Positions 1 to 64,000 of a stretch of 64,000 nt of DNA are shown here, piece after piece. Every line of letters begins with the position of its first letter. Position 1 is the stretch's first letter. The notes under the pieces were generated by a model. It was not told the origin of the DNA. It made no database searches and worked only from the letters and a program-made list of their open reading frames with translations. Origin of the DNA: a virus; the IMG/VR virus record IMGVR_UViG_3300030012_002528, positions 28,262 to 92,261 of that record, one strand, 5' to 3'. The position numbers and the translations under genes are program-made.

Positions 1-246
1 GTCTCTCAACAGTGTTTCTATTTCTTTAGGTACGTCTATTACTTCGTTAAATAATTGCTTACAGTGTGTGTAAATTTCTTTTATTTTGAAAAGACACTCT
101 TGGGAAGTAGATACAAGTAAAAACTTAACATACTTATCTGACTCTTCTTCTTCAGACAATTCCTGTGCTTTTTCCATAAGTTTTTCGTATAACTCAACGT
201 TGTACTTTACAACGTTTTCTACATACTTTAATTGCTCTTTATTCAT
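1..246 (-). CDS. hypothetical protein (partial, runs off window start)
   Basis: ATG at 246 just after the stop of 249..464; reads MNKEQLKYVENVVSTT... open to the window edge. Confidence 0.6.
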   Translation of the reverse strand, partial: MNKEQLKYVENVVKYNVELYEKLMEKAQELSEEEESDKYVKFLLVSTSQECLFKIKEIYTHCKQLFNEVIDVPKEIETLLRD

Positions 247-248
247 AA

Positions 249-464
249 TTACTTATTTTCTTTAAGGTCTCTTACTGTGTCTTCTAATGCTCTTGATAAT
301 TGCTCATCTGTCGCATGTAAAAAGAACTTATCAGCTTGACCTGTATTTCTATAATTTTTAACTCTGAAAGTTGCTCTTAGTATTTCCATTACCGAAAGGT
401 CTTGGTTATTTTTGATAGCTTCTGACATCAAGTCTGCAATATGTGATTTTCTTAGTGATTCCAT
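249..464 (-). CDS. hypothetical protein
   Basis: 71 aa; start overlaps the upstream stop. Confidence 0.7.
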   Translation of the reverse strand: MESLRKSHIADLMSEAIKNNQDLSVMEILRATFRVKNYRNTGQADKFFLHATDEQLSRALEDTVRDLKENK

Positions 465-1072
465 TATTCTTCGATTACATCTCCTTTAATTCTTATAACA
501 AACACATCTTTATCCGTGTGTACTTTTAACCTTTTATCTATTAGTCCAGGTATCTTTGTATTATACTTTATAGTCATAGTCATATTCTCTCCTTCTTTCA
601 AAGATTTCTTATTATGGACAACAGAAAAACAAGAACAAACCTTAGTAAAGATATTATTAAGAGGTATTTCATCAGTTGTAAAATGCTCATAGTCTCCTCT
701 ACAATTTATTAAATCAATTTTAAACGCTGAAGTAGATACAGGAGCGTTGAGGGTAAGGGGTTCTCTGTAATCTATAACTATGATATCCTCCACAATATCT
801 ATGCTGGTTTTTTCAAAATCATGGACTCTTACAGCTACCCCTCTCCCCTCAAACTCCTTAATGTCGTGCCATAAATTTTCTGGACAAACTTCTTCTGCAA
901 CTTTTGTCTTGGCTTTTAACACACACCCACACTGGTTACAAGTATCAAGAGCTTTGTTCCTATGTTCACACGCTAAACATGTCTCGTATCTTATCTCGTT
1001 GAAAGGAAGCTTTTTACCTAAGAAGTGGTTAGCCCACCCCTTCAATATTCTTTTTGGCCTTATCTTACCCAT
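464..1072 (-). CDS. Cys-rich N-terminal domain + DUF1573-like Ig domain protein
   Basis: CxxC...CxxCGC...K...CPxxxW N-terminus; C-terminal CSC...L.PG-like..I.Y...G...K...V.T pattern of Bacteroidota DUF1573. Confidence 0.6.
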   Translation of the reverse strand: MGKIRPKRILKGWANHFLGKKLPFNEIRYETCLACEHRNKALDTCNQCGCVLKAKTKVAEEVCPENLWHDIKEFEGRGVAVRVHDFEKTSIDIVEDIIVIDYREPLTLNAPVSTSAFKIDLINCRGDYEHFTTDEIPLNNIFTKVCSCFSVVHNKKSLKEGENMTMTIKYNTKIPGLIDKRLKVHTDKDVFVIRIKGDVIEE

Positions 1073-1469
1073 TCTTCATTAGTTTTGGATTAAACCTAGT
1101 CCTAAAAAACCATATTTTATTAACTTTTTCTTTTTTAGCTTTCTCTATCAAGGTAGACATTCTTTCTAACTTAGACTTGAATATTGATAAGTTTTTTTCT
1201 ATCTTACCCTTGTCTTCTTGATTTCTATACGAACCTTTATCCACAACTCTTTGTAACATATTTATTGAGTTGTGTAATGAGGATAGTGTGTAATATAAGG
1301 TTCCAAAGTTAGGAATTCTGTAGGTGACGTTATCTGTTTTGGATATATCTTCTAGAAGCTCTTCTAACAGTGTCCAATAAAAAGCTTCTGCAGCTTCTCT
1401 GTCCCCTCCCCTCTTTTCAAATTCATCTAGGACATCACCTAAGAAATATATCTTATCCTCTAATTTCAT
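1065..1469 (-). CDS. putative HU/IHF-like DNA-binding protein
   Basis: helix followed by YRIPNFGTLY, resembling the HU GFGxF motif. Confidence 0.4.
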   Translation of the reverse strand: MKLEDKIYFLGDVLDEFEKRGGDREAAEAFYWTLLEELLEDISKTDNVTYRIPNFGTLYYTLSSLHNSINMLQRVVDKGSYRNQEDKGKIEKNLSIFKSKLERMSTLIEKAKKEKVNKIWFFRTRFNPKLMKNG

Positions 1470-1833
1470 CCTTCATGTACAGCATCTGAACTGCAATATT
1501 ATCATAATCCTTAATAGATTCTTTTAGCTTCTCTAAATCAGGATTTAATAATTTTCTATTTTTCTTAGGGTGAAGTAAGATTAATTCTTTTTTCTTTAGC
1601 CTAGAAATCATGGTAGTCACATTTTGATGTGTTTTTATACCTAAGTTAGCAGAAATAACTTTATTTTTAAAGTCTTTAGAATTTATATCATATAAGAAAC
1701 ATAAAGTAAGTAAATCAATGTCTCTTTTTGTCATATGTATTGTTGTAGCACTGTATATTTCTAATAACTTTTGAATTAAATCAACTTTATCTGAGTACCT
1801 TAGAAAAAAAGGTAATGTTCTAAATTGAGCCAT
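1453..1833 (-). CDS. putative winged-helix DNA-binding protein
   Basis: MTKRDIDLL...ISANLGIKTHQNVTTMISRLKKKELI, MarR-like wHTH pattern. Confidence 0.5.
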   Translation of the reverse strand: MAQFRTLPFFLRYSDKVDLIQKLLEIYSATTIHMTKRDIDLLTLCFLYDINSKDFKNKVISANLGIKTHQNVTTMISRLKKKELILLHPKKNRKLLNPDLEKLKESIKDYDNIAVQMLYMKDEIRG

Positions 1834-1860
1834 ATGTTTTCTTTAAAAAGCTTTCTTAAA

Positions 1861-1920
1861 TCCTACCCCCTACAACCCTTCCCCTCAAACCCCCTATAGT
1901 CCCCCTTTCTCCCCTTCCCT
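1861..1920 (-). repeat. G-run tract on the minus strand (G-quadruplex-capable), includes GGGGGACTATAGGGGG
   Basis: about seven C3-5 runs on the plus strand. Confidence 0.7.
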
Positions 1921-1930
1921 TAAGAAGACA

Positions 1931-2050
1931 ATGCAATTATAGTAAAAATATATGACATTTGCAAGCGTTTGTGGATAAACATTGGTTTATATAAAATAGA
2001 AATAAAATATGTAATTTACTTGTGTATGTCAAAAGTGTTTTGTATATTGC
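1931..2050. promoter_or_regulatory. divergent Bacteroidota-type promoters with a central perfect DnaA box
   Basis: minus TTGC...TATAATTG (~1964-1934); TGTGGATAA 1970-1978; plus TATATTGC 2043-2050. Confidence 0.55.
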
Positions 2051-2069
2051 AGAAAATAAACCTTTAGTT

Positions 2070-2300
2070 ATGTATAATGATGTAGAATTACTAGATAGAG
2101 AGTACTTCCATGATTATAGGGATTGTGTATTAGATTATGTATCAGATGATTTATTAGACGATGACCTGTATGACGAAATAGGACAACAATTAGAAGATGT
2201 TGTGTTTGAAATGTTTTTATTCAGCATAAAATGTGGTATAGCAACACATTTAGTAGAAACTTTTTTGAAAAAATTTAAAGACCAATTGAATAATGAGTAG
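2070..2300 (+). CDS. hypothetical acidic protein
   Basis: ATG 2070 lies downstream of the -7 box; the track start (2022) falls inside the promoter. Confidence 0.65.
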   Translation: MYNDVELLDREYFHDYRDCVLDYVSDDLLDDDLYDEIGQQLEDVVFEMFLFSIKCGIATHLVETFLKKFKDQLNNE

Positions 2301-3282
2301 TAGACTCGATGATGCTCTAGCCAAGCTAAACAAAAACTTCGGCTCAGGTTCGGTATTTCATTTAGGAGAAAATGAAGCATTTGAAAAACTAGAAAGAATA
2401 CCAACAGGCTCGCTTGGTCTTGATGTTATTACAGGAGGAGGCTATCCCCTTGGACGAATCATTGAGCTATTTGGGTGGGAGTCTTCAGGAAAGAGTACAC
2501 TGTGCATACACGCGATAGCACAAGCTCAATCAATGGGACAGAAGTGTGCATTTGTTGATATGGAACATGCATTCGATAAAAACTATGCAGAATCATTAGG
2601 AGTAGACACCGAAGACCTTATATTTTGTCAACCAGGTAGTGGAGAAGAAGCTATAGAAATAACTAAAACACTCGCTGACACAGGAGAAGTGGGGTTAGTT
2701 GTAGTAGATTCAGTAGCCACTATGGTTCCTTCTGTTGAAGCAGAGGGAGAAGCTGGCGAAAGCAAGATGGGCGTACACGCAAGACTTATGTCGCAAGCTA
2801 TGCGTGTTCTATCCCCTATTGCAAGTAAAAATAACTGTACACTAATTTTCGTAAATCAGCTCCGACACAAGATAGGAGTTATGTATGGTTCCCCAGATGT
2901 TACCACTGGTGGAAATGCACTTAAATTTTATTCATCAATACGTATTAAACTTACTTCTAGCAAGTCTGCTGGTAATAAAGAGAAGGTTGACGGTGTTGAT
3001 AGACAAGTATCTAACTTAGTTACCGCAACAACGGAGAAAAACAAAACACATCCTCCGCTACAAAAGCATTCTTTTCAGCTAAGATTCGGTATAGGTATAG
3101 ATGCAAAAGAAGAAATAGTAGACATGGCTATAGGTCTGGGTCTCATAGACAAAAAAGGCGCATGGTATAGTTATGAAGGAACACAACTTGGTCAAGGAAA
3201 AAAAGCAGTGTTTGCTTTACTCGAAGAAAACCCTGACCTTGAAGATACTTTGAAAGAGCAAATAATTAAACATTACAATTAA
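2293..3282 (+). CDS. recA: recombinase RecA
   Basis: GWESSGKST Walker A, VVVDSVA, ARLMSQAMR, TTGGNALKFY. Confidence 0.98.
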   Translation: MSSRLDDALAKLNKNFGSGSVFHLGENEAFEKLERIPTGSLGLDVITGGGYPLGRIIELFGWESSGKSTLCIHAIAQAQSMGQKCAFVDMEHAFDKNYAESLGVDTEDLIFCQPGSGEEAIEITKTLADTGEVGLVVVDSVATMVPSVEAEGEAGESKMGVHARLMSQAMRVLSPIASKNNCTLIFVNQLRHKIGVMYGSPDVTTGGNALKFYSSIRIKLTSSKSAGNKEKVDGVDRQVSNLVTATTEKNKTHPPLQKHSFQLRFGIGIDAKEEIVDMAIGLGLIDKKGAWYSYEGTQLGQGKKAVFALLEENPDLEDTLKEQIIKHYN

Positions 3283-3956
3283 TGAGAGAGGACTTAAGTA
3301 CTAGAAGGACAAAAACCAACCCGTCTTTTAAGTACGAATTAAGTGAGGAACAAAAGCTAGCAAAAGAACAAATTCTTGACTCTAAGATTGCTATTATCAC
3401 TGGGAAGGCAGGTACGTCTAAGACATTCCTAGCATCACAGATAGCTTTGGATTTATTTCTAAAAGGTGGAGTAGAAAGAATGTTTATAGCTAGGCCTCAA
3501 GTCTCTACAGAAGACATGGGTTACCTTCCAGGTAACAAAGACGAGAAGATGCGCCAGTGGTGTGCTCCTGTTATAGAAAATATGGAGATACTGAGAGAGA
3601 ACGGTAAGAAGGAGGTAGAAAAGTGGCTAAAAGATGGGCAACTAGAACTACTTCCCCTACAGTTTGCTAGAGGTAGAACCATAACTAATAGTATAATGAT
3701 TGTAGATGAAGCACAGAACCTAACTAAACTTCAGACATATCTATTTTGTACAAGACTTGGTAAAGGTTCTTTGATGATATTTACAGGAGACCTTAAACAG
3801 AATGACTTAAAACAACCTAGTAGAAGTGGCTTTGCTCAACTGATTGAAACTTCGAACAAACTAGACGAGATGGTTCATGTGGAACTACAACAAAATTATA
3901 GAGACCCTATTGTTGCTAAATTTATGGAACAGTATGAAAAAGTTTGCGGCTGGTAA
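3282..3956 (+). CDS. phoH: PhoH family ATPase
   Basis: GKAGTSKT, GYLPG, ARGRT, DEAQN, TRLG, GDLKQND. Confidence 0.95.
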   Translation: MREDLSTRRTKTNPSFKYELSEEQKLAKEQILDSKIAIITGKAGTSKTFLASQIALDLFLKGGVERMFIARPQVSTEDMGYLPGNKDEKMRQWCAPVIENMEILRENGKKEVEKWLKDGQLELLPLQFARGRTITNSIMIVDEAQNLTKLQTYLFCTRLGKGSLMIFTGDLKQNDLKQPSRSGFAQLIETSNKLDEMVHVELQQNYRDPIVAKFMEQYEKVCGW

Positions 3957-4432
3957 TGTGGATTTACGATGATAAAAAGATAGACTCTATAGAAAGAGTT
4001 CCCAAAGAAGCTATTGGATTTGTTTATTGTATAACTAACTTATCCAAGAACAGGATGTATATAGGCAAGAAAAGTTTATACCATTGGAAACGAGTTGGAA
4101 TAAAACGTTTTCAAGAATTTAAACTCAATGGTATAGAAGTTAAAAGACATAAAAATAAAAAAAAGTCTAAAAAAGGCTTGCCTGTTTGGGTTTATAAGGC
4201 TAAATTAGAGTCCGATTGGTTATTGTATACAGGTTCTAACGAACAACTAAACAAAGATATAGCTAATGGAGACCAATTTGAAAAACACATATGGGAGTTT
4301 TCTAACTGTGAAAAGAAACTTTCTTTTTTAGAAACGGAAGCTCAATTTAAGATGGACGTTATTAGGGACAACGGTAAGTATTATAACGGAAACATCTTAG
4401 GGAAATATTTCCCAAATGACCTAAATTGTTAA
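3956..4432 (+). CDS. GIY-YIG endonuclease (T4 DenA/Seg-like)
   Basis: GFVYCITN...YIGKK, ESDW..YTGS, YYNGNI; ATG overlaps the phoH stop. Confidence 0.8.
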   Translation: MWIYDDKKIDSIERVPKEAIGFVYCITNLSKNRMYIGKKSLYHWKRVGIKRFQEFKLNGIEVKRHKNKKKSKKGLPVWVYKAKLESDWLLYTGSNEQLNKDIANGDQFEKHIWEFSNCEKKLSFLETEAQFKMDVIRDNGKYYNGNILGKYFPNDLNC

Positions 4433-4433
4433 G

Positions 4434-5423
4434 ATGGCTATAAAGGATATTATACGTAAAAATATCGCTGAAATACTAGAGATATATGCTAAACATGGTA
4501 ATTTTACATACACAGCAGAGGAGTTTTGTAAAAAGCATAAGTACAAATACTCTGATTCTTGGAGAAGAGCTGTAAGTAGATACATAAACTCTTTACCTGA
4601 AATTGAAGCTGACGAAGCATTAAAAGAAGAAGCACAAAGTATTAGTCCTGCAAGAGTGCTAATATTTGATATAGAGACAGCCCCTCTAATGGCTAACATA
4701 TGGAGCCTATGGAATCAAAATGTAGGGTATAATTTATCTATGCTAGAGTCAGACTGGTTTATCATTACGTGGTCTGCTAAGTGGCTCTTTGAAGAAAAAA
4801 TATACACAGGAAAACTTACCCCAAAAGAAGCTAAAGAGCAAAACGATTCTAGAATAGTAAGAAACTTTTGGGAACTATTAAACGAAGCAGACATAGTTAT
4901 TGCACACAACGGAGATAAATTTGATATCAAAAGAGTTAACACTCGCTTCCTGAAGCTAGGACTACACCCCCCAGCACCGTACCAGACTATTGACACTCTT
5001 AAACATGTCAGGAAGAAGTTTAACATCTCTTCGAACAAACTAGATTATGTAGCACAGTTCCTTGAATTAGGGGAGAAGATGAAAACTGGTGGCTTTGAGT
5101 TATGGAAAGGTTGTATGGAAGGACAACAAGAGTCACTAGATAAGATGGAGGAGTATAACATCAAAGATGTAACCCTTCTAGAGGAAGTATATTTAAGAAT
5201 ACGTTCTTGGATTACCCCCCACCCAAATATGGGACTACATATAGGGGAGAATGTTACTTGTTGTGCAACGTGTGGAAGCTCAGACCTATCTGTTGTAGGC
5301 ACCTATAAGACTTATATGTCTGAGTATGATGCACTTAGATGTAATTCTTGCGGAAGTGTTAACAGGTCAAGAGCCAGTTCACTTACAACAGAAGCTCGTA
5401 AACTCCTAACTAAATCAATATAA
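4434..5423 (+). CDS. DEDD/RNase_H_2-type 3'-5' exonuclease with C-terminal Zn ribbon
   Basis: FDIET, AHNGDKFD, IDTL, YNIKDV; CxxC...CxxC. Confidence 0.88.
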   Translation: MAIKDIIRKNIAEILEIYAKHGNFTYTAEEFCKKHKYKYSDSWRRAVSRYINSLPEIEADEALKEEAQSISPARVLIFDIETAPLMANIWSLWNQNVGYNLSMLESDWFIITWSAKWLFEEKIYTGKLTPKEAKEQNDSRIVRNFWELLNEADIVIAHNGDKFDIKRVNTRFLKLGLHPPAPYQTIDTLKHVRKKFNISSNKLDYVAQFLELGEKMKTGGFELWKGCMEGQQESLDKMEEYNIKDVTLLEEVYLRIRSWITPHPNMGLHIGENVTCCATCGSSDLSVVGTYKTYMSEYDALRCNSCGSVNRSRASSLTTEARKLLTKSI

Positions 5424-5782
5424 TGAGTAAGCCAATATTTTTAGAAGTACAAGCCTACTACCACACTAAAGAAACTTCTTTAAAAGAAGATGCGTGTATG
5501 GAATGTCTGAAAGAAGCTAACGAAAAAGCAGAAGTTCTAGGACTTCCTGCAGAAAGCTTAGAAGAAGAGTGTGATAGTATATGTGGAGAAACCATAGATG
5601 AAGATACTACTGGTTTAGAAACTGAATCTATGATTATTAAACTACAAGATATAAAGAGTATATCTAAGTCTAAGAAGGGTAATGCCATTATACAGACTCA
5701 GGGGTCTTTTTTGCCAAGAATGTACGCAACGAAGTACAAGGATTTAATGGAAAAAATAAAAGACTTAATTATCATTATATGA
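5423..5782 (+). CDS. hypothetical protein
   Basis: 119 aa, translationally coupled. Confidence 0.7.
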   Translation: MSKPIFLEVQAYYHTKETSLKEDACMECLKEANEKAEVLGLPAESLEEECDSICGETIDEDTTGLETESMIIKLQDIKSISKSKKGNAIIQTQGSFLPRMYATKYKDLMEKIKDLIIII

Positions 5783-5991
5783 CCTTAGAGGGAAAACATA
5801 TAAAGATATTATCAGACATATCTCGTGCGTGGTATGAGTACTCTCAAAAAGGTTTGACTGGGGAGGAAATAGAAGAAGTCTTATTTGAATCCCTTCAAGT
5901 GTACAAAGAAATAGACGATTTTGATATTCAACTAATTATTGATGAGGTAAAGCTTAGAATAAAGCACGATATTGATAAAAACCTCAACTAA
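5779..5991 (+). CDS. hypothetical protein
   Basis: 70 aa, ATGA overlap. Confidence 0.65.
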   Translation: MTLEGKHIKILSDISRAWYEYSQKGLTGEEIEEVLFESLQVYKEIDDFDIQLIIDEVKLRIKHDIDKNLN

Positions 5992-6000
5992 CGTAATAAA

Positions 6001-6032
6001 TTTGGATAATTAAAATATTATTATTATCTTGT
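6001..6032 (+). promoter_or_regulatory. Bacteroidota sigma-A type promoter
   Basis: TTTGGATA-N16-TATCTTGT. Confidence 0.65.
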
Positions 6033-6093
6033 AGCTTAGTTTTCTATTAAAATTAGGCTATAATATTTTCTATGTGTTTAACAACAAGGTCAA

Positions 6094-6351
6094 ATGGCTA
6101 GAAGAGGAAAGTATAAACCTATAAAAGAAGAAAACTTTTGGGAGGCAAGGGGTAGATACGAAGACATGAAACAATCGGGGGAACTGTACAAAATGGACCC
6201 TAAAATGGTTGGATTATGGGCGTATGACATGCCTAAATTTTTAGAGTTAGATGCAACTCTAGAAAAATGGGAGGAAGAAAAAACAGAGGAACCTATAGAT
6301 TCCAAAGAGAATAAAGGAGTTGTTTGGTATAATAACAATGATTTAAAATGA
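6094..6351 (+). CDS. hypothetical protein
   Basis: 85 aa downstream of the promoter. Confidence 0.65.
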   Translation: MARRGKYKPIKEENFWEARGRYEDMKQSGELYKMDPKMVGLWAYDMPKFLELDATLEKWEEEKTEEPIDSKENKGVVWYNNNDLK

Positions 6352-6431
6352 AAAGAAGAATTTGTTTATTTGTGAAATGGATTACATCAGGTAAAGTTTG
6401 CCTTGGATGGTGCACACTTAAAAAAGACTAG
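6348..6431 (+). CDS. small Cys-rich peptide (27 aa)
   Basis: MKRRICLFVKWITSGKVCLGWCTLKKD, ATGA overlap; below the track cut-off. Confidence 0.45.
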   Translation: MKRRICLFVKWITSGKVCLGWCTLKKD

Positions 6432-6508
6432 ATAAAAGTGTCAATAGAAACTGCTATAGTGATGCTAATATTATTATCGTATATAATTATTGACAAAATA
6501 AGACAAAA

Positions 6509-6751
6509 ATGAGAAAGTTTTTTAAAGCAATGTTTTCAGAAGGAGGAGAAGTATCCTCTAAGAGAGTAGTAACAGCGATGTGCCTGCTTTTTATGCTAAT
6601 TGCTTTTACATCAAACTTGTTTTGTGATTACACTGTAGAACAACACATGTTTGAGTCCTTACAATGGATAGTTATGGCAGGACTAGGGTTCACAGCCTCA
6701 GAAAAATTTTCCGAAATAATAAGTAAAAGAAAAAACCAAAACCATGAGTAA
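6509..6751 (+). CDS. two-TM membrane protein, holin-like
   Basis: SSKR followed by two hydrophobic helices and a basic C-tail. Confidence 0.5.
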   Translation: MRKFFKAMFSEGGEVSSKRVVTAMCLLFMLIAFTSNLFCDYTVEQHMFESLQWIVMAGLGFTASEKFSEIISKRKNQNHE

Positions 6752-7466
6752 AAAAGTTTACACTATTGTAGGTAACCGATACGGGGGAGAAATAACAATA
6801 GGGAAAGTTTCTCAAGAATTTTGTGATTATTGGAAATATAAGGACCCAGAGGAGATTGAGTCTTACATCCTTGAAGGGTGGGAAGACAATGAAGATGAGT
6901 CTATTCCAAACATGATTAATGGCGAGGACAAATATTGGCACGACCTAGACGATATCTTACATTTTTATGGAAGCCACGCTGAAGGGAGCTTAACTTTGAT
7001 AGACACAGACACCGAAGAAGAAAGAAAGGTAGAACATCAATTCTTATGGGGCCGAGAAGGCGGTTTCTTTGATACTGAGGAGCCTGATTGGGATAATTTG
7101 TATGCAGAGCTCACTGAAGAGGATTACGTGCCTGTAATCGCTTGTATGAGCCAAGAGAAGGGATGGATAAATACTTGGACTCTAGAGCTTGAAGAAGGAG
7201 AAGAGTTTGATGATAAGAAACTTTCTGCTGGAATACTTGAAACTAACTTTGGAGAGTTTGTAGAAAAGCTCTACTATGATGGTAAAGAATTAGAAGACGA
7301 TGGTGGGGGGAGTACTAATGGGAAAGGATTCATTGTAAACCTTGGATGGTTTAACACAAAATGGACAGATAGTCTTGAACAATATGCCCCAGGTAGTGAG
7401 GGGCTTAAAGAAGCATTACAAGAATTAACGGAACAGCTAAAATGGGAAGCTGAAAATAACATTTAA
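6744..7466 (+). CDS. highly acidic hypothetical protein
   Basis: 240 aa, D/E-rich. Confidence 0.75.
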   Translation: MSKKVYTIVGNRYGGEITIGKVSQEFCDYWKYKDPEEIESYILEGWEDNEDESIPNMINGEDKYWHDLDDILHFYGSHAEGSLTLIDTDTEEERKVEHQFLWGREGGFFDTEEPDWDNLYAELTEEDYVPVIACMSQEKGWINTWTLELEEGEEFDDKKLSAGILETNFGEFVEKLYYDGKELEDDGGGSTNGKGFIVNLGWFNTKWTDSLEQYAPGSEGLKEALQELTEQLKWEAENNI

Positions 7467-7477
7467 AAATAAATAAA

Positions 7478-8182
7478 ATGCCTAGTTACGATATATCTAT
7501 TAAACAAGAAAACCTAGTTAAACATGGTTGCGAAGTGCCTGCAGGGTACGTAAGATTAAGCTCAGTGATAGCAAGATTACCTGCATTTAAAAATGAGGAA
7601 GATGCAAGAGCAGCAGGCCTAAAAAACTGTGATATGTATTCAATGAGCACTGTTAACTCTATTGCTATTTTGGGTACAGGGGGCACAGGTGGTACAGGAA
7701 CAGGAAATAGAGACTTTACAAATGCTCTTGACATTGCTATTCCTCAAGAGGAAGTTGTAAAGTATGGTTGCCAAGTACCAAATGGTTATGTAAGGTTCAC
7801 ATCTGTTTACGGAAGTTTGCCTGTATACGCTACTGAAGCAGATGCCGTAGGGGACGGACTTAAAAAATGCGACCCTTATCTTGGAGCAGCTAGTGGAGAC
7901 TTACGGTTAGTAGTTAGTGACCTTGCCCCCACTAATAATGGTGCGGTGGAAAAGAAGGTACCTTACTTTGATATTGCAATTAAAAAAGAGCAAATTCTAT
8001 ACAGAAACTGCAATCTTCCAAAAGGATACATAAAACTTAGCCAAGTATTGGCTTCATTCCCTGTTTACTCAAAAGAAAAAGCAAAAACTGTTTTACCTGA
8101 GTGTGGAGGATACCTTCGTGTAAATACAGCAGGTAAAATTACTGATGCAAATGTTTCTTTCAATAGACAAATTGTACCTTAA
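7478..8182 (+). CDS. triple-repeat protein, possibly virion fibre/decoration
   Basis: three ~55-aa repeats DI.I..E......C.vP.GYv....V...LP.Y......GL..C..Y with a G/T linker. Confidence 0.6.
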   Translation: MPSYDISIKQENLVKHGCEVPAGYVRLSSVIARLPAFKNEEDARAAGLKNCDMYSMSTVNSIAILGTGGTGGTGTGNRDFTNALDIAIPQEEVVKYGCQVPNGYVRFTSVYGSLPVYATEADAVGDGLKKCDPYLGAASGDLRLVVSDLAPTNNGAVEKKVPYFDIAIKKEQILYRNCNLPKGYIKLSQVLASFPVYSKEKAKTVLPECGGYLRVNTAGKITDANVSFNRQIVP

Positions 8183-8184
8183 TC

Positions 8185-8487
8185 GTGCCGAGAAAAAAGA
8201 AAGACCCTAAAGTAGGGACTGGCAAGAAGCCTAAAGGTTCTGGTAGAAGGCTTTATACGGATGAGAATCCAAAAGATACTGTTCGTATAAAGTTTGCTAC
8301 GCAGAAGGATGCTAGAGACACTGTAAAGAAAGTCAAAGGCAGTGGCAAGTCTTTTTCCAGAAAAATACAAATCTTAACTGTTGGCGAACAACGTGCTAAA
8401 GTCATGGGAAAAGATAAGGTGGTGGAAATTTTTAAGAAAGGCAAGAACAGTGTAAGAAGAAAGCACGGTAAACCAACTAAAAAATGA
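8185..8487 (+). CDS. small basic protein
   Basis: K/R-rich, DPKVGTGKKPKGSGRRLYTDENP. Confidence 0.7.
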   Translation: MPRKKKDPKVGTGKKPKGSGRRLYTDENPKDTVRIKFATQKDARDTVKKVKGSGKSFSRKIQILTVGEQRAKVMGKDKVVEIFKKGKNSVRRKHGKPTKK

Positions 8488-8642
8488 AAGACTGGAGTGT
8501 AGACATATCTCTTCATTGGCCACACAACAGATGTGCTTTGGGGTGGCAATACTTGGGGCCTACAGAAGAGGTATGTTGGCATACAACAGAGATATTTTTA
8601 TTTATAATCACAATAACAATTAACTTAGAACAAAAAAATTAG
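8484..8642 (+). CDS. hypothetical protein (52 aa)
   Basis: MKDWSVDISLHWPHNRCALGW..., ATGA overlap. Confidence 0.55.
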   Translation: MKDWSVDISLHWPHNRCALGWQYLGPTEEVCWHTTEIFLFIITITINLEQKN

Positions 8643-8647
8643 AAATT

Positions 8648-8815
8648 ATGGCGGATAAGAAAAGAGTTCCAGCACCCAAGGGGTTTCACTGGATGAAAGG
8701 TACAGGAGGCAAGTTAAAACTTATGAAAGACCCTTCGACTGGATATAAAAAGCATCCTGGTTCTTCCAAATATGCTGAGTTTGGTATCCAAAAAGTCCAC
8801 AGGAAAAAGAAGTAG
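8648..8815 (+). CDS. small basic protein (55 aa)
   Basis: MADKKRVPAPKGFHWMK...KVHRKKK; AAATTAGAAATTATG start context. Confidence 0.65.
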   Translation: MADKKRVPAPKGFHWMKGTGGKLKLMKDPSTGYKKHPGSSKYAEFGIQKVHRKKK

Positions 8816-8908
8816 TGGACCACATACCTAATACAAACAATACCCTGGAACTGGATAGACTAATCTACACTGTTACGATTACCTACCATCCAGGGCTAAT
8901 ATATACAC

Positions 8909-9226
8909 ATGGCTACGAACAGTAAGAAATACAACAAGAAGAACTACAAAAAGTACTGGGGAACTAAGAAGGCCGTTTCTGAACGCTCGGAACGCAACAA
9001 GGCCAGACGTATTCTTACAAAGGAAGGCCGTATCAAGAAAGGAGATGGCAAAGAAGTAGACCATAAGAAGCCCATATCAAAAGGAGGGACTAACTCTAAG
9101 AAGAATTTATCAGTCACTACACGCAAAGCTAACAGACGAAGAGGTGCTGCTATTGCCAACGCAAATAAAAAGAAGAAGACTGGTACTACTAAGAGAAAAT
9201 CCTCTACTAAAAAGACTAAAAAATAA
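8909..9226 (+). CDS. small basic HNH-motif protein
   Basis: EVDHKKPISKGGTNSKKNL...N. Confidence 0.75.
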   Translation: MATNSKKYNKKNYKKYWGTKKAVSERSERNKARRILTKEGRIKKGDGKEVDHKKPISKGGTNSKKNLSVTTRKANRRRGAAIANANKKKKTGTTKRKSSTKKTKK

Positions 9227-9256
9227 CCGTTAATAGTCCCATCGTTATTTAGGTTG

Positions 9257-9286
9257 CACCCTCCCCCGTGGAGGGTGTTTTTTTTT
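9257..9286 (+). terminator. intrinsic terminator
   Basis: CACCCTCC-N5-GGAGGGTG + T9. Confidence 0.85.
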
Positions 9287-9396
9287 ATGCCCCCTCCCAA
9301 AAAATTCACGTTGATGTCGTGTGGAAGTAATATATATTACAATACCCCGCTAAAATTTTTTGCAAGGTACCCCCCTGTTGATTTTGCAAGTGTTCG

Positions 9397-9545
9397 CGTG
9401 TAGGTTTTTGTGTGGGGGTGGGGGGTGTGTGGAGAGGTAGGTTTGTGGTGTGTGGTGGTGTGGGGGTGGTGGGGGTGTAGGTATGTTGTTGTTGGTAGTG
9501 TTGTTTCTTTGTTTGTGTGGTGGCTCGCTGGCGTGCGCTCGTCTT
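9397..9545 (+). repeat. G/T-rich low-complexity tract (G4-capable)
   Basis: almost no A or C over ~120 bp, several G4-6 runs. Confidence 0.8.
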
Positions 9546-9593
9546 TTCTTATATATATAAGTTATATTTATTATAATAATAATGTCCTTTTAA

Positions 9594-9625
9594 TTTGGAT
9601 AATAGAAATATAATTCGTATATTCA
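9594..9625 (+). promoter_or_regulatory. promoter, first of the early module array
   Basis: TTTGGATA-N16-TATATTCA. Confidence 0.65.
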
Positions 9626-9724
9626 TACTATCGGAGGGGATGTATCCTTTGATATTGTTCTTTGAAATCTTGGTAAGTCCTACAGATTGTAGGCAGTATT
9701 TTTTTACCTACTAAATTTTGAACA

Positions 9725-10057
9725 ATGAAATTACGATATCAACTTGCGATGTTATTCGCTACATTATTCCAATTACTTGCTATGACATTCTTAGTCTTGT
9801 TTTATGACCTTGTCTTTCATACCTGTAATGACATATCGCCAACCTTCGCGCTTGGCTCTTTATATTGTCAGATAGTTGCATTGGCTCTGTACTTTGTTGC
9901 TGATTACTTACTCTCTAAGAAAGGCGACTCTCAGCAAAGCGCACCAAAGCCTAAGCGACATTATAAAGAGTGGTCAGAACGTAGATTCAATATCTTGTTT
10001 GCGCTCTGTATCTTTGCTTTGTATGTTTGCTTTATGGTTTTTATTTGTAGCCATTAA
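9725..10057 (+). CDS. three-TM membrane protein
   Basis: three hydrophobic segments. Confidence 0.65.
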   Translation: MKLRYQLAMLFATLFQLLAMTFLVLFYDLVFHTCNDISPTFALGSLYCQIVALALYFVADYLLSKKGDSQQSAPKPKRHYKEWSERRFNILFALCIFALYVCFMVFICSH

Positions 10058-10064
10058 TTGTTAA

Positions 10065-10088
10065 GCCCCCGAAAGGGGGCGTTTGTTT
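10065..10088 (+). terminator. hairpin / weak terminator
   Basis: GCCCCC-GAAA-GGGGGC-GTTTGTTT. Confidence 0.6.
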
Positions 10089-10106
10089 ACCCTTTAATTT
10101 TTAAAT

Positions 10107-10349
10107 ATGTCAGTAATTAACATTTATAAAAACGAAGCGTTACAATATCGTGATGCCTTAAGTAACGCCATTGATACGCTTGAATCGGAATTAAAAAAGT
10201 TAACCGATAGAGCACCTACAGTAATTGAAACCATCAGTGATGGAGACCTTTACTTAATCGAGAGTTACGCTGAGAGCATTCGATTGCTTGAAAAGATGAT
10301 GAAGCAGATAGAGGATAATGTTTCCACGCCTGCTGAACCTATTATTTAA
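10107..10349 (+). CDS. hypothetical coiled-coil protein
   Basis: 80 aa. Confidence 0.7.
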   Translation: MSVINIYKNEALQYRDALSNAIDTLESELKKLTDRAPTVIETISDGDLYLIESYAESIRLLEKMMKQIEDNVSTPAEPII

Positions 10350-10356
10350 CGCACTA

Positions 10357-10387
10357 AGCCTCGCCTTCTGGGTGGGGCTTTTTTTTT
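10357..10387 (+). terminator. intrinsic terminator
   Basis: AAGCCTCGCC-TTCTG-GGTGGGGCTT + T run. Confidence 0.8.
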
Positions 10388-10500
10388 GCCTCATCACGGG
10401 CAAGCCGTGATAAAGAATTGAGGCGAGCGAGCGAGAAAAAAATGACATAAAAAATTAGGATATGTAAGAAAAATTTTGTATACGTGTGCGTGAGCATTTC

Positions 10501-10635
10501 TTAACAAATTTTAACGAAATTTATTTGCATAGTTTAAAATGCCGTCAGAAGCCCATAGAGACGTTTTAAGAGCATTTGGTGTGGTTTTGGATCCATCACA
10601 CACGAGACTCTGAGTTTTGCCCTTAGATGCAATTG
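10501..10635 (+). repeat. ~135-bp noncoding element, copy 1
   Basis: colinear with 15434-15569 (TTTAAAAT, CGTTTTAAGRGCATTTG, CACACACGA, TCTGAGTTTTG). Confidence 0.8.
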
Positions 10636-10725
10636 TTAATAACTTTTTCAATTAAATTTGGATAGGTCAATTATTTTTCGTATACGCGCATACGTGTGCA
10701 TTAGTGTAATGGGTGTTAAAATGCG

Positions 10726-10791
10726 TTAACATTCCTTAACACTTTTTTTATACATAGGATTTGTTTTATCCAAATTGTTTTACTATATTCG
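10726..10791 (+). promoter_or_regulatory. promoter with TTAACA-N4-TTAACA 42 nt upstream of the -7 box
   Basis: TTAACA 10726/10736; TATATTCG 10784. Confidence 0.65.
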
Positions 10792-10832
10792 TAGAAGAGA
10801 TGGAGGGGTGGCTTTAACTTAAAAACTGTAAT

Positions 10833-11219
10833 ATGACAGCGAACGAACGAATACTGACTTGTATCAGTAAAGACTTTCCCGAAGCAATAGTGCAAAGGGC
10901 AAAGGAATTGGGTACGACTCTTGTTGACTTTAAAATGGGGGTTTTTGATGCGGAAACTAATTGCTTGATGGCAACCTTTGACAAGGTCGATGTGGACGAT
11001 GATTCGATAGTGGTGCAAACGGCTATGACCTTGCAACTGATGGAGCACGTAGGCTTTAGAATACAAACGGCTGAGGAGTCGAACTTGACTCTAAAACATC
11101 CAACCTTAGTTTTCTTCTTATGCTTTCCACCACAAAAGTTGATAGACCATGTGCGTGTAGAACTTGACCTTGATGACATACTCAGCAAGGCAATGGATGG
11201 AGACGATGACGATGAGTAA
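10833..11219 (+). CDS. hypothetical acidic protein
   Basis: 128 aa after the promoter. Confidence 0.7.
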   Translation: MTANERILTCISKDFPEAIVQRAKELGTTLVDFKMGVFDAETNCLMATFDKVDVDDDSIVVQTAMTLQLMEHVGFRIQTAEESNLTLKHPTLVFFLCFPPQKLIDHVRVELDLDDILSKAMDGDDDDE

Positions 11220-11286
11220 AATTGATGGGGTATGGGGCTACCTTAACGGTAGCCCCTTTTATAAAAAAATTAAAAATAAAAAACAG

Positions 11287-11430
11287 ATGAAAAAGTTAGT
11301 GTATATTGTTATTGGGTTTATTATTGTAGGCATGGTTTCTACATCATGTAGTAGAATTAACAGTTGTAAAGGACATCCTGGAATAACGCAGGATTTCGAG
11401 AACACCCAACCTAAAGGAGAACATTCTTAA
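11287..11430 (+). CDS. small lipoprotein (47 aa)
   Basis: MKKLVYIVIGFIIVGMVSTS-C lipobox-type signal. Confidence 0.6.
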   Translation: MKKLVYIVIGFIIVGMVSTSCSRINSCKGHPGITQDFENTQPKGEHS

Positions 11431-11451
11431 AATACGGTTTTTTTGTTCAAT

Positions 11452-11480
11452 GCCTCACCATATGGTGGGGCTTTTTTTTT
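11452..11480 (+). terminator. intrinsic terminator
   Basis: GCCTCACCA-TA-TGGTGGGGC + T9. Confidence 0.8.
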
Positions 11481-11532
11481 GCCTAATCACGGCTTTGCCG
11501 TGATAAAGAATGCGCCCGAAAAACACGAAAAA

Positions 11533-11561
11533 AAAGTTATCAACATTGTGTGGATAACTTT
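11533..11561. promoter_or_regulatory. inverted DnaA-box-like pair
   Basis: AAAGTTATCAACA-TTG-TGTGGATAACTTT. Confidence 0.65.
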
Positions 11562-11622
11562 ATTTGTTTATGTAAATTATTTTTTGTATTCGCGTATACG
11601 CATATTTAGATGTTAATTTTTT

Positions 11623-11688
11623 TTAACATTCGTTAACACGTTTTTTGTTGCTTTTAATTTGGATAAAAGGAATTTATTACTATCTTTG
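11623..11688 (+). promoter_or_regulatory. promoter with TTAACA pair 42 nt upstream of the -7 box
   Basis: TTAACA 11623/11633; TTTGGATA 11658; TATCTTTG 11681. Confidence 0.75.
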
Positions 11689-11708
11689 TTGAAGTAAAAC
11701 GAAACATT

Positions 11709-12419
11709 ATGGCAATAAATAATTATAATTTTAGGACAGGTAACATAGTACATTCTTTAGATGTTAAACATTCGGCAAATTCGAAAATAGGGAAAGGTAT
11801 AGTATTGCAAACGTATCATTACAGTATTGAACAGGTAGAAAATAATGATTTTACCTTGGATGCATTTAACTGTATGGACTGTCCATATAGTTTTAATCAA
11901 AACAATGGTAAAAGTGGTAAATGCTATACTCATAAAGGTATGCAGTTAATGGGGTTATTATCTAAACTTGAAAGCCTACACAAACAAAATTTGCAAGGTA
12001 AGATAAAAGAATTTAATTCAGATAATTTTAGAAAGTTTATTTCCCATAAATCAATCAAGACAGTTGACCTTATCCGATTCGGTGCCTATGGCGAAGCGGT
12101 TACACTACCTTTAGAAGTTAGGGATACATTATTCGATGTTAAAAATATTCTAAAGTGCAAAGTTACGTCATATACGCATCAATGGAGAACGGCAAACGAA
12201 ACCCGTTTCATGGCTTCTACGCATAACCTTGCCGAAATGCTACAAGCGAAAAGACTAGGTTACCGATGCTTTACCGTAACTTCTGAAGCAATAGAAGATG
12301 CTTTTAATTGTCCTGCTTCTAAAGAAAGCGAACGTAAAAAGACCTGTGTACAATGTGGTCTATGCGATGGTCAAGTTAGCGGCAAACGTAAAAAGGATAT
12401 CTATATCCTTAAGCACTAA
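11709..12419 (+). CDS. Cys-rich radical-SAM-like / gp88-like phage protein
   Basis: CMDCP, KCY, RFGAYGE, YTHQWR, CPAS...TCVQCGLC. Confidence 0.6.
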   Translation: MAINNYNFRTGNIVHSLDVKHSANSKIGKGIVLQTYHYSIEQVENNDFTLDAFNCMDCPYSFNQNNGKSGKCYTHKGMQLMGLLSKLESLHKQNLQGKIKEFNSDNFRKFISHKSIKTVDLIRFGAYGEAVTLPLEVRDTLFDVKNILKCKVTSYTHQWRTANETRFMASTHNLAEMLQAKRLGYRCFTVTSEAIEDAFNCPASKESERKKTCVQCGLCDGQVSGKRKKDIYILKH

Positions 12420-12484
12420 AAAATAGGGCAATTAATTTTGCCCTTTCAATTCTTTTTATTAACTTCAATTTAAATTAAAAAACA

Positions 12485-12679
12485 ATGGGATACAAAACAA
12501 TATTTTATTACGAAACCTACGATGGCATAAGACATCATTTCCTAACACGATTTTGCTACCGTCCAAGTGCAACATTGGCTTGGAAACAATTAAAGAAAAT
12601 GCTTAGTGAGAAGAAAGATAATATTCTCTGTATAGGTTATGATATAGGAGATGAAAATATTATTGAAATTAAATCATGA
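12485..12679 (+). CDS. hypothetical protein
   Basis: 64 aa. Confidence 0.6.
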   Translation: MGYKTIFYYETYDGIRHHFLTRFCYRPSATLAWKQLKKMLSEKKDNILCIGYDIGDENIIEIKS

Positions 12680-12801
12680 ATATATCAGTTAAACTAAACT
12701 ATAACGGAAGTATAACTTTATTTGCAGTAGTGCAAGGACAGTTAATAAGTAAAGAATATTCTTGTGGAGTAGGTAAAGCGAAAAAACTTTTTCAAGAAAA
12801 A

Positions 12802-12833
12802 TTTGGAAATTAGAAAAACATTTTGTAACTTAG
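12802..12833 (+). promoter_or_regulatory. promoter
   Basis: TTTGGAAA-N16-TAACTTAG. Confidence 0.65.
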
Positions 12834-12849
12834 AGGAAACAATGAAACA

Positions 12850-13053
12850 ATGAAAAAAGAAATTTATAAAATAGGAACACTACTAAAAGAGACTAAACTA
12901 TCAAATGCTCAATTAACGAAAGTTATACAGACAAGTATGGATGACTTAATCCAAGCAGGAGATACAGAAGACGAAGCCCTAGATAGACTATCCAAGATAA
13001 TGAATATATCAGGAGTCAAAGTAAGGAAAGCATACCTAGGGAATTTGAAATAA
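12850..13053 (+). CDS. hypothetical protein, possible HTH
   Basis: 67 aa, LSKIMNISGVKVRKAY. Confidence 0.6.
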   Translation: MKKEIYKIGTLLKETKLSNAQLTKVIQTSMDDLIQAGDTEDEALDRLSKIMNISGVKVRKAYLGNLK

Positions 13054-13072
13054 TTTGTTTCGTTGTTCATTT

Positions 13073-13143
13073 GAGCCTTGCTCTCACTAGACCGAGATGC
13101 TTTAGATTAGCACGGGGTCTACCGAGGGTAAGGCTTTTTTTTT
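13073..13143 (+). terminator. extended three-tier hairpin terminator
   Basis: GAGCCTTGCTCTC/GAGGGTAAGGCTT, TAGACC/GGTCTA, TGCT/AGCA, then T run. Confidence 0.7.
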
Positions 13144-13205
13144 GCCACGATAAATCGTGATAAAGAAGTGAGGCAAATAAAAAATAAAAAAAACAGGCGT
13201 AAAAA

Positions 13206-13237
13206 CAAAGATACGACTTTTTTTTAAATTATCCAAA
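13206..13237 (-). promoter_or_regulatory. antisense promoter
   Basis: reverse complement reads TTTGGATA-N16-TATCTTTG. Confidence 0.75.
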
Positions 13238-13291
13238 TTTTTCTTGCGAAAGTTACCAACATATTGTCGCTGAGAATGTTGATAAGTTTTA

Positions 13292-13323
13292 TTTGGATTT
13301 TAAATTTATTTGTTTTATATTAG
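13292..13323 (+). promoter_or_regulatory. promoter
   Basis: TTTGGATT-N16-TATATTAG. Confidence 0.65.
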
Positions 13324-13332
13324 AGGAAACAA

Positions 13333-13686
13333 ATGAGATATATTATGCAATTAAACACTATTGAAGACTTGAGACATCACGGAGACTTGGCTCTCTTATT
13401 ACTTAAGATAAGAATGACCTTAACCTATAAGAAGGTAGAAGGATTCATTGTACACGCTGACGAGGATAAGATAAGTTTTATTCCCGAAGGAGAGTACCAT
13501 CCAACTCTTTGTAAAAAAGAACTTGCACCCAGTGGTTACGAATGGGACGAGGGGAGAGATGTTCTTGAAATTTGTGTAAACTGCGAAGAGAACTACGAAG
13601 GATGCGAGCCCACCTTACCATACAATAAACTTGCGGAGGTATTATGTGGAGGCAAGTTTTACGGAGACGTTGCTTTCGGTAAGTAA
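13333..13686 (+). CDS. hypothetical protein
   Basis: 117 aa. Confidence 0.7.
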   Translation: MRYIMQLNTIEDLRHHGDLALLLLKIRMTLTYKKVEGFIVHADEDKISFIPEGEYHPTLCKKELAPSGYEWDEGRDVLEICVNCEENYEGCEPTLPYNKLAEVLCGGKFYGDVAFGK

Positions 13687-13717
13687 CGCACACTGGTAGC
13701 ACTGTTTTCGGTTAGAG

Positions 13718-13746
13718 TCCTCACCCAATGGGTGGGGATTTTTTTT
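13718..13746 (+). terminator. intrinsic terminator
   Basis: TCCTCACCCA-A-TGGGTGGGGA + T8. Confidence 0.8.
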
Positions 13747-13815
13747 AACTTTTTTTTTGAAATTTTTTTTGTGATAAAGAGTGTGCGCCCGAGGTGAAAA
13801 AAAAAGAGTCCTCCA

Positions 13816-13847
13816 CAAAGATACAACTTTTTTTCGATATATCCAAA
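13816..13847 (-). promoter_or_regulatory. antisense promoter
   Basis: reverse complement reads TTTGGATA-N16-TATCTTTG. Confidence 0.75.
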
Positions 13848-13866
13848 TTATTTTAGATAAATTTTT

Positions 13867-13932
13867 TTAACGTTTATTAACAGCGTGGTAATAAATTAAG
13901 TTTGGTATTTCCATTTATTTTAACTAACTTTG
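13867..13932 (+). promoter_or_regulatory. promoter with TTAAC pair 42 nt upstream of the -7 box
   Basis: TTAACG 13867/TTAACA 13877; TTTGGTAT 13901; TAACTTTG 13925. Confidence 0.7.
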
Positions 13933-13984
13933 AGAGGTCAACGACCTCGAACGGGGTTGCTTTTTTTAACCTTAAATGTAAACA

Positions 13985-14236
13985 ATGAAACATTTAGCAT
14001 TAAGTGAGATGAATGGAAATACTTTCTATTCAAATTCGTTAGGAATGACTCTTAGCGTAAAAGACAACAAAGTCTTTGATTACAAAGGTATTGAGATGCC
14101 TATTGATGACTTGCAAGTAGACACCTTGTACGTTGAATTTCTTGACCAACCAAAGTTTCAAGAACAAAGGTACAAAGAGTATCTTGCAAAGGTAAAAGAA
14201 ATGGGCAACTATTCGCCTCTATTGTTTAACTCTTAA
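13985..14236 (+). CDS. hypothetical protein
   Basis: 83 aa. Confidence 0.7.
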   Translation: MKHLALSEMNGNTFYSNSLGMTLSVKDNKVFDYKGIEMPIDDLQVDTLYVEFLDQPKFQEQRYKEYLAKVKEMGNYSPLLFNS

Positions 14237-14247
14237 ATTGTTTTCAA

Positions 14248-14511
14248 ATGGAAAATGCTTTAAACCCAAATGTCACTGGCATTTACATCTTGGAAGGTAG
14301 ACCTACCCTTCCCTACCGTTACTATCTCAAGAAGATAGATTCTACTCATTTTCAAATGGCATACGTTGCTGATGGCGAGGATGCTTCGATTGTGAATGAT
14401 GCTTTTTGTTACCATATTGGCGAGCATCGTCAGAGACCTTACTATGCTGACGTTAGGTCTTGGCTAAAAGGAGGCGAAGCCCCAACTGACAAGACCTACA
14501 CTTGGGAATAG
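14248..14511 (+). CDS. hypothetical protein
   Basis: 87 aa. Confidence 0.7.
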   Translation: MENALNPNVTGIYILEGRPTLPYRYYLKKIDSTHFQMAYVADGEDASIVNDAFCYHIGEHRQRPYYADVRSWLKGGEAPTDKTYTWE

Positions 14512-14642
14512 GCTCACGTGCCCACCGAGAGGTGGGTATCGTGATAAAGAGTGTGCGAGAAAAGACCGAAAAAAAAAGCAATGGGAGGGCGAGAAAAGAA
14601 AAAAATCAAAAATGTCTTTATCACAAATTCAAGACTCCTCCA

Positions 14643-14674
14643 CTAAGATACAAAATACTTTTCAATAATCCAAA
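14643..14674 (-). promoter_or_regulatory. antisense promoter
   Basis: reverse complement reads TTTGGATT-N16-TATCTTAG. Confidence 0.7.
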
Positions 14675-14801
14675 CACTTTAACATTTTTTTTAATTTAAT
14701 TTTAACACTCGTTAACTTGTTTTTAACACCCTTTAACATTTTGGCTATTGCATATGTCCTTACAATGTACTACTTTTGTCTTAAACAAATTATTTAAATT
14801 T

Positions 14802-14963
14802 ATGAAAGCAGTAATCCGTAATATCAAGACAGGTAAGTATCGCGTAGCCCCTGTGTACGCACGTTATAAAAAAGACCGCGTTGAGGTCATACGCGCGTTG
14901 GAGCAGTCGCTACCCGCCCACGAGCGGGTGGTGGAGGTGCATCTGAACGAAAGGGGCAAGTAG
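14802..14963 (+). CDS. small basic protein (53 aa)
   Basis: MKAVIRNIKTGKY...; promoter -7 box TACTTTTG at 14771. Confidence 0.6.
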   Translation: MKAVIRNIKTGKYRVAPVYARYKKDRVEVIRALEQSLPAHERVVEVHLNERGK

Positions 14964-15037
14964 CCCCAAGCCCACCGAAAGGTGGGCATCGTGATAAAGA
15001 ATGTGCGTGAGCAAAAAAAAAAAAAAATTATCCCATA

Positions 15038-15069
15038 CTAAGTTACGATTTTTTTTTGATATATCCAAA
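15038..15069 (-). promoter_or_regulatory. antisense promoter
   Basis: reverse complement reads TTTGGATA-N16-TAACTTAG. Confidence 0.7.
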
Positions 15070-15433
15070 TAAAGTTATCAACACGATGTGGGTAAGTTGT
15101 AGGTGTTAAATTATGTTATATATTAGGTTATATCAGATAAATTAACTATATGGGGGTGTCGGCATTTCGGCAAAGTTATTTTACCTACAATAGTTAACAT
15201 ACTTTAACTATATATATTATTATATATAACATATATATACTATAGAGCCATATAACGGCATATTCCTTTTCCTTTTAGATAAATTAACGTGTTGCGTTAA
15301 CACTTTTTAACGCAGAATACTTGCGTATGTGCAAGTTGTGACAGGTAGAGTCTTCTCACACTCGGTTTTTTGGGTTTGGAAAATAGTGGTAAAATGTGTA
15401 ACTTAGTGGGTTATTATAAGCATACTTTTGCAA

Positions 15434-15569
15434 TTAACGATTTTTAACACAATATATTTGGATAATTTAAAATCCCTTGAGAGGCTCATATTTGCGTTTT
15501 AAGGGCATTTGAGGTTCTTTTGGAACAACCACACACGAAGGTCTGAGTTTTGAGCATACAGACGATTTG
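15434..15569 (+). repeat. ~135-bp noncoding element, copy 2
   Basis: colinear with 10501-10635. Confidence 0.8.
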
Positions 15570-15700
15570 ACCTATGATTAGGACATATGGTGTTGGTAAG
15601 TTGTTAGTAACTATATATATGTATATTTGGATATGTCATATATTCTTATATACGTGTGCGTGTATTCCTATTGTAGGTAAATTTCTTAGCCGAAATTTTT

Positions 15701-15766
15701 TTAACATCTGTTAACACGTAGATTGATAATTTAATTAGAATAATTCAAAATGAATCACTATATTTA
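15701..15766 (+). promoter_or_regulatory. promoter with TTAACA pair 42 nt upstream of the -7 box
   Basis: TTAACA 15701/15711; TATATTTA 15759. Confidence 0.7.
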
Positions 15767-15807
15767 CATCAGCGATGGAGGGGATGCCTAATACTAAATA
15801 ATACATT

Positions 15808-16713
15808 ATGAATTTAGAAAACTTATTGAACAACATTGAAAACGCTAACGCAAAGGCTACTGAAAACCTTAATGGTATTCGTGAGAAGTTATTCGAAGTC
15901 CAAGACATCACGATTGATGCTCCTTTCGAAAACTATGAGAATCCAAAAACGCAAGTCATCTACACAAGCGATGGGCGTTACTTAGGAACGTGTGGAGATA
16001 AGTACAAGTCTATACAGCCAAGTACGTTTCTTGACCAAGTGGTGCAGTCTGTAGAGGGTTGTGGTTCTGAGAAATTTGATTTATCCAAATTAACTTACAG
16101 GGAAGTAAAAAACGGATGCGAAATTATCTTCCGACTACCTTTAGGTAATTCAACTTGGATTAATCGAAATGGCAAAAGTGAGGATAGACAAAACTTCATT
16201 GACTTCCGAACAGGGTTTGGAGGTACGGCACGTACTCAAATCAGCACATACGAATATCGTCTGATTTGCTCTAATGGAATGATGGGATGGGCTGAGCAGT
16301 CTATGCTACAAGCGAAGCATACGGAACGTATGAATGCCAAAGCATTGCTTTTCTGTGATGCGATTGTTCAACTTGCTGAGTCTATTGAGAACACTACGGA
16401 GTTGTACAAGCACTTAGACAAGATATCGGTAACTGATAAGGAAATTGATGCCTTTGCTCGAAAGTTATCTAAGATAAATTTAACTGAGGATATGGATAAG
16501 GTGTCCACACGTAAAACGAACATCTACAATTCACTACGTGAGTCCATCGCTATCGAATTTGCTCGGAGTGGTACATCAGCATATGGATTGCTACAAGGTG
16601 CCACGCACTTCACTAACCACGTTGCAAGTGGTCATGGAGAGGAATATATCCTTGCTCGGAGTGGTGCCAAGACTAACGCACTTGCTCAGTCTTTGGTAAC
16701 TGCAATGGTATAA
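15808..16713 (+). CDS. DUF932/DUF945 family protein
   Basis: LG.....Y..IQ, RLICSNGM, KHT, GTSAYGLLQGATHFTNH. Confidence 0.85.
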   Translation: MNLENLLNNIENANAKATENLNGIREKLFEVQDITIDAPFENYENPKTQVIYTSDGRYLGTCGDKYKSIQPSTFLDQVVQSVEGCGSEKFDLSKLTYREVKNGCEIIFRLPLGNSTWINRNGKSEDRQNFIDFRTGFGGTARTQISTYEYRLICSNGMMGWAEQSMLQAKHTERMNAKALLFCDAIVQLAESIENTTELYKHLDKISVTDKEIDAFARKLSKINLTEDMDKVSTRKTNIYNSLRESIAIEFARSGTSAYGLLQGATHFTNHVASGHGEEYILARSGAKTNALAQSLVTAMV

Positions 16714-16721
16714 AGTAAAAT

Positions 16722-16737
16722 CCCCTCTTCGGAGGGG
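16722..16737 (+). terminator. hairpin / terminator
   Basis: CCCCTC-TTCG-GAGGGG. Confidence 0.65.
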
Positions 16738-16782
16738 TTAACTTTCTTTAACAATTGGATTGATATATTATCCTTAACTTAG
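16738..16782 (+). promoter_or_regulatory. TTAACA-pair promoter (21-nt class)
   Basis: TTAACT 16738/TTAACA 16748; TAACTTAG 16775. Confidence 0.65.
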
Positions 16783-16796
16783 ATAAAAATAAAGCA

Positions 16797-17156
16797 ATGA
16801 AATTACACGAATTAAAATCAGTAGGCAGTTGGATTGACCTTGAAGGGGGTGTAGTGTTTCCCTCACTAAAGCAAGATAGGTACATAGTTAGGTGGTATAG
16901 TCACATTAAAGGCGATTACGAAGAAGTGTATTTGGGTAAGTCCATATCTGATGCAGAAGCAAAGATAGATTCCTTAAAGGGGAGTGGTTATCCATCTTAT
17001 CTACAAAACATTGAATTTACAATCGCTGATGTGCGTTATCCTACCTCTCTAAAAGATGATGAAGTTTCTGAGGAGTGGTATAGTAAATTAAGTGAAAGGG
17101 ATTACGAAATAATCAGAACATTTTTACCTTACTTAAAATTATCTAAAAAGAAATGA
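16797..17156 (+). CDS. hypothetical protein
   Basis: 119 aa. Confidence 0.7.
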   Translation: MKLHELKSVGSWIDLEGGVVFPSLKQDRYIVRWYSHIKGDYEEVYLGKSISDAEAKIDSLKGSGYPSYLQNIEFTIADVRYPTSLKDDEVSEEWYSKLSERDYEIIRTFLPYLKLSKKK

Positions 17157-17338
17157 TGGCAAAGCAAGGTAAGTGGTACAAGCACAAGAGAAGTGGCAAC
17201 GTATGGCAATTAAATTGGTTGGACGTTGAAGACAATGAAGCCGTAATGGTAAAAAGTAGTGGGAAACCTCTGACCAAAAGAATTAAGTTAAAAAACTTTG
17301 AGAGCAATTGGGAAGAGTATTCATATAATTTTAGATAA
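17153..17338 (+). CDS. hypothetical protein
   Basis: 61 aa. Confidence 0.6.
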   Translation: MMAKQGKWYKHKRSGNVWQLNWLDVEDNEAVMVKSSGKPLTKRIKLKNFESNWEEYSYNFR

Positions 17339-17347
17339 AAAGAAATA

Positions 17348-17566
17348 ATGGTAAAGTACTTAGTTATACATAATGGCTCACACCATTTCAAGTTAATAGA
17401 TGCCAATAAAGATACTTACTTTGTTCCGTTTTGGGGAGAAGATGGTTACCACAAATGGTTGGGTAACTATGTACCTACAGATGAAGAGGTCAAGATGGGA
17501 ATGATGGAACGTCACGACTCTTGCTTTTCCAAGTTCGTGGAGGAAGTACACAACATTAAATTTTAG
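17348..17566 (+). CDS. hypothetical protein
   Basis: 72 aa. Confidence 0.65.
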   Translation: MVKYLVIHNGSHHFKLIDANKDTYFVPFWGEDGYHKWLGNYVPTDEEVKMGMMERHDSCFSKFVEEVHNIKF

Positions 17567-17580
17567 ATAAAAAGAATTCG

Positions 17581-17625
17581 TTAACATTTTTTAACAAATG
17601 AATTCACATTTTATTCATATATTTG
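17581..17625 (+). promoter_or_regulatory. TTAACA-pair promoter (21-nt class)
   Basis: TTAACA 17581/17591; TATATTTG 17618. Confidence 0.75.
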
Positions 17626-17645
17626 TGGAAACAACATTAGAAAAC

Positions 17646-17810
17646 ATGAAGGAAATATCAATGAGTACATATCAAGAGATGCGTAACGCAGAGTGGGATA
17701 TGGCAGTAAAAAACAATTTGGTTGAAGATACGAATGACAATTGGGAGAACTTTGACGAATCCTACTACGAATATCTTCTTTGGGAAAAAGGCTACACGAT
17801 AGTCGATTAA
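17646..17810 (+). CDS. small acidic protein
   Basis: ATG 17646 after the promoter (track start lies inside the promoter). Confidence 0.6.
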   Translation: MKEISMSTYQEMRNAEWDMAVKNNLVEDTNDNWENFDESYYEYLLWEKGYTIVD

Positions 17811-17831
17811 ATAATTTTAAATAAAAAAGAC

Positions 17832-18131
17832 GTGAAAGAAAATAAAATAACATTATTTGACCAAGAAATTTACAACACAATTCTAATACATACTGCGAGA
17901 ACGTGGGAACGTATTAGAGTTAAGCAACCACATCGAGAAATGGCTTTAGACAATATAGGCTCAACAGAATGTATTGAACAAGTAGCAATTCATATCATTT
18001 ATGACGATGTTATCCAAGAGTTCTTAGAAACAAGAGATGGAGAGGTGTGGGCAAAAGTAGATGGTGGTACAAGTGATTCTTACATCGAATCAATGGCAGA
18101 AGAAACAATAACAAAACATTATCTTAAATAA
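17832..18131 (+). CDS. hypothetical protein
   Basis: 99 aa. Confidence 0.65.
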   Translation: MKENKITLFDQEIYNTILIHTARTWERIRVKQPHREMALDNIGSTECIEQVAIHIIYDDVIQEFLETRDGEVWAKVDGGTSDSYIESMAEETITKHYLK

Positions 18132-18137
18132 AAAGAA

Positions 18138-18281
18138 ATGAAAGAAATTAAATATCAAGGGATGGAAATTGGAATCTATTACTACATAGATGAAAAAACT
18201 AATCAAAAGGTTTACGATGTAGAGTACATCAGAGAAGAATTCGAAAGTAAACTTGAGGAACTTTTAAATGAGGACAAATGA
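18138..18281 (+). CDS. small protein (47 aa)
   Basis: MKEIKYQGMEIGIYYYIDE..., fills the gap and overlaps the next ATG. Confidence 0.6.
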   Translation: MKEIKYQGMEIGIYYYIDEKTNQKVYDVEYIREEFESKLEELLNEDK

Positions 18282-18619
18282 AAGAGAACAAGTTAATAGC
18301 AGAGTTTGAGCAGTTACCTACAGAGGTATTCAAGCCAAATGATATTTTGAACTATTACCACAATGGTGCTTGGTATGAGGAACACGAACTATCTTATGAA
18401 ATATCTTGGGATTGGTTGATGCCTGTAGTGGAGAAGATAAACTTATTAGACGATTATAGATACACTTTCCTTATTGCTTCAATGGATACTCAAATTGTAG
18501 ACAACATCACGAATGATGTGATTGTAGAGGTCAGTTGCAAACACTCTGTTGACGAGTTAATTAAAAGTGTGTACGAAGCAGTCGTAGAATTTATTAAACA
18601 ATTAAATAAGGAATCATGA
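18278..18619 (+). CDS. Phage ABA-sandwich-like paralog 1
   Basis: ENKLIAEF...SWDWLMPVVEKI...YEAVVEFIK. Confidence 0.7.
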   Translation: MKENKLIAEFEQLPTEVFKPNDILNYYHNGAWYEEHELSYEISWDWLMPVVEKINLLDDYRYTFLIASMDTQIVDNITNDVIVEVSCKHSVDELIKSVYEAVVEFIKQLNKES

Positions 18620-19011
18620 AAGAGAATAAGTTAATAGCAGAATTTATGGGTGCGAAACCCATTGTACTTGGTAACTCAACCGAATATGAAATGTATGGGA
18701 TTGTCGAATGCATCAATGATGGTGTAGATGAAAAGCATTTTTTTATTGATGATGAAATGGAATACCACACATCTTGGGATTGGTTGATGCCCGTAGTGGA
18801 GAGGATTAGGGGACTTGAAGAAGGTATGTTAGTAGAGAGGATAGACATTATGCCAAACGATGGAGTAGCAATTCATTATTCGCACCCACCTAAGATGATT
18901 GTAGTAGACACATCAAAACGTGTAAATACTTTAAATGCTACCTACGATGCAGTCGTGAAGTTTATTGAAGAATATAATAAAGTAAAAAGAAATGAGTTAC
19001 AAGGTCTTTGA
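18616..19011 (+). CDS. Phage ABA-sandwich-like paralog 2
   Basis: same three conserved blocks. Confidence 0.7.
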   Translation: MKENKLIAEFMGAKPIVLGNSTEYEMYGIVECINDGVDEKHFFIDDEMEYHTSWDWLMPVVERIRGLEEGMLVERIDIMPNDGVAIHYSHPPKMIVVDTSKRVNTLNATYDAVVKFIEEYNKVKRNELQGL

Positions 19012-19074
19012 ATTGCTAATGATATTAGGTATAATTACTTTGAGTGGAATGTTTTTACTTAGTTTTATTTTGCT

Positions 19075-19119
19075 TTAACATTTCTTAACAAACGCCCATC
19101 GGAATAATTTGTATATTTA
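19075..19119 (+). promoter_or_regulatory. TTAACA-pair promoter (21-nt class)
   Basis: TTAACA 19075/19085; TATATTTA 19112. Confidence 0.7.
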
Positions 19120-19143
19120 CATCAGAAAAAAACAACAGAAAAT

Positions 19144-20151
19144 ATGGAAAACTTAAAACTGATAAAAGAAGGATTAGGGGAATTGAATATGAACCTACTT
19201 ACATCGTCTGAGATAGACGATATGAATGACCGACTAAGACAAGGTCACACAATATGGATGGCGAATGAAAGGATTCGTGAGAAGATATGGAACGAACGTC
19301 TATCCCTTAACAATTGGGCAAAGGATACATTCAAAGAAATTTTCCAAGACTTAATGTTTGGAATCTTGGAATGCTATGCTGATGCATCTTCAGATGATAG
19401 GGGATTAGTGATTGATGGCGATGACTCTGACAAGAGTTTCTTGATAGAAACTGAGTACAGATACGACCATATGTTTGTAAAATTTAGATGTGGGGAAGCC
19501 AAGAATCTACATTGGCATTCCGATGTGACTATTGTACTACGTACTCCTCACAAAGGAACTAGTCTTCATGATGCTGAACCTTTGTTCGAAGTAAAAATGG
19601 ATTTACCTAAATTAAGTTCGAGCAAAGACGATAGAAAGTTTTTTGACTACGATGATAACATAGAGTTCTTAGAATCGAGAGTAAAAGTATTCGAGTTTAT
19701 TCGCAGTAAGAAAAGCGAAATAGATAGTTTTTTATTTGATTTAAAAATTCGGTACAATCATTTTATTGCGTGTGAAGAAACGCAGTCTAAGTACAAAGTA
19801 GAGATTCCAAGAGAGTTTAGTGGTAGTGCTGAGTCAATGGTAAGAAATGCATTGATGGAAAAGTTTAAGGAAGGTCACGAGATACTTGTACCTACTCAGT
19901 TAGGTACTGATAAGTATTTTGGATTGGAAGCAAGGGATTGGCGTATAAGTGGAGGTCACTCTTTTAAATTACTTAAAACGAATAAGCGAGATGGCGACAT
20001 CAAAAGTTATCGCATAGAGATAACTGATGGCACATTAAAGGGTAGAGATATGTTAATCGAATCATATGCTATATACCATCTATTTGATAAGATAGCGAAT
20101 GAAGATGTAGTGACCACCGAAGCAGAGACTATCGAAGAGAATTTCAGTTAA
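19144..20151 (+). CDS. hypothetical protein
   Basis: 335 aa with its own promoter and terminator. Confidence 0.8.
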   Translation: MENLKLIKEGLGELNMNLLTSSEIDDMNDRLRQGHTIWMANERIREKIWNERLSLNNWAKDTFKEIFQDLMFGILECYADASSDDRGLVIDGDDSDKSFLIETEYRYDHMFVKFRCGEAKNLHWHSDVTIVLRTPHKGTSLHDAEPLFEVKMDLPKLSSSKDDRKFFDYDDNIEFLESRVKVFEFIRSKKSEIDSFLFDLKIRYNHFIACEETQSKYKVEIPREFSGSAESMVRNALMEKFKEGHEILVPTQLGTDKYFGLEARDWRISGGHSFKLLKTNKRDGDIKSYRIEITDGTLKGRDMLIESYAIYHLFDKIANEDVVTTEAETIEENFS

Positions 20152-20169
20152 TTTGTTTTTTCGTGTTTT

Positions 20170-20196
20170 GCCCCACCTGTAGTGGGTGGGGTTTTT
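20170..20196 (+). terminator. intrinsic terminator
   Basis: GCCCCACCT-GTAGT-GGGTGGGGT + T5. Confidence 0.75.
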
Positions 20197-20239
20197 AACA
20201 TCTCTTAACATAATAATTAACATTTTATTAATATATTTG
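20195..20239 (+). promoter_or_regulatory. TTAACA-pair promoter (21-nt class)
   Basis: TTAACA 20195/20205; TATATTTG 20232. Confidence 0.75.
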
Positions 20240-20259
20240 TGAAAACAAAATTAGAAAAT

Positions 20260-20799
20260 ATGGGATACGTAGCAAACTACACAAAAGAAAGCATTGATTA
20301 CCGAGAAGACTTAGCACTACTAAGAGTGATAGGTGTACCACTAAAGTATAATGAAGAGAAGGGTTGGGAATGCATAATTGAGGATTCTGAATTTACTTAC
20401 GATTTAAGCCATACTACAGATGACAAATGGCAGTCAGTAGATTCAATATATAAGTCTTGGAGATGTGTCTTCTTTATTGCGAGAGAAGTATGTACTTCCA
20501 TAGGGAGTGCAACACACAGAATATCTTCTTTAAAAGAATCTTTAGCAGAAGCCTTACTGCATCACGATAAAATTATGGTAATGGATTGTGCCAAACGTCT
20601 TGCAATGGAAAAATCAAAAGTAACAGATGCAAAGGTTCTACGTGAACGATTGATGCACTATTACGAATTTGATTTAGGTAATAACCTCATTAGTGAGTTA
20701 GAGTTGGACAAGTTAATTAAATTGTACTTGACAAATGATGCCGAGAGGATAGCATTCCTTGATAGTTACATAGAGTACTTAATTGAGATAAACGCTTAG
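20260..20799 (+). CDS. hypothetical protein
   Basis: ATG 20260 (AAATTAGAAAATATG) downstream of the promoter. Confidence 0.7.
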   Translation: MGYVANYTKESIDYREDLALLRVIGVPLKYNEEKGWECIIEDSEFTYDLSHTTDDKWQSVDSIYKSWRCVFFIAREVCTSIGSATHRISSLKESLAEALLHHDKIMVMDCAKRLAMEKSKVTDAKVLRERLMHYYEFDLGNNLISELELDKLIKLYLTNDAERIAFLDSYIEYLIEINA

Positions 20800-20801
20800 A
20801 G

Positions 20802-20999
20802 ATGCAGAGTAACGAATACGTAATTTACGACAGAGCAAACGATAGAATGCTACGTTTTGAGGAGAGTGGAGAGGTAATCATCTTTGGCAACAAGCAAGAA
20901 GCAATTGATGACTTGTACGGAAACGAAGAGGTTGTAGCGATTGCAGACTTGTCAAACGATAATAAACAAATTATCTTAAAACAAATCGAAAATGAGTGA
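20802..20999 (+). CDS. hypothetical protein
   Basis: 65 aa. Confidence 0.65.
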   Translation: MQSNEYVIYDRANDRMLRFEESGEVIIFGNKQEAIDDLYGNEEVVAIADLSNDNKQIILKQIENE

Positions 21000-21183
21000 G
21001 GTATTGATGGACAACTTTGGATTGGAGTGGAAGACTAGCAAAGGAGAGATAACCTATGGCGATTGGGCATACAATTGGGATAGTGGCGATGTGGTAGGTG
21101 TAGATGAAGATGATGATTTATATCTAAGAAATGAAACTTGCACAAAGGTAGTTCCGTTTGATGAAGCAAATGATTGGTTTTAA
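20992..21183 (+). CDS. hypothetical protein
   Basis: 63 aa. Confidence 0.6.
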   Translation: MSEVLMDNFGLEWKTSKGEITYGDWAYNWDSGDVVGVDEDDDLYLRNETCTKVVPFDEANDWF

Positions 21184-21193
21184 TTAAAAAGAA

Positions 21194-21418
21194 ATGGAAG
21201 AGAATAGATTAATAGCAGAATTTATGGACGTTAATCTCATTGAAGGTCAACGTGGAGACTACCACACCTCATGGGATTGGTTGATTCCCGTAGTGGAGAA
21301 GTGTTTTCAAGAAGAAGGTAAACACTACGTCATTAACGATGCACTACTAACCATCAACATAGATGAAGTTCACGAAGCAGTCGTGAAATTTATTAAGGAA
21401 TACAATAAGAAATCGTGA
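21194..21418 (+). CDS. Phage ABA-sandwich-like paralog 3
   Basis: ENRLIAEFM...YHTSWDWLIPVVEK...HEAVVKFIK. Confidence 0.7.
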   Translation: MEENRLIAEFMDVNLIEGQRGDYHTSWDWLIPVVEKCFQEEGKHYVINDALLTINIDEVHEAVVKFIKEYNKKS

Positions 21419-21729
21419 AAGAAAATAAACTAATTGCAGACTTTATGGGTGTGCAATACAAGTCAGATGAAGACTACTTTAAAGAGTTGGCAGAGATGCG
21501 AGAAGATGGTATCTTCTACGAGCAAGGATATATGGAGAGTCAACTCAACTACCACGAGTCTTGGGATTGGTTAATGCCTGTAGTAGGTAAAATAACACGA
21601 GATGAAAAGTATTGGGAGAACGAATACCGAGAGTATCTAATGGATATTATTCCTTACGCAATCATAGAAGATGTCTACGATGCAGTAGTAGGATTTATCA
21701 AAAATTGTGTATCTTTAGAGAAAGAATAG
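21415..21729 (+). CDS. Phage ABA-sandwich-like paralog 4
   Basis: ENKLIADFM...YHESWDWLMPVVGKI...YDAVVGFIK. Confidence 0.7.
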   Translation: MKENKLIADFMGVQYKSDEDYFKELAEMREDGIFYEQGYMESQLNYHESWDWLMPVVGKITRDEKYWENEYREYLMDIIPYAIIEDVYDAVVGFIKNCVSLEKE

Positions 21730-21731
21730 AG

Positions 21732-22223
21732 ATGAATATATTTGTACTACATAAAGACCCAATTGTATCTGCAAAGATGCATTGCGACAAGCACGTACCT
21801 AAGATGGTCGTGGAGTTATATCAGCAGATAGGCTCTGCCTTGCGTAGGTATGGTGCAACAGATGATGTTATGCCGACAACCAAAGGTGGTACGCCATTGA
21901 AAGGTGGCTACCACAATCATCCTTGTACACGATGGGTAGGAGATAGCCGAGATAATTTTAGATGGGCAGTACAACATGGGTTAGCGTTGTGCGAGGAATT
22001 TAAACTTAGATACAATAAACCTCACTACTGCGAGGATGGTATCCGTATGATGGGAGAGTTGGCAGACTTGATTCCTCAAGGGGAGTTGACTGAGTTTGCT
22101 CAAGCAATGCCCGATGAATGCAGACAACCAAGTGCAGTACTTGCGTATCGTATCTACTACAAAGTAGATAAGTCACGCTTTGCTAAGTGGGAGAGAGGAA
22201 GAGAAGCACCGAGTTGGTGGTAA
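21732..22223 (+). CDS. pyrimidine-dimer DNA glycosylase (DenV-like) family protein
   Basis: MNIFVL...HCDKHVPKM..E..Q, HNHPCTRW, FAQAMP, AYR.YY. Confidence 0.8.
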   Translation: MNIFVLHKDPIVSAKMHCDKHVPKMVVELYQQIGSALRRYGATDDVMPTTKGGTPLKGGYHNHPCTRWVGDSRDNFRWAVQHGLALCEEFKLRYNKPHYCEDGIRMMGELADLIPQGELTEFAQAMPDECRQPSAVLAYRIYYKVDKSRFAKWERGREAPSWW

Positions 22224-22245
22224 TGTTAATTTTAAATAAAAAGAA

Positions 22246-22563
22246 ATGACTGATAAGTTAGTTAATTCGCTATGGGAAGCGATAGAAAGAGAAGGATATT
22301 TTAAAGAAGATGTTTTAAGTTCGTCACGTAAGCGTGAGTTTGTAGATGTTCGTGTTGCTTTATCCCAATTACTTTATTATAGATTAGGACTTACGCAGTA
22401 CAAAATTGCACTAATTCTTAATCGCCATGAGCATTCTACTATAAATCATTATGTCAATCACATGGATGAGAGAGATAATTTTGATTACAAAGAACTGACA
22501 AGGGTACTCAATAGAGTTGTAGACAAATACGAGGAACACATTGAAAAATTTCAGTACGCATGA
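22246..22563 (+). CDS. DnaA domain IV-like HTH protein
   Basis: SSRKREFVDVR...LTQYKIALILNRHEHSTINH. Confidence 0.75.
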   Translation: MTDKLVNSLWEAIEREGYFKEDVLSSSRKREFVDVRVALSQLLYYRLGLTQYKIALILNRHEHSTINHYVNHMDERDNFDYKELTRVLNRVVDKYEEHIEKFQYA

Positions 22564-22931
22564 AAAGTAATTTAGTTGATGAACTTTGGCAAGTCGTTGA
22601 GAATCAAGGATTTAACAAAGAAGAAATTGTAGGCAGTTCACGTAAGCGTGACTTAGTTGATGTGCGAATAGCAATGGCTCACGTATTACATTTTAGAGTG
22701 GGAATGACTCAATCAAAGATAGCCAAGATACTTGGACTTGCAGACCACACTACTATCAATCATTATGTTAACAAATGTAAAGCACGTAATGATTATGATT
22801 ATAGAATAATGATGAACGAGTTTGCAGAAGTTATTGAGAAGTATGAGGATGCTGAAATTTTAAATGAGATAAAAAAAGTTTGGAATAAGCATAAGGGAGG
22901 TATGTTAGATTTTTATCCACCAATAGACTAA
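22560..22931 (+). CDS. DnaA domain IV-like HTH protein (tandem paralog)
   Basis: SSRKRDLVDVR...MTQSKIAKILGLADHTTINH. Confidence 0.75.
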   Translation: MKSNLVDELWQVVENQGFNKEEIVGSSRKRDLVDVRIAMAHVLHFRVGMTQSKIAKILGLADHTTINHYVNKCKARNDYDYRIMMNEFAEVIEKYEDAEILNEIKKVWNKHKGGMLDFYPPID

Positions 22932-22932
22932 T

Positions 22933-23154
22933 ATGAAAGCACGATTAGATAAAAAAGACGAGCAACTAAAAGTTGCTAAACATTATCTTTTGGAAGCGAG
23001 GACTTCTATCCTCAAGGCAAATAAGATTGCAGAGAACTTACACGAGGAAACTCAAAACGAATTAAATAAAAAAGTCATCTTATTGATTACTGAGATTGAG
23101 ATGATGGAGAAGGCTTTTGAGTGGGAACTTGATGAAAGTTTTAACATTTCTTAA
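22933..23154 (+). CDS. coiled-coil hypothetical protein
   Basis: 73 aa. Confidence 0.6.
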   Translation: MKARLDKKDEQLKVAKHYLLEARTSILKANKIAENLHEETQNELNKKVILLITEIEMMEKAFEWELDESFNIS

Positions 23155-23185
23155 CATTTGATGTCAAAAATAATCCATATATTTG
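23141..23185 (+). promoter_or_regulatory. TTAACA-pair promoter (21-nt class)
   Basis: TTAACA 23141/23151; TATATTTG 23178. Confidence 0.75.
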
Positions 23186-23207
23186 TGTAAACAAATTATT
23201 AAATACT

Positions 23208-23645
23208 ATGAAACAAGTTTGGAAATTCAATGATGGAGGTAGAGCAGATGCAGGGTTCAAAGGACTCACAGGGGATTGTGGGGTTCGTGCTTTGGCTATC
23301 GCCTTGCAACTACCTTACAAAGAAGTCTATGACAAGGTTAATGAGTTCTGTAAAGAAGAGAAGCCGAGTAAGAGACGTAGAGGTAAGTCCTCTGCAAGAA
23401 CAGGTATTCACACTCACACCTTTCATAAGATAACCGAACACTATGGATTAAAATGGATTCCTAAGATGACTATTGGTTCGGGGTGTACCACGCATCTTAG
23501 AGAAGACGAATTACCAAAGGGAAGGATTATATGTAGAGTGAGTAGACATTATACGGCAGTAGTTGACGGCACCATCAACGACACATATGATTGTTCAAGA
23601 GGAGGTACGAGAGCCGTATATGGATATTGGGTATTACCTTGTTAA
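23208..23645 (+). CDS. conserved phage protein, possible papain-like fold
   Basis: GDCGVRALAIA...RHYTAVVDG..NDT (candidate Cys/His/Asp triad). Confidence 0.55.
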   Translation: MKQVWKFNDGGRADAGFKGLTGDCGVRALAIALQLPYKEVYDKVNEFCKEEKPSKRRRGKSSARTGIHTHTFHKITEHYGLKWIPKMTIGSGCTTHLREDELPKGRIICRVSRHYTAVVDGTINDTYDCSRGGTRAVYGYWVLPC

Positions 23646-23686
23646 CATTTTTTAACAAACGATTAACAAGTAAATTATTAACTTAG
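23642..23686 (+). promoter_or_regulatory. TTAACA-pair promoter (21-nt class)
   Basis: TTAACA 23642/23652; TAACTTAG 23679. Confidence 0.7.
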
Positions 23687-23702
23687 AGTAAAATTAGAAA
23701 CT

Positions 23703-24209
23703 ATGGGATTAGATATGTATTTTTCAAGACGTACTTACGTTGGTAAATTAAAAAACACTAAAGATAGTGACGATAGGTGGAGTGAGCGAGATGTCAACAA
23801 CATGGAACTTAAATTTGATGATGCTGACCTTTCGCACATAAACCTAAAGAATGTTCGGTACATCGAAGAAGTCTTTGGAGAGTTTAGAAAGTTCAATGCT
23901 CTTCATGGATATGTAGTAGACAACTTTGCGAGTGGAGTAGACAACTGCCAAGTTATTTACTTAGATATAAATGAATTGATACAAATACACGAGATGTTAT
24001 CTTTAGTTAAAGAGAGTCTTAGTATTGGGGATAAGGTTATCGCAGGGCAAACACTACCACCACAAGAAGGTTTCTTCTTTGGTAGCACCGAGATAGATAA
24101 GTGGTACGAGCAAGATGTGAACGAAGCAGTTGAGGTGTTCGGTAAAATTATCGAAGAGCATTCGATTGTTGGTTACGATGCAAGTTATTCATATCAAGCG
24201 AGTTGGTAG
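23703..24209 (+). CDS. conserved phage protein (MGLDMY family)
   Basis: MGLDMY, RK.N..H, GFFFGS, YQASW. Confidence 0.75.
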   Translation: MGLDMYFSRRTYVGKLKNTKDSDDRWSERDVNNMELKFDDADLSHINLKNVRYIEEVFGEFRKFNALHGYVVDNFASGVDNCQVIYLDINELIQIHEMLSLVKESLSIGDKVIAGQTLPPQEGFFFGSTEIDKWYEQDVNEAVEVFGKIIEEHSIVGYDASYSYQASW

Positions 24210-24211
24210 TT

Positions 24212-24499
24212 ATGAAGTATGTATTACCTATTGATTACACTAAACTACATTCAAGAGAACGTAGAAAAGTCAGAGAGCAATACATTTCAGAACAAAAAGG
24301 TAAGTGTTATTATTGTGGGGGTGATTTAAGTAAAGAGCCTCCACAATACATAACAGAGAAAGAAATCAATTGGGATTTATTTCCACCTAACTTTTTAAAG
24401 TATCCTGTTCACTTACAACACAATCACGATACAGGGATGACAGAAGGTGCAGTACACGCTTATTGTAATGCAGTTATGTGGGAATACGAAGGAAGATAA
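24212..24499 (+). CDS. endonuclease VII-like His-Me finger protein
   Basis: Q.GKCYYC...HLQHNHDTG...GAVHAYCN. Confidence 0.7.
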   Translation: MKYVLPIDYTKLHSRERRKVREQYISEQKGKCYYCGGDLSKEPPQYITEKEINWDLFPPNFLKYPVHLQHNHDTGMTEGAVHAYCNAVMWEYEGR

Positions 24500-24501
24500 T
24501 T

Positions 24502-24807
24502 ATGAGTAAAAAACTTAAAACAGAGCAAGTAAAATTGCAATTAGAGGTGCAGTCTAATGGAATTAACATTGTGTGTTGTGCTAACTGCGACACAATTCTA
24601 CTGCACAGAATAAACGATAAGCATATCGTATGTCACGATTGTGGGGAGCATATGGCACTGAATGATTGTTGTGACCTATACTATGAGGATATGCCTAACT
24701 CGTTCCCAATAAGGGACAAGGTAAAAGGGGGGATGCCTATTCAACGTGATGCTATAAATGTATGGAGGAATAGTAATCCTAATGATGACTATATATTCTA
24801 TCACTAG
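24502..24807 (+). CDS. Zn-ribbon protein
   Basis: CANC...CHDC...DCCDLYY. Confidence 0.6.
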   Translation: MSKKLKTEQVKLQLEVQSNGINIVCCANCDTILLHRINDKHIVCHDCGEHMALNDCCDLYYEDMPNSFPIRDKVKGGMPIQRDAINVWRNSNPNDDYIFYH

Positions 24808-24885
24808 TATGAATGATTTGATAGTATTGGCTATTTGCCTTTTTGTAACGTGGATTAGTTTAAGATAAATTAAAAATTAGAAATT

Positions 24886-25548
24886 ATGCCGAATTGGTGT
24901 TTAAATAGATTAGAAGTGTGTGGGACTAAAGAACATATGTCTGAGTTCTACAGAATAATTGACTTGAGTGGTGGTAACTTTTGTATGGAAAGTTTTATGC
25001 CGACTCCAAGAAAACAGACAGACAAGGGTGGAGAAGAACTAAGAGATGATTGGTACGAATGGAGATGTTCTCATTGGGGTACTAAATGGGATGTAGATTC
25101 TATAAGTAGTTATGAGAATCAAAGAGATGATGATTACTATTCAATAGGTTATGATACGGCTTGGTCACCTAACGTAGAGTTTATTTTAACTATCTCTAAA
25201 GCATTCCCTAACCTATCGTTTACTTTGGAGTATGAGGAATGTGGTTGCCAAATCGCAGGAGAGGTTAAAATACAGAACGGAGAAGAGTTAGAACACACGC
25301 ACCACCCTTACTATAGCGTATGGTTCAAGTTATTGGAAGATAATAAGTTTGAGTTCGTAGAAATAACGATGGCTGATAATGGTAGTGGGGATATGTTGTA
25401 TGATAACAATTACGAATGTTGTACTGAATTGGCTGATAGGTTGCCCGAAGCAATAGAAAACGTTACCTATGTAGATGAATTGCAAGGGTGTGGAGAAATA
25501 ATTAACGAAAATGATTTGGATAAGTCACTGAATAGTCTTATTTTGTAA
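24886..25548 (+). CDS. YubB/Api92-like ferredoxin-fold protein (DUF1281-like)
   Basis: MPNWC.N.L, WYEWR..HWGTKWD, TAWSP. Confidence 0.75.
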   Translation: MPNWCLNRLEVCGTKEHMSEFYRIIDLSGGNFCMESFMPTPRKQTDKGGEELRDDWYEWRCSHWGTKWDVDSISSYENQRDDDYYSIGYDTAWSPNVEFILTISKAFPNLSFTLEYEECGCQIAGEVKIQNGEELEHTHHPYYSVWFKLLEDNKFEFVEITMADNGSGDMLYDNNYECCTELADRLPEAIENVTYVDELQGCGEIINENDLDKSLNSLIL

Positions 25549-25568
25549 AAAGTTTAAAAATAGATACA

Positions 25569-26075
25569 ATGGAATTGCAAACACAATTAGGAAAAGAATT
25601 ACTTAGTCTTGTGAATAGAACTGCGAATGATGCAGTGCTTGGCGAAAAGGTAAGAAATTTAGTAACAGAGTACGGACAAACGTGCGACTTTGACAAACCA
25701 TCATATGGAGAGTCATTCGAATTGTTTATAGATAGTGTATGGTACAATTGGGAATCAAACAGATGGATGTTGTTTGGGGAGAAGTTGGGTTGGCGAACAG
25801 GAGTTATCAGTCCATCTGAGAACGATAGTATGTTAGGTTGTTTTACTATTTCAGATGAACACGACAATCCTATTTGGTATTGTGAGATAGTTGGTGGGGA
25901 TGATGTAGAACCTACACTATACTACAATCCTTACTACCGAACATTGGATGGTAAAGAACATCAGTTTGATTCTACAACTTCTTTTTGGACTGAGATACAA
26001 GACACGAAGAATGATTTAATTGAAATTGATATGTTCGTGAAGGAAGCAAACAAGCGTTTAAATAATTGTAAGTGA
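25569..26075 (+). CDS. hypothetical protein
   Basis: 168 aa. Confidence 0.7.
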   Translation: MELQTQLGKELLSLVNRTANDAVLGEKVRNLVTEYGQTCDFDKPSYGESFELFIDSVWYNWESNRWMLFGEKLGWRTGVISPSENDSMLGCFTISDEHDNPIWYCEIVGGDDVEPTLYYNPYYRTLDGKEHQFDSTTSFWTEIQDTKNDLIEIDMFVKEANKRLNNCK

Positions 26076-26416
26076 TGATAGAGAATTTTATAGAGATAGA
26101 AGTTTTTAATTTTATTTTAGTTCCCACTACAAATGAGTGGGTGCTAGAAGCAAATTATTCAACGATAGCGCAGGGTGTCCTTAAAGATTTTAAGTACGGA
26201 GAAACGTCAGATAAAACTTTTAGAATAAAAGACGGCAAAGCACATATACTACAAGCAAAACTTTTCAAGGATGGAGATGTGTATAGGTTGTTGCTTAACC
26301 CATTGTACAGAAAAAATAAAAATAGTAAATTGCTTGTAGATGAAATGACATCACACGAAATTGATGTTAATTTAATGACAGAGGAGGATTACTTTTCCTA
26401 TTCTTTCGAAATATAA
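26072..26416 (+). CDS. hypothetical protein
   Basis: 114 aa. Confidence 0.65.
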   Translation: MMIENFIEIEVFNFILVPTTNEWVLEANYSTIAQGVLKDFKYGETSDKTFRIKDGKAHILQAKLFKDGDVYRLLLNPLYRKNKNSKLLVDEMTSHEIDVNLMTEEDYFSYSFEI

Positions 26417-26417
26417 T

Positions 26418-26720
26418 ATGGATAAAATGATTGATGATTTTTTTACTTTTAATAAAGACTTTGAATTTAGTTTTGACCCTACATCGTTTAGTTTAAATGT
26501 GTGTCGTAAAATTTGCGATGCTTTAGATGAAGGTAAAGACCAATGTGATATAGTATCCGTTGGTAAAGATGACTACGAGTTTAATATGATTGCAGAAGAG
26601 TCTGAGTTCTTAGACATACTTGAAAAGAATATATCAAGAGTTGAGGAAACAGAAGACTATGAATTGTGTGGAAGAATTCTATCTTGGATAAATAAATTAA
26701 AAGAAAATGGCAAAAGTTAA
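26418..26720 (+). CDS. hypothetical protein with UVR-like C-terminal hairpin
   Basis: EETEDYELCGRI. Confidence 0.6.
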   Translation: MDKMIDDFFTFNKDFEFSFDPTSFSLNVCRKICDALDEGKDQCDIVSVGKDDYEFNMIAEESEFLDILEKNISRVEETEDYELCGRILSWINKLKENGKS

Positions 26721-26844
26721 ATACGGAAGCGAAGCGTTGGCTACTCCTAAAAGGAAGCGTAAAGGTGTTCACGCCAAGAGTAAGAACTCTAAGCATAAGG
26801 GGGCTAAGTATTATGCTAAAAAATATAAAGGACAGGGGCGATGA
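26707..26844 (+). CDS. small basic peptide (45 aa)
   Basis: MAKVKY...KRKRKGVHAKSK...KKYKGQGR. Confidence 0.65.
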   Translation: MAKVKYGSEALATPKRKRKGVHAKSKNSKHKGAKYYAKKYKGQGR

Positions 26845-27003
26845 AAAAATTAGGTAAAATAACAAGGTCAGCAATAATTAAAAGACTGATGAATGTGTTA
26901 CCTAAAGAGTTGGCAGTAGAAGAAGACTTGGAATGCAGGGGTAATGAATCACTAAGTGATATGTATCTCATAGCCACAGGTCAATTATTTGAAGTTATAG
27001 AGA

Positions 27004-27441
27004 ATGATGAAAATTAAACTGACATTTGTCTTTATCACGTTTTTTTGTTTATCAGTTTTTGGACAATTAAGCGAAGGTGTTTTTTATAAGGTAAAAAAAG
27101 TTGTAGATGGTGACACCTTTTGGTTGTACGATTCTGATTGGGATACTTATAAAGTAAGACTCATCGGTGTGAATACTCCCGAAGCCTACACATTTGAAAA
27201 TGTAACAGAAGAAGTAGGAGGTAAAGAAGCATCTGCGTACACGAGGTATTTAATAGAAGGAGAGTACGTGAGACTTGAATTTGATGTGGAAAAGTATGAT
27301 AAGTATAACAGAGTTTTAGCGTATGTTTGGTTACACAACGGAGAAATGCTAAATGCTAAACTTATAGAAAAAGGTCACGCTGAAGTGGTAAGGTATTATC
27401 CTAATGTAAAGTATTTTAATTACTTTAAGCGTTTGGAATAA
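27004..27441 (+). CDS. thermonuclease (SNase) with signal peptide
   Basis: VVDGDT, VRLIGVNTPE, DKYNRVLAYV, N..LI..G.A; hydrophobic N-terminus. Confidence 0.9.
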   Translation: MMKIKLTFVFITFFCLSVFGQLSEGVFYKVKKVVDGDTFWLYDSDWDTYKVRLIGVNTPEAYTFENVTEEVGGKEASAYTRYLIEGEYVRLEFDVEKYDKYNRVLAYVWLHNGEMLNAKLIEKGHAEVVRYYPNVKYFNYFKRLE

Positions 27442-27447
27442 CAATAT

Positions 27448-27521
27448 GCTCCCTTAGCTCAACGGGATAGAGCAACAGATTTCTAATCTGTAGGTTAAAG
27501 GTTCGAGTCCTTTAGGGAGTA
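27448..27521 (+). tRNA. tRNA-Arg (anticodon TCT)
   Basis: cloverleaf: GCTCCCT/AGGGAGT acceptor, ACAGA-TT-TCT-AA-TCTGT anticodon arm, GGTTCGAGTCC T arm; no encoded CCA. Confidence 0.95.
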
Positions 27522-27534
27522 CTAAATTTATACT

Positions 27535-27705
27535 ATGAAAATTTCTAAATCAAATTTAATTATATTAGGTACGGCTGTTATAAGCCTTGTTTTTTCTGAA
27601 TACTTTTACTTTACAGGTAATGTAGAACAAGCGATGTTCGTAGGGCAGTGGGTTCCTTCCATCTTATGTGCAGGAGTCTACTTTAACATTCTAAAAAATA
27701 AGTGA
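27535..27705 (+). CDS. small membrane protein (56 aa)
   Basis: two hydrophobic segments, FVGQWVPSIL. Confidence 0.55.
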   Translation: MKISKSNLIILGTAVISLVFSEYFYFTGNVEQAMFVGQWVPSILCAGVYFNILKNK

Positions 27706-27899
27706 TGGTAGAGTTACTTGCAGTATTCATCACCATAATGTTCTCTTATGGTATTTACTCCCTAATGTCAGAGGGTGATACTGAGAATGACCCTGTTGGT
27801 GACATAGATTCAAGGTTTATTGGGAAGATGATTAGGTTCTTCTTGATGTTTATTTTTAGCATATTTACTATTGTAATAGTAGGTTATAATTTATTTTAA
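27702..27899 (+). CDS. two-TM membrane protein
   Basis: 65 aa. Confidence 0.55.
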   Translation: MMVELLAVFITIMFSYGIYSLMSEGDTENDPVGDIDSRFIGKMIRFFLMFIFSIFTIVIVGYNLF

Positions 27900-27903
27900 T
27901 ACT

Positions 27904-28329
27904 ATGAAAAAGTTTTTTATATTTGTTGCAACAATGGTTACACTAAATGTTTATGCACAAGACCAAGTTCCAATTGAGTTCTTGGTGGATGCAATGATTC
28001 ACGTAGAGTCACGAGGGGATTCAACTGCGATTGGAGATGGAGGTAAAGCAGTAGGCGTATTACAGATACATCCTATCATGGTTCGTGAAGTGAATAGGAT
28101 ATTAGGGAAGAATGGTAGTAATGTTCGGTATACCTATGATGATAGATATAGCGTAGAGAAGTCTAAAGAGATGTTCTATGTATGGAAAGAATACTATCAC
28201 CCAAACTCTTCATACGAGAAGATAGCAAGGTGCTGGAATGGTGGAACGAATGGGCATATGTTTTATTGTACCAATCGTTATTGGAGAAAGGTAAGTGACC
28301 AATTGGAAACTTTAGCAATGGTAGACTAA
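27904..28329 (+). CDS. exported lytic transglycosylase / lysozyme-fold protein
   Basis: signal peptide; MIHVES.G...AIGD.GKAVG.LQI, WNGG. Confidence 0.8.
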   Translation: MKKFFIFVATMVTLNVYAQDQVPIEFLVDAMIHVESRGDSTAIGDGGKAVGVLQIHPIMVREVNRILGKNGSNVRYTYDDRYSVEKSKEMFYVWKEYYHPNSSYEKIARCWNGGTNGHMFYCTNRYWRKVSDQLETLAMVD

Positions 28330-28517
28330 TGAAATATAAAGTAATAGTAGACGGAGTAGAAAGATATCTAAGTAGTTTAGATGTGGATTGGATGGTGTCA
28401 AGGGAATATGTTAAGTTCCGTTACGACCATTATGAGTCTCACGATGATAGCGTGGATATGGTTTGTAAAAAGTTCAACCTAAAAAAAGAGTTGGTTGAAC
28501 ATATGGTTTTAAATTAA
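28329..28517 (+). CDS. hypothetical protein
   Basis: 62 aa. Confidence 0.55.
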   Translation: MKYKVIVDGVERYLSSLDVDWMVSREYVKFRYDHYESHDDSVDMVCKKFNLKKELVEHMVLN

Positions 28518-28522
28518 ATAAA

Positions 28523-28972
28523 ATGGGAGAGAAAAAAGAACACACCCTTTTTGCAGATGGGTTTGATGATGCGATATTAGGATTTAGTCACGAATGGACT
28601 GAAACACCAAAGGTAGTTTATTCTAAATTAAAAATGGTGGAGGTTTGTGAGGAACAAGGCATGAGCGTAGAGGAAGCCATCGAATACTTAGAGTATAATG
28701 TGTGGGGTGCTTATGTCGGTGATGGAACTCCCATCTACGCTGATGACCTTGCAGGTACTAAGAGAGAGGACGTTGCGTACACTCTCGACCTATATATGGG
28801 TGGAGATGGTAGTGGATATAACCCTACCTTTCCTTTATGCCCTCCTGAGGACTCCCCACAACTTAGTGAGAGCGACTCCGATGGCAATACCACCGAGAAG
28901 GGGCAAACCCTTAAAGAAAACGACTCCACCGAGAACAGCCGAAGCAGTAGCGATGAAGATGTCAGAAGTTAA
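28523..28972 (+). CDS. conserved phage protein with acidic tail
   Basis: ADGFDDAILG...EEAIEYLEYNVWGAYVGDGTP. Confidence 0.7.
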   Translation: MGEKKEHTLFADGFDDAILGFSHEWTETPKVVYSKLKMVEVCEEQGMSVEEAIEYLEYNVWGAYVGDGTPIYADDLAGTKREDVAYTLDLYMGGDGSGYNPTFPLCPPEDSPQLSESDSDGNTTEKGQTLKENDSTENSRSSSDEDVRS

Positions 28973-29069
28973 TACCGATTTAATTTTATCTGTGATTTTC
29001 ATGTTGTTATTTTTTTAATAATTTCATTTAAAAGTACTAATTTTATTTGAATTAAACAAATATGTTACA

Positions 29070-29429
29070 ATGTATAAAAAGAGTAAATTTGGAAGACTAA
29101 GAAAACATAATTTGAAACCTTTAATTGAAAGCAAAGTACCATTGGTTGTTTGCGAACAGGAGGAAACAAGGTTTACAGGTTACAATGTTAGACCTATAGA
29201 TGTTTTCGTAGCATTCCCAAAAAAATACACAAGCATGGTTGAAAGCCCTTTAAAAGTAAAAGACCCTAATAGGAAAGACCTTGTTATACTGCCCCTGTCA
29301 GTAGTAGACAAGGCATATTTTGAAGAAAACTTAAATAAATTTAATAAGTCTTATGAAACAGCAGGAGAGAGAGTATATGAAACTTCATACAAATCACTCA
29401 AAGAATACCTCAACAAAGGAAAGGTTTGA
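29070..29429 (+). CDS. hypothetical protein
   Basis: 119 aa. Confidence 0.65.
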   Translation: MYKKSKFGRLRKHNLKPLIESKVPLVVCEQEETRFTGYNVRPIDVFVAFPKKYTSMVESPLKVKDPNRKDLVILPLSVVDKAYFEENLNKFNKSYETAGERVYETSYKSLKEYLNKGKV

Positions 29430-29593
29430 GAAAAGAAAGAGTGGTGATTTTATTTTCATTTACGACAATAAAAACAAGAAATACATACCTAAAGAATTTT
29501 ATGCACCAAGTGGTGGAGAAATAGGTTGCAACATTTTCTTGCGTAAGTTAAAAGAAAATAGTAAATTAGCGTACAATACAAATAAAAGAAGAA

Positions 29594-30025
29594 ATGGTTA
29601 ATTTTAATAAGACAGGTAGAAAGGATTATACAGAATATGAAGTTTATACTGACGAGTATTCTGGAGGTAATGGTACAGAGCAATTAGCAGGTTATGTTAC
29701 CAAGTTTGGAGACAAGAAATGGGCATTTAGAACCATTGACCCTTTCTTTACTGATGTAATGCCTACTGATACCTTTGATTCTCGTAAAGATGCAGTATTT
29801 AATGGAATAGAGTCTCTACGATTTGTAGCAGTTGCTAAACCTGTTTCTGAGCCTATAGAAAAGGAAATAGACTTATCTATGCTAGGTCAGTATAGAAGAG
29901 TCAATAATAATAGAAAGCCAACAAGAGGTAGAAAAATTCAATATATCCAACGTGCTAAACGATTGGACAATGGCGAGTTAGTTTATTTAAATTCATATAA
30001 GAAAATACATCACGAGCGTGTATAG
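29594..30025 (+). CDS. hypothetical protein
   Basis: 143 aa. Confidence 0.7.
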   Translation: MVNFNKTGRKDYTEYEVYTDEYSGGNGTEQLAGYVTKFGDKKWAFRTIDPFFTDVMPTDTFDSRKDAVFNGIESLRFVAVAKPVSEPIEKEIDLSMLGQYRRVNNNRKPTRGRKIQYIQRAKRLDNGELVYLNSYKKIHHERV

Positions 30026-30941
30026 ATATGAGTATGCCAAAGCAAGGCACGGAAGAAATTTCAAAGTCAACTGCCCTCGATGTGGAGGAGTTAAACGATT
30101 TAATTTATTCTTTGACAATAAAGAAGATAAGTTATGTGATTCGCAGTATGGTAAATGCGACAGAGTTTACCAATGTGGGTATGAGAATCGTCCACAAGGT
30201 CAAGCAGTTTTAAAACAAGATGAAATAAAAACAGAAAAACCTCCACTTTCTGTTATGCCCTTGTCTATTGTCAAGGATTCTATACAAAAATGTTGGAGCA
30301 ACACAGATGCTCTCTTAGGCTTTATAATGGACAAGTGGGGAGTAGATATCGCTACTAAGGTGTTCGTGCGTTACAACCTTGTTTCTGTGCCTTTTAATGG
30401 GGGTTTTGCCCCTATGTTTTGGTTCATAGATGACAAGAAGCAAGTTCGTAGTGGTAAGATAATGAATTATGAATTAAGAGGAGGAGAACCTCGCAGGACT
30501 AAACACGACAAGGCTTGGAAAAATGTGAAATGGCTACACTCTAAAATAGATAATTACAATTTTGAAATGTGTTTCTATGGCTCGCATATTCTCACAATGA
30601 TGCCCGATGCAGAAGTACACATAGTAGAGTCAGAGAAAACTGCATTGATAATGTCTTGTGTAAAGCCTCAACACATTTGGTTAGCGACATCATCTGTTAC
30701 TAACTTGCAAGAACACTTTTTACCTAATTTAAAAGACAGAAAAGTGGTACTGCACCCCGACAAAGGAGAAAGGAGTTTTGGATATTGGAAACTTAAAGCA
30801 GAAGAGTTTAGAAAAAAAAATTTGGCAAAGTCAATAAATATATCTACCTTTGTACAAGATACAGAATTTTTAGGTGAGGGAGATGACCTTGCCGATTACG
30901 TTTTAAAAACAACAAAGTATGAGAGCATTAAAAAACATTGA
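30018..30941 (+). CDS. DNA primase (PG0870-type Zn finger + DUF6371 TOPRIM)
   Basis: CPRCG...GKCDR..CGY, RSGKIM.Y, IVESEKTA, LHPD, GDDLADY. Confidence 0.85.
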   Translation: MYRYEYAKARHGRNFKVNCPRCGGVKRFNLFFDNKEDKLCDSQYGKCDRVYQCGYENRPQGQAVLKQDEIKTEKPPLSVMPLSIVKDSIQKCWSNTDALLGFIMDKWGVDIATKVFVRYNLVSVPFNGGFAPMFWFIDDKKQVRSGKIMNYELRGGEPRRTKHDKAWKNVKWLHSKIDNYNFEMCFYGSHILTMMPDAEVHIVESEKTALIMSCVKPQHIWLATSSVTNLQEHFLPNLKDRKVVLHPDKGERSFGYWKLKAEEFRKKNLAKSINISTFVQDTEFLGEGDDLADYVLKTTKYESIKKH

Positions 30942-31770
30942 GTTAGGAAAGGTACTATTCATCAGTATTGAGTGCGTACCCCAAGAAAATGACTTCCCTA
31001 TTGAAGGACTACTCTATGATAGTTGGACAGACGGAGGCAATGAGACAGAAGCGTATGCAGAGACAGCACCATTATTCCCTGAGTATGGTAGAATTTTCTG
31101 TGTGTCTTTAGGATATGTTAGTAATCATCAATTAAATATCAAGACAATTAAGGGGGAGGAGAAGGAAATCATTGAGACATTATTCAAAATGGTGGATGCT
31201 TTTCAAAATAGTTGGAGTACTATTCATCTATGTGGGCACTCTGTAAAGAGTTTTATTTTACCTTATGTTATGCGTAGAGCAATCGTCAACGATATTCCTG
31301 TTCACTACTTATTTGATGCTTCGGGTCTTAAACCTTGGGATATCACTTGGATGTACGACATCAAAGAGTTATGGCAAGGTACTGCTTACAAATCAGCCTC
31401 TCTTCTATCACTTGCTCACACTTTTAACTTAGACTATGCAGAAAGTATTATTTTAGGTAAAGATGTGTCTACTATGTACGTGAATGATGAGATAGAAGAA
31501 ATCACTCACCGATGTGAAGTAAATGTTCGCCTATGTCACGATGTTATAAAAAAGATGGCAGGAATCAAAACTGATTGGAAAGACGAGGTGATTGAAGATA
31601 AGAACTTAGGCACATTAGAAAAGGCATATTATAATGTAATTAACATAAAAGACATAAAGGGTTTAAGAGATAAATTGGCCTCAATGAATCTAGATAAGGA
31701 TGCTACTAAGAACATTTTAGAAACAATGTTTAAAGGGAATGTGCCTTCAGAATTACAAGAACTCTTGTAA
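30919..31770 (+). CDS. PolB-type 3'-5' exonuclease-like protein, catalytic Asp residues degenerate
   Basis: PEYGRIFCVSLG, KPW motifs; FISIEC / GHSVKSFILP / RCEVNV at the Exo I-III positions. Confidence 0.7.
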   Translation: MRALKNIELGKVLFISIECVPQENDFPIEGLLYDSWTDGGNETEAYAETAPLFPEYGRIFCVSLGYVSNHQLNIKTIKGEEKEIIETLFKMVDAFQNSWSTIHLCGHSVKSFILPYVMRRAIVNDIPVHYLFDASGLKPWDITWMYDIKELWQGTAYKSASLLSLAHTFNLDYAESIILGKDVSTMYVNDEIEEITHRCEVNVRLCHDVIKKMAGIKTDWKDEVIEDKNLGTLEKAYYNVINIKDIKGLRDKLASMNLDKDATKNILETMFKGNVPSELQELL

Positions 31771-32015
31771 TGAGAACTATATGTTTTCTTGTTTCATTTT
31801 TATTTTGTATATTTGCAAAAGGTCAGCACATCTATTTTGATGTGACCCTTGAAGAAATTGATACAGTGGCAAATGAAGATGGATATAGGGTAGTTAAAAC
31901 CCTAGAACAAGGAAACATAGTGTGCTATCTATACTTAGAAAGTGACACGATTAAAATAGGATACAACAACGAGATGAGTAAACCCTCATTCATAATTTAT
32001 AGAAAAGAAGAGTAA
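31770..32015 (+). CDS. hypothetical protein
   Basis: 81 aa; start uncertain because a promoter-like TATATTTG lies at 31808. Confidence 0.5.
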   Translation: MRTICFLVSFLFCIFAKGQHIYFDVTLEEIDTVANEDGYRVVKTLEQGNIVCYLYLESDTIKIGYNNEMSKPSFIIYRKEE

Positions 32016-32131
32016 GATGTTTAGTGCAATAATTATTATAGTTTGTTTAACAATCATATTTGGTATATTTTACTATGCAGGTAAGACTATGCCCGAAGGA
32101 GACTTCTTAGAGAATGATGATTTTAACATAG

Positions 32132-32881
32132 ATGACGAAGAATAAGATGAGTTTAGAATTACCTAAAACGTATAGTAAAGAACAATGGGAACGTGGGGGC
32201 AGTCGTCCCGAACACGAGAAGTTCATAGGGATGCCTGTAACAAGTTGGTCACAAGTAGAGTCTTGGACGGCTAAGAAAGGATTCAACACAGGTATGGTAG
32301 GTAACAAAGAGTATATGATTAGATACTTTTTAGGTGAGCGATTCCCTGATATGGGTTGGGGACAGTTTGGTACTGAGGTGGAGGATTGTGTTACTCTTGG
32401 CGATTGCGAACCATTTACTCCTAAAGAACTTGAAACTATAAAAGACATCAAACCTCTTGGGGTATTTCAAGAAGAGATAGTCATTGATTTTGGTGACTTC
32501 TGTCTTCTTGGTTATATTGATGATATGTCTGAACCAAAAGATGGTGTAGTAGATATAGTGAGAGACTATAAGACTAAATCAAAAAGTTCTAAGGCTGACT
32601 TACACGACCCAAAGAAACTTCAATTAGAATTATATATCTTAGGTCTTCAGCAAAGAGGATTAAAAGTAGAGAACGCAGAGTATGTTATCATAGAAAGGTT
32701 GGGGGGTAGAGAGTGTATGAATGGTGCAGGGAGAAAGTCTTTACGTATAGGCACTAATGTTTGGAGAGAAACATATATGTTTTCTGATAAGTCTATAGCA
32801 AGAGCAGAAGCTATTGTAAGAGAGACGGTGAAGGAAATATCTAATCATTATAAGATATTTAAAATATTAAATGCTAAGTAA
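32132..32881 (+). CDS. PD-(D/E)XK (RecB/Cas4-like) nuclease
   Basis: GYIDD...IVRDYKT...QLELY. Confidence 0.8.
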   Translation: MTKNKMSLELPKTYSKEQWERGGSRPEHEKFIGMPVTSWSQVESWTAKKGFNTGMVGNKEYMIRYFLGERFPDMGWGQFGTEVEDCVTLGDCEPFTPKELETIKDIKPLGVFQEEIVIDFGDFCLLGYIDDMSEPKDGVVDIVRDYKTKSKSSKADLHDPKKLQLELYILGLQQRGLKVENAEYVIIERLGGRECMNGAGRKSLRIGTNVWRETYMFSDKSIARAEAIVRETVKEISNHYKIFKILNAK

Positions 32882-33104
32882 GTATGATTATATCAAACTT
32901 TTCAGGGGAGAAAAGGCGAATGATAAGACTAGAATGGTTTTCTTGAAACATTGGTGTAAACAAGAAGGAAAAAACTTCTATGATTTAAAGTTAATCCTTA
33001 ACTTTACTAATTATGGGTTTGATAATATGACTTATTATTTTGATAATAAATATAAAGTTAGTATATTAGTAGACCAAAACGGTGTTAAATTAAAAGTTAT
33101 ATGA
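32871..33104 (+). CDS. hypothetical protein
   Basis: 77 aa. Confidence 0.55.
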   Translation: MLSKYDYIKLFRGEKANDKTRMVFLKHWCKQEGKNFYDLKLILNFTNYGFDNMTYYFDNKYKVSILVDQNGVKLKVI

Positions 33105-33670
33105 GTGATACAGCAAAACAATTGGTAGACAAGATAGTCGAATGTACAGACCAACTATGTGCAGTAGATATTATAAAAGAGGTTATAAGTAACCTAAAAG
33201 TATCTAGAAACTATCAAAGAATGGTGGAAGTGGAAGGAGGTATTAGAGAATTAGAAAGAGCTTTCTCAAAACTTCAAGAAGAGTTCCACAGGATGGAGTT
33301 ACCAAGACAATATAACCTTGTTCAAGAGACAAGAACAAAAGCTAATTTCATTTATCGTGAATTAGTAGACCACTATGTTCACGAAGTTAATCGTGTAAAG
33401 ATGCTTTTAGAAGAATCAAAGACAGTTGAAAGAGCAAAAGCCTTGCAATATCTAAAAGAAAGTAGTACCTTTGGCAGTATAGCGAAATCAACATTAAGAG
33501 ACTACCTTGGGGCATCACCTAATTACGAGGAGTGGATTAGGGATTATTCAATGGCATATGCAAATTATCAGTATTTGTCGAAAGTTTTAGAAAGTATTCG
33601 TATATTTACCGATACTTGTGCATCCGAGCTTAGGGGTCTCGGTGTAGTGGAGAAAAAAGATGTAAAGTAA
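33101..33670 (+). CDS. helical coiled-coil protein
   Basis: 189 aa. Confidence 0.7.
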   Translation: MSDTAKQLVDKIVECTDQLCAVDIIKEVISNLKVSRNYQRMVEVEGGIRELERAFSKLQEEFHRMELPRQYNLVQETRTKANFIYRELVDHYVHEVNRVKMLLEESKTVERAKALQYLKESSTFGSIAKSTLRDYLGASPNYEEWIRDYSMAYANYQYLSKVLESIRIFTDTCASELRGLGVVEKKDVK

Positions 33671-33688
33671 ATTTTTAAAATCAGTATT

Positions 33689-34330
33689 ATGACACATTAC
33701 TTAAAAGTAAATTATTCAAACGGAGCAATCCAAGAAAGTTCAAAGGAGCCACAAGAGGGGTTTGAGAAGAACGAGTGGTCAGTTGGCAACAAGTCAGGAG
33801 TCAACTATAAGAAAATTTATAGAGAGCCTGTAGAGGGAACTCTTGTAGATGTAAAATTTAGAGACACTCAGTATGGACAAAGAGTTTCATTCACTCTTAA
33901 AGGAGATGAGTATTACAACATAGAGTTCCCTTTCCTTATGGGAGAAGAGGTGAACCCTTTCACAACTGATTTCGTTCGTCAGCTACCTAACCTACAGAAA
34001 GGTCGAACTTACACAGTCAATGCTTATGTATATCAGCCTGAGAATGCTAAGTATCCTTACAGAGGGTTTACGTTCCGAGTTGACGGAGAAAAGGTAGAAA
34101 AAGCTCTATCATATCAGTCAGCTAAAAACGAAGACGGAGACATCCCTTCAATTGTGTGGGAAGAAAAAATGGGTAAGAAGAAACCAAACTTCGATAACAG
34201 AAACGAATACCTATACAACTTCCTACAAAAACAAATTGGTGAAAACTTCGCTAAAGATGAAAATTCCTCAACACCTGAACCAACAAAAGCTGAGGTTAAA
34301 AAGCCAAGTATTGAAGACTTACCATTTTAA
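33689..34330 (+). CDS. putative single-stranded DNA-binding protein
   Basis: beta-rich core, flexible tail ending EDLPF. Confidence 0.7.
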   Translation: MTHYLKVNYSNGAIQESSKEPQEGFEKNEWSVGNKSGVNYKKIYREPVEGTLVDVKFRDTQYGQRVSFTLKGDEYYNIEFPFLMGEEVNPFTTDFVRQLPNLQKGRTYTVNAYVYQPENAKYPYRGFTFRVDGEKVEKALSYQSAKNEDGDIPSIVWEEKMGKKKPNFDNRNEYLYNFLQKQIGENFAKDENSSTPEPTKAEVKKPSIEDLPF

Positions 34331-34338
34331 TTTAAATT

Positions 34339-34650
34339 ATGACTAGAGAAGAAGTTTATAAGCGTTACGCATTCCTTGAAGAAAAAAGAAGGGATATTGA
34401 AAAGGAACAAGCTGAGTTGAAAGAAAGACTCAGTGAATACTTACCCGAAGAGGGTACGAAGTTTTACTTCGGCTCATACTCTTGGCAGAATAGAAAAAAG
34501 TGGTCTTATTCTGAAAAGGTAACTGAAATGGAGACTGAATTAAAGTCTCTGAAGAAGCTAGAAGAGAAGGAAGGGACTGCCTCTTGTGAAGAAAAGAAGT
34601 CAGTTGTATTTAGGTACAATAAGCCTGTAAGAGATAATTTACCTTTCTAA
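34339..34650 (+). CDS. coiled-coil protein ending NLPF
   Basis: 103 aa, W.YS..V..ME..LK..KK.E. Confidence 0.65.
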   Translation: MTREEVYKRYAFLEEKRRDIEKEQAELKERLSEYLPEEGTKFYFGSYSWQNRKKWSYSEKVTEMETELKSLKKLEEKEGTASCEEKKSVVFRYNKPVRDNLPF

Positions 34651-34666
34651 TAACAATTGTTTCTTA

Positions 34667-34733
34667 TTTGGAAAATTCAATTGTTCTTAGTATATTGCAT
34701 CTCTTTACCCATCGAATTTTCGGTGGGTTTTTT
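34667..34733 (+). promoter_or_regulatory. promoter followed immediately by a terminator-like hairpin
   Basis: TTTGGAAA-N16-TATATTGC; ACCCATCGAA-TT-TTCGGTGGGT + T run. Confidence 0.6.
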
Positions 34734-34757
34734 ATCTAATTTTGTTAAACTTAAACT

Positions 34758-35711
34758 ATGTATTTAAACTCTAAGGATTTAGGGAAGAGGTATTCTATTT
34801 TCCCATTGTCCCATACTGATTTGTGGGATTATTATAAAAAAGCAGAAAAGCAAACGTGGGTTGCTGAAGAGGTTGACTTGAGTTCTGATGACTTCGATGC
34901 GTTGTCAGAAGATGAAAAAAGTTACTTGAAAAACATCCTTGCATTCTTTGCTATCTCTGATGGTCTTGTGATAGACAACTTGGCTACCAACTTTATGAAT
35001 GAAGTAGAGCTACTTGAAGCTCAGTATTTTTATGGACATCAAACATTCATTGAGCAGGTTCACGCCAATGGGTATTCACTCCTTATTGATACATACATTA
35101 AAGACAACCAAGAAAGAAACGATTTATTTAATTCAATGTCTACCAACCAAGCAGTAAAAGACAAGGCTTCTTGGGCAGAGAAGTGGATTGACCATCCATC
35201 ATTTGCTCACCGACTTGTGGCATTTGCTTGTGTGGAAGGTATTGCTTTCTCCTCTGTATTCGCAGGAGTGTTTTGGTATAGGTCACGTAACAAGATGAAT
35301 GGCTTGGGTTCTATGAACGAATTAATCCTTAGAGATGAATCCTTGCATTATGAGTTTGCTCAGTACCTATACAACAACTACATCAAGGATGAGTACAAGA
35401 TTCCTACCCACGAAATTCAGAAAATCATTCTTGAGTGTTTCGATGTAGAGCAAAAGTTTGTTTTAGATAGTATGCCTAACGGCTTACAAGGTCTTACAAA
35501 GGAAGAGATGCTGGAGTACGTTAAATACGTTACTGATATCGTCTTAGAAGACTTCGGATGTGGTAAGTATTTCAATGTTAGAAACCCACTTGACTACATG
35601 GCTCGTATTGGGTTGTCAGCGAAAAACAATTTCTTTGAACAAAGAACAGGTCAGTACACTAGAGTAGATATTCCTACTACTACTGAAGGCATGTTCACAG
35701 ACGAGTTTTAA
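34758..35711 (+). CDS. nrdB: ribonucleotide reductase class Ia beta subunit
   Basis: W..EEVDLS.D, FFAISDG, EQVH...Y, VEGI.FS, RDESLH, NFFE. Confidence 0.96.
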   Translation: MYLNSKDLGKRYSIFPLSHTDLWDYYKKAEKQTWVAEEVDLSSDDFDALSEDEKSYLKNILAFFAISDGLVIDNLATNFMNEVELLEAQYFYGHQTFIEQVHANGYSLLIDTYIKDNQERNDLFNSMSTNQAVKDKASWAEKWIDHPSFAHRLVAFACVEGIAFSSVFAGVFWYRSRNKMNGLGSMNELILRDESLHYEFAQYLYNNYIKDEYKIPTHEIQKIILECFDVEQKFVLDSMPNGLQGLTKEEMLEYVKYVTDIVLEDFGCGKYFNVRNPLDYMARIGLSAKNNFFEQRTGQYTRVDIPTTTEGMFTDEF

Positions 35712-35712
35712 G

Positions 35713-37860
35713 ATGAGGATTACCAAGAGAGACGGAAGCAGTCAACAGTTTCTTCCAAATAAAATTTTAAATAGAATTAAGAATCGCTCTCAGGGGTTGA
35801 AAGTAAACCCTCACGAGTTGTTTCAAAAGGTTATCCCATCTATCAAGGATGGGATGACCACTACTGATTTGGATGAACTGATTGCCTTTTCATCTGCTGA
35901 TATGGTAACGACACACCCTGACTATAGTTTGCTTGGAGGTAGACTGCTACTAAGTAGATTATCTAAACTGATTGACAAGCCTCTTCAACCTGTTGATGAA
36001 ACATACGATTTCTTTGGTGCTATTACTTTCTTGAAGAAGTACTCTAAGAAGGTTGATGGGTCTCCATCGGAGTTACCCTCTTGTATGTACGAGAGAGTGG
36101 CTAGACACTTAGCAAAAGATAAGAAGGAATACAAGTTATTTGCAGATGAGTTGAAGACTAAGCGAATCAACTGTGCTACACCTATCTATACTAATGCAGG
36201 TATTGAGGGTAGAAACGGAATGATATCCTGTAACCTTACCCACTTGCAAGAAGATAGCATCGATGGTATCGAAAACACTTTAACTAAAATAGCTTACGCT
36301 TCGAAGGAAGGTGCAGGTATCGGTCTTATGATAGATAACTTGAGAAGTAAGAAATCAGATGTGACTTCTTTTAGTGCGAAGGCAGGGGGAATTGTACGTT
36401 TCGCTGATATGGTTCAGTCCAAGATGCGTTTTTACAAGCAAGGCACTCGTTCAGGCTCTTGTGCGTTATACCTATCGGTTTGGCACAGAGACATTATGGA
36501 CTTCTTGGAGCTTACTCTTCCTGTAGGACAAGAAGAACTTAGAACAAGAGACTTATTCTTGTCTGTAACTATTAACGATTTATTTATGAATAAATTGTTG
36601 AGCAATGAACCTTGGCATCTGTTCTGTCCTAAAGTGTTGAAAGACAATGGGTTACGACCTCTTGAAGACCTTTGGGGCGAGGAATTTGAAGCAGAATATC
36701 AGAAGGCAGTTGACCTTGGTATTGGTCACGAAATATCACCTAAGAAAATTTGGGACTCAATAATCAAGTCCCAAGTAGAGTCAGGTAGACCTTACGTCTT
36801 CTTCAAGGACAATGCTAACAGGAAGAATATGCAGAGTAATATCGGTGTAATTAAACAAAGTAATTTGTGCATCGAAATTATGGAAGCATCGAAACCTTCC
36901 TACACACCTCAATGTACGCTAGGTTCTGTTAACTTGTCTGAGCATGAGAGTGAGAAGACTATCAAGCATAGTGTCAAGGTTCTAACTAGAATGCTTAACC
37001 GAGTCATAGACAAGAACAAGTGGTCTGATGATTGGAGCAAGAATGCAGGAGAAGACCAAAGAGCGTTGGCTATTGGGGTAGCAGGAATGGCAGACTTCTT
37101 CGCAAAGAAAAAAATTAGTTTTGAGTCTGAGGAAGCCGTTGAATGGCAACACAAGATATTTAGAACTATGTATGAGTCTGCTGTGCAGGAGAGTCAGAAG
37201 ATGGCTGAGGAAGAAGGCGTGTACCCTGCTTGGGAAGGGAGTCCTTACAGCAAAGGAATTATGTACACAAGTAAAGTAACAGGCAGAGTGGTAGCTCCTT
37301 CTCAAAGAGAGCCTATCAAAGTTCGTAACTCTCTATTCTTAGGGCTTATGCCTACGGCAAGTTCTTCTATCTTACTTGGAGTGTTTGAAAGTTTCGAGCC
37401 TGTGACAAGTAATTTATTTACAAGAAGAGTTGGTCAAGGTGAGTTTACTGTGATTAACAAGTATCTTGTAAGTGAATTAGATGATTTAAAGTTATGGAAT
37501 CAGGAGATGATGGATAAGATTATTGCCAATGGTGGTTCTATCCAAAACATCGTAGAGATACCTGAAGATGTGAGATACCGATACAAAGATGTGTGGGAGA
37601 TATCACAGAAGACTCTACTCGATTTAGCGGCTGTTAGGAATAGCTATGTAGACCAAAGCCAATCGATGAATGTATATCACAAGGATGCGAAGTATTCTAA
37701 GATATCAAGTGCATTGATGTACGCTTGGAAGGTAGGATTGAAGACAGGAGTTTACTACACTAGAACTAAGTCTAAGATTGAAAATAATGCTAAATTAGCA
37801 GGAGTAAGTAAAGATAAACCAAAAGACTCTCAGTTTGAGTGCTTTGGATGTAGTAGTTAA
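35713..37860 (+). CDS. nrdA: ribonucleotide reductase class Ia alpha subunit (ATP cone)
   Basis: ITKRDG, SC, SNLCIEI, MPTASSS, DQSQS, KTGVYY, C-terminal CFGC. Confidence 0.96.
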   Translation: MRITKRDGSSQQFLPNKILNRIKNRSQGLKVNPHELFQKVIPSIKDGMTTTDLDELIAFSSADMVTTHPDYSLLGGRLLLSRLSKLIDKPLQPVDETYDFFGAITFLKKYSKKVDGSPSELPSCMYERVARHLAKDKKEYKLFADELKTKRINCATPIYTNAGIEGRNGMISCNLTHLQEDSIDGIENTLTKIAYASKEGAGIGLMIDNLRSKKSDVTSFSAKAGGIVRFADMVQSKMRFYKQGTRSGSCALYLSVWHRDIMDFLELTLPVGQEELRTRDLFLSVTINDLFMNKLLSNEPWHLFCPKVLKDNGLRPLEDLWGEEFEAEYQKAVDLGIGHEISPKKIWDSIIKSQVESGRPYVFFKDNANRKNMQSNIGVIKQSNLCIEIMEASKPSYTPQCTLGSVNLSEHESEKTIKHSVKVLTRMLNRVIDKNKWSDDWSKNAGEDQRALAIGVAGMADFFAKKKISFESEEAVEWQHKIFRTMYESAVQESQKMAEEEGVYPAWEGSPYSKGIMYTSKVTGRVVAPSQREPIKVRNSLFLGLMPTASSSILLGVFESFEPVTSNLFTRRVGQGEFTVINKYLVSELDDLKLWNQEMMDKIIANGGSIQNIVEIPEDVRYRYKDVWEISQKTLLDLAAVRNSYVDQSQSMNVYHKDAKYSKISSALMYAWKVGLKTGVYYTRTKSKIENNAKLAGVSKDKPKDSQFECFGCSS

Positions 37861-37969
37861 TAATGATTATTTTTAAAAGCATATTAACTCTTTTCTACAT
37901 AATTTCCGTCATAATAACTATGATAGGAATTGGTATAATTATAAATGATAAAATTAAAAACAACTAAAT

Positions 37970-38641
37970 ATGGCTTATATAGAAACAAGCTTCCCACCTC
38001 TTGATGTGTGGGTAAGAAGAGAATACTTATACGATATGGAAGAACATCACGGGGAGTTCGACAAAGGTCGAATGGTTTCTGTCAAATGTTTACCTGGGCA
38101 AGTACCGCTATTCCAAGTGTTACTAGAAAATGGTGTGATGAGGGACAAGTTACCTTGCTCTGCATTCGTGGTATTTGATAGAGAAATAGACCCTGCCGAA
38201 GCTCCTGCTATGGCGTTTGACCATCTATGTCTTTGGAACTCTTTCAGTAAGAATTTCTCAATAGTTCAACTTAATTATTTAGGTAGTGTAACTGCATCAG
38301 CTTTTTTAAAAGATAAACAGTGGTACGATGGAGAATACTTTGCTACCATACAATGGGCAGGAGACACTAATGAAAATGCAGACCTTACGTTGAGTGAAAC
38401 ACCTCACGAACATAAGTCTCACCACATTATACTTCTGCATAATGGTAATATTGCACTCCAACCTAACAATAGAGTAAGATGGATAGAGCCTTCCTTCACT
38501 ACTAAGGAGTTCCCTGCAAGACCTGACTATAAAGTATGCACTCAAACTTTCAATGCTGAAGGGTACGAGAAGTGGGTGACGGAGGACAGCGACAGATATA
38601 TGTATGGCACTGAAGACGTAAGTGATGAAGTGGTTGAGTAG
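37970..38641 (+). CDS. conserved phage protein
   Basis: VRREYLYD...HGE, EHKSHH, QPNNR. Confidence 0.75.
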   Translation: MAYIETSFPPLDVWVRREYLYDMEEHHGEFDKGRMVSVKCLPGQVPLFQVLLENGVMRDKLPCSAFVVFDREIDPAEAPAMAFDHLCLWNSFSKNFSIVQLNYLGSVTASAFLKDKQWYDGEYFATIQWAGDTNENADLTLSETPHEHKSHHIILLHNGNIALQPNNRVRWIEPSFTTKEFPARPDYKVCTQTFNAEGYEKWVTEDSDRYMYGTEDVSDEVVE

Positions 38642-38722
38642 TTTTATAGTTTTTAGTATAGGTGCGTTAGTAGCATCAATACTAGGATATAAAATAAAAG
38701 ATAAGGGAAATAAAAAAGACAA

Positions 38723-39094
38723 ATGAAAAATGGTAAACATTTGATACTAGATGCCTACGGCTGTGATTATGATTCTTTATGGGACACTGAGCTTATAAAA
38801 GATACATTACTAACAGTTACCAATATGATTGGACTTAGACCATTATCTGATACATTAATCTATGAAGTTGATGAATCAATGATTGATAAGAAAGACACTG
38901 GGATTACAGGAGGTATTATTTTTATGGAGAGCCATTTTACATTTCACTCATTTCCCGAAAGAGGATATTTTTCTGCTGATGTATATTCGTGCAATACTTT
39001 TGACCATGAGCAAGTAGTAGAACATATTTCTACTGTATTTAATTCTAAATCAAAAGACGTAACTGTCCTGATTAGAGGAAGTCAACTAAAATAA
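38723..39094 (+). CDS. speD: S-adenosylmethionine decarboxylase proenzyme
   Basis: GKHLILDAYGC, ESHFTFHSFPE, DVYSC. Confidence 0.9.
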   Translation: MKNGKHLILDAYGCDYDSLWDTELIKDTLLTVTNMIGLRPLSDTLIYEVDESMIDKKDTGITGGIIFMESHFTFHSFPERGYFSADVYSCNTFDHEQVVEHISTVFNSKSKDVTVLIRGSQLK

Positions 39095-39100
39095 ATAATA

Positions 39101-39457
39101 ATGATAGGAAATAATGATTTTTATACACCCCTAATGACAGGACTTACAGTCAAGGAATCCTGTATACATGGACTTGGATTATTTGCAACTAAGTCTATAG
39201 ACAAAGGTCTAGTATTAGGTGTGTCGCACAAGCACGATGAGAGGTTTCAGAATAACTACATTAGAACTCCTCTTGGGGGATTTATTAACCATAGTGATGA
39301 CCCTAACTTGGTGTTAGTTGAAGAAAATGATTTAAAATATGTTAGAACTACAAGAGACGTAAAGGTAGGGGAGGAACTCACTCTTAAATACACTCTCTAT
39401 AAAGTATGTGGAGATACAGACTTTGATACCAAGGGTGCGTGTGTAGATATGATATAA
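39101..39457 (+). CDS. SET domain protein
   Basis: HGLGLFAT, FINHSDDPN, GEELTLKY. Confidence 0.9.
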   Translation: MIGNNDFYTPLMTGLTVKESCIHGLGLFATKSIDKGLVLGVSHKHDERFQNNYIRTPLGGFINHSDDPNLVLVEENDLKYVRTTRDVKVGEELTLKYTLYKVCGDTDFDTKGACVDMI

Positions 39458-39987
39458 TGGAACGTAAGTTATATCCTTGTAAAGAATGTGGTGCGAAAGT
39501 ACCTGTTAGAAGTAAAGGTTTATGTCCTCCCTGCAGAGAAATGCAGAGGAGAAGTCAGGGAGAAGAAACTATGATGACTCGCAAGACTCCTATAAAGAAA
39601 TCATTTAAAGTAGATACAGAAAGGAGAGATAAGTTAAATAAATTCTTCGATGCCCACATCGAGTTTTTAAGACAACATCCTTCGTGCTACGAAACAGGCG
39701 AGCGTATATACGACCCTTCTCGCCTAAACATTGCACACCTATTTCCTAAAAGAAAGTATCGCTCAGTAGAGGACCACAGCGACAATGTGGTCTATCTATC
39801 TTGGGATGCACACACACGATTTGATAGACTTGTGGACACTAATAATTTTGATAAACTTCAAAAAGAGTTCCCAAAAAGTTTTGATAGAATGAAAAAAGTT
39901 GTATCTTTAGTAGAGGAGAAGGGGATTTTAAAAACCAAATTAGAAGAATGGCTTTCAAATTACGACCATACCAACAACAAGCAGTAG
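39457..39987 (+). CDS. Zn-finger + HNH/NinG-like nuclease
   Basis: CKECG...LCPPC; NIAHLFPK...NVVYL...H..FD. Confidence 0.65.
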   Translation: MERKLYPCKECGAKVPVRSKGLCPPCREMQRRSQGEETMMTRKTPIKKSFKVDTERRDKLNKFFDAHIEFLRQHPSCYETGERIYDPSRLNIAHLFPKRKYRSVEDHSDNVVYLSWDAHTRFDRLVDTNNFDKLQKEFPKSFDRMKKVVSLVEEKGILKTKLEEWLSNYDHTNNKQ

Positions 39988-41363
39988 ACGACTGTCTTGA
40001 CTTTATATATAATAAAAACGCTAAGAGTGGGATTGTAGTAGCACCAACTGGTGCTGGTAAAAGTCTTATTGTTGCTAACCTTGCAAAAGAGTTGAAGCAA
40101 CCTGTACTTTGTTTGCAACCTTCAAAAGAGTTACTTGAGCAGAACTACGCTAAGTATACTTCATATGGTTTAGAGGCTTCCGTTTTTAGTGCATCACTTG
40201 GAAAGAAGGAAATAGGAGATGTGATATTTGCTACTCCTAAAAGCGTAGCCAATTCGATGGAGTTGTTTTCTCATATCAAATATATTATCATTGATGAGTG
40301 CCATCTAGGAACAAAAAGAAGAGGAACCATACACTCCACAGTAGAGGCGTTGAAGCCTAAAAAGGTAATAGGTCTGACTGCTACTCCTATATATCTAAAA
40401 AGCACTATGGAAGGGTCTATACTCAAGATGATGAATCGAACAAAGGACTCGTTCATGAGAAACATTATCCATGTCACTCAGATAAAAGAACTAACGGACA
40501 AAGGTTACTGGAGTGAATTATTATACGAGAATAGATATGTAGACACTTCTATGCTACGTATGAACTCTTCAGGAGCAGAATTCTCCAAGGAGTCCATGCA
40601 AAGAATGTATGTGGATAACAACACAAGAGAGAACCTTCTAAGAGAAATAGACGCGTTACGAAAAGAGGGTAGAAAGTCCATTCTCGTTTTTGTACCTTCC
40701 GTTGAGGAAGCTAACTCTTTAGCTGACATAGTAGAGGATAGTGCATCAGCTAGTGCTGAAACTAAAAAGAAAGAGAGAGAAAGAATAGTAAAAGAGTTTA
40801 AAGAAGGTAAGATAAAAGTTTTATTCAATTGTAACTTATTTGCTGTTGGGTTTGACCATCCTGAATTAGATGCTATTGTATCTAGTAGACCTACTGCTTC
40901 CCTTGCCGTATACTACCAACAAGTAGGTAGAGGTTGTCGTATTGCAGACGAAAAACAGAATTGTAAGATAATTGACTTAGCAGGTAATTCGTTTAGGTTT
41001 GGTAAAGTGGAAGGCCTTACATTTGAGAACTTCATCGGACACGGATGGGGTATGTTTGCAGGAGACAGACTTATTAGCTCAGTTATACTATCAGATGGTT
41101 TCGACATTACTAAACAAGATATTAAGGCGAAAGTAGTTAATAATATAGTTCAAGATAACCCATCAATTTCTAAAGGTAATTTAATGTTTACGTTTGGTAA
41201 ATACAAAGGTTACAGTATAGCAGAAGTATATAACAAAGACTCAAGATATTTATACTGGATGGCATCCAGCAAATTTGAAACTTATTCAGCCACAGCATCA
41301 AAAGCAAAAAAGGATGTATGTGAGTATTTAAAAAATGTAAATTTAGTAAACAATGCAAAATAA
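39948..41363 (+). CDS. SF2 DEAD/DEAH helicase (RadD-like)
   Basis: LRPYQ, PTGAGKS, DECH, GLTATP, GFD.P, QQVGRGCR; C-terminal FGKYKG domain. Confidence 0.92.
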   Translation: MAFKLRPYQQQAVDDCLDFIYNKNAKSGIVVAPTGAGKSLIVANLAKELKQPVLCLQPSKELLEQNYAKYTSYGLEASVFSASLGKKEIGDVIFATPKSVANSMELFSHIKYIIIDECHLGTKRRGTIHSTVEALKPKKVIGLTATPIYLKSTMEGSILKMMNRTKDSFMRNIIHVTQIKELTDKGYWSELLYENRYVDTSMLRMNSSGAEFSKESMQRMYVDNNTRENLLREIDALRKEGRKSILVFVPSVEEANSLADIVEDSASASAETKKKERERIVKEFKEGKIKVLFNCNLFAVGFDHPELDAIVSSRPTASLAVYYQQVGRGCRIADEKQNCKIIDLAGNSFRFGKVEGLTFENFIGHGWGMFAGDRLISSVILSDGFDITKQDIKAKVVNNIVQDNPSISKGNLMFTFGKYKGYSIAEVYNKDSRYLYWMASSKFETYSATASKAKKDVCEYLKNVNLVNNAK

Positions 41364-41589
41364 ATTTGATATAGAAGACTGTTGTCTATTTATAGATGGT
41401 AAAGAGGTACAATGCGAAGATGATTTAATAAGACTAGCAGGGGATTTATCAACAGGAACTGTCCCTACCTACTTAGAAAAGTATGACCTTAGTGAATATG
41501 ATATTCAGATATTAGAGGAGATGCTTGCAAAAGAGATATTTCTTAGAGGCAAATGCCTTACCCCCGATGAAGAATATTTAGGAGAATGA
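41353..41589 (+). CDS. hypothetical acidic protein
   Basis: 78 aa. Confidence 0.6.
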   Translation: MQNKFDIEDCCLFIDGKEVQCEDDLIRLAGDLSTGTVPTYLEKYDLSEYDIQILEEMLAKEIFLRGKCLTPDEEYLGE

Positions 41590-43613
41590 ATTATATCATA
41601 ACAAATAATCGTCCTTTCTTTGAAAAGATAGGTAAATACAATTACTGCAGTTTATCGGATATGGTGCTTCCTGATGTCATAGCATTTGACTCGGAAACTA
41701 CTTCTCTATCCCCAAGAAAAGGACATATGTTCTGTGTGCAAATAGGTACAGGGGAAAACAACTACATAATTGATTTCCAACAATTAGGCGGAGAGTTAAC
41801 TTTTGAAGATGTAACTCCTTATCTTAAAGGAAAAATATTGGTAGGACATAACCTTACTTTCGACCTCGGATGGTTGTACAAACATAATTTTGTACCTAGA
41901 AGCGTGTATGATACTTTCATAGCGAGTAAAATACTTTATAATGGTAATGGGCGTGTAGCAAGACATGGATTTGGATTTGTTATGGATAGGGAGTTAGGTA
42001 TTGAATATGATAAGTCAGAACAAAAAAACATCGCAAAAACTCAGCTTTCTAATCACAAAGCAATACAGTATGCGTTTAATGACGTTGATAAGGTATTAGA
42101 CCTTGTAAAAGAGTTAGGCAAAAAGCTGAAAGAAAAAGGCTCTGTTGAAACATTTAAATTACATTGTAGATATATCAAAGCACTCGCATATATGGAACAA
42201 TGTGGTATGCCTGTGTCTTTAGATAAGTGGAAGGATAAAATTGAACAAGATAAACTTGTATTAGAGGAATCGAGGGTAGAGGTAGTAGAATATATTTACG
42301 ATAATTTACCTAAATTTAGAGACAACCAGATTGATATGTTTGACTCTTCAAAACGTATTATCCCTATGCTTACTTCTCAGTTACAAATGATTCCTGTATT
42401 TGAAGCATTTGAAATAGAACTGCGTGATGCAGATGACCATCCTGATAAGAGAACTTTGAACAAGGACGTATTGAAGAAGAGTAATCATCCTTTTGTAGAT
42501 ATATGGTTACGATATAAACAAGCAGAACACGATGTTTCTACATATGGTGAAAATATTTTAAATAAAATAGAAGATGGTAGAATTTATACTGATTTTAATC
42601 CTGTGCTTGATACTGCCAGGATTTCTACTAGACGGGGCGGTGTTAATATACTTAACTTTCCTTCGAATAAGAGAACTAGGGATTGCTTTGTGGCAAGCAA
42701 TGGGTACAAAATGGTTGTCGCTGATTACGAAGGCCAAGAAAATGTAGTAGGAGCTGACTTGCACAGAGATGCTGTAATGATTGCCTCTATAAAAAATGGT
42801 GATGATTTGCACTCTGCTTTTGCAAGATTGATATTTCCTGAATTAGAAAAATTAACTGACAATGAAATTAAAAACAACCATAAAGATAAAAGGCAATTCT
42901 CCAAGGCACCTCGCTTCTGTTTCTCTTATGGTGGGACAGGCTTTACGGCAGCTAAGAGTCTTAATATTCCAGTAGAGGAAGGAGAGAGACTTGAGAAACT
43001 CTACAGAGAACTGCATCCAGGAGTTTACGAATGGGGAGAGCAAAAGCTATATAAAGCTATGGATTTAGGGTACATAGAGTCGGCTGACGGCTTTAAACTT
43101 GATTTGCCTATGTACGATGAGTTTTACGAACTTCATCAGTGGATGGAATCAAAAGACTCTGATTTTTGGGCAACATACAAAGAAGGCAAAGAGCAAGCAA
43201 AGTTGAGAGCTGAGGCAGAAGAAAAGGGGGAAGAATTTAAAGTTACAAATGCTCCTTCTCTTGAGCACTACGATAGAGTAAGACCTAAGCTGTCTAAGTA
43301 TTTCTCTAGAAGAGGTAAATATTTTAGGTTATCCCTAAACAACCCTGTTCAAGCGACTTCAGCACATCAAACTAAACGAGCAGCTTCATTACTTTTTGAA
43401 CACATTGTGGAAAACGGTCACTTCGGTAAAGTAAAAATATGTAATATTCCGCACGATGAATTCGTACTTGAAGTTGAAGACAGTTTAGCAGAAGAATATG
43501 GTAAAATTTTGGAAAAGTGTATGATAGATGGAGGAAATTACTATCTTAGTAGTGGATTAGTGGAGATGGGGGCAGAAGCCAATATTGGCACATCATGGTA
43601 TGAAGCAAAATAA
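41586..43613 (+). CDS. polA: DNA polymerase family A with 3'-5' exonuclease
   Basis: FDSETT, GHNLTFD, YAFNDV; motif A ADYEGQE, B RQFSKAPRFCFSYG, C PHDE. Confidence 0.93.
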   Translation: MNYIITNNRPFFEKIGKYNYCSLSDMVLPDVIAFDSETTSLSPRKGHMFCVQIGTGENNYIIDFQQLGGELTFEDVTPYLKGKILVGHNLTFDLGWLYKHNFVPRSVYDTFIASKILYNGNGRVARHGFGFVMDRELGIEYDKSEQKNIAKTQLSNHKAIQYAFNDVDKVLDLVKELGKKLKEKGSVETFKLHCRYIKALAYMEQCGMPVSLDKWKDKIEQDKLVLEESRVEVVEYIYDNLPKFRDNQIDMFDSSKRIIPMLTSQLQMIPVFEAFEIELRDADDHPDKRTLNKDVLKKSNHPFVDIWLRYKQAEHDVSTYGENILNKIEDGRIYTDFNPVLDTARISTRRGGVNILNFPSNKRTRDCFVASNGYKMVVADYEGQENVVGADLHRDAVMIASIKNGDDLHSAFARLIFPELEKLTDNEIKNNHKDKRQFSKAPRFCFSYGGTGFTAAKSLNIPVEEGERLEKLYRELHPGVYEWGEQKLYKAMDLGYIESADGFKLDLPMYDEFYELHQWMESKDSDFWATYKEGKEQAKLRAEAEEKGEEFKVTNAPSLEHYDRVRPKLSKYFSRRGKYFRLSLNNPVQATSAHQTKRAASLLFEHIVENGHFGKVKICNIPHDEFVLEVEDSLAEEYGKILEKCMIDGGNYYLSSGLVEMGAEANIGTSWYEAK

Positions 43614-43615
43614 TT

Positions 43616-44326
43616 ATGGAACATAAAGTAAATATGATTGATTGGAAATTAGTATTGATTACTATATTGATGCTATGGGTTTGGGCATCGCTAGATAGCA
43701 AGACTGTAAACAATTATTACGACATAGAGACTGCTATAATTGTAGACTCTACGTTTGATTTAGATACAGCAGTTCTTATGGGCGACACGTTGTATGATTC
43801 TACGTATTCTTGGGATAGATTACATTACAGGGATTATAACACTCCTGACACTATAAGGCTCCCCTTAGTTACTCACGAACGTGAGTATTGTTACCCTGTA
43901 GATGGAACAATGACAAGTGGATACGGGTGGCGTTGGGGTAGGAGCCACGATGGTATCGACATAGCGTACAATAACAGGGACACTACGAAAAGTATGTTTC
44001 CTGGGGTAGTGAGGTACTCAAAGAAAGGCTATAACGGAGGTTATGGTAATTTAGTTATTATAAGACACTTCAATGGTCTTGAAACTTACTATGCTCACCA
44101 CAGAACTTTATTTGTGGAGCAAGGTGACACTCTAGACGCAGGCGATGCTATCGGATTGGTAGGGTCTACAGGTCGTTCTACAGGACCTCATCTTCACTTA
44201 GAGACACGGTTCTTAGGACTACCTATCAACCCTGAGTTGATTATCAACTTGGATGATTCAACTCTTGTAAGTGATAGTATTGAATTAATTAAGAAAGGCA
44301 GACACTATATTACCCATGGGATATAA
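43616..44326 (+). CDS. M23 family peptidase with N-terminal TM/signal
   Basis: HDGID, GYGNLV, YAH, STGPHLHLE. Confidence 0.92.
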   Translation: MEHKVNMIDWKLVLITILMLWVWASLDSKTVNNYYDIETAIIVDSTFDLDTAVLMGDTLYDSTYSWDRLHYRDYNTPDTIRLPLVTHEREYCYPVDGTMTSGYGWRWGRSHDGIDIAYNNRDTTKSMFPGVVRYSKKGYNGGYGNLVIIRHFNGLETYYAHHRTLFVEQGDTLDAGDAIGLVGSTGRSTGPHLHLETRFLGLPINPELIINLDDSTLVSDSIELIKKGRHYITHGI

Positions 44327-44501
44327 AATCATAAAAAAAGTTAAAGTACACTCTCAATTACCTTCTTCTAGCGTATATTTGTTAGACAGTATGGGGGTTG
44401 TGCTAAACTTAGAATCGAAAGAAGAGGCTAAGAAACTAGTAGACCTCTTGAATGTTAACGCAGACAACAATACTGAGTATAGTGTCGCAAAAAATAAGTA
44501 A
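44316..44501 (+). CDS. hypothetical protein
   Basis: 61 aa. Confidence 0.6.
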   Translation: MGYKIIKKVKVHSQLPSSSVYLLDSMGVVLNLESKEEAKKLVDLLNVNADNNTEYSVAKNK

Positions 44502-44502
44502 T

Positions 44503-44766
44503 ATGGGACAAAACACTAAAGACCCTTTAATGGATAATCCACACAGACCAAAGACTAGAGGTACTACATATCCTAAGTTCTATAATAAGAGCATAGAAAC
44601 GTGGGATTATATCGCAGCTCACAACTTGGATTTCTTCGAAGGAAATATTATCAAGTACGTGACTCGGCACAAGTCTAAAAATGGTTTGGAGGACTTAGAG
44701 AAGGCAAGAGTTTATTTAGATAAACTTATTTCAATAACTTATAAAGATTATAATCATGGTTTATAG
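44503..44766 (+). CDS. DUF3310 (T7 gp1.7-like nucleotide kinase) protein
   Basis: IETWDYI...FFEGNIIKYVTR...KNGLEDLEKA..YL. Confidence 0.85.
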   Translation: MGQNTKDPLMDNPHRPKTRGTTYPKFYNKSIETWDYIAAHNLDFFEGNIIKYVTRHKSKNGLEDLEKARVYLDKLISITYKDYNHGL

Positions 44767-45637
44767 AATGGGAAGTAGGGGACGAATGGTAAGGGAGATT
44801 CAGTCCTTTTTAGGTGCTGTCGATGTAGATGGCATATTTGGTCCTCAAACAGAGGATGCAGTAAAGACCTTTCAAAAGGTCAGAGGTTTAGTGGTTGATG
44901 GACTTGTTGGTCCTAAGACACTAGAGGCTATGAGTCTACTAGATACGGATTTAACCGTAGACAAAGCTATCGATTCAAAGTTTACTTATGACACTCATTA
45001 CCTGCCTACAGGAGAGTATCTAAACGGTCCTACCACAAAGGAGTATGCGTTCTTGCATTTCACAGCAGGATGGCACAATCCTTACAAGTGTATCGACCAT
45101 TGGGGCAGAGACAGTAGAGGACGTATTGCAACTGAGTTTGTGTTAGGAGGTCCTTCTATTAAGGGTGACGATGATACCTATGATGGTAGAATGGTACAAG
45201 CCTTCCCATCAGGAGCTTATGCTTGGCATATCGGTAGGAATGGTTCTCAGTATATGCACGAGCATTCTGTAGGATTAGAAATTTGCAACTGGGGCTATCT
45301 TAAAGGGGGTAAGACTTGGGCAGGGGTAAAAGCAGACCCTTCTCAATTTGTAACTTTAGCTGAACCTTTCAAGGGGATGAGTCAGTGGCACAGGTTCTCA
45401 GATGCACAGATAGAGAAAGTTCGTGAGTGGCTATACTTCATTGCTGAGAGAGACGGTATTGATATCCGTGAGGGTCTTCCTAAATGGATTAAGCAAGAGG
45501 GTGCAAAGGCTTTTGAATGGAAAGAAGAAGCATACAGAGGTTTGATTAAGGGTGTGTTGTCCCATACAAACACAAACAAGGGTAAGTGTGATATTCACCC
45601 ACAACAGGAGATGATGGATATGTTAGTCAGCTTATGA
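44756..45637 (+). CDS. endolysin: peptidoglycan-binding domain + N-acetylmuramoyl-L-alanine amidase
   Basis: DGIFGPQT..AVK.FQ...GL.VDG.VGPKT; LHFTAG, AWH.G, SVGLEI, SH...K.D..P. Confidence 0.9.
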   Translation: MVYRMGSRGRMVREIQSFLGAVDVDGIFGPQTEDAVKTFQKVRGLVVDGLVGPKTLEAMSLLDTDLTVDKAIDSKFTYDTHYLPTGEYLNGPTTKEYAFLHFTAGWHNPYKCIDHWGRDSRGRIATEFVLGGPSIKGDDDTYDGRMVQAFPSGAYAWHIGRNGSQYMHEHSVGLEICNWGYLKGGKTWAGVKADPSQFVTLAEPFKGMSQWHRFSDAQIEKVREWLYFIAERDGIDIREGLPKWIKQEGAKAFEWKEEAYRGLIKGVLSHTNTNKGKCDIHPQQEMMDMLVSL

Positions 45638-46767
45638 TGAAGATAGGTTTAAATATGATTGTAAGAGACGAAGGTAAAGTTATTAAACGTGTCTTAGATA
45701 GTGTTGCTCCTCTTATCGACTGGTACACAATAGTGGATACAGGGTCTGAGGACAACACTAAAGCAATCATTAAAGAGGTAATGGATGGTCACGGTGTTGA
45801 AGGTGAAATAGTAGACCACGAATGGTTAAGTTTCAGTGACGCTAGAAATAAGGCTATACAGTCTATGAAAGGTAAGGCTGACTGGGGATTCATTATTGAT
45901 GCTGATGAGCAACTTATTTTAGATAACTTAAATAAGGAGGAACTGTTGTCTTTTCTAGACGGTCATAATCAAGCTGATGTGACGGTCAATTTTGGAGGCA
46001 CAACCTACAATCGAAACGCATTCTTGAACGTAAACTACGATTGGGAATGGGTGGGCCCCTGTCACTCTTATCTTAGATTAAATAAAGGAGCTGTTAGTAA
46101 TGCAGGAATTAGACAGGACATTGTAATCAAAGTCAATACAGATGGTAATAGTTGGGGAAACTCTACCGTATCGGATTTGAAAATAAAGTATACGACCAAG
46201 GCTCTCATACTAGAAGACTATCTAGAAAAGGACCCTAGTCCTAGATGGGTATTTTATATAGCTAACTCCTACAAAGATGCCTTTGAATACGAGAAAGCAA
46301 TTGAATGGTACGAGAAGAGGCTTGAAATGGATGGGTATTGGGAAGAGAAGTATATGTCTCAGCTCTATATGGGGGAATGTTTAGTGAAAATGGGAGCAGA
46401 AAATAAAGATATCATTCATAAATTGTCTTTATGTTCTCAACTTGACCCTAAAAGAGCAGAGCACCTTTATAAGATAGCATTATTGTACCAAGAGGAGGGT
46501 AATTGGCAAATGTCGTATATGATTACTAAATTTGCTACAGAAAAGTTACCTAATAGCCCATATCCTAAGTCAAGCCTTTTCCTTGATGATTCTGTTTATA
46601 ATTGGAAGATGCTAGACATCCACTCCTTAAGTTGCTACAGAATGGGTTACAAAGGGGAAGTAATGCAACTCATTCACTTCCTGCAGTATGCTATCAAGCA
46701 TAACAACGTACCTTCTGCTCATCTAGAAAGAATAGAAAAGAATATAGAACACTTTTATAATATGTAA
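45634..46767 (+). CDS. GT2 glycosyltransferase with TPR C-terminus
   Basis: MIVRDE, VDTGSEDNT, F..ARN, IDADE; TPR helices. Confidence 0.9.
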   Translation: MMKIGLNMIVRDEGKVIKRVLDSVAPLIDWYTIVDTGSEDNTKAIIKEVMDGHGVEGEIVDHEWLSFSDARNKAIQSMKGKADWGFIIDADEQLILDNLNKEELLSFLDGHNQADVTVNFGGTTYNRNAFLNVNYDWEWVGPCHSYLRLNKGAVSNAGIRQDIVIKVNTDGNSWGNSTVSDLKIKYTTKALILEDYLEKDPSPRWVFYIANSYKDAFEYEKAIEWYEKRLEMDGYWEEKYMSQLYMGECLVKMGAENKDIIHKLSLCSQLDPKRAEHLYKIALLYQEEGNWQMSYMITKFATEKLPNSPYPKSSLFLDDSVYNWKMLDIHSLSCYRMGYKGEVMQLIHFLQYAIKHNNVPSAHLERIEKNIEHFYNM

Positions 46768-46870
46768 TTAAATTAGACATGGAATTATTAATAATAGGTG
46801 GGATAATAGTAATTGTATTTGGAGTGATAGCTCTAATAGATTTTATTTTTCCCGATAAAAAAGATTAAGT

Positions 46871-47413
46871 ATGTATATAAACTTTGATGTCCTCGACAAA
46901 GCACAGATGACGTATCCTTCATTTGTTCTTCTCATTGCTGTTAAACAAAACGACTGCGATAAACTATGGATGGATTCTGACCATGTAGAAAAGTATATGA
47001 GTCTATTACTGAGAGATGGGCTAGTTGACCATCGTAAATCAGATAGTTGGTATAAGATAACAAAGAAAGGTAATGCGTTTCTGAGAGACGTAGGTACTGC
47101 AGGTGTTACTGATGAAGTAAAAGCAACTTTCCTAAAGTTAGTACAACTATATAAAGACTATGGTCGTAATGTAGGTAGTGCAAATAAAGCATTAAAAGTT
47201 TTTGCTCAGTTTGTTGAGGAAACCAAAAATTTGTTTACCTTTGACCTTATTGTAGAAACCGTAGAGGAGTATCTAGTGAACAGCGAACCACAATATACGG
47301 CAAGGTTAGACTTATTTATTTGGAAGCCTGCTAATGCTTACGCTCGTAAGTTTACGATTGAAGACAGCAGACTCTACACAAAATGCAGACAAAATGCCAA
47401 TAGTATCAGCTAA
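46871..47413 (+). CDS. wHTH protein, possible replication initiator / helicase loader
   Basis: L...GLV...YKITKKG..FL; directly upstream of the helicase. Confidence 0.5.
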   Translation: MYINFDVLDKAQMTYPSFVLLIAVKQNDCDKLWMDSDHVEKYMSLLLRDGLVDHRKSDSWYKITKKGNAFLRDVGTAGVTDEVKATFLKLVQLYKDYGRNVGSANKALKVFAQFVEETKNLFTFDLIVETVEEYLVNSEPQYTARLDLFIWKPANAYARKFTIEDSRLYTKCRQNANSIS

Positions 47414-48392
47414 ACAAAAAACAGACGAGGCTGTAAAAAGTATAGCCCAATTTCAATCAGGTCAAATCAAGCCTATTTCTACAGGCTTTGAGTGGCTCGA
47501 TAAACACTTATTAGGAGGGTTTCTACCCTCCACTATAATGACCATTGGCGGTCTATCTAACCATGGTAAGACGTATCTGATGCAGAAGCTAGAGAACTAC
47601 GTTCTTGATACATCTGAGGACGTTGTATTACTGCGATGCAATTGGGAATCAGCTGTATATAAGCTTCTTCTTAGAAAGATAACGCAGAAGACAAATATGA
47701 AGATGTCAGAGGTCTTATTTAACCTTCCTGAAGGGAAGAACCTAGAGGACATCAAAGAGATATGTCAACAAGAGCGAAGAGATGGTCTATTCTACTCTGA
47801 AGAACCTGTGACAGCTTGTCAGTTCGGAGAGGAGGTGGCAACATTTTTGCAGAGTAACATAGACAAGAAGGTCATGATAACAATCGACCACGTTGGCCTG
47901 GTGAAAGGAAGAGAGAAGTCTGAAATAGATGCCCTTTTCGAAGAGATGAATAAGCTCAAGAAAATGCATCCTTATGTGTTCTTTGTTCCTCTGATGCAAC
48001 TCAAGAGAGACCTTCTTGATAGAGTTGGAAACCACCCATCAGAAGCACCTCGCCAGTTAGACTTTTATGGCTCTGACCAGCTGTTTCAGTTGTCAGACCT
48101 AGTTATGGCTGTATACAACCCTTATAAGGTTGGAGCAGTCGGTAAGTATATGGTGTTTTCCAAATATGGCTACGAGTACGTAGACATGGAGTTCATTGTC
48201 GAAGGAGGGGGAAAATATAACCACTTCAAGCCAGAGGGTAATTACTTTTACCATATGCTTAAATCAAGAGACATCGAAGATATGGAAGGCTTCGAAGATG
48301 TTTGGGTAGAAAAACTATTTGATGTGAGAGAACCTGAAGATGTGGATAAAACGTCCGAAGAAGTTAATGATAGTTTAGAAGATATTTTGTAA
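47394..48392 (+). CDS. DnaB-like replicative helicase
   Basis: ISTGF.WLD...GG, GGLSNHGKT, IDH..L, QLKR, P...DF.GSD...Q.SD. Confidence 0.85.
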   Translation: MPIVSAKQKTDEAVKSIAQFQSGQIKPISTGFEWLDKHLLGGFLPSTIMTIGGLSNHGKTYLMQKLENYVLDTSEDVVLLRCNWESAVYKLLLRKITQKTNMKMSEVLFNLPEGKNLEDIKEICQQERRDGLFYSEEPVTACQFGEEVATFLQSNIDKKVMITIDHVGLVKGREKSEIDALFEEMNKLKKMHPYVFFVPLMQLKRDLLDRVGNHPSEAPRQLDFYGSDQLFQLSDLVMAVYNPYKVGAVGKYMVFSKYGYEYVDMEFIVEGGGKYNHFKPEGNYFYHMLKSRDIEDMEGFEDVWVEKLFDVREPEDVDKTSEEVNDSLEDIL

Positions 48393-48421
48393 TTTAGTAT
48401 TATTGTTTTTAAAAACCAGTT

Positions 48422-48829
48422 ATGGATAAATTTACCAAGAAGGGAGCCGCAGCGGCCCAAGAGACTACAGCTGCACAACAACCTCCAGTTGATAATTTCA
48501 ACTATGAGACTATTGAGAATGAAATGTATGCGCCTGATACGGAGCTTACTATTTTTGGGGCGGAAATGATGCAGATAAAAGGCAGACTTGAGAAGTATCT
48601 TCACGAGAATACTCAGCCTGTATTTGGTCCTGATAACCAACCTATCGGACACTTTATGCAACCTCATGCGCGTCCTATTGCTGACTTGTATGGTCTTGTC
48701 TATCGTACCCTTCATAGAAGATTCTTTGAAGAAGGTAAGACTATGGACTTTGATACGTATAAGTCTAAAATGCAAACTTTAGCTATGGAAGCTGAAGAAA
48801 AGGAAGTAGCTGAAGCTGCTGCTGAATAA
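48422..48829 (+). CDS. hypothetical protein
   Basis: 135 aa. Confidence 0.75.
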   Translation: MDKFTKKGAAAAQETTAAQQPPVDNFNYETIENEMYAPDTELTIFGAEMMQIKGRLEKYLHENTQPVFGPDNQPIGHFMQPHARPIADLYGLVYRTLHRRFFEEGKTMDFDTYKSKMQTLAMEAEEKEVAEAAAE

Positions 48830-48850
48830 TAAAGTACTGGTACTCAGTGT

Positions 48851-48876
48851 GGGGGAGCTAATGCTCCCCTTTTTTT
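48851..48876 (+). terminator. intrinsic terminator at the strand convergence
   Basis: GGGGAGC-TAAT-GCTCCCC + T7. Confidence 0.85.
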
Positions 48877-48880
48877 ATGC

Positions 48881-48988
48881 CTAAAATATAAAATGTTTAA
48901 TGGCTACGTAAGTCATCGTGCCTAGAAGTCCTACCATTAGTGCCCAGCAAAAAAGATATAACTTCCACATCGCTTTTCCCCAACTCAT
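48881..48988 (-). CDS. small single-TM peptide (35 aa)
   Basis: MSWGKAMWKLYLFCWALMVGLLGTMTYVAIKHFIF; starts 11 nt after the 1772-aa stop. Confidence 0.5.
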   Translation of the reverse strand: MSWGKAMWKLYLFCWALMVGLLGTMTYVAIKHFIF

Positions 48989-48999
48989 ACTTGTAAATT

Positions 49000-51900
49000 T
49001 TATTTATCGTCAGATACAGCGTTAAGTAATAACTCAGACGTAGAAGGTATAACATTCTGTCTGAAGAACACATTAGAAGACCGTATAGCTCCTGCTGGGT
49101 CATCAGACAACAAAGGAGCGTAGATATTCTTCACAGGCGTAAGTTTAATCATCTTGGCCTGGTTCTTAGTTAATCCTTCATAAGGACCTTTAGTTACTTC
49201 ATCTCCTGCATCGTAAATAAAGCTAGGCAGCTCTGTGAAAGTCTTGATAGTATTCACACCAGCAGCAGGAGAGTCTAATATTTTGAGGAAGTCTCCTGCA
49301 CCTAAAGCAGTCGTAGAGATAGACTCGACAAAAGCTCTTGAGGAAATGTATGCCATATACTGACTACTCCAGCTTTCATCATTTTCATCATCATCCCCTG
49401 CTAAATTAGCTAACATATACAAGGCAAAGAGGCCTGTGATTGTATACATACCTCTTCCCATTCTTCGAAGGTTAGATTTCTCATTCTCGCTTAAATCAAG
49501 GTTGTTTTCTACAGCGTTTGCATTTGCTCCTGCTGTTAACATATAAGAACCCATTATAGCTAGGTCACGGAATCCTCCTCCCTGTTTGAATGCATCAGAA
49601 GAGAATAGTCTACCTGCTGTACGGTAATTACCTTCATCCTCTGTACCTGTAATATAATCAAAGTCTTTTTTCTTGAACCTTCCTTCTATACCTCTCTGGA
49701 GGAATCCTCGGTGCATATATAATAATGCTCCAATTGGATGTTTAGAAAATAAAGCTCTTTCTTCTTGCGAAGTCTGACCTTCAATCATATTATGTGCATT
49801 TTCGGCAGTTCTATTTATAAATGCTGCCGTTGTGTCAATATCTTGTTCTAACACACCATCTTTAATCATCTTAGCTCTATCTATTTCCATAGAGTTAGAT
49901 GTAGGCTTAAGGTAGTTGTAAAAAGAATTAGGTCGCATAGCAGTCCATGCTGTATCTATTTCTTGCTTAGTCATGTTAGGATTCCTTTTCTGCATCTCAA
50001 CATTGAACTGTTGTCTGTTGATGAACCTGGATTTTCCTGTGACTTCATCTTTGTACAGACGGTTGTTATCATATACTGCCATTATAGCTACAACTCCGTT
50101 AGTTTTACTAAACAGTTCATAAGCAAGATATCCTGGATTTGCCCTCATAACAGAACGATTAGCTCTGTTAGTGAATATACCTTTGGTCATTTGCTCTTGT
50201 CTCGCTATACCTGAAAAGTTAAGTAAATTATCACCGATACTTTTCTGTACGAGTTTACCTGATTCCAAAAACATCCTAGGAACTGTCTTAGATGCATTTA
50301 ATTGAGCCCAATTAAGACTTTCATCACTGAAATATTTTTTGGTAGCCGCAAGCACTCTCCTCTGTGTTGTAGAAGTTATCTGACCTACAACAGGTACATA
50401 TATATTAAATGCAAGGTTAGCGTTAGACACAAACTTGTATAATGCTCTTAATATTTTTGTAACTGATATTTTGGTACCAAAAACAGAAAACTCTCCCATA
50501 TCTGTACTCTTGTTTCCATACATAAATGAATCGAGCCAAGAGTCGAGTTTTGTTAAGGTATTAGTCAATGCTTTTCCGTCAGGGGTTTGCGAATTGGCTA
50601 CCGTATCTCTCATTAAGTTAATATCCGTGATGATTTTACCTTTCTCAGAATAGTTATAGGCCATTTGAGCATAACTCATGTACATATATCCTATATCTTT
50701 GGTAAGTTCTCCAGGGTCTTCCATTAACTTTGTAAAGTATCTTGGGATACTTTTTGTATTAACTCCAAATGCTTTGTTAGACCTTTCTCCAAAGTCTTCA
50801 TCGTAATTATCGACTACGAAGTTTCTTTTAAACCAAGCTTTAAGTTTTGGACCAGATACCGCACTCTCGTTAGCGTAACGTCTAACTTGAGGTAACTGGT
50901 AATATCCGTTAGAAATGTCTGCCTTCCTATCTAGCTCTCTTTTGAGTTCTAGGAAATATTCTCTAGCTTCAAACAGGTTTTTGTTGCGAGTAGGATTTTT
51001 AGAGTAAATATCACCTTTGTCTATTCCAAATAATTCAAAATATTCTTGGTCAAAATACTTATCCTGCATTTCTTGACTCAGCTTAGGCTGAGGAGCCCCT
51101 TTTTGTGCGAGTTCTTCGTTAAAATTAGGATTTAAAAACTGCTGGTCAACAGAAGTCATTTCCCACAAGAACTTAGGCTTTGGAGTCCTTTCTAATAGAT
51201 ATCCATTTTCAATAGGCGTAAAAGATGTATAGTATGACTTAGAAGGAACAGGTCTTCCAAATCGGTCTTTCTTGCCTCTTATAGTATTCTCATATAACCA
51301 GTTAGATAATGCTCTAGGGTCATTAAGTTGTTTAATTCTTTTAAGTTCCTTCTGGAATGAGGAGTTACCCATCCTTTCGAAATCAATTTTACCATCTGCC
51401 CAATTACCTTGGAAGCTTCTTAAGAATGAATCAATCATATCTAATTCAGCTCTTACGACCTGGTTTCTGTCTACTGCTGCTCCATCTATTTCTCCAGAGA
51501 TACTAGAAGAACGGTAAGGCTTCAATAAGTTTTGTTTTTTCTGTCTTAAAGCATCATAGATATCTTGCAGTGAACTGTTCTCATCAAGTTTAGTAACCTG
51601 TAGAGTACCGTTTACTTCTCTAGTAAGGAGCAAGTTCTGAGTAGCTCTTATTTTGAAGTCTAGTAGGCCTCCTGCTGCTTGTAAAGCTGCTTCAGTGTCG
51701 TCTACGTCTACCTCAAACTCTGAAGTGTCATAATCAATGTCATAGGACTGATATGCAAAAGTCGATAACCATAATTTATAATCAGCTTTACTTAAAGTTC
51801 TTTCTGCTTCTTGTCTTGCTTGTTCGAACCTTGCTTCAGCTTCAGGAGATATTTCAGCATCAGATGCGCTAAAATAGTCTCTAATGTCTAATGCTATAGC

Positions 51901-54318
51901 TAATTCTAAATCATCCTTTAGAGTTCCATCAGAGTTGTACATAGACTGCATCGCTTTGATGTCAGAATAAATTTGTTTTAACTCTGCATTATCAGCTACA
52001 GTGATGTTATTATAATTTACTTTTCCTGTAGTCTTGTCGTAGTACTTAGAAAGTATTTTGTTTTTAGAAGCAGAGTAGTCTCTAAGAATGTCTTGTGCTT
52101 GTTGTAGTCGTCTGCTACTCTTAGTTATGTAGTTGACTCCTGTTTTTCTATCTGCAAGTTTTGCATAAAACTCAGCAGTGAATCGAGTTTCAGTCCACTT
52201 TTGAGAGTGAGCAAGCATAGCAGCTCTCCACGAATCCCTAATTTTAGCATCTTTGACTAAGAACTGAGGGTCTGATTTATCTAGAGTAGCTAACTGCTTC
52301 TCATATTCCTCATTGATTTTATTAATTTCTTCTTGCTTATCTTTGAGATACTCTCGCATCTTCCAAGGGTTAAGCATAAAACCATCCTTCATTAGTTTTG
52401 CCGTGTCTTCTCTAGACAACCCTAGTCTTTGTTGAAGGTCTACCATATCTCCGTAAACACGGTCAGTATGTTGCTTAACTAGCTCTACTGATTTAAGGTA
52501 TAGAGCTGCTATAAGTTTAAGAGCAGGGTGTCCTGCACTTTCGTAAAAAGAGTAAACTTTAGCATTGAACCATGAAAGGTCCTCATATACATTTGTAGAT
52601 AATTTAATTAATTCATTATTAACATCCTCCTGTGATGCTTTTGCCCCTAAAGTAGTTTTAAGTTCTAATTTAGTCTTTGCTTTGGCAAGTCCTCTAAAGT
52701 CAGAAATATTTTCTTGGACACTACTTTTTAACTGATTAGAAAGCTCTTTTAGTCTTGCTATATCAGACTGACTAATTTGTCCCAAAGGATTATTATCAGC
52801 AGCATTTCCTATTTCTCCCTCTATTGTCTCTAAAAAGTTATCTATCATTTTTAGGAACTGAGGAATATTTTGATAAAACGTAATTAAGTTTTGAGCGTTA
52901 ACATTGCCCAAATGTCCTAACATATTTTCATACCCTACTTCCTTCCGCTGAGCCATCGTAGCTTTTGCATCTCTAATAGCTGTATTGGTTCGCTGCATAT
53001 CCTGTGAAAGAGACATAAGAGAGGCGTGTAACGCTCTCATATAATCAGCTTGACCAATAGACTCGATGATTTTTTGTATCTGTGCTCTTTTTTGATTAGT
53101 AAAGCTCCTTGCAGTGCCCTTACTTAAAGAGTTGTACACTTGTTGCATCTGTCTTAGGAAATTAGTAAGACTATCTTGTATCTGTTGGTCTTGTGCCGTT
53201 GCTGCGTAATATACTTCTCTAGACTGTACTGCACTAAAACCCTCAGTTCTTCCTTCTCTTACACCTAAAGAAATATCATCTAATACTTTACCAAAGTCTC
53301 TAAAGAACTCCTGATTTGCATCAGTTACTCTAAACATATCAAAGAACCTTTGGATAGCATCTCCTAAAGGTTGAAAAATACTCTCTCTAAATTGATTAGC
53401 AGTTCTTGTAATAGCGTTTCTCGGAGAGTCTTCTTTCAGGTTCTTTATCATTCTTTCAGCAAGAATCTTACCTAAGACCTCTTTTCGCACCATTCTTTCC
53501 AAAGCTTGTCCTGATGCTTGTTTTGAATACAACTGTCTGTACTTAGCAGCCTCTGCCTTGTAAACGTCAGTTTCAGGTATCCTCTCTAACATAGAATCAA
53601 TGATGCCTTGGTCATTAAAATATTCTACGGCAAAGTGGGCTACCTCCTCTGAAAGTTGGTCTACACTTCTGTCGTTTGAGACTGCAATCACTTGTTCCAT
53701 TATGTCCGCTAATGCTTCTACAGTGGGAGGTACTCCGTTTTTCTTGGAGTACTGCTCAATGTATTGGTCCATGCTGACTACAGAAATACCCATAGATGTG
53801 GCAAAGTCCCTTAGTTTCTGTAAAACTTGACTATTTGTATCTAATGTTGCAGGTCTTTTGGCTCTCTGTGTTTCTTCTATGATTACTTCATCAAGCATTT
53901 TAATTTTCATAGAAGTTTTGAGACCTCTGACTTTATTGAAAGTCGTACTTAAGTCGTCTCCTGCTTTAAACCTTTCGTAGTAATTATCTACATTAAGTTC
54001 TACAACCTCATTAGTAGTCGAGTCTCTAAAGGACTTTACAGGGGAGTTCTGTTGGTCCATTAAGACCTCGTCTAAAACAACATACCTGTCTCCTGTCTTG
54101 CTATCTTCTATAACAGATGCAAAATCAGTTGACTCGAACATGTCAGAAATTTTCTGAAGTACAGCAATTTCATTTATGTTATTTGTTAATTTGTAAACAT
54201 ACTGATTAGGTTCAGGAATAGCTTTTAATTTACCTGAATTAATATCAGAAAGCACCGCAGCTTTAAGTAAATTTTTATTTGGATATGTTATCCCTTTGTA
54301 TTTAAATGAACACGCCAT
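49000..54318 (-). CDS. giant virion cargo/ejection-type protein (1772 aa)
   Basis: helical composition, zincin-like EEVAH, C-terminal hydrophobic segments; position in the late operon. Confidence 0.65.
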   Translation of the reverse strand: MACSFKYKGITYPNKNLLKAAVLSDINSGKLKAIPEPNQYVYKLTNNINEIAVLQKISDMFESTDFASVIEDSKTGDRYVVLDEVLMDQQNSPVKSFRDSTTNEVVELNVDNYYERFKAGDDLSTTFNKVRGLKTSMKIKMLDEVIIEETQRAKRPATLDTNSQVLQKLRDFATSMGISVVSMDQYIEQYSKKNGVPPTVEALADIMEQVIAVSNDRSVDQLSEEVAHFAVEYFNDQGIIDSMLERIPETDVYKAEAAKYRQLYSKQASGQALERMVRKEVLGKILAERMIKNLKEDSPRNAITRTANQFRESIFQPLGDAIQRFFDMFRVTDANQEFFRDFGKVLDDISLGVREGRTEGFSAVQSREVYYAATAQDQQIQDSLTNFLRQMQQVYNSLSKGTARSFTNQKRAQIQKIIESIGQADYMRALHASLMSLSQDMQRTNTAIRDAKATMAQRKEVGYENMLGHLGNVNAQNLITFYQNIPQFLKMIDNFLETIEGEIGNAADNNPLGQISQSDIARLKELSNQLKSSVQENISDFRGLAKAKTKLELKTTLGAKASQEDVNNELIKLSTNVYEDLSWFNAKVYSFYESAGHPALKLIAALYLKSVELVKQHTDRVYGDMVDLQQRLGLSREDTAKLMKDGFMLNPWKMREYLKDKQEEINKINEEYEKQLATLDKSDPQFLVKDAKIRDSWRAAMLAHSQKWTETRFTAEFYAKLADRKTGVNYITKSSRRLQQAQDILRDYSASKNKILSKYYDKTTGKVNYNNITVADNAELKQIYSDIKAMQSMYNSDGTLKDDLELAIALDIRDYFSASDAEISPEAEARFEQARQEAERTLSKADYKLWLSTFAYQSYDIDYDTSEFEVDVDDTEAALQAAGGLLDFKIRATQNLLLTREVNGTLQVTKLDENSSLQDIYDALRQKKQNLLKPYRSSSISGEIDGAAVDRNQVVRAELDMIDSFLRSFQGNWADGKIDFERMGNSSFQKELKRIKQLNDPRALSNWLYENTIRGKKDRFGRPVPSKSYYTSFTPIENGYLLERTPKPKFLWEMTSVDQQFLNPNFNEELAQKGAPQPKLSQEMQDKYFDQEYFELFGIDKGDIYSKNPTRNKNLFEAREYFLELKRELDRKADISNGYYQLPQVRRYANESAVSGPKLKAWFKRNFVVDNYDEDFGERSNKAFGVNTKSIPRYFTKLMEDPGELTKDIGYMYMSYAQMAYNYSEKGKIITDINLMRDTVANSQTPDGKALTNTLTKLDSWLDSFMYGNKSTDMGEFSVFGTKISVTKILRALYKFVSNANLAFNIYVPVVGQITSTTQRRVLAATKKYFSDESLNWAQLNASKTVPRMFLESGKLVQKSIGDNLLNFSGIARQEQMTKGIFTNRANRSVMRANPGYLAYELFSKTNGVVAIMAVYDNNRLYKDEVTGKSRFINRQQFNVEMQKRNPNMTKQEIDTAWTAMRPNSFYNYLKPTSNSMEIDRAKMIKDGVLEQDIDTTAAFINRTAENAHNMIEGQTSQEERALFSKHPIGALLYMHRGFLQRGIEGRFKKKDFDYITGTEDEGNYRTAGRLFSSDAFKQGGGFRDLAIMGSYMLTAGANANAVENNLDLSENEKSNLRRMGRGMYTITGLFALYMLANLAGDDDENDESWSSQYMAYISSRAFVESISTTALGAGDFLKILDSPAAGVNTIKTFTELPSFIYDAGDEVTKGPYEGLTKNQAKMIKLTPVKNIYAPLLSDDPAGAIRSSNVFFRQNVIPSTSELLLNAVSDDK

Positions 54319-54329
54319 TAGTTTGGTTT

Positions 54330-56516
54330 TTATAATTTACAGTTACCTTCAATTTTATTTTGCTGAATTAGTCTACTTATTTGATAGTCTAAATTGTTTA
54401 CATTTTGAGTATCTCTTCTTTCGACTATAGGAGATAGAGATATATTCTGGTCTTTTACTATGAATACATCTTTTTTCTTTCCTCCTTCTTTTGTTGTAAG
54501 TTTAACGATTTGAGCATCGGAGTCCTGTACAGCATTCTTCTCTAAAACTTTTAAATTATCTTTAGTGATTACTTTAATACTTCTTTGAGTGCCTCCTACG
54601 ATAACTTCGTCTTGTAATATTTGCTGACCCTCATTGATTGTGCCTGTTTCCTCTGCCGTCTCAATGTCTATGGAAGGTAGTTCGGAAACTTTAGTAATTA
54701 CTACACTTGTTTTACCCAGCTTGTCAGCTTGTTTAGGTTTCTCTACCACTGCTGCATCCCCTAGTATTTCTTGAATATACTCTAAAAGTTCATTACCATC
54801 GAAGCCTTTTTGAAAAGAGAATATAGGCTCTCCTGTAACTTTGTCTTTTCTAGAAGCTTTGGCTAATAGGCTTTTCTTCTCAGTTTTTTCAAAGTCCTGA
54901 TATGATTTTGAAGATGCGATATCTCCCTTCCACCCTCTAGCAGATACGTATGCCTTACCTCCTACTTGTAATTTATTTAAAATATCTCTAACAATGAAGT
55001 CTCTAACGTTTTTAGGGACCACATTAAGAACATTTAAAGATACAATAGAATCGTATCTTTTGTTGATGTCTTGAGACTTAGTGTAGGTAGGAGGTGTTTT
55101 CCCTTCCCACAGTTCTGTATTAGGCTCAAATGACTCTACGTCCTTACCAAACTCATCTCTCATAGCATCTGTTCCTAAACCTAGGCCTGCTCCATAATCA
55201 AGTACGGTACCGTCTCCTAACATTTTTGCAGCTTTTCTATATGTAGCTAAAGTGTTGGCTCTTTGTGTAGTAAAAGAATTTTTAGCTAATTCTTCATCGG
55301 ATAGTTCGACTAAACTTACTTCGCCTGCTCCTGTTTCTGGTTTTACTAGTCTAAACCTTCCTGCCCCTATTTGTTCTGCCTCCCCCATAGCTACTAAGTT
55401 TTCCCATAACCTCATAGCTTCAATGGTCTGTGCAGTATCAGAAACAATTTCTCCATCAAGACTTTCAGCAGCCACACGATACATCTCTGTTCCTATTCCG
55501 TTTCTACGATATTCGGGACTAACAGATATAGTGTCTACTTGGAAACCATTTTCAGTTTCCACTAGTCTTAGACTACCTATTCTGTTCTGGTCAATTGATG
55601 CTACTATTGCTACTCTTCCAGGACTTTCCTGTATGTCGAAATTAACAGTTGCATCTTCTTCTTGATTGATTTCCGTTTCTTGAATATTGATATATTCTAC
55701 GGTAGTTCCTTCTGGTATGTCGTACTTGCCCAACAAATCCCCTTCTGGCACTTGGTCGGCAGCTTCTTTTTTTATGGTAGTAGAAGTTCTAGAATCAGGT
55801 AGAGAAGACTCGCTAGTTTGGTATAACCTCGCTGCGGATTGAAGTTCTATTTTTCCATCCTCTAACTTATCTAACTGTTTGTTTCCATTATCATAGATAG
55901 CAGCACTGATGTCTGTTATCAGTTTGTCCATAAGCTCACTCAAAGGAGTTTTCTTGCCCTCTATGAGACCTTCATTTACAAAATCATTAAGGAGACCATT
56001 AAGATTTTTAACATTATTGTTAGGAGCAAAATTAGCTAGTTCTACAACATCAAATGATTTACGATTTACAATGTAATAGATACCATCTCTAGCTTGTGCC
56101 ACTAATTGATTAACCCCTTTTGTAAATGAGTTAGCAATATCTTTAACTATATTACCAGTTGATTCTATTTTAATGCCTTTGTTATTCTTTTTTACTAGAG
56201 ACATTTCTACTCCCTTATTTTGGAAGTCTTCTTTGATAGCTTGGTCAATAGATGTTGTATGTACAATAGCATCCGATAATAATAAATTATTATTAGGAGT
56301 TCTAGATGCAAAAACTACTATAGGTTCCCCATTCTCATCCGATAGATAAGAAGCAGTTTCATTCTTATCTATAGAAGCTTGGTAGTACACAAGAGCTTGT
56401 TCTGCAGACAAGTAAGGTACTTGACTGATAGACTTATACAAATTAGACTCCTTACCGTTATCGGCAAGAACGCTAGTTACTACACCATTAGTTCTTGTTA
56501 TCTTACAACTTGCCAT
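54330..56516 (-). CDS. polyvalent protein: GNAT acetyltransferase + class I SAM methyltransferase
   Basis: VSPEYRRNGIGTEMY...SD....AMRLW; VLDYGAGLG...FEP...YDSIVSLNVLNVV...LQVGG. Confidence 0.8.
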   Translation of the reverse strand: MASCKITRTNGVVTSVLADNGKESNLYKSISQVPYLSAEQALVYYQASIDKNETASYLSDENGEPIVVFASRTPNNNLLLSDAIVHTTSIDQAIKEDFQNKGVEMSLVKKNNKGIKIESTGNIVKDIANSFTKGVNQLVAQARDGIYYIVNRKSFDVVELANFAPNNNVKNLNGLLNDFVNEGLIEGKKTPLSELMDKLITDISAAIYDNGNKQLDKLEDGKIELQSAARLYQTSESSLPDSRTSTTIKKEAADQVPEGDLLGKYDIPEGTTVEYINIQETEINQEEDATVNFDIQESPGRVAIVASIDQNRIGSLRLVETENGFQVDTISVSPEYRRNGIGTEMYRVAAESLDGEIVSDTAQTIEAMRLWENLVAMGEAEQIGAGRFRLVKPETGAGEVSLVELSDEELAKNSFTTQRANTLATYRKAAKMLGDGTVLDYGAGLGLGTDAMRDEFGKDVESFEPNTELWEGKTPPTYTKSQDINKRYDSIVSLNVLNVVPKNVRDFIVRDILNKLQVGGKAYVSARGWKGDIASSKSYQDFEKTEKKSLLAKASRKDKVTGEPIFSFQKGFDGNELLEYIQEILGDAAVVEKPKQADKLGKTSVVITKVSELPSIDIETAEETGTINEGQQILQDEVIVGGTQRSIKVITKDNLKVLEKNAVQDSDAQIVKLTTKEGGKKKDVFIVKDQNISLSPIVERRDTQNVNNLDYQISRLIQQNKIEGNCKL

Positions 56517-59500
56517 TACTTACAAAGGTTTTTTTCTATTTGCTCAAGAGCTTTGTTTTCATTAATGAAAGAGGATATCGGCTCACTGCTTTCAGCGTAA
56601 ATATAATCCATTTCTTTGGTAACTTCAAAGGTTTTTGACTTTTTATATTGAGTATTTATCCTCGCCAACATTCCTCCTATTTCTCCATTATTAGAAAGCT
56701 TGTACGCTTGTACGTACTCAGCAGAAATTTCTAGGTCAAATGATTCGAGAAGGTTATTAATTTGATTAGTAGTCTCTAATGTTTCATCGGTAAGTTCTCC
56801 GATGTTAGCAACATCAAATTCTACCATACCCCCTCCATCTTCATTTTCTTTTTTAACTAGGAAGAAAGTTGCTCCTTCTGAAAGGTCATCCATAGCTGTA
56901 GCAGACATTTCTGCATCATCAAATTCCATCAAGAAGTTATCTTCATTTTGATTTACAATATTGGAATTGTCTCCTTTTCTAGTTCTTACTAAAGACCCAA
57001 AGTCTACAGTGATACCTAGCTCTCCAAACTCAGTTCTTAATTGTATCAGACTATCTAGAAAATTGTAGGTGGAGTCTTTTCTTGCTGCTATGAAGGTACC
57101 GAAAGCAGCCATAGCTTTTTTAAAGTCAGCCTCTCTCATCCCCTCCATTTTTCGAATACCCTCTACCCTCAAGCCCATCTCGTTGAAAGCTCTTTCTACA
57201 GTATCTGTGGCTATACCCACTTCAAATGTTCTACGTCTTTCAGACATAGTCTCAAAATTAATCTTAGCAGCTCTCTCCACTAAACTGTCGTAATTAGTTA
57301 AGTTACCTTGAATGATTCTTCTAAGGTCTTTCATTTGCTTGTAGCCAAATACTCTATCTGCTTGAGTAATGTATGCCCAAACTATTGTAGTATTGGCATA
57401 ACCTAAAGTATCAAATAAAGCTTCTTTCTCTTGCTGAGTGATACCTTCTGTCATATCTATAAGAGCAGACAGGTTACCAGGAGGGTTACCGTTAAGTACT
57501 GCTCTTAAATATGTTTCAGACATCATAGTGAACATACCTTCTACATCCCCTATATTTTCAGACAAGAAGTCTTTTACTTTTCCTATACCGAAGCTATTTT
57601 GGCTATCAGCCATCAGAGTTCTACTAGATTTCATCTGACCTTTTACAGTCTTATAGAAGTGCATATTATTTAATTTAATAATATACTCTCTAGTGGTGAG
57701 AGGTATGTCATTTGCATCTTTTTCGACTATATCTCCCATTATGCCTCTAGTTACTTTTTCATTAGGGTCGTATTTTTGTTCTACTCCTAAAGTGACTAAG
57801 TTAGGACCTTTTTTAATGACTACTTTTTGGTCATTTTTTTCTACTACTTCTATCTTAGTACCATCCGCTAAAGTGTAAGTTTCTCCTTTTACACCATTAT
57901 TGATTATCCATTCTTCAGTCTGGGATACAGTTTGGCCTACTTGGCTCTCATCAAATGCCATCTGCGATGGAGAAGCCGTTGCGGAAGCTGTTGCGGAGTC
58001 GGTTGTTATATCTCCCATCTTTAGAGCCCCTATTCCTTTCTGTAACCTTACATTTAATACATCTGTAAGGTCATCAAGTAAAGTTTTGTTTTTTACACCA
58101 AAAGTACCTACAACCTTTCGAATCAATTCTTTAAATGTATCCCAAAGAGTTTTCTCTTGCTGTGCTTCTAAAGGGCCTGTAGCCTGAGTATCTAGCCACT
58201 CCGCAAAATTAGGGTCTGTAAAAGCATAAGTGATTACTTCCTCGATAGAATACAATTTGTTCATTAATTGTTTTGAGCCTATTTTCGAGGTCTTAATAGC
58301 AGATTTTGCTCTAAGTGCCTTAATGAGTTGGTTTGGCACTCTCCATATAGTACCATCTGCTCTTCTAATTTGATTCTTAGGTAAGTTATCTCTTTTAGAA
58401 CTTGCATCTAGAGCATTTACAACTTTGTCTATCCACACTTGGATGTCTTCCCAAAATTCTACCCCAGCTTGATATTCTCCTAAGCCTGTTAATGAACGTC
58501 TGGAAGCTAACAACTCGGCTCTTTTCGATTTAGCCCGAGCAGAAGAAGATTCTACGGTTAAAAACGCATCTCCTGTAGCTTGCATCATAAGAGCATGTAT
58601 GACTTCATGTTGGATTATCATTTCAAGGTCATATGCTGTCCCATATTGTTCGGTCCTAGGTCTATTTAAATTTAAATCAAGATAACCTCCACGTCTATAC
58701 AAACTTTCTATCCCAGCTAAATTTATTCCGATGTATCCATCAAATCTAGCTTTGTTTCCCATCCAAGTAAGAGTAGAATCAGCTGGACCATTCGCTCTCC
58801 AAGAAGGCTGGTAATATCCTCCTTCTGTACTATTAGGTGCATTGTAGAAATGAACAGGAACTTTTGCTTTTTCTAAAGCTCTTAAATATGATACCGTGCC
58901 TGGTTGCAATACGTCCCCAAGCTTATCTATAAGTTCTCTTGGAGATAGAGATTTTTTAGGGGGACCATATTTTCCCCTTGAACTGTAAAAGCTTTTTTTA
59001 TACACAAATACACTATCCTTAATAATATCTAGTAGTGTCTGAGTTGTAAGTGGCTCGGGAGCTGTAAATTTGCTAACACTTTTTAAAGGTATACTAATAG
59101 GAGACCCGTCTGAATTCATTCCTACTACATCATTCCCTTTTATCTGTGCTTTTCTAATAGTAGTAAAGCCCAAAGCGGTGTTAGCTGTTACCCTACCATA
59201 TTCGTCCTTAACTTTATCAAGTTGTTTTACTAAATTAGACTTGTTTTTAGGAGCAGGTTTAGTACTTGCAGTAACTGAGTCGTTTGTTGTTAAAGTGTTG
59301 ATATCTACACTTATTCTTTGAGACACAAACGCTTCCATCCCAGGTTTTACTTGCAGAGAAAGGTCTTGTTTAAGTTGTTTAAATGAGTCGTTATTTTGCA
59401 AATCAGCCAGAACATAAACCTTTCCTGTAGTGTCCGCTGCCTGTAAAGTAACAGAGGCTCCTGTACCATCTGTAATTTGAACATAAATCGCTCCTGGAGC

Positions 59501-62500
59501 TAATGGTGCATCAGTTGGATTAGATATCTGGTTACCTTGTCTATCAAATAAAGTGGTACTTGATGCTGCTACAAAATATTTTAAAGTAGTTTTCTTATCT
59601 TTACTCTTCTCGTACTCCTCTAATGTAGTCCATTGTAGCTGTCCATTTTGGATGTTATTGTTAAATAAAGTAAATTTCTGTCTTACTTTTACTGCTCCTG
59701 CATCATAGGTTAGGCCTTGACTCATAGCGTTTACAAAAGCAGTTTTAAGGTTACCATCTGAACCTTTTAATAATTTATTTCTAAACTCTGCTATAGCTGC
59801 CTGAGAAGCCTGAGTTTGCATATCAAAATCAGTTCCTCTAAACACACCTACTAAGGTACCGTTAGAAATTAATTCTACATTAATATTATCTAAAAGAGTC
59901 TGTGTTGCCTCCTCTGTTCTTCCTGCATCTTCCCAATTTTTTATAAGTTCTTGGTTATGCTCGTTAGAAGGTACTACTCTTAATTTAACAACATCTCCTG
60001 GCTGTATTTTAGCTAGTGCTTTTCTTTCCGCCTTTTTATTGTATGTAGGGAAATTACTTGAAATAAGAGTAGAAGTCTGTCCATCTTCAGATAATTGTGT
60101 AAGAGGAGAAAATCCTCCTATTGCTTCTTGTACTGATATTCCAAAAGTATTTTGTAAGATGTCTTTAGCATTCTGTGTATTACCTGCTGTTATTAAGTAA
60201 GTCCTGCCAAACTTGGACTCTTTTACAATAGCATAACCTTTGGCATATAATTGAAAACTAATTTTCTCATCAAGAGCAGTATCATTTAATTGGTCTCCTC
60301 TGAATATTGTTTCTGGATTACCATTTAAGTCTTTTTCTAATAAGCTATTGTTAAGGTGGATAGATACTATCGTGACATTATTTTTATACTTCTTATAAAC
60401 CTCATCCAATGCTTTTTTTAAGTTTGGATTTTGTTTTTTAATAATGTTGTTAAAGTATGTATCTCTTGCCTCTTGGAACCTAGCTATTGCTTTGTCGAAG
60501 AAGTGAGTGAGCATATTAGCTCTAGTGCTACCTCTAAATTTAAAAGTTTTTACCCTCCTCTCTATCTGTTCTTGTGTAAGGGGTCTTCTTTTTGATGCCT
60601 TTGGAGTTTTATTAATACCTCCTTGACCTCCTGGCCCTGCTTTGGGTTTTTCCCCTTCTGGACTTTCAGGTCCTTCTGGACTTTCAGGTCCTTCTGGACT
60701 TTCAGGTCCTTCTGGCCTTTGAGGTCCTTCTGGTCCTTCTGGTCCTTCAGGAGCATCTGGGGCATCAGGTTTTCCTGGCCTTTTAGGTCCTTTTGGAGGT
60801 TGAGGACCTTGAGGACCTTCTCCGTCAGTGTCGCCCTCTTGCCCTGGTTGAAAAAGACGTCTATCTTCTTCATCCTGTTGTGGGGTTTCTTCTTTGGTCT
60901 CTTCTGTTCCTCTTTCCTTTCGGTCTTGGTCTCTTCTCTCTCTTGCTTTGGTTTGGAAAGCTTTTGCGTACTTGCTAAAATACTCTTCGTTAGTCAGCTT
61001 GTTATATAAGTCAAGCATCATAGTACCGTCAGCTTCAATTGCAAGATAGTCTGCTAAAGTTTTTTCAAACTCCGTGTCTGCAAACCTTCCTGCAAAACCT
61101 GCGAACCTTTCAGTTATCTTTGCAGCTACCTCGTCTGCTGTTACATCTTGTTTAAAGTTACCATCTTCTGCTAAGAGGTCTTCTTGTAAACCCTTGATAA
61201 CGGCTAAATACTCTCTGTCTCTTGCTATTTCCTTATCAAAGAGTGCTCTCTCAGCTGGGTTAAGTTCTACTCCCTCATTAGCTTTAATTCTATCTGCAAT
61301 AGAAGCTTCTACTCTGTTGCCTAAGTCTGCTAAATTTCCAGGGTTATTTAAGACATCAATGACTTCTTGTAGTTGAGCACCTCTTTCAGTTTGAGCTGCA
61401 CTCTCCTTCAATGACTCTCTCATCTTTTGAGCTCTATTATAGGCGTTTTCGCCATTCATATAGATTTCAGCCATTTTTTCTTGAGCCACTCTGTAAGCTG
61501 CTCTGTCTATATTCTCAGTGAGACCATCAAAAGTTTTTTGAGTATTTTTTTCGATGTTGGTAAGTATCTTATCGTACTTTTGTCCTTCTGATTTTAAGTT
61601 AGCTGAAATTTCAGCCATTGTTTCTCCCCCTGTTAACTCTTGTAACATAGCAGGGTCTTGTGTAACTGCCTCATTAGCTTGGTACTCAAAGGCATCTACC
61701 ATCTCATTAAGGAGGCCTGTTTTTCTAGCCATTGCAAAGAAAGAGAACTTAGCATCTTGTCGGTGGTCTTTAGCGTTAAGCTCTTGATTATTCTCTCCTG
61801 CATCAACCATACCCATAGCAGAATTTAACTGCTGGGCTGCATTTCTTGTTTTAGGACTATTTACAATAGTTTCATTGAAATAATTTTGTACTGTATTGTT
61901 AAGAGAATCAATAACTGCTTTTTGCTGTTGTTGTTCTCTAGCTGTTTGTCCTGTAATTCTATTTTTACCACTAGTAATGGTAGCCATTCCCATACCAGAA
62001 AACATACCTGATACTAGTTCATCATAACCTTCTCCACTATCAAAAGAATCAACAAGCTCTTGGCCTATCGCTCCTGACAATGATTTGATGTATTTACCGC
62101 TACCACTATTATCTAAGTCATAGTAATTTTGGGCAGCTCTTGAGCCCACACCTTGAGCGACCTCTTCAAGACCTTCCTGAATATTAAGTCTTTCTAAATA
62201 CTTTGTGTAGTTTATTAGCCTGTCTTTGGGAGTAGCTAGTCCTTCTTTTACTAATTGCTTATGAGTATAGAATTTACCCTGTCTTTGTATGGCTTCTTTT
62301 GCGAACTTACCTTGCCCACTTTTGAAAACACTTGTAAGGCTGCCTCCTCTAAATAAATTATTCAGAGTCATTACGTTGGAAGCCATAAGGACTGGGACGT
62401 TAATACCAAAGGTAGCATTTCCTACTTTATTAGAATTTGTAGCAATTTTTTCACGAACGTCATCGGGAGTAAAAGTTATTCCACCATATTTTTCGTACTG

Positions 62501-63655
62501 TGAAAGTTCAAACTCTGCTGAAGCCATATTAGCTTCTAATGCTGCCTCTGCGTTTGCAGCGTGCAATTGACGAGCGTAAGTAGGAAGCTTTTTAAGAGCA
62601 TTGTGTGCTCTTTGTGAAAAAGTTAAATCAGCAGCTTGAGATAAATCCTCTATGCCTTCTAATGTTTTTGCAATGTCTTTCCCTTTGTCTGCTTTTGTAA
62701 CGCCTCTTGCTAAATCATCGGCTGCACCCCCTATTGTGTTTCTAGCGACTGTATAAATTCCTTTTTCTAAAGACTTAACATCTCTACCCATGTCTAGTGC
62801 CGAAGCAACAGCTCTGGTAGTAGTGAGAGCTTTACTTGCATCAGAAGCCTTATCAACAGCTCTAGTAGTACCATATATACCTTTAAGTATATTAACTAAT
62901 TTAGGTGCTTTGGCCGCTAAGTTTGCAAATCCTCCTGCTCCTCCTAACTCTGCAGTTATTGCTCCTAGAGCAGCTGACTCTGCTACATATGCCCCAATAG
63001 TACCGTATGTGTAACCAAAGTTTTGCATTAGCTGCGCCCAATAGGCTGAAGAATTGGGGGACACAAGCGGTACGTATTTTCCTACTGCCCCGAAGAAGCC
63101 TTTATTTTCAGCTTCATACTCTCTCATTTCTTTAGTCTGGTAAATAGGTTGATATATATCAACCGAAGCCGAAGTTTTTGCCGCATTTGCTGCAGAAGCA
63201 TCCCTCCACGCTGCCCCGAAAGCATCCCCACCTGTAGCAAGTTCTACAACAGCTTTAGCATCTCTTCCATACTGTGAAAAGTAGTTAGTAAAAGCGTTAC
63301 CTGCTAAGGTGTACATACCTGTAAGACCGTTGCCTAGCTTTTCCCAAGTAGACTGGTTTTGGCCATATAGGTCTTCATTATCAAAATTAGGTAAAAACCC
63401 ATTCTTATATCGAGAAACATATCCTGTACCTCTAGGGTCTTTTTCATATAGCCTTCTTCCAGAAAGGTCTTTAGCTCCTATGTATACTCCTTTTGCTTGA
63501 CCTAGTAACCCCTCATCAGGAGATACTACTTGATTTGCAAAGTTAGTTGCAGACTCATATAAACTATTTGCCCCTGGAACAAATTGTTTTTTGCCTCCTT
63601 GTTGCGTAATGCCCCCATCTTGTGGAGTTACTATCTTAACATTGGGATTAGACAT
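56516..63655 (-). CDS. giant virion cargo/ejection-type protein (2379 aa) with zincin metallopeptidase domain
   Basis: HEVIH at 58595-58609 with downstream EE..TYAFTDPNF; A/G-rich hydrophobic N-region; PEG repeat linker. Confidence 0.7.
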   Translation of the reverse strand: MSNPNVKIVTPQDGGITQQGGKKQFVPGANSLYESATNFANQVVSPDEGLLGQAKGVYIGAKDLSGRRLYEKDPRGTGYVSRYKNGFLPNFDNEDLYGQNQSTWEKLGNGLTGMYTLAGNAFTNYFSQYGRDAKAVVELATGGDAFGAAWRDASAANAAKTSASVDIYQPIYQTKEMREYEAENKGFFGAVGKYVPLVSPNSSAYWAQLMQNFGYTYGTIGAYVAESAALGAITAELGGAGGFANLAAKAPKLVNILKGIYGTTRAVDKASDASKALTTTRAVASALDMGRDVKSLEKGIYTVARNTIGGAADDLARGVTKADKGKDIAKTLEGIEDLSQAADLTFSQRAHNALKKLPTYARQLHAANAEAALEANMASAEFELSQYEKYGGITFTPDDVREKIATNSNKVGNATFGINVPVLMASNVMTLNNLFRGGSLTSVFKSGQGKFAKEAIQRQGKFYTHKQLVKEGLATPKDRLINYTKYLERLNIQEGLEEVAQGVGSRAAQNYYDLDNSGSGKYIKSLSGAIGQELVDSFDSGEGYDELVSGMFSGMGMATITSGKNRITGQTAREQQQQKAVIDSLNNTVQNYFNETIVNSPKTRNAAQQLNSAMGMVDAGENNQELNAKDHRQDAKFSFFAMARKTGLLNEMVDAFEYQANEAVTQDPAMLQELTGGETMAEISANLKSEGQKYDKILTNIEKNTQKTFDGLTENIDRAAYRVAQEKMAEIYMNGENAYNRAQKMRESLKESAAQTERGAQLQEVIDVLNNPGNLADLGNRVEASIADRIKANEGVELNPAERALFDKEIARDREYLAVIKGLQEDLLAEDGNFKQDVTADEVAAKITERFAGFAGRFADTEFEKTLADYLAIEADGTMMLDLYNKLTNEEYFSKYAKAFQTKARERRDQDRKERGTEETKEETPQQDEEDRRLFQPGQEGDTDGEGPQGPQPPKGPKRPGKPDAPDAPEGPEGPEGPQRPEGPESPEGPESPEGPESPEGEKPKAGPGGQGGINKTPKASKRRPLTQEQIERRVKTFKFRGSTRANMLTHFFDKAIARFQEARDTYFNNIIKKQNPNLKKALDEVYKKYKNNVTIVSIHLNNSLLEKDLNGNPETIFRGDQLNDTALDEKISFQLYAKGYAIVKESKFGRTYLITAGNTQNAKDILQNTFGISVQEAIGGFSPLTQLSEDGQTSTLISSNFPTYNKKAERKALAKIQPGDVVKLRVVPSNEHNQELIKNWEDAGRTEEATQTLLDNINVELISNGTLVGVFRGTDFDMQTQASQAAIAEFRNKLLKGSDGNLKTAFVNAMSQGLTYDAGAVKVRQKFTLFNNNIQNGQLQWTTLEEYEKSKDKKTTLKYFVAASSTTLFDRQGNQISNPTDAPLAPGAIYVQITDGTGASVTLQAADTTGKVYVLADLQNNDSFKQLKQDLSLQVKPGMEAFVSQRISVDINTLTTNDSVTASTKPAPKNKSNLVKQLDKVKDEYGRVTANTALGFTTIRKAQIKGNDVVGMNSDGSPISIPLKSVSKFTAPEPLTTQTLLDIIKDSVFVYKKSFYSSRGKYGPPKKSLSPRELIDKLGDVLQPGTVSYLRALEKAKVPVHFYNAPNSTEGGYYQPSWRANGPADSTLTWMGNKARFDGYIGINLAGIESLYRRGGYLDLNLNRPRTEQYGTAYDLEMIIQHEVIHALMMQATGDAFLTVESSSARAKSKRAELLASRRSLTGLGEYQAGVEFWEDIQVWIDKVVNALDASSKRDNLPKNQIRRADGTIWRVPNQLIKALRAKSAIKTSKIGSKQLMNKLYSIEEVITYAFTDPNFAEWLDTQATGPLEAQQEKTLWDTFKELIRKVVGTFGVKNKTLLDDLTDVLNVRLQKGIGALKMGDITTDSATASATASPSQMAFDESQVGQTVSQTEEWIINNGVKGETYTLADGTKIEVVEKNDQKVVIKKGPNLVTLGVEQKYDPNEKVTRGIMGDIVEKDANDIPLTTREYIIKLNNMHFYKTVKGQMKSSRTLMADSQNSFGIGKVKDFLSENIGDVEGMFTMMSETYLRAVLNGNPPGNLSALIDMTEGITQQEKEALFDTLGYANTTIVWAYITQADRVFGYKQMKDLRRIIQGNLTNYDSLVERAAKINFETMSERRRTFEVGIATDTVERAFNEMGLRVEGIRKMEGMREADFKKAMAAFGTFIAARKDSTYNFLDSLIQLRTEFGELGITVDFGSLVRTRKGDNSNIVNQNEDNFLMEFDDAEMSATAMDDLSEGATFFLVKKENEDGGGMVEFDVANIGELTDETLETTNQINNLLESFDLEISAEYVQAYKLSNNGEIGGMLARINTQYKKSKTFEVTKEMDYIYAESSEPISSFINENKALEQIEKNLCK
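60654..60822 (-). repeat. coding Pro-X-X tandem repeat (PEGPES)n
   Basis: 18-nt CCTTCTGGACTTTCAGGT x3 plus 9-nt variants. Confidence 0.85.
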
Positions 63656-63667
63656 ATTATATAAATA

Positions 63668-64000
63668 TTATTGGTTTGTTTCAAATTCTTCGACTATTGC
63701 CTCGCCAAAATCATTAAAGAAGTTCGAACTAAATTGTACTGCGTAATCGTTATCGTAATTTCTCATAATTTCGTCATTATTATAACTATTTACAGTGTAA
63801 GATGCAACAGGCTGTCCTCCAACGGTATTTACAGTTGATAAGAGAGCGTTGGTGTTGGCATCATAAATTGATATTGATTTTGCAGTCATTTTTTGATATC
63901 CTGGCATACCCCCCTGTCTTTCTCTTACCGAAGCATCTGCTATGTACTGATTAGAAATGTCCATAGTAAGTTTATAGTCTCCTACTTGAGCGTAGGCAGG
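63668..64000 (-). CDS. C-terminal part of an upstream virion protein (partial)
   Basis: frame appears open to the window end. Confidence 0.6.
   Translation of the reverse strand, partial: PAYAQVGDYKLTMDISNQYIADASVRERQGGMPGYQKMTAKSISIYDANTNALLSTVNTVGGQPVASYTVNSYNNDEIMRNYDNDYAVQFSSNFFNDFGEAIVEEFETNQ

Follow-up and report, generated by a model that had tools for sequence, protein, structure and literature searches.

The early-gene region of this uncultured marine phage, a relative of the epsilon crAss-like phages and of the Cellulophaga phi4:1 group, very probably has the module architecture of the promoter-early stem-loop (PeSL) cassettes known from T4-type phages (Arbiol et al. 2010, PMC2839356; Comeau et al. 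2014, PMC4122927). In this hyperplastic region, composite terminator and promoter modules separate small ORFan genes, and relatives swap ORFs there by recombination. Our best overall reading, held at somewhat less than even confidence, is a PeSL-like array in which the 10-nt sequence GTGATAAAGA serves as an oriented protein-binding boundary box. The window referred to below is the whole 64,000-nt stretch analysed, part of a contig of 92,261 nt. The initial annotation had listed six exact plus-strand copies of GTGATAAAGA, all of which are present and fall within 4.7 kb, together with one complementary copy:

10407-10416, plus strand: GTGATAAAGA box copy 1, in a module without a facing promoter
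11500-11509, plus strand: GTGATAAAGA box copy 2, in a module without a facing promoter; an A-run and a DnaA-box palindrome (about 11535-11557) come after it
13157-13166, plus strand: GTGATAAAGA box copy 3; homology to the related contig L108 restarts at 13156
13771-13780, plus strand: GTGATAAAGA box copy 4, without a hairpin partner
14541-14550, plus strand: GTGATAAAGA box copy 5, left arm of the sole inverted pair of the window
14615-14624, minus strand: inverted box copy, reading TCTTTATCAC on the plus strand, right arm of that pair after a 64-nt spacer
14991-15000, plus strand: GTGATAAAGA box copy 6

The rarity claimed for the motif is borne out, since a first-order Markov model predicts 0.23 copies on each strand over 92 kb and only 0.0115 in a 4.7-kb stretch, versus the six observed on the plus strand. 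Across the whole contig there is no plus-strand copy outside the array, and the two other copies are both on the minus strand, one being the complement at 14615-14624 and the other lying within an ORF (27029-27038). In the phage, the motif is confined to one intergenic array. Every copy is located 4-30 nt downstream of a terminator stem or hairpin, in keeping with the post-terminator position described earlier, and is followed by R, a G/C-rich and T-poor stretch, and A7-A15. Every long control module opens with GTGATAAAGA, and no box follows the terminator hairpins that have no such module downstream (10065, 11234 and 12425 in the window; about 3450 and 3750 in L108), so that the box marks where a module starts. 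It is missing from the first early module (9290-9725); a G/T-rich tract at 9400-9540 is shared with L108. Box and gene have the same orientation in 6/6 modules here and in 6/6 in L108, at a long and variable distance from each other (176-820 nt).

Comparison with related phages shows that the 10-mer is conserved while its surroundings are not. It is invariant in all six L108 modules and in L105 and L107, with differing flanks. Overall, more than 20 independent copies have the identical 10-mer, while the sequence 1-10 nt away from it bears no relation from one copy or allele to the next. Between the window and L108, ORFs have been replaced and control modules kept. The five ORF-sized replacements have their right junctions at box -1, at box -9 or 3-19 nt past the stop codon, and their left junctions near the ATG or past the A-run; homology to L108 resumes at window position 13156, at 11491 or at a terminator. 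The region is a mosaic relative to L108, L107 and L124, and homologues of the 14803 gene and of the DUF932 gene are located differently in relatives. No such box array was found in phi4:1 or crAssE-Sib. Since recombination among the modules is evident, and T4-like phages homogenise their PeSL-type repeats (PMC4122927, PMC2839356), the box might be a functionless hitch-hiker in a repeated module, kept uniform by frequent homologous recombination (gene conversion). We regard this as most unlikely, because conversion tracts would not end so sharply as to leave an invariant 10-mer between unrelated flanks.

As in PeSL cassettes, repeated composite units of a terminator hairpin and a host-type early promoter flank the ORFans of a hyperplastic early region, and ORFs are replaced or relocated between close relatives with breakpoints inside the repeated units. 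A terminator scan found 15 terminators versus 4.4 expected. In a Pfam scan of 20 early ORFs, which excluded the DUF932 gene (15808-16713, PF06067), 19 had no significant family and one, ORF 21612-22223, matched Pyr_excise (PF03013, E = 5.4e-07, above the cut-off). It should be noted that there are also differences from PeSLs, whose promoters are of the sigma-70 type, whereas those found here are Bacteroidota -33/-7 promoters. At 170-800 nt, the phage modules are long, and they are built from several parts, the 10-bp box being joined by a purine/A tract, DnaA boxes, TTAACA boxes and inverted promoter cassettes. The promoter-terminator cassettes represent the known part of this architecture; nothing corresponding to the invariant 10-mer or to the facing promoters has been described for PeSLs.

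The sequence of four modules also contains the small hairpins that had been reported around the box:

10393-10411, plus strand: small hairpin ATCACGG-GCAAG-CCGTGAT, 3' arm overlapping the box, not kept in relatives
11486-11504, plus strand: small hairpin ATCACGGC-TTT-GCCGTGAT, missing from the orthologous L108 module
13146-13159: small hairpin CACGAT/ATCGTG
around 14541: small hairpin TCACG...CGTGA

These hairpins are present in three to four of the six modules here and were not found in the orthologous L108 modules. Sister alleles carry the box as an inverted pair, GTGATAAAGA-N20..53-TCTTTATCA(C/T), in which the arms do not differ between four allele groups, whereas no alignment of the spacers is possible. 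Such pairs occur in L124, L123 and L117, which belong to the same phage group (85-92% amino-acid identity downstream). The paired alleles fold as hairpins, for which z-scores range from -1.4 to -3. Their outer stem is 10 bp long and is joined in some by variable inner stems, and one allele is a perfect 31-bp stem or palindrome (z = -14); a structural role in ssDNA or RNA, as opposed to a protein-binding box, is therefore possible. Likewise, L121 and L122 show a symmetric change (ATGAT...ATCAT), and GTGAT pairs with a new upstream ATCAC at three window copies. The functional form would then be a hairpin or cruciform, in ssDNA or read-through RNA, with conserved outer arms, at which processing, priming or recombination would take place, and the single-arm window copies would be decayed or re-partnered versions. 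We consider this very unlikely, because window-type copies are mostly partnerless (scores of at most 7.5 out of 10 for 11 of 12 unique ones) and still keep the exact 10-mer, the arm sequence itself is conserved beyond mere pairing, no consistent strand bias towards G-U is seen among the mismatches, and exchange breakpoints are ORF-sized instead of box-to-box, unlike those of attC. The occurrence of both single and paired boxes, with spacers of 20-64 nt overall, fits monomer sites better than one obligatory hairpin.

Two known hairpin-based elements were considered and rejected. An integron attC site does not fit, as the exchanged units are ORF-sized and most window copies are single-arm and not imperfect folded palindromes. 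The hairpin promoters of the N4 virion RNA polymerase (PMC4496689) resemble three window modules in having a small hairpin and then an A-rich stretch on first-entering DNA. However, N4-type promoters have a conserved 5-7-bp stem and 3-nt loop at every promoter, whereas the hairpins here are restricted to three or four of six modules, vary in loop and stem, and are not conserved in the L108 orthologues. An N4-like RNA polymerase was not found.

Downstream of the box, four minus-strand promoter-like sites were confirmed, in each of which exactly 16 nt separate TTTGGAT(A/T) from TA(T/A)CTT. Under the Bacteroidota consensus (TTTG / TAnnTTTG) they read TTTG-N20-TAnnTT(T/A)G, and two of the four are perfect:

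13206-13237, minus strand: facing Bacteroidota-type promoter TTTG-N20-TATCTTTG, perfect match
13816-13847, minus strand: facing Bacteroidota-type promoter TTTG-N20-TATCTTTG, perfect match
14643-14674, minus strand: facing promoter TTTG-N20-TATCTTAG
15038-15069, minus strand: facing promoter TTTG-N20-TAACTTAG, with a DnaA-box-like palindrome immediately upstream (about 15072-15097)
14953-14967, minus strand: terminator-like hairpin followed by TTTCGTTC, a plausible 3' end of the kind that the other three predicted antisense RNAs lack

The facing promoters lie 29-39 nt from the box and are kept in L108, L107 and L105 although the flanks have diverged. The Bacteroidota promoter pattern is enriched genome-wide (21 observed versus 6.5 expected) and also precedes each gene; the facing promoters are the phage's standard early promoter cassette, reversed. 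The initial annotation had interpreted them as the source of an sRNA or decoy family, with the RNA from about 15.03 kb ending in GGGGC-N5-GCCCC plus TTTCGTTC, and this end is indeed present (14967-14953). We regard it as improbable that the function of the box lies in such a family of short antisense RNAs with a common UCUUUAUCAC, acting as sRNAs or decoys or else silencing the upstream early gene through antisense or convergent transcription. Four conserved, consensus-grade promoters near the box, the promoter enrichment and the terminator-like end on one RNA are consistent with it, as is a possible resemblance of the box complement to the boxA core, CUCUUUA. Yet facing promoters are found at only four of the six modules in the window, at four of six in L108 and at none of the inverted-repeat alleles, and the box is equally conserved throughout; moreover, these promoters are simply the standard early cassette turned around. 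RNAalifold gave zero pairs among the predicted antisense RNAs, with no consensus structure and no covariation, their common features are limited to a U-run and YTCTTTATCACRA, the terminator scan detected no 3'-end signal for three of the four, and Rfam returned no match. Hence, the promoters of the earlier proposal stand, and a small-RNA gene family does not, as its members would have neither their own promoter at every copy nor a defined 3' end or conserved structure. In P22 sar and Pant-type arrangements, a strong convergent promoter facing the 3' or leader region of a neighbour produces a short antisense RNA. The array shares the strong promoter facing a neighbouring unit, but differs in that three of the four predicted RNAs are without a defined terminator, no RNA structure is conserved, and the box exists without the promoter.

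The other half of the initial interpretation, a polarised protein-binding signal, remains the better one; the motif is non-random, polar, conserved and post-terminator. The Chi/KOPS option fails. Strict polarity near a putative genome end, the G/T-rich tract mentioned above, might suggest a Chi/KOPS-like or injection-related polar host signal, but against this the box is 10 nt long, lies exclusively between genes and is found as inverted pairs in sister alleles. In 41 Flavobacteriaceae-type genomes, the box is as rare as a reversed control (about one per 200-300 kb). This lack of enrichment, with phage copies confined to one intergenic array, largely refutes such a signal, to which we give almost no chance.

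We return to the reading of GTGATAAAGA as a DNA-level, sequence-specific and oriented protein-binding box and not an RNA element, which we put forward tentatively, at slightly below even confidence. The box complement, TTTATCAC(R), matches the relaxed DnaA-box consensus TTWTNCACA (PMC5043019) at 7-8 of 9 positions. Position 4 is mismatched (A, not T), four of the six copies have a G at position 9, and conservation continues for 2 nt past the 9-mer. Canonical and variant DnaA boxes occur within the same modules and directly upstream of the -33 element, and the canonical ones are part of the standard early promoter cassette. The phage also encodes two tandem proteins resembling DnaA domain IV, whose contact residues are 399, 423, 432-435 and 438-439 (PMC5043019):

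22246-22563, plus strand: P1, DnaA-domain-IV-like, 105 aa, recognition helix EHS(T/L)INH, candidate box binder
22560-22931, plus strand: P2, DnaA-domain-IV-like, 123 aa, canonical DHTT(I/V)NH helix, above the Pfam cut-off

Their PF08299 matches score 34.7 and 19.6 bits; the two are paralogues (45% identical) with distinct helix-5 motifs. P1 is encoded by all three box-carrying contigs that cover its region (the window contig, L108 and L124, which are mutually related), and in L124 P2 is missing with the canonical DnaA box still present. The likeness to DnaA boxes extends to an asymmetric 9-10-bp site that can serve singly and whichever way it points, to common TTATC/NCAC cores and to canonical boxes adjoining the phage box, which differs in the A at position 4, in its conserved part beyond the 9-mer and in having no origin context. 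Together, the DnaA-box likeness, the canonical boxes in the modules and the two proteins make one of these the likeliest binder, and the diverged P1 is favoured as the candidate; that a DnaA-IV-like protein binds the box is nevertheless possible rather than likely.

Whether present singly or in inverted pairs, the box would most likely act as a boundary or roadblock that stops transcription started in the facing inverted promoter cassette, or read-through, from entering the cassette next to it. A contribution to switching off the immediate-early modules is also conceivable.

Co-orientation of box and genes and the post-terminator position would equally suit a phage-RNAP promoter. Accordingly, the box could be the promoter or core recognition element of a crAss-type virion RNA polymerase, firing rightwards into each immediate-early cassette, with the gene-proximal host-type promoters acting additionally or later. 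We consider this rather improbable. The constant orientation is consistent with it, as is the placement of the box first after the preceding terminator only where a control module follows, and the 10-nt invariant core with its purine-rich stretch resembles phage-RNAP promoters. Epsilon crAss-like phages, kin of this phage, encode a divergent virion RNAP, the virion-RNAP early promoters of phi14:2 are unknown, and a 2379-aa protein shows a weak match to a crAss RNAP subunit (E = 4e-6). On the other hand, convergent inverted pairs would be odd for promoters, the box-to-gene distance is variable, each gene already has a host-type promoter, and the box is missing from the first early module and, as an array, from phi4:1 and crAssE-Sib; neither a catalytic DxDxD motif nor an RNAP was found in the contig, which is 61% complete. 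The fuller version, in which the box is such a promoter marking immediate-early units and facing promoters or inverted copies provide antisense control, appears quite improbable. If the virion-RNAP reading were true, the box would be the long-sought recognition element in this lineage, located on the first-entering DNA.

The box array is real and conserved. Its 10-mer, GTGATAAAGA (the box), occurs six times on the plus strand within 4.7 kb (10407, 11500, 13157, 13771, 14541 and 14991), against an expectation of 0.0115 copies under a first-order Markov model, which predicts 0.23 copies per strand over the whole contig. No further plus-strand copy is present in the remainder of the 92,261-nt contig, so that plus-strand copies are confined to the array, and the minus strand holds two, the inverted partner at 14615 and another inside an ORF. 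The coordinates and sequence statements of the initial annotation were all correct on re-checking. A terminator or hairpin precedes every copy by 4-30 nt, and downstream of each copy come a purine, a stretch rich in G/C but poor in T, and an A-run. Terminator hairpins with no long control module downstream have no box, indicating that the box marks the start of a module rather than termination as such. The sequence UCUUUAUCAC may resemble boxA. A target site of a trans-acting RNA was considered and set aside, the only complementary site being at 14615-14624.

The window covers bases 28262-92261 of an IMG/VR contig judged 61% complete. Left of the array, the minus strand encodes terminase, portal and large virion proteins, and replication genes lie to the right. 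The portal shares 36% identity with its counterpart in the epsilon crAss-like phage crAssE-Sib and 29% with those of Cellulophaga phages phi4:1 and phi17:2, and the DNA polymerase is ~28% identical to crAss-like phage counterparts; judging from these identities, the window phage is an uncultured marine relative of the epsilon crAss-like and phi4:1 groups. Contigs related to it come from marine metagenomes. On the minus strand, a 728-aa protein (54330-56516) with GNAT acetyltransferase and methyltransferase domains is flanked by two giant virion-type proteins, one 1772 aa and the other 2379 aa long. Rightwards from ~9550 there are only small plus-strand ORFs, with a recognisable family in two:

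15808-16713, plus strand, DUF932 gene
21612-22223, plus strand, match to Pyr_excise

A domain scan of the early ORFs gave nothing informative for the array genes. A G/T-rich tract (~9400-9540) precedes these ORFs, and the same type of tract is found in the related contig L108. The larger C-rich, then G/T-rich region with GTGG/GGGG repeats (window 9290-9560; L108 2740-3040) lies between the terminator of the last upstream gene and the first early cassette, keeps its composition between relatives while its sequence is not alignable, and may represent a genome end, packaging site or origin.

Relatives were retrieved from metagenome contigs with a profile built on DUF932, the protein encoded next to the array. 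In L105, L107 and L108, whose DUF932 proteins are 97-99% identical to that of the window, the exact 10-mer is kept in every module, and all six copies in L108 are plus-oriented. In orthologous modules of L108 the box directly follows the terminator T-run and the upstream hairpins of the window are missing, so they do not belong to the conserved element. Contigs L116-L130 (notably L123, L124 and L126) carry a DUF932 allele only 45-48% identical, and are considered sister alleles within one phage group because protein identity with the window is 85-92% for L124 beyond 17.1 kb and ~88% for L123 in the overlap (19.5-19.9 kb). Here the box is present as inverted pairs, GTGATAAAGA-N20..53-TCTTTATCA(C/T), again directly after terminators. 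At one orthologous site compared in four allele groups, neither arm varies and the spacer and flanks are unalignable (alignment A2); variant arms, ATGATAAAGA ... T(T/A)TTTATCAT, occur in L121 and L122. The inverted pairs fold as hairpins (z-scores -1.4 to -3), one of them being a perfect 31-bp palindrome, and G-U wobble asymmetry singles out no strand as the folded one. A hairpin-based function would suit these sister alleles, but single-arm copies do not fit it, making it improbable: across all alleles, the box sequence is kept and the pairing is not.

The box was not found in the more distant contigs L113-L115, which instead contain a different repeat, TAAGATAAA, in 6-11 copies around terminators, all on the plus strand. 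This repeat is possibly a polar box of this sister lineage alone, analogous to GTGATAAAGA. Examples are:

82, 1624, 1670, 2844, 2912 and 4505 of L115, plus strand, TAAGATAAA copies

The copies adjoin canonical DnaA boxes, which lie 4-6 nt upstream of each -33 element. Neither phi4:1 nor crAssE-Sib has an array like that of GTGATAAAGA or any clustering of that box, near and distant DNA searches of the phage collection returned no related sequence, and single-protein locus searches of IMG/VR found no relatives. A 17-mer scan of IMG/VR gave 16 single matches, which is chance level (L011, for example, is coding sequence), and an inverted-pair pattern scan gave 74, essentially all coding and in unrelated gene families (L186 checked).

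Comparison of the window phage with L108 shows five ORF-sized segments replaced between control modules that are 75-95% identical. Homology restarts 1 nt before the box at 13157, 9 nt before that at 11500, or 3-19 nt past a stop codon, and stops near the next ATG or past an A-run. The first cassette of L108 is a homologue of the window's 14803 gene, and in L123, L124 and L126 the DUF932 gene is on the opposite side of the box/AT-rich block. The same cassette-exchange behaviour, in which ORFs are swapped while control modules stay, has been described for the promoter-early stem-loops (PeSLs) of T4-type phages (PMC2839356, PMC4122927), and the array architecture is very likely of this known kind. 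It is unlike integron attC exchange, since the exchanged units are not box-to-box. In both allele types an AT-rich TATATA-type block, which could be an origin or promoter cluster, follows the last box copy (window 15100-15300; L126 2750-2900).

Bacteroidota promoters have the consensus -33 TTTG and -7 TAnnTTTG. The four minus-strand sites that face the box (13206, 13816, 14643 and 15038) read TTTG-N20-TA(T/A)CTT(T/A)G, two of the four being perfect matches, and the same pattern lies ahead of plus-strand genes (11658, 13901, 12802 and 13292) and occurs 21 times genome-wide against 6.5 expected. The facing sites are retained in L108, L107 and L105 despite differing flanks; the facing promoters proposed by the initial annotation are both consensus-grade and conserved. 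Alignment A5 defines a standard early promoter cassette, composed of a DnaA box TGT(G/T)GATAAC, TTTATTTGG-ATA, a 16-nt spacer and a -7 box, which is forward in L115 and at 11546 of the window and backward in modules D-G. By this alignment the facing promoters are the reversed form of the phage group's standard cassette, and given the match they are very probably active. In forward copies at 9594, 10454, 10657, 11562 and 15626 the -7 box is TATACG(T/C)G or TATTCGCG, not TAnnTTTG, with alternating GTGTGCGTG downstream; these may constitute a distinct promoter class. Direct repeats of TTAAC-N5-TTAAC, 21 on the plus strand and one on the minus, lie upstream of the -7 box at a distance of either ~41 or ~21 nt, a spacing that suggests two promoter classes under one regulator:

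10501, 10726, 11623, 13867, 14702-14733, 15194-15711, 16738, 17581, 19075, 20195, 23141 and 23642, mostly plus strand, TTAAC-N5-TTAAC repeats

The facing promoters had also been proposed to produce a family of small RNAs sharing the box sequence. The promoters themselves agree with this proposal, but the predicted antisense RNAs have only a 5' U-run and YTCTTTATCACRA in common, RNAalifold found no common pair (0), no meaningful Rfam match was obtained, and only the 15.03-kb RNA among the four has a terminator-like 3' end. The model suits four modules only and is rather unlikely. A box with no facing promoter is seen in two of the window's six modules, in two of the six in L108 and in all inverted-pair alleles, and the box is thus independent of these promoters. 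Elsewhere in the region, a 134-nt non-coding direct repeat (10501-10634 and 15434-15567; 75% identity), with no Rfam match and kept also in L108, L116, L117 and L123, is a candidate early non-coding RNA and recalls the intergenic regions that are highly transcribed in phi14:2.

Single and paired forms, variable spacing, a strictly intergenic post-terminator position and the lack of a universal promoter suggest that the box is quite possibly a duplex-DNA site, bound by a monomer of some sequence-specific protein. Of the earlier ideas, that of a polarised protein-binding signal is the better one, whereas its Chi/KOPS-like form is scarcely credible, a motif count in 41 Flavobacteriaceae-type genomes excluding it for hosts of that type. 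The box might alternatively be a promoter for a crAss-type virion RNA polymerase. Its orientation and position would suit this role, and the 2379-aa protein has one weak tblastn match to a crAss RNA polymerase subunit; that protein nevertheless lacks a DFDxD or DxDxD motif and any PDB sequence match, sister alleles have convergent pairs, box-gene distances are long and variable, and the first module is box-less, so we regard this reading as doubtful.

For the duplex-DNA site, a candidate binder is encoded in the contig. The box complement, TTTATCAC(R), agrees in part with the DnaA-box consensus TTWTNCACA (PMC5043019), at 7-8 of 9 positions with a mismatch at position 4, and canonical DnaA boxes (TTATCCACA and TTATCAACA) are present in the same modules. 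Two tandem genes encode DnaA-domain-IV-like proteins with 45% mutual identity:

22246-22563, plus strand, P1
22560-22931, plus strand, P2

P2 has the canonical helix-5 motif DHTT..H, and P1 the diverged EHS(T/L)INH, which is kept in its L108 and L124 orthologues, at positions corresponding to the base-contacting DnaA residues 433-439 (PMC5043019). P1 is found in the window phage, L108 and L124; P2 is missing from L124 and had no sequence match in the PDB. No IHF/HU or sigma-70 region 4 gene was found in the contig. The likeness to a DnaA box, the canonical boxes and these helices lead us to propose P1 or P2 as the binder, tentatively and with P1 favoured. Bound to the box where a module begins, such a protein would halt read-through, or transcription from the inverted cassette with its predicted start 22-32 nt from the box, before either enters the neighbouring cassette. 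The P1 and P2 genes belong to the later portion of the early region, that of the class II TTAACA boxes, so binding of their products could also play a part in early shut-off.

Relative to the PeSL frame, the polar 10-bp box, the reversible DnaA-box-headed promoter cassette and the phage DnaA-domain-IV paralogues make this a distinct variant. PeSL-type modular shuffling would then reach beyond T4-like phages to a marine crAss-related (epsilon/phi4:1-like) lineage infecting Bacteroidota. For this group, the array supplies candidate cis-elements of early control: the box, the promoter cassette in both orientations, and TTAACA boxes. Should the box prove to be an operator bound by a diverged DnaA-domain-IV protein of the phage, the DnaA DNA-binding module would here have been put to a second use by a phage, in insulating or regulating transcription.

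What the first reader, a model, noticed from the sequence alone, without database searches (positions are those of the whole stretch)
54310..56524. Cysteine daisy chain: three giant cargo proteins whose only Cys residues lie at their adjoining termini
Seen: scanning the three translations (2379+728+1772 = 4879 aa) I find only four cysteines. They are C2378 of the 2379-aa protein (...EKNLCK*, 56522-24), C4 and C726 of the 728-aa protein (MASCK..., 56505-07; ...EGNCKL*, 54339-41) and C3 of the 1772-aa protein (MACSF..., 54310-12). The two outer ends have none. Every C-terminal Cys faces an N-terminal Cys of the next gene product. Inference: the proteins are linked head-to-tail by disulfides (or a shared metal) into one ~540-kDa chain for ordered packaging and threading during ejection, and released on reduction in the cytoplasm. 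This would let an enzyme module (the GNAT-MTase protein) be slotted into the chain simply by acquiring two terminal Cys. I do not know of this being described.
Basis: partly seen in the sequence, partly recalled or inferred. Interest (0 to 1): 0.85.

Follow-up and report, generated by a model that had tools for sequence, protein, structure and literature searches.

The report
Terminal cysteines chain crAss cargo proteins
Three huge proteins of this crAss-like phage have no cysteine except one at each end that faces the next protein; relatives keep this rule wherever the genes are separate and lose it where they are fused, so the proteins are probably tied end to end by disulfide bonds, which nobody has tested.

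Summary
The three minus-strand proteins (2379, 728 and 1772 aa; 544 kDa) hold four Cys: C2378, C4/C726 and C3. About 79 would be expected at the 1.62 % Cys of the window's other ORFs.

The pattern is a conserved rule, not chance:
- All 27 junctions between separate cargo genes in 17 lineages carry a Cys on both sides. These include crAss001 gp47/gp50/gp49 and phi14:2 g067/g066/g065. Outer ends never carry one.
- It holds where gp47 lies on the opposite strand.
- It holds in crAss002 (downstream start re-called by me) and in two non-Crassvirales phages (phi17:2, Lbo-JY46).
- Both Cys vanish in two independent kinds of gene fusion.
- Of 150 representative proteins with the same N-terminal module, 147 have Cys within residues 2-7.

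A head-to-tail disulfide with the same syntax (gp27 Cys1715 to gp26 Cys5) was seen by cryo-EM in cyanopodophage A4 (PMC12002296). The tether reading is therefore well supported but unproven here.

Particular to this window:
- The middle link is a GNAT plus methyltransferase enzyme held between conserved N- and C-terminal adaptor segments.
- It sits where relatives carry the virion RNA polymerase. No such polymerase is detectable in the 92-kb genome.

This scan has already reported the same rule on at least eight other crAss-like genomes. I found no paper describing it for crAss-like phages.

The parts
56516..63655 (-). Gene A, 2379 aa (262 kDa), first link of the chain. It is the counterpart of crAss001 gp47 / phi14:2 g067. 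Its only Cys is C2378.
   Evidence: (blastp to gp47, E 7e-8)
56522..56524 (-). Codon of A Cys2378 (...EKNLCK*), the donor end of junction 1.
58595..58609 (-). HEVIH (HExxH, zincin-type metallopeptidase motif) in A at residues 1683-1687. The 2210-aa homologue in L006 keeps it.
60626..60868 (-). Pro/Gly/Glu-rich low-complexity linker in A (residues ~930-1010, PEGPE repeats). It is the source of the weak tail-fibre and collagen-like hits.
54330..56516 (-). Gene B, 728 aa (80 kDa), the middle link. Its only Cys are C4 and C726. Its start overlaps the stop of A (TAATG).
55917..56516 (-). B N-terminal adaptor module (residues 1-~200), including Cys4 (codon 56505-56507). Cys4 precedes a predicted beta-hairpin and helix. 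C4, I6, V16 and S24 are invariant among 12 relatives.
55449..55673 (-). B GNAT acetyltransferase domain (residues 282-356).
   Evidence: PF00583 29 bits against a cut-off of 20.7; PF13508 27.7 against 27
54948..55220 (-). B SAM-dependent methyltransferase domain (residues 433-523), with a VLDYGAGLGLG motif.
   Evidence: PF13489 24.3 bits, below the cut-off of 27; homologues carry PF13489/PF08241
54333..54581 (-). B C-terminal adaptor (residues 646-728), ending ...KIEGNCKL. Cys726 (codon 54339-54341) is the donor end of junction 2. The segment is 45 % identical to the C-terminus of the 644-aa middle protein of L006.
49000..54318 (-). Gene C, 1772 aa (202 kDa), last link. It is the counterpart of crAss001 gp49 / phi14:2 g065. 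Its only Cys is C3 (codon 54310-54312).
   Evidence: phrog_37651, 1e-31; gp49, E 4e-22
53449..53814 (-). Most conserved block of C (residues 169-290), with invariant D205, E224, E225, H228, Y260, Y264, E280, G283 and K284 (EEVAHF motif). It is probably the zincin-like domain reported for phi14:2 gp65 orthologues.
   Evidence: (preprint statement)

Best explanation
A, B and C are Cys-purged virion cargo (ejection) proteins of a crAss-like podophage. The C-terminal Cys of each protein pairs with the N-terminal Cys of the next (A2378-B4 and B726-C3). Short adaptor segments next to each Cys probably position the pair, which is then locked as a disulfide in the virion. Each bond sits within 1-5 residues of a chain end, so the product is a topologically linear 544-kDa thread. 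Such a thread can be unfolded and passed through the tail channel protein after protein. This mimics the single giant polyproteins that some relatives encode. The reducing host cytoplasm would then release the parts, among them the GNAT-methyltransferase enzyme B. Shown here: the Cys pattern, its conservation, its complementarity and its loss on fusion. Shown elsewhere: one such disulfide in phage A4, and virion location of the crAss001 and phi14:2 counterparts. Inferred: the bond in this phage, when it forms, the order of ejection, and reductive release.
For: (1) The pattern is exact in the window.
(2) 26 of 27 homologues of C, down to 22 % identity, have a Cys at residues 2-5. In 25 of them it is the only Cys in ~1700-2700 aa.
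(3) In cultured phages whose proteins are known virion components the rule holds. phi14:2: g067 Cys only at 1797 (last residue), g066 vRNAP Cys only at 3 and 2179, g065 Cys only at 3. crAss001: gp47 C2339, gp50 C5/C2404 (+1 internal), gp49 C5. crAss001 virion location is from PMC10172136.
(4) The rule is independent of gene arrangement: gp47 of crAss001 and gp078 of DAC15 lie on the opposite strand and still carry only the C-terminal Cys.
(5) Chains of 2, 3 and 4 links in IMG/VR loci all obey it. Every inner end has a Cys and no outer end has one: 27 junctions in 17 lineages.
(6) Fusion removes the pair. In L008 a B-like N-adaptor plus GNAT is fused in frame to a C-like body, and both Cys are gone at the joint. 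Suoliviridae gp47+gp50 polyproteins of 4500-4950 aa have no Cys pair at an internal joint but keep the C-terminal Cys that faces the next protein.
(7) Among 150 representatives (50 %-identity clusters) that carry B's N-terminal module, 147 have Cys within residues 2-7. Of the 86 that are >=500 aa, 70 have no internal Cys, 45 also end in Cys (median 762 aa, middle links) and 41 do not (median 1919 aa, end links).
(8) The same rule holds in Intestiviridae crAss002, if gp33 starts at its internal Met33 (my re-call of the start, which gives MSC; the annotated start puts the Cys at residue 35). It also holds outside Crassvirales in Cellulophaga phage phi17:2 and Leptolyngbya phage Lbo-JY46.
(9) Structural precedent: in cyanopodophage A4 a disulfide between gp27 Cys1715 and gp26 Cys5 is seen in the pre-ejectosome (PMC12002296). 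In the A-4L record these are the only Cys of the 1717-aa and 1114-aa proteins.
(10) Disulfides do exist in crAss001 virions, in the tail (PMC10172136).
Against: There is no direct observation of a bond in any crAss-like phage. The crAss001 cryo-EM maps did not resolve gp47/gp49/gp50. Virions assemble in a reducing cytoplasm, and gut crassviruses live in an anaerobic habitat, so an oxidant or an oxidation step after release has to be assumed. Sequence alone cannot tell which Cys pairs with which. A4 gp27/gp26 show no sequence similarity to A, B or C, so the precedent is an analogy and not homology. One representative of the N-module has Phe in place of the Cys (P0172).
Confidence: 0.65

Rival explanations
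1. The termini are tethered pairwise as proposed, but by something other than a disulfide. Candidates are a bridging metal ion held by the two thiolates plus neighbouring side chains, or another thiol-based cross-link.
For: The pairing evidence is the same as for the best explanation. A metal bridge would not need an oxidant in an anaerobic host. Lys often neighbours the Cys (CK, KC, KxC motifs).
Against: Only two thiols are available per junction, and His is depleted five-fold in these proteins. The A4 structure shows a plain disulfide for the same syntax.
Confidence: 0.08
2. Each terminal Cys bonds to something other than the neighbouring cargo protein. This could be a homodimer partner (A-A, C-C, B polymers or rings) or a Cys-rich structural protein of the portal, tail or muzzle that anchors the cargo in the particle.
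For: crAss001 tail and portal-vertex proteins do form inter-subunit disulfides. A Cys-rich (30 Cys) large structural ORF lies directly upstream of A. Sequence cannot assign partners.
Against: This does not explain why the first protein never has an N-terminal Cys and the last never a C-terminal Cys (17 of 17 lineages). It does not explain why C-terminal and N-terminal Cys are always equal in number, or why both Cys of a junction disappear together when the two genes fuse.
Confidence: 0.1
3. The terminal Cys stay as free thiols in the virion and act in the host. They could be a redox or periplasm sensor, a site modified or oxidised by host Dsb-type enzymes during passage, or a docking residue of the adaptors. 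No chain would be packaged.
For: Cys suppression in ejected proteins has been ascribed to avoiding periplasmic disulfide catalysts (PMC11445570). The few Cys that are retained could therefore be there to exploit those catalysts. The cytoplasm where assembly occurs is reducing.
Against: Loss of the pair on fusion points to a linking role that a peptide bond can replace. In A4 the bond is present in the mature particle.
Confidence: 0.1
4. The pattern is an accident, or a by-product of nucleotide constraints at overlapping gene junctions (translational coupling signals that happen to encode Cys).
For: The A/B junction overlaps (TAATG) and TGTAAG occurs on both sides of it.
Against: The pattern holds when the genes are on opposite strands or separated by other genes (crAss001, DAC15 and the epsilon group). 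It also holds across <25 % identity, with a chance probability of ~3e-11 in the window alone.
Confidence: 0.01

Closest known systems
Cyanopodophage A4 (Anabaena phage A-4L) pre-ejectosome: gp27 Cys1715 to gp26 Cys5 disulfide (PNAS 2025, PMC12002296)
   Same: Two consecutive, otherwise Cys-free giant ejection proteins are involved. The upstream one has its single Cys 3 residues from the C-terminus and the downstream one has its single Cys at residue 5. The bond was seen by cryo-EM inside the capsid. The authors suggest a chain reaction on ejection.
   Different: A4 has a single link, whereas here there are two (and up to three in the relatives I checked). There is no detectable sequence similarity to A, B or C. 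A4 is a 42-kb phage of the family Saffermanviridae and not a crAss-like phage. The paper does not describe a conserved rule, adaptors or enzyme links.
RNA-polymerase cargo block of cultured crassviruses: crAss001 gp47-gp50-gp49 and Cellulophaga phage phi14:2 g067-g066-g065
   Same: A is homologous to gp47 and C to gp49/g065. The terminal-Cys syntax is the same. The counterparts are proven virion proteins, thought to be ejected partly unfolded (PMC10172136).
   Different: In those phages the middle link is the ~2200-2400-aa vRNAP with a DFDxD motif. Here it is a 728-aa GNAT-methyltransferase, and no such RNAP is detectable in the genome. Neither paper mentions the terminal Cys.
Fused cargo polyproteins of Suoliviridae (cr118_1, cr50_1, cr1_1, cr125_1; 4500-4950 aa)
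   Same: The cargo block is the same. The C-terminal Cys of the polyprotein faces the N-terminal Cys of the last protein.
   Different: The first junction is a peptide bond, and no Cys pair marks it. This is the natural control for the tether idea.
N4 / Schitoviridae ejection operon (vRNAP gp50 / DEV gp71, gp72, gp73)
   Same: These are giant virion proteins ejected into the host with strong suppression of Cys, ascribed to passage through the periplasm (PMC11445570).
   Different: The Schitoviridae proteins have essentially no Cys at all, and the vRNAP is one ~3400-3500-aa chain. No terminal Cys pairs are reported.

Membership tests
Head-to-tail disulfide-tethered ejection proteins (type case: phage A4 gp27-gp26) | The upstream protein has a Cys within ~5 residues of its C-terminus and is otherwise Cys-free. 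| tested here: met
   A C2378 of 2379; B C726 of 728
Head-to-tail disulfide-tethered ejection proteins (type case: phage A4 gp27-gp26) | The downstream protein has a Cys within ~5 residues of its N-terminus and is otherwise Cys-free. | tested here: met
   B C4; C C3. Conserved in 147 of 150 representatives.
Head-to-tail disulfide-tethered ejection proteins (type case: phage A4 gp27-gp26) | The disulfide is physically present in the virion. | not testable with these tools
   This needs non-reducing PAGE, MS or cryo-EM.
Head-to-tail disulfide-tethered ejection proteins (type case: phage A4 gp27-gp26) | Sequence homology to A4 gp27/gp26. | tested here: not met
   blastp gave no hit better than E 0.03. 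The relation is an analogy of mechanism, not family membership.
Crassvirales gp47/gp50/gp49 cargo block | A gp47-like first protein. | tested here: met
   A against crAss001 gp47: E 7e-8 over ~500 aa. The similarity is weak.
Crassvirales gp47/gp50/gp49 cargo block | A gp49/g065-like last protein. | tested here: met
   C against gp49: E 4e-22. tblastn hits to 63 crAss-like records. phrog_37651 at 1e-31.
Crassvirales gp47/gp50/gp49 cargo block | The middle protein is the virion RNA polymerase with a DFDxD motif. | tested here: not met
   B is GNAT plus MTase. No DFDxD in A or B. tblastn and a 4-sequence HMM find no gp50/g066 relative in the 92-kb genome. A very divergent RNAP cannot be excluded.
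Crassvirales gp47/gp50/gp49 cargo block | The proteins are packed in the virion and ejected. | not testable with these tools
   Inferred from the counterparts in crAss001 and phi14:2.
Cys-suppressed ejected phage proteins (N4 gp50 type) | Cys frequency far below that of the phage proteome. | tested here: met
   0.08 % against 1.62 %. Internal Cys are 0 of 4879 residues.
GNAT acetyltransferase (B, residues 282-356) | A Pfam GNAT model scores above its gathering score. | tested here: met
   PF00583 29.0 against 20.7; PF13508 27.7 against 27. Activity and substrate are unknown.
Class I SAM-dependent methyltransferase (B, residues 433-523) | A Pfam MTase model scores above its gathering score, and the GxGxG SAM motif is present. 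| tested here: inconclusive
   PF13489 scores 24.3, below the cut-off of 27. The motif VLDYGAGLGLG is present. Homologues P0032 and P0036 carry PF13489, P0032 also PF08241, and P0034 is named SAM-dependent methyltransferase by its source.

The most novel reading that the evidence does not exclude
crAss-like phages and some related podophages may use a general, modular 'clasp code'. A short N-terminal hairpin module beginning with Cys and a C-terminal tail ending in Cys would let any protein be spliced as a link into one covalent, linear thread that is injected and opened by reduction. Candidate links include the RNA polymerase, proteases and host-modifying enzymes such as this GNAT-methyltransferase. 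Matching adaptor types would set the order of the links. In this phage the polymerase link would have been swapped for a host-modifying enzyme, so the phage would rely on the host polymerase.
Probability: 0.35. Interest if true: 0.85.

Novelty: new variant of a known kind. Interest (0 to 1): 0.65.

Why it matters
crAss-like phages are the most abundant viruses of the human gut. How they pack and deliver more than 0.5 MDa of protein, including their RNA polymerase, is an open question: the published virion structure could not resolve these proteins. A covalent, reducible, end-to-end chain would explain several things. It would account for ordered exit through a narrow tail. It would explain why some lineages can encode the same cargo as one 4500-4950-aa polyprotein and others as 2-4 genes. 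It would also explain how new enzymes are recruited as injected cargo. The idea can be tested directly with phages already in culture (crAss001, DAC15, phi14:2). If confirmed, it offers a simple design rule for loading foreign proteins into phage particles.

Tried and rejected
- Complex prediction of the last 200 aa of A with the first 210 aa of B, using my own alignments A3 and A2: no verdict (median score 0.20, mark 0.32). It counts neither for nor against.
- AlphaFold2 of whole B with a 12-row alignment: mean pLDDT 48.6. That is too poor for a fold search. Only the N-terminal hairpin-helix (pLDDT ~60-76), the GNAT core and the MTase core are modelled with any confidence.
- Megablast of the block against phage records: no match.
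- Single-protein scans of IMG/VR with B and with C: nothing. An alignment query was needed.
- PDB sequence searches with A, B and C: nothing useful.
- NCBIfam: only low-complexity hits.
- Search for a vRNAP in the genome by tblastn and a small HMM: negative.
- Joining the contig ends as a circle does not give one open frame for the ORF upstream of A.
- One Cys4 metal or Fe-S cluster shared by all three proteins: rejected, because relatives have 2-Cys and 6-Cys systems.
- Intein-like or ligation chemistry: rejected. The Cys is not residue 1 and no intein domain is present.
- Lipoprotein-type acylation: rejected, because there is no signal peptide or lipobox.
- Nucleotide-level artefact of overlapping genes: rejected.
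Full report
WHAT IS THERE. The window is the last 64 kb of a 92,261-bp single-contig genome. tblastn of protein C finds crAss001, DAC15, many uncultured crAss phages and Cellulophaga phages, which places the genome among crAss-like phages. Three consecutive minus-strand genes encode A (56516..63655, 2379 aa), B (54330..56516, 728 aa) and C (49000..54318, 1772 aa). The window's other ORFs have 1.62 % Cys, so about 79 Cys would be expected in 4879 residues. His is also depleted five-fold, 0.43 % against 2.32 %. The chance that four Cys fall one each into the four adjoining 5-residue ends is ~3e-11.

IDENTITY OF THE PROTEINS.
- A resembles crAss001 gp47 (E 7e-8) and C resembles gp49 (E 4e-22). 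C also matches phrog_37651, a virion structural protein.
- C has a conserved block with invariant D205, E224, E225 and H228. This fits the zincin-like domain reported for the phi14:2 gp65 family.
- A has an HEVIH motif that its closest homologue keeps, and a PEGPE-type low-complexity linker.
- B has a GNAT domain above Pfam's cut-off and a class-I methyltransferase-like domain just below it, with a GxGxG motif.
- In crAss001 the counterparts gp47, gp49 and gp50 are virion proteins placed in the capsid cargo zone and thought to leave partly unfolded (PMC10172136). In phi14:2, g065-g067 are virion proteins by proteomics.

THE RULE IN RELATIVES.
- Homologues of C from a 5.8-billion-protein collection: 26 of 27 full-length proteins, down to 22 % identity, have a Cys at residues 2-5. 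For 25 of them it is the only Cys in 1700-2700 residues.
- phi14:2: g067 has Cys only at its last residue, the crystallised vRNAP g066 only at 3 and 2179, and g065 only at 3.
- crAss001: gp47 C2339; gp50 C5, C2404 and one internal; gp49 C5. DAC15 and cr126_1 behave alike.
- In crAss001 and DAC15 the gp47-type gene lies on the opposite strand from the other two. The pattern therefore belongs to the proteins and not to the gene junctions.
- IMG/VR loci found with an alignment query show chains of two links (L008, L014, L016, L080), three links (L006, L012, L017, the epsilon group) and four links (L013). Every inner end has a Cys and no outer end has one.
- My tally is 27 junctions in 17 lineages without exception. 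For comparison, 2 of 120 ordinary ORFs have a Cys at residues 2-6 and 5 of 120 in the last four.
- The rule also holds in Intestiviridae crAss002, provided gp33 starts at its internal Met33, which gives MSC. That start is my re-call; from the annotated start the Cys is residue 35.
- It holds outside the order too: Cellulophaga phage phi17:2 (1957 aa with C as last residue | 517 aa with C4 and C516 | 1914 aa with C3) and Leptolyngbya phage Lbo-JY46 (1552 aa with C as last residue | 2748 aa with C4).

NATURAL CONTROLS: FUSIONS. In the L008 lineage a B-like N-terminal module plus GNAT is fused in frame to a C-like body. Residue 5 of C aligns with residue 350 of the 2182-aa L008 protein (E 2e-170). 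At the joint, where the window has '...NCKL*' and 'MACSFKYKG', the fused protein reads 'NSSDPHYVYKG', with no Cys. In Suoliviridae (cr118_1, cr50_1, cr1_1, cr125_1) the first two proteins are one polyprotein of 4500-4950 aa. It has a few scattered internal Cys and no pair at a joint. It still ends in Cys, facing the N-terminal Cys of the last protein. So a peptide bond can stand in for the Cys pair, as expected if the pair's job is to join the two chains.

ADAPTORS.
- The first ~200 residues of B are homologous to the N-termini of middle and last links in many lineages. C4, I6, V16 and S24 are invariant in alignment A2.
- A profile of this module finds 895 proteins (E <= 0.001) among 1.84 billion representatives. 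Of the best 150, 147 have Cys within residues 2-7. Two of the three exceptions look like mis-called starts and one has Phe.
- Among the 86 of at least 500 aa, 70 have no internal Cys. 45 also end in Cys (median 762 aa) and 41 do not (median 1919 aa). The profile contains the invariant Cys, which biases this count slightly.
- The last ~80 residues of B (...KIEGNCKL) match the C-termini of the middle proteins of L006, P0030 and L012. All three closely resemble the window lineage, and in L006 and L012 the C-type protein that follows begins MAC-x-[FY]-x-Y-x-G. I could not check what follows P0030.
- P0030 carries the methyltransferase and GNAT domains in the opposite order, with similar N- and C-terminal ends.
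- B is therefore a swappable enzyme core held between two chain adaptors. It did not become a link merely by gaining two Cys.
- The AlphaFold2 model of B is poor overall (pLDDT 48.6). It places Cys4 just before a beta-hairpin and helix and Cys726 in a floppy tail.

MECHANISM. The best reading is a head-to-tail tether, most simply a disulfide.
- Support from elsewhere: the cryo-EM structure of cyanopodophage A4 shows a disulfide between gp27 Cys1715 and gp26 Cys5 in the packaged pre-ejectosome (PMC12002296). In the A-4L record these are the single Cys of the 1717-aa and 1114-aa proteins. Disulfides are also seen in the crAss001 tail.
- Cys suppression in ejected proteins is known for N4-like phages and is ascribed to passage through the periplasm (PMC11445570).
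- My inference: placing the only Cys within 1-5 residues of the ends gives a linear, unbranched thread that survives unfolding and fits a narrow channel. Cytoplasmic reduction would then free the links.
- Not shown: the bond itself in any crAss-like phage, when it forms given a reducing assembly compartment and anaerobic hosts, which Cys pairs with which, and the order of exit.
- Rival readings are given separately with what would refute each: a metal bridge, bonds to other virion proteins or homodimers, free thiols used in the host, and chance.

WHAT IS PARTICULAR TO THIS WINDOW. The middle slot, which holds the DFDxD vRNAP in Steigviridae, is occupied by the 80-kDa GNAT-methyltransferase. 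No gp50/g066-like polymerase is found anywhere in the genome by tblastn or a small profile. The closest relatives (L006/L007) also have a short 644-aa middle link. Bacteroidota-type promoter-like sites (TTTG-N18-21-TAnnTTTG) are moderately enriched, 9 against 2.3 expected. This would fit reliance on the host polymerase, but it is only a hint, and a very divergent RNAP in A cannot be excluded.

NOVELTY. I found no paper that mentions terminal Cys or a covalent chain for crAss-like cargo proteins. A single link of this kind is published for A4. This scan has already reported the same rule on at least eight other crAss-like genomes, and one of those notes led me to the A4 paper, which I then checked myself. 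I class the finding as a new variant of a known kind: a multi-link, adaptor-guided chain, conserved across the order, that includes enzymes.

TOOLS THAT GAVE NOTHING.

Noticed in passing
whole genome G000 (window 1-64000 and the 28 kb before it): No relative of the crAss virion RNA polymerase (phi14:2 g066 / crAss001 gp50, DFDxD motif) is detectable by tblastn or by a 4-sequence HMM. The slot between the gp47-like and gp49-like genes holds the GNAT-methyltransferase instead. The phage may lack a vRNAP, or may have one too divergent to see.
   Followed up: partly
window 49000-63655 (-): Histidine is also depleted about five-fold in the three cargo proteins (0.43 % against 2.32 % in the other ORFs). 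Homologues show a milder depletion (0.5-1.7 %). I have no explanation.
   Followed up: partly
window 9998-13932 and scattered: Bacteroidota-type promoter-like sites (TTTG-N18-21-TAnnTTTG) number 9 against 2.3 expected (1 of 100 shuffles reach 9). Several lie in the early-looking region. This is compatible with transcription by the host polymerase.
   Followed up: partly
window 63668-64000 (-) and G000:C1:1-3740 (-): A Cys-rich large structural ORF (30 Cys in 1246 aa, muzzle or tail-like by position) runs off the contig start, and a 5'-open ORF runs off the contig end directly upstream of A. Joined as a circle, the two do not form one open frame, so the contig ends are not a clean circular junction.
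   Followed up: partly
G000:C1:6787-7851 (-) and 8023-8781 (-), outside the window: Two Cys-rich ORFs (354 and 252 aa) begin MACSNCN and MACKNCN. They are possibly tail-fibre-type proteins whose N-terminal Cys dock by disulfide, as described for the crAss001 tail hubs.
   Followed up: no
L092 (crAss002, MN917146) 3270-3370: The annotated start of gp33 is probably 32 codons too far upstream. The internal Met gives MSCTPSNPK, the usual N-terminal Cys syntax, facing gp32 which ends ...SFVCS.
   Followed up: partly
L094 (Cellulophaga phage phi17:2, gp039-gp036) and L093 (Leptolyngbya phage Lbo-JY46): The terminal-Cys rule holds in phages classified outside Crassvirales that share a gp49-like C-terminal region. 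The trait is therefore wider than the order.
   Followed up: partly
P0030 (823 aa, closest relative of B): The methyltransferase and GNAT domains are in the opposite order to B, with similar N- and C-terminal ends. This points to domain shuffling within a chain link.
   Followed up: partly
L003 (cr125_1, NC_055900) 4084-22496: The annotated giant genes contain 78 and 38 in-frame stops under table 11, which indicates stop-codon reassignment. The terminal Cys (…KECE* and MQC…) are still present.
   Followed up: no
L002 (csAssE-Sib, OR575929) 18710-25112: The last-link gene is annotated from an internal start (MAWQ...). In sister IMG/VR genomes the ORF starts ~260 codons upstream with M[VT]STC. 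The record probably has a frameshift or a mis-called start.
   Followed up: partly
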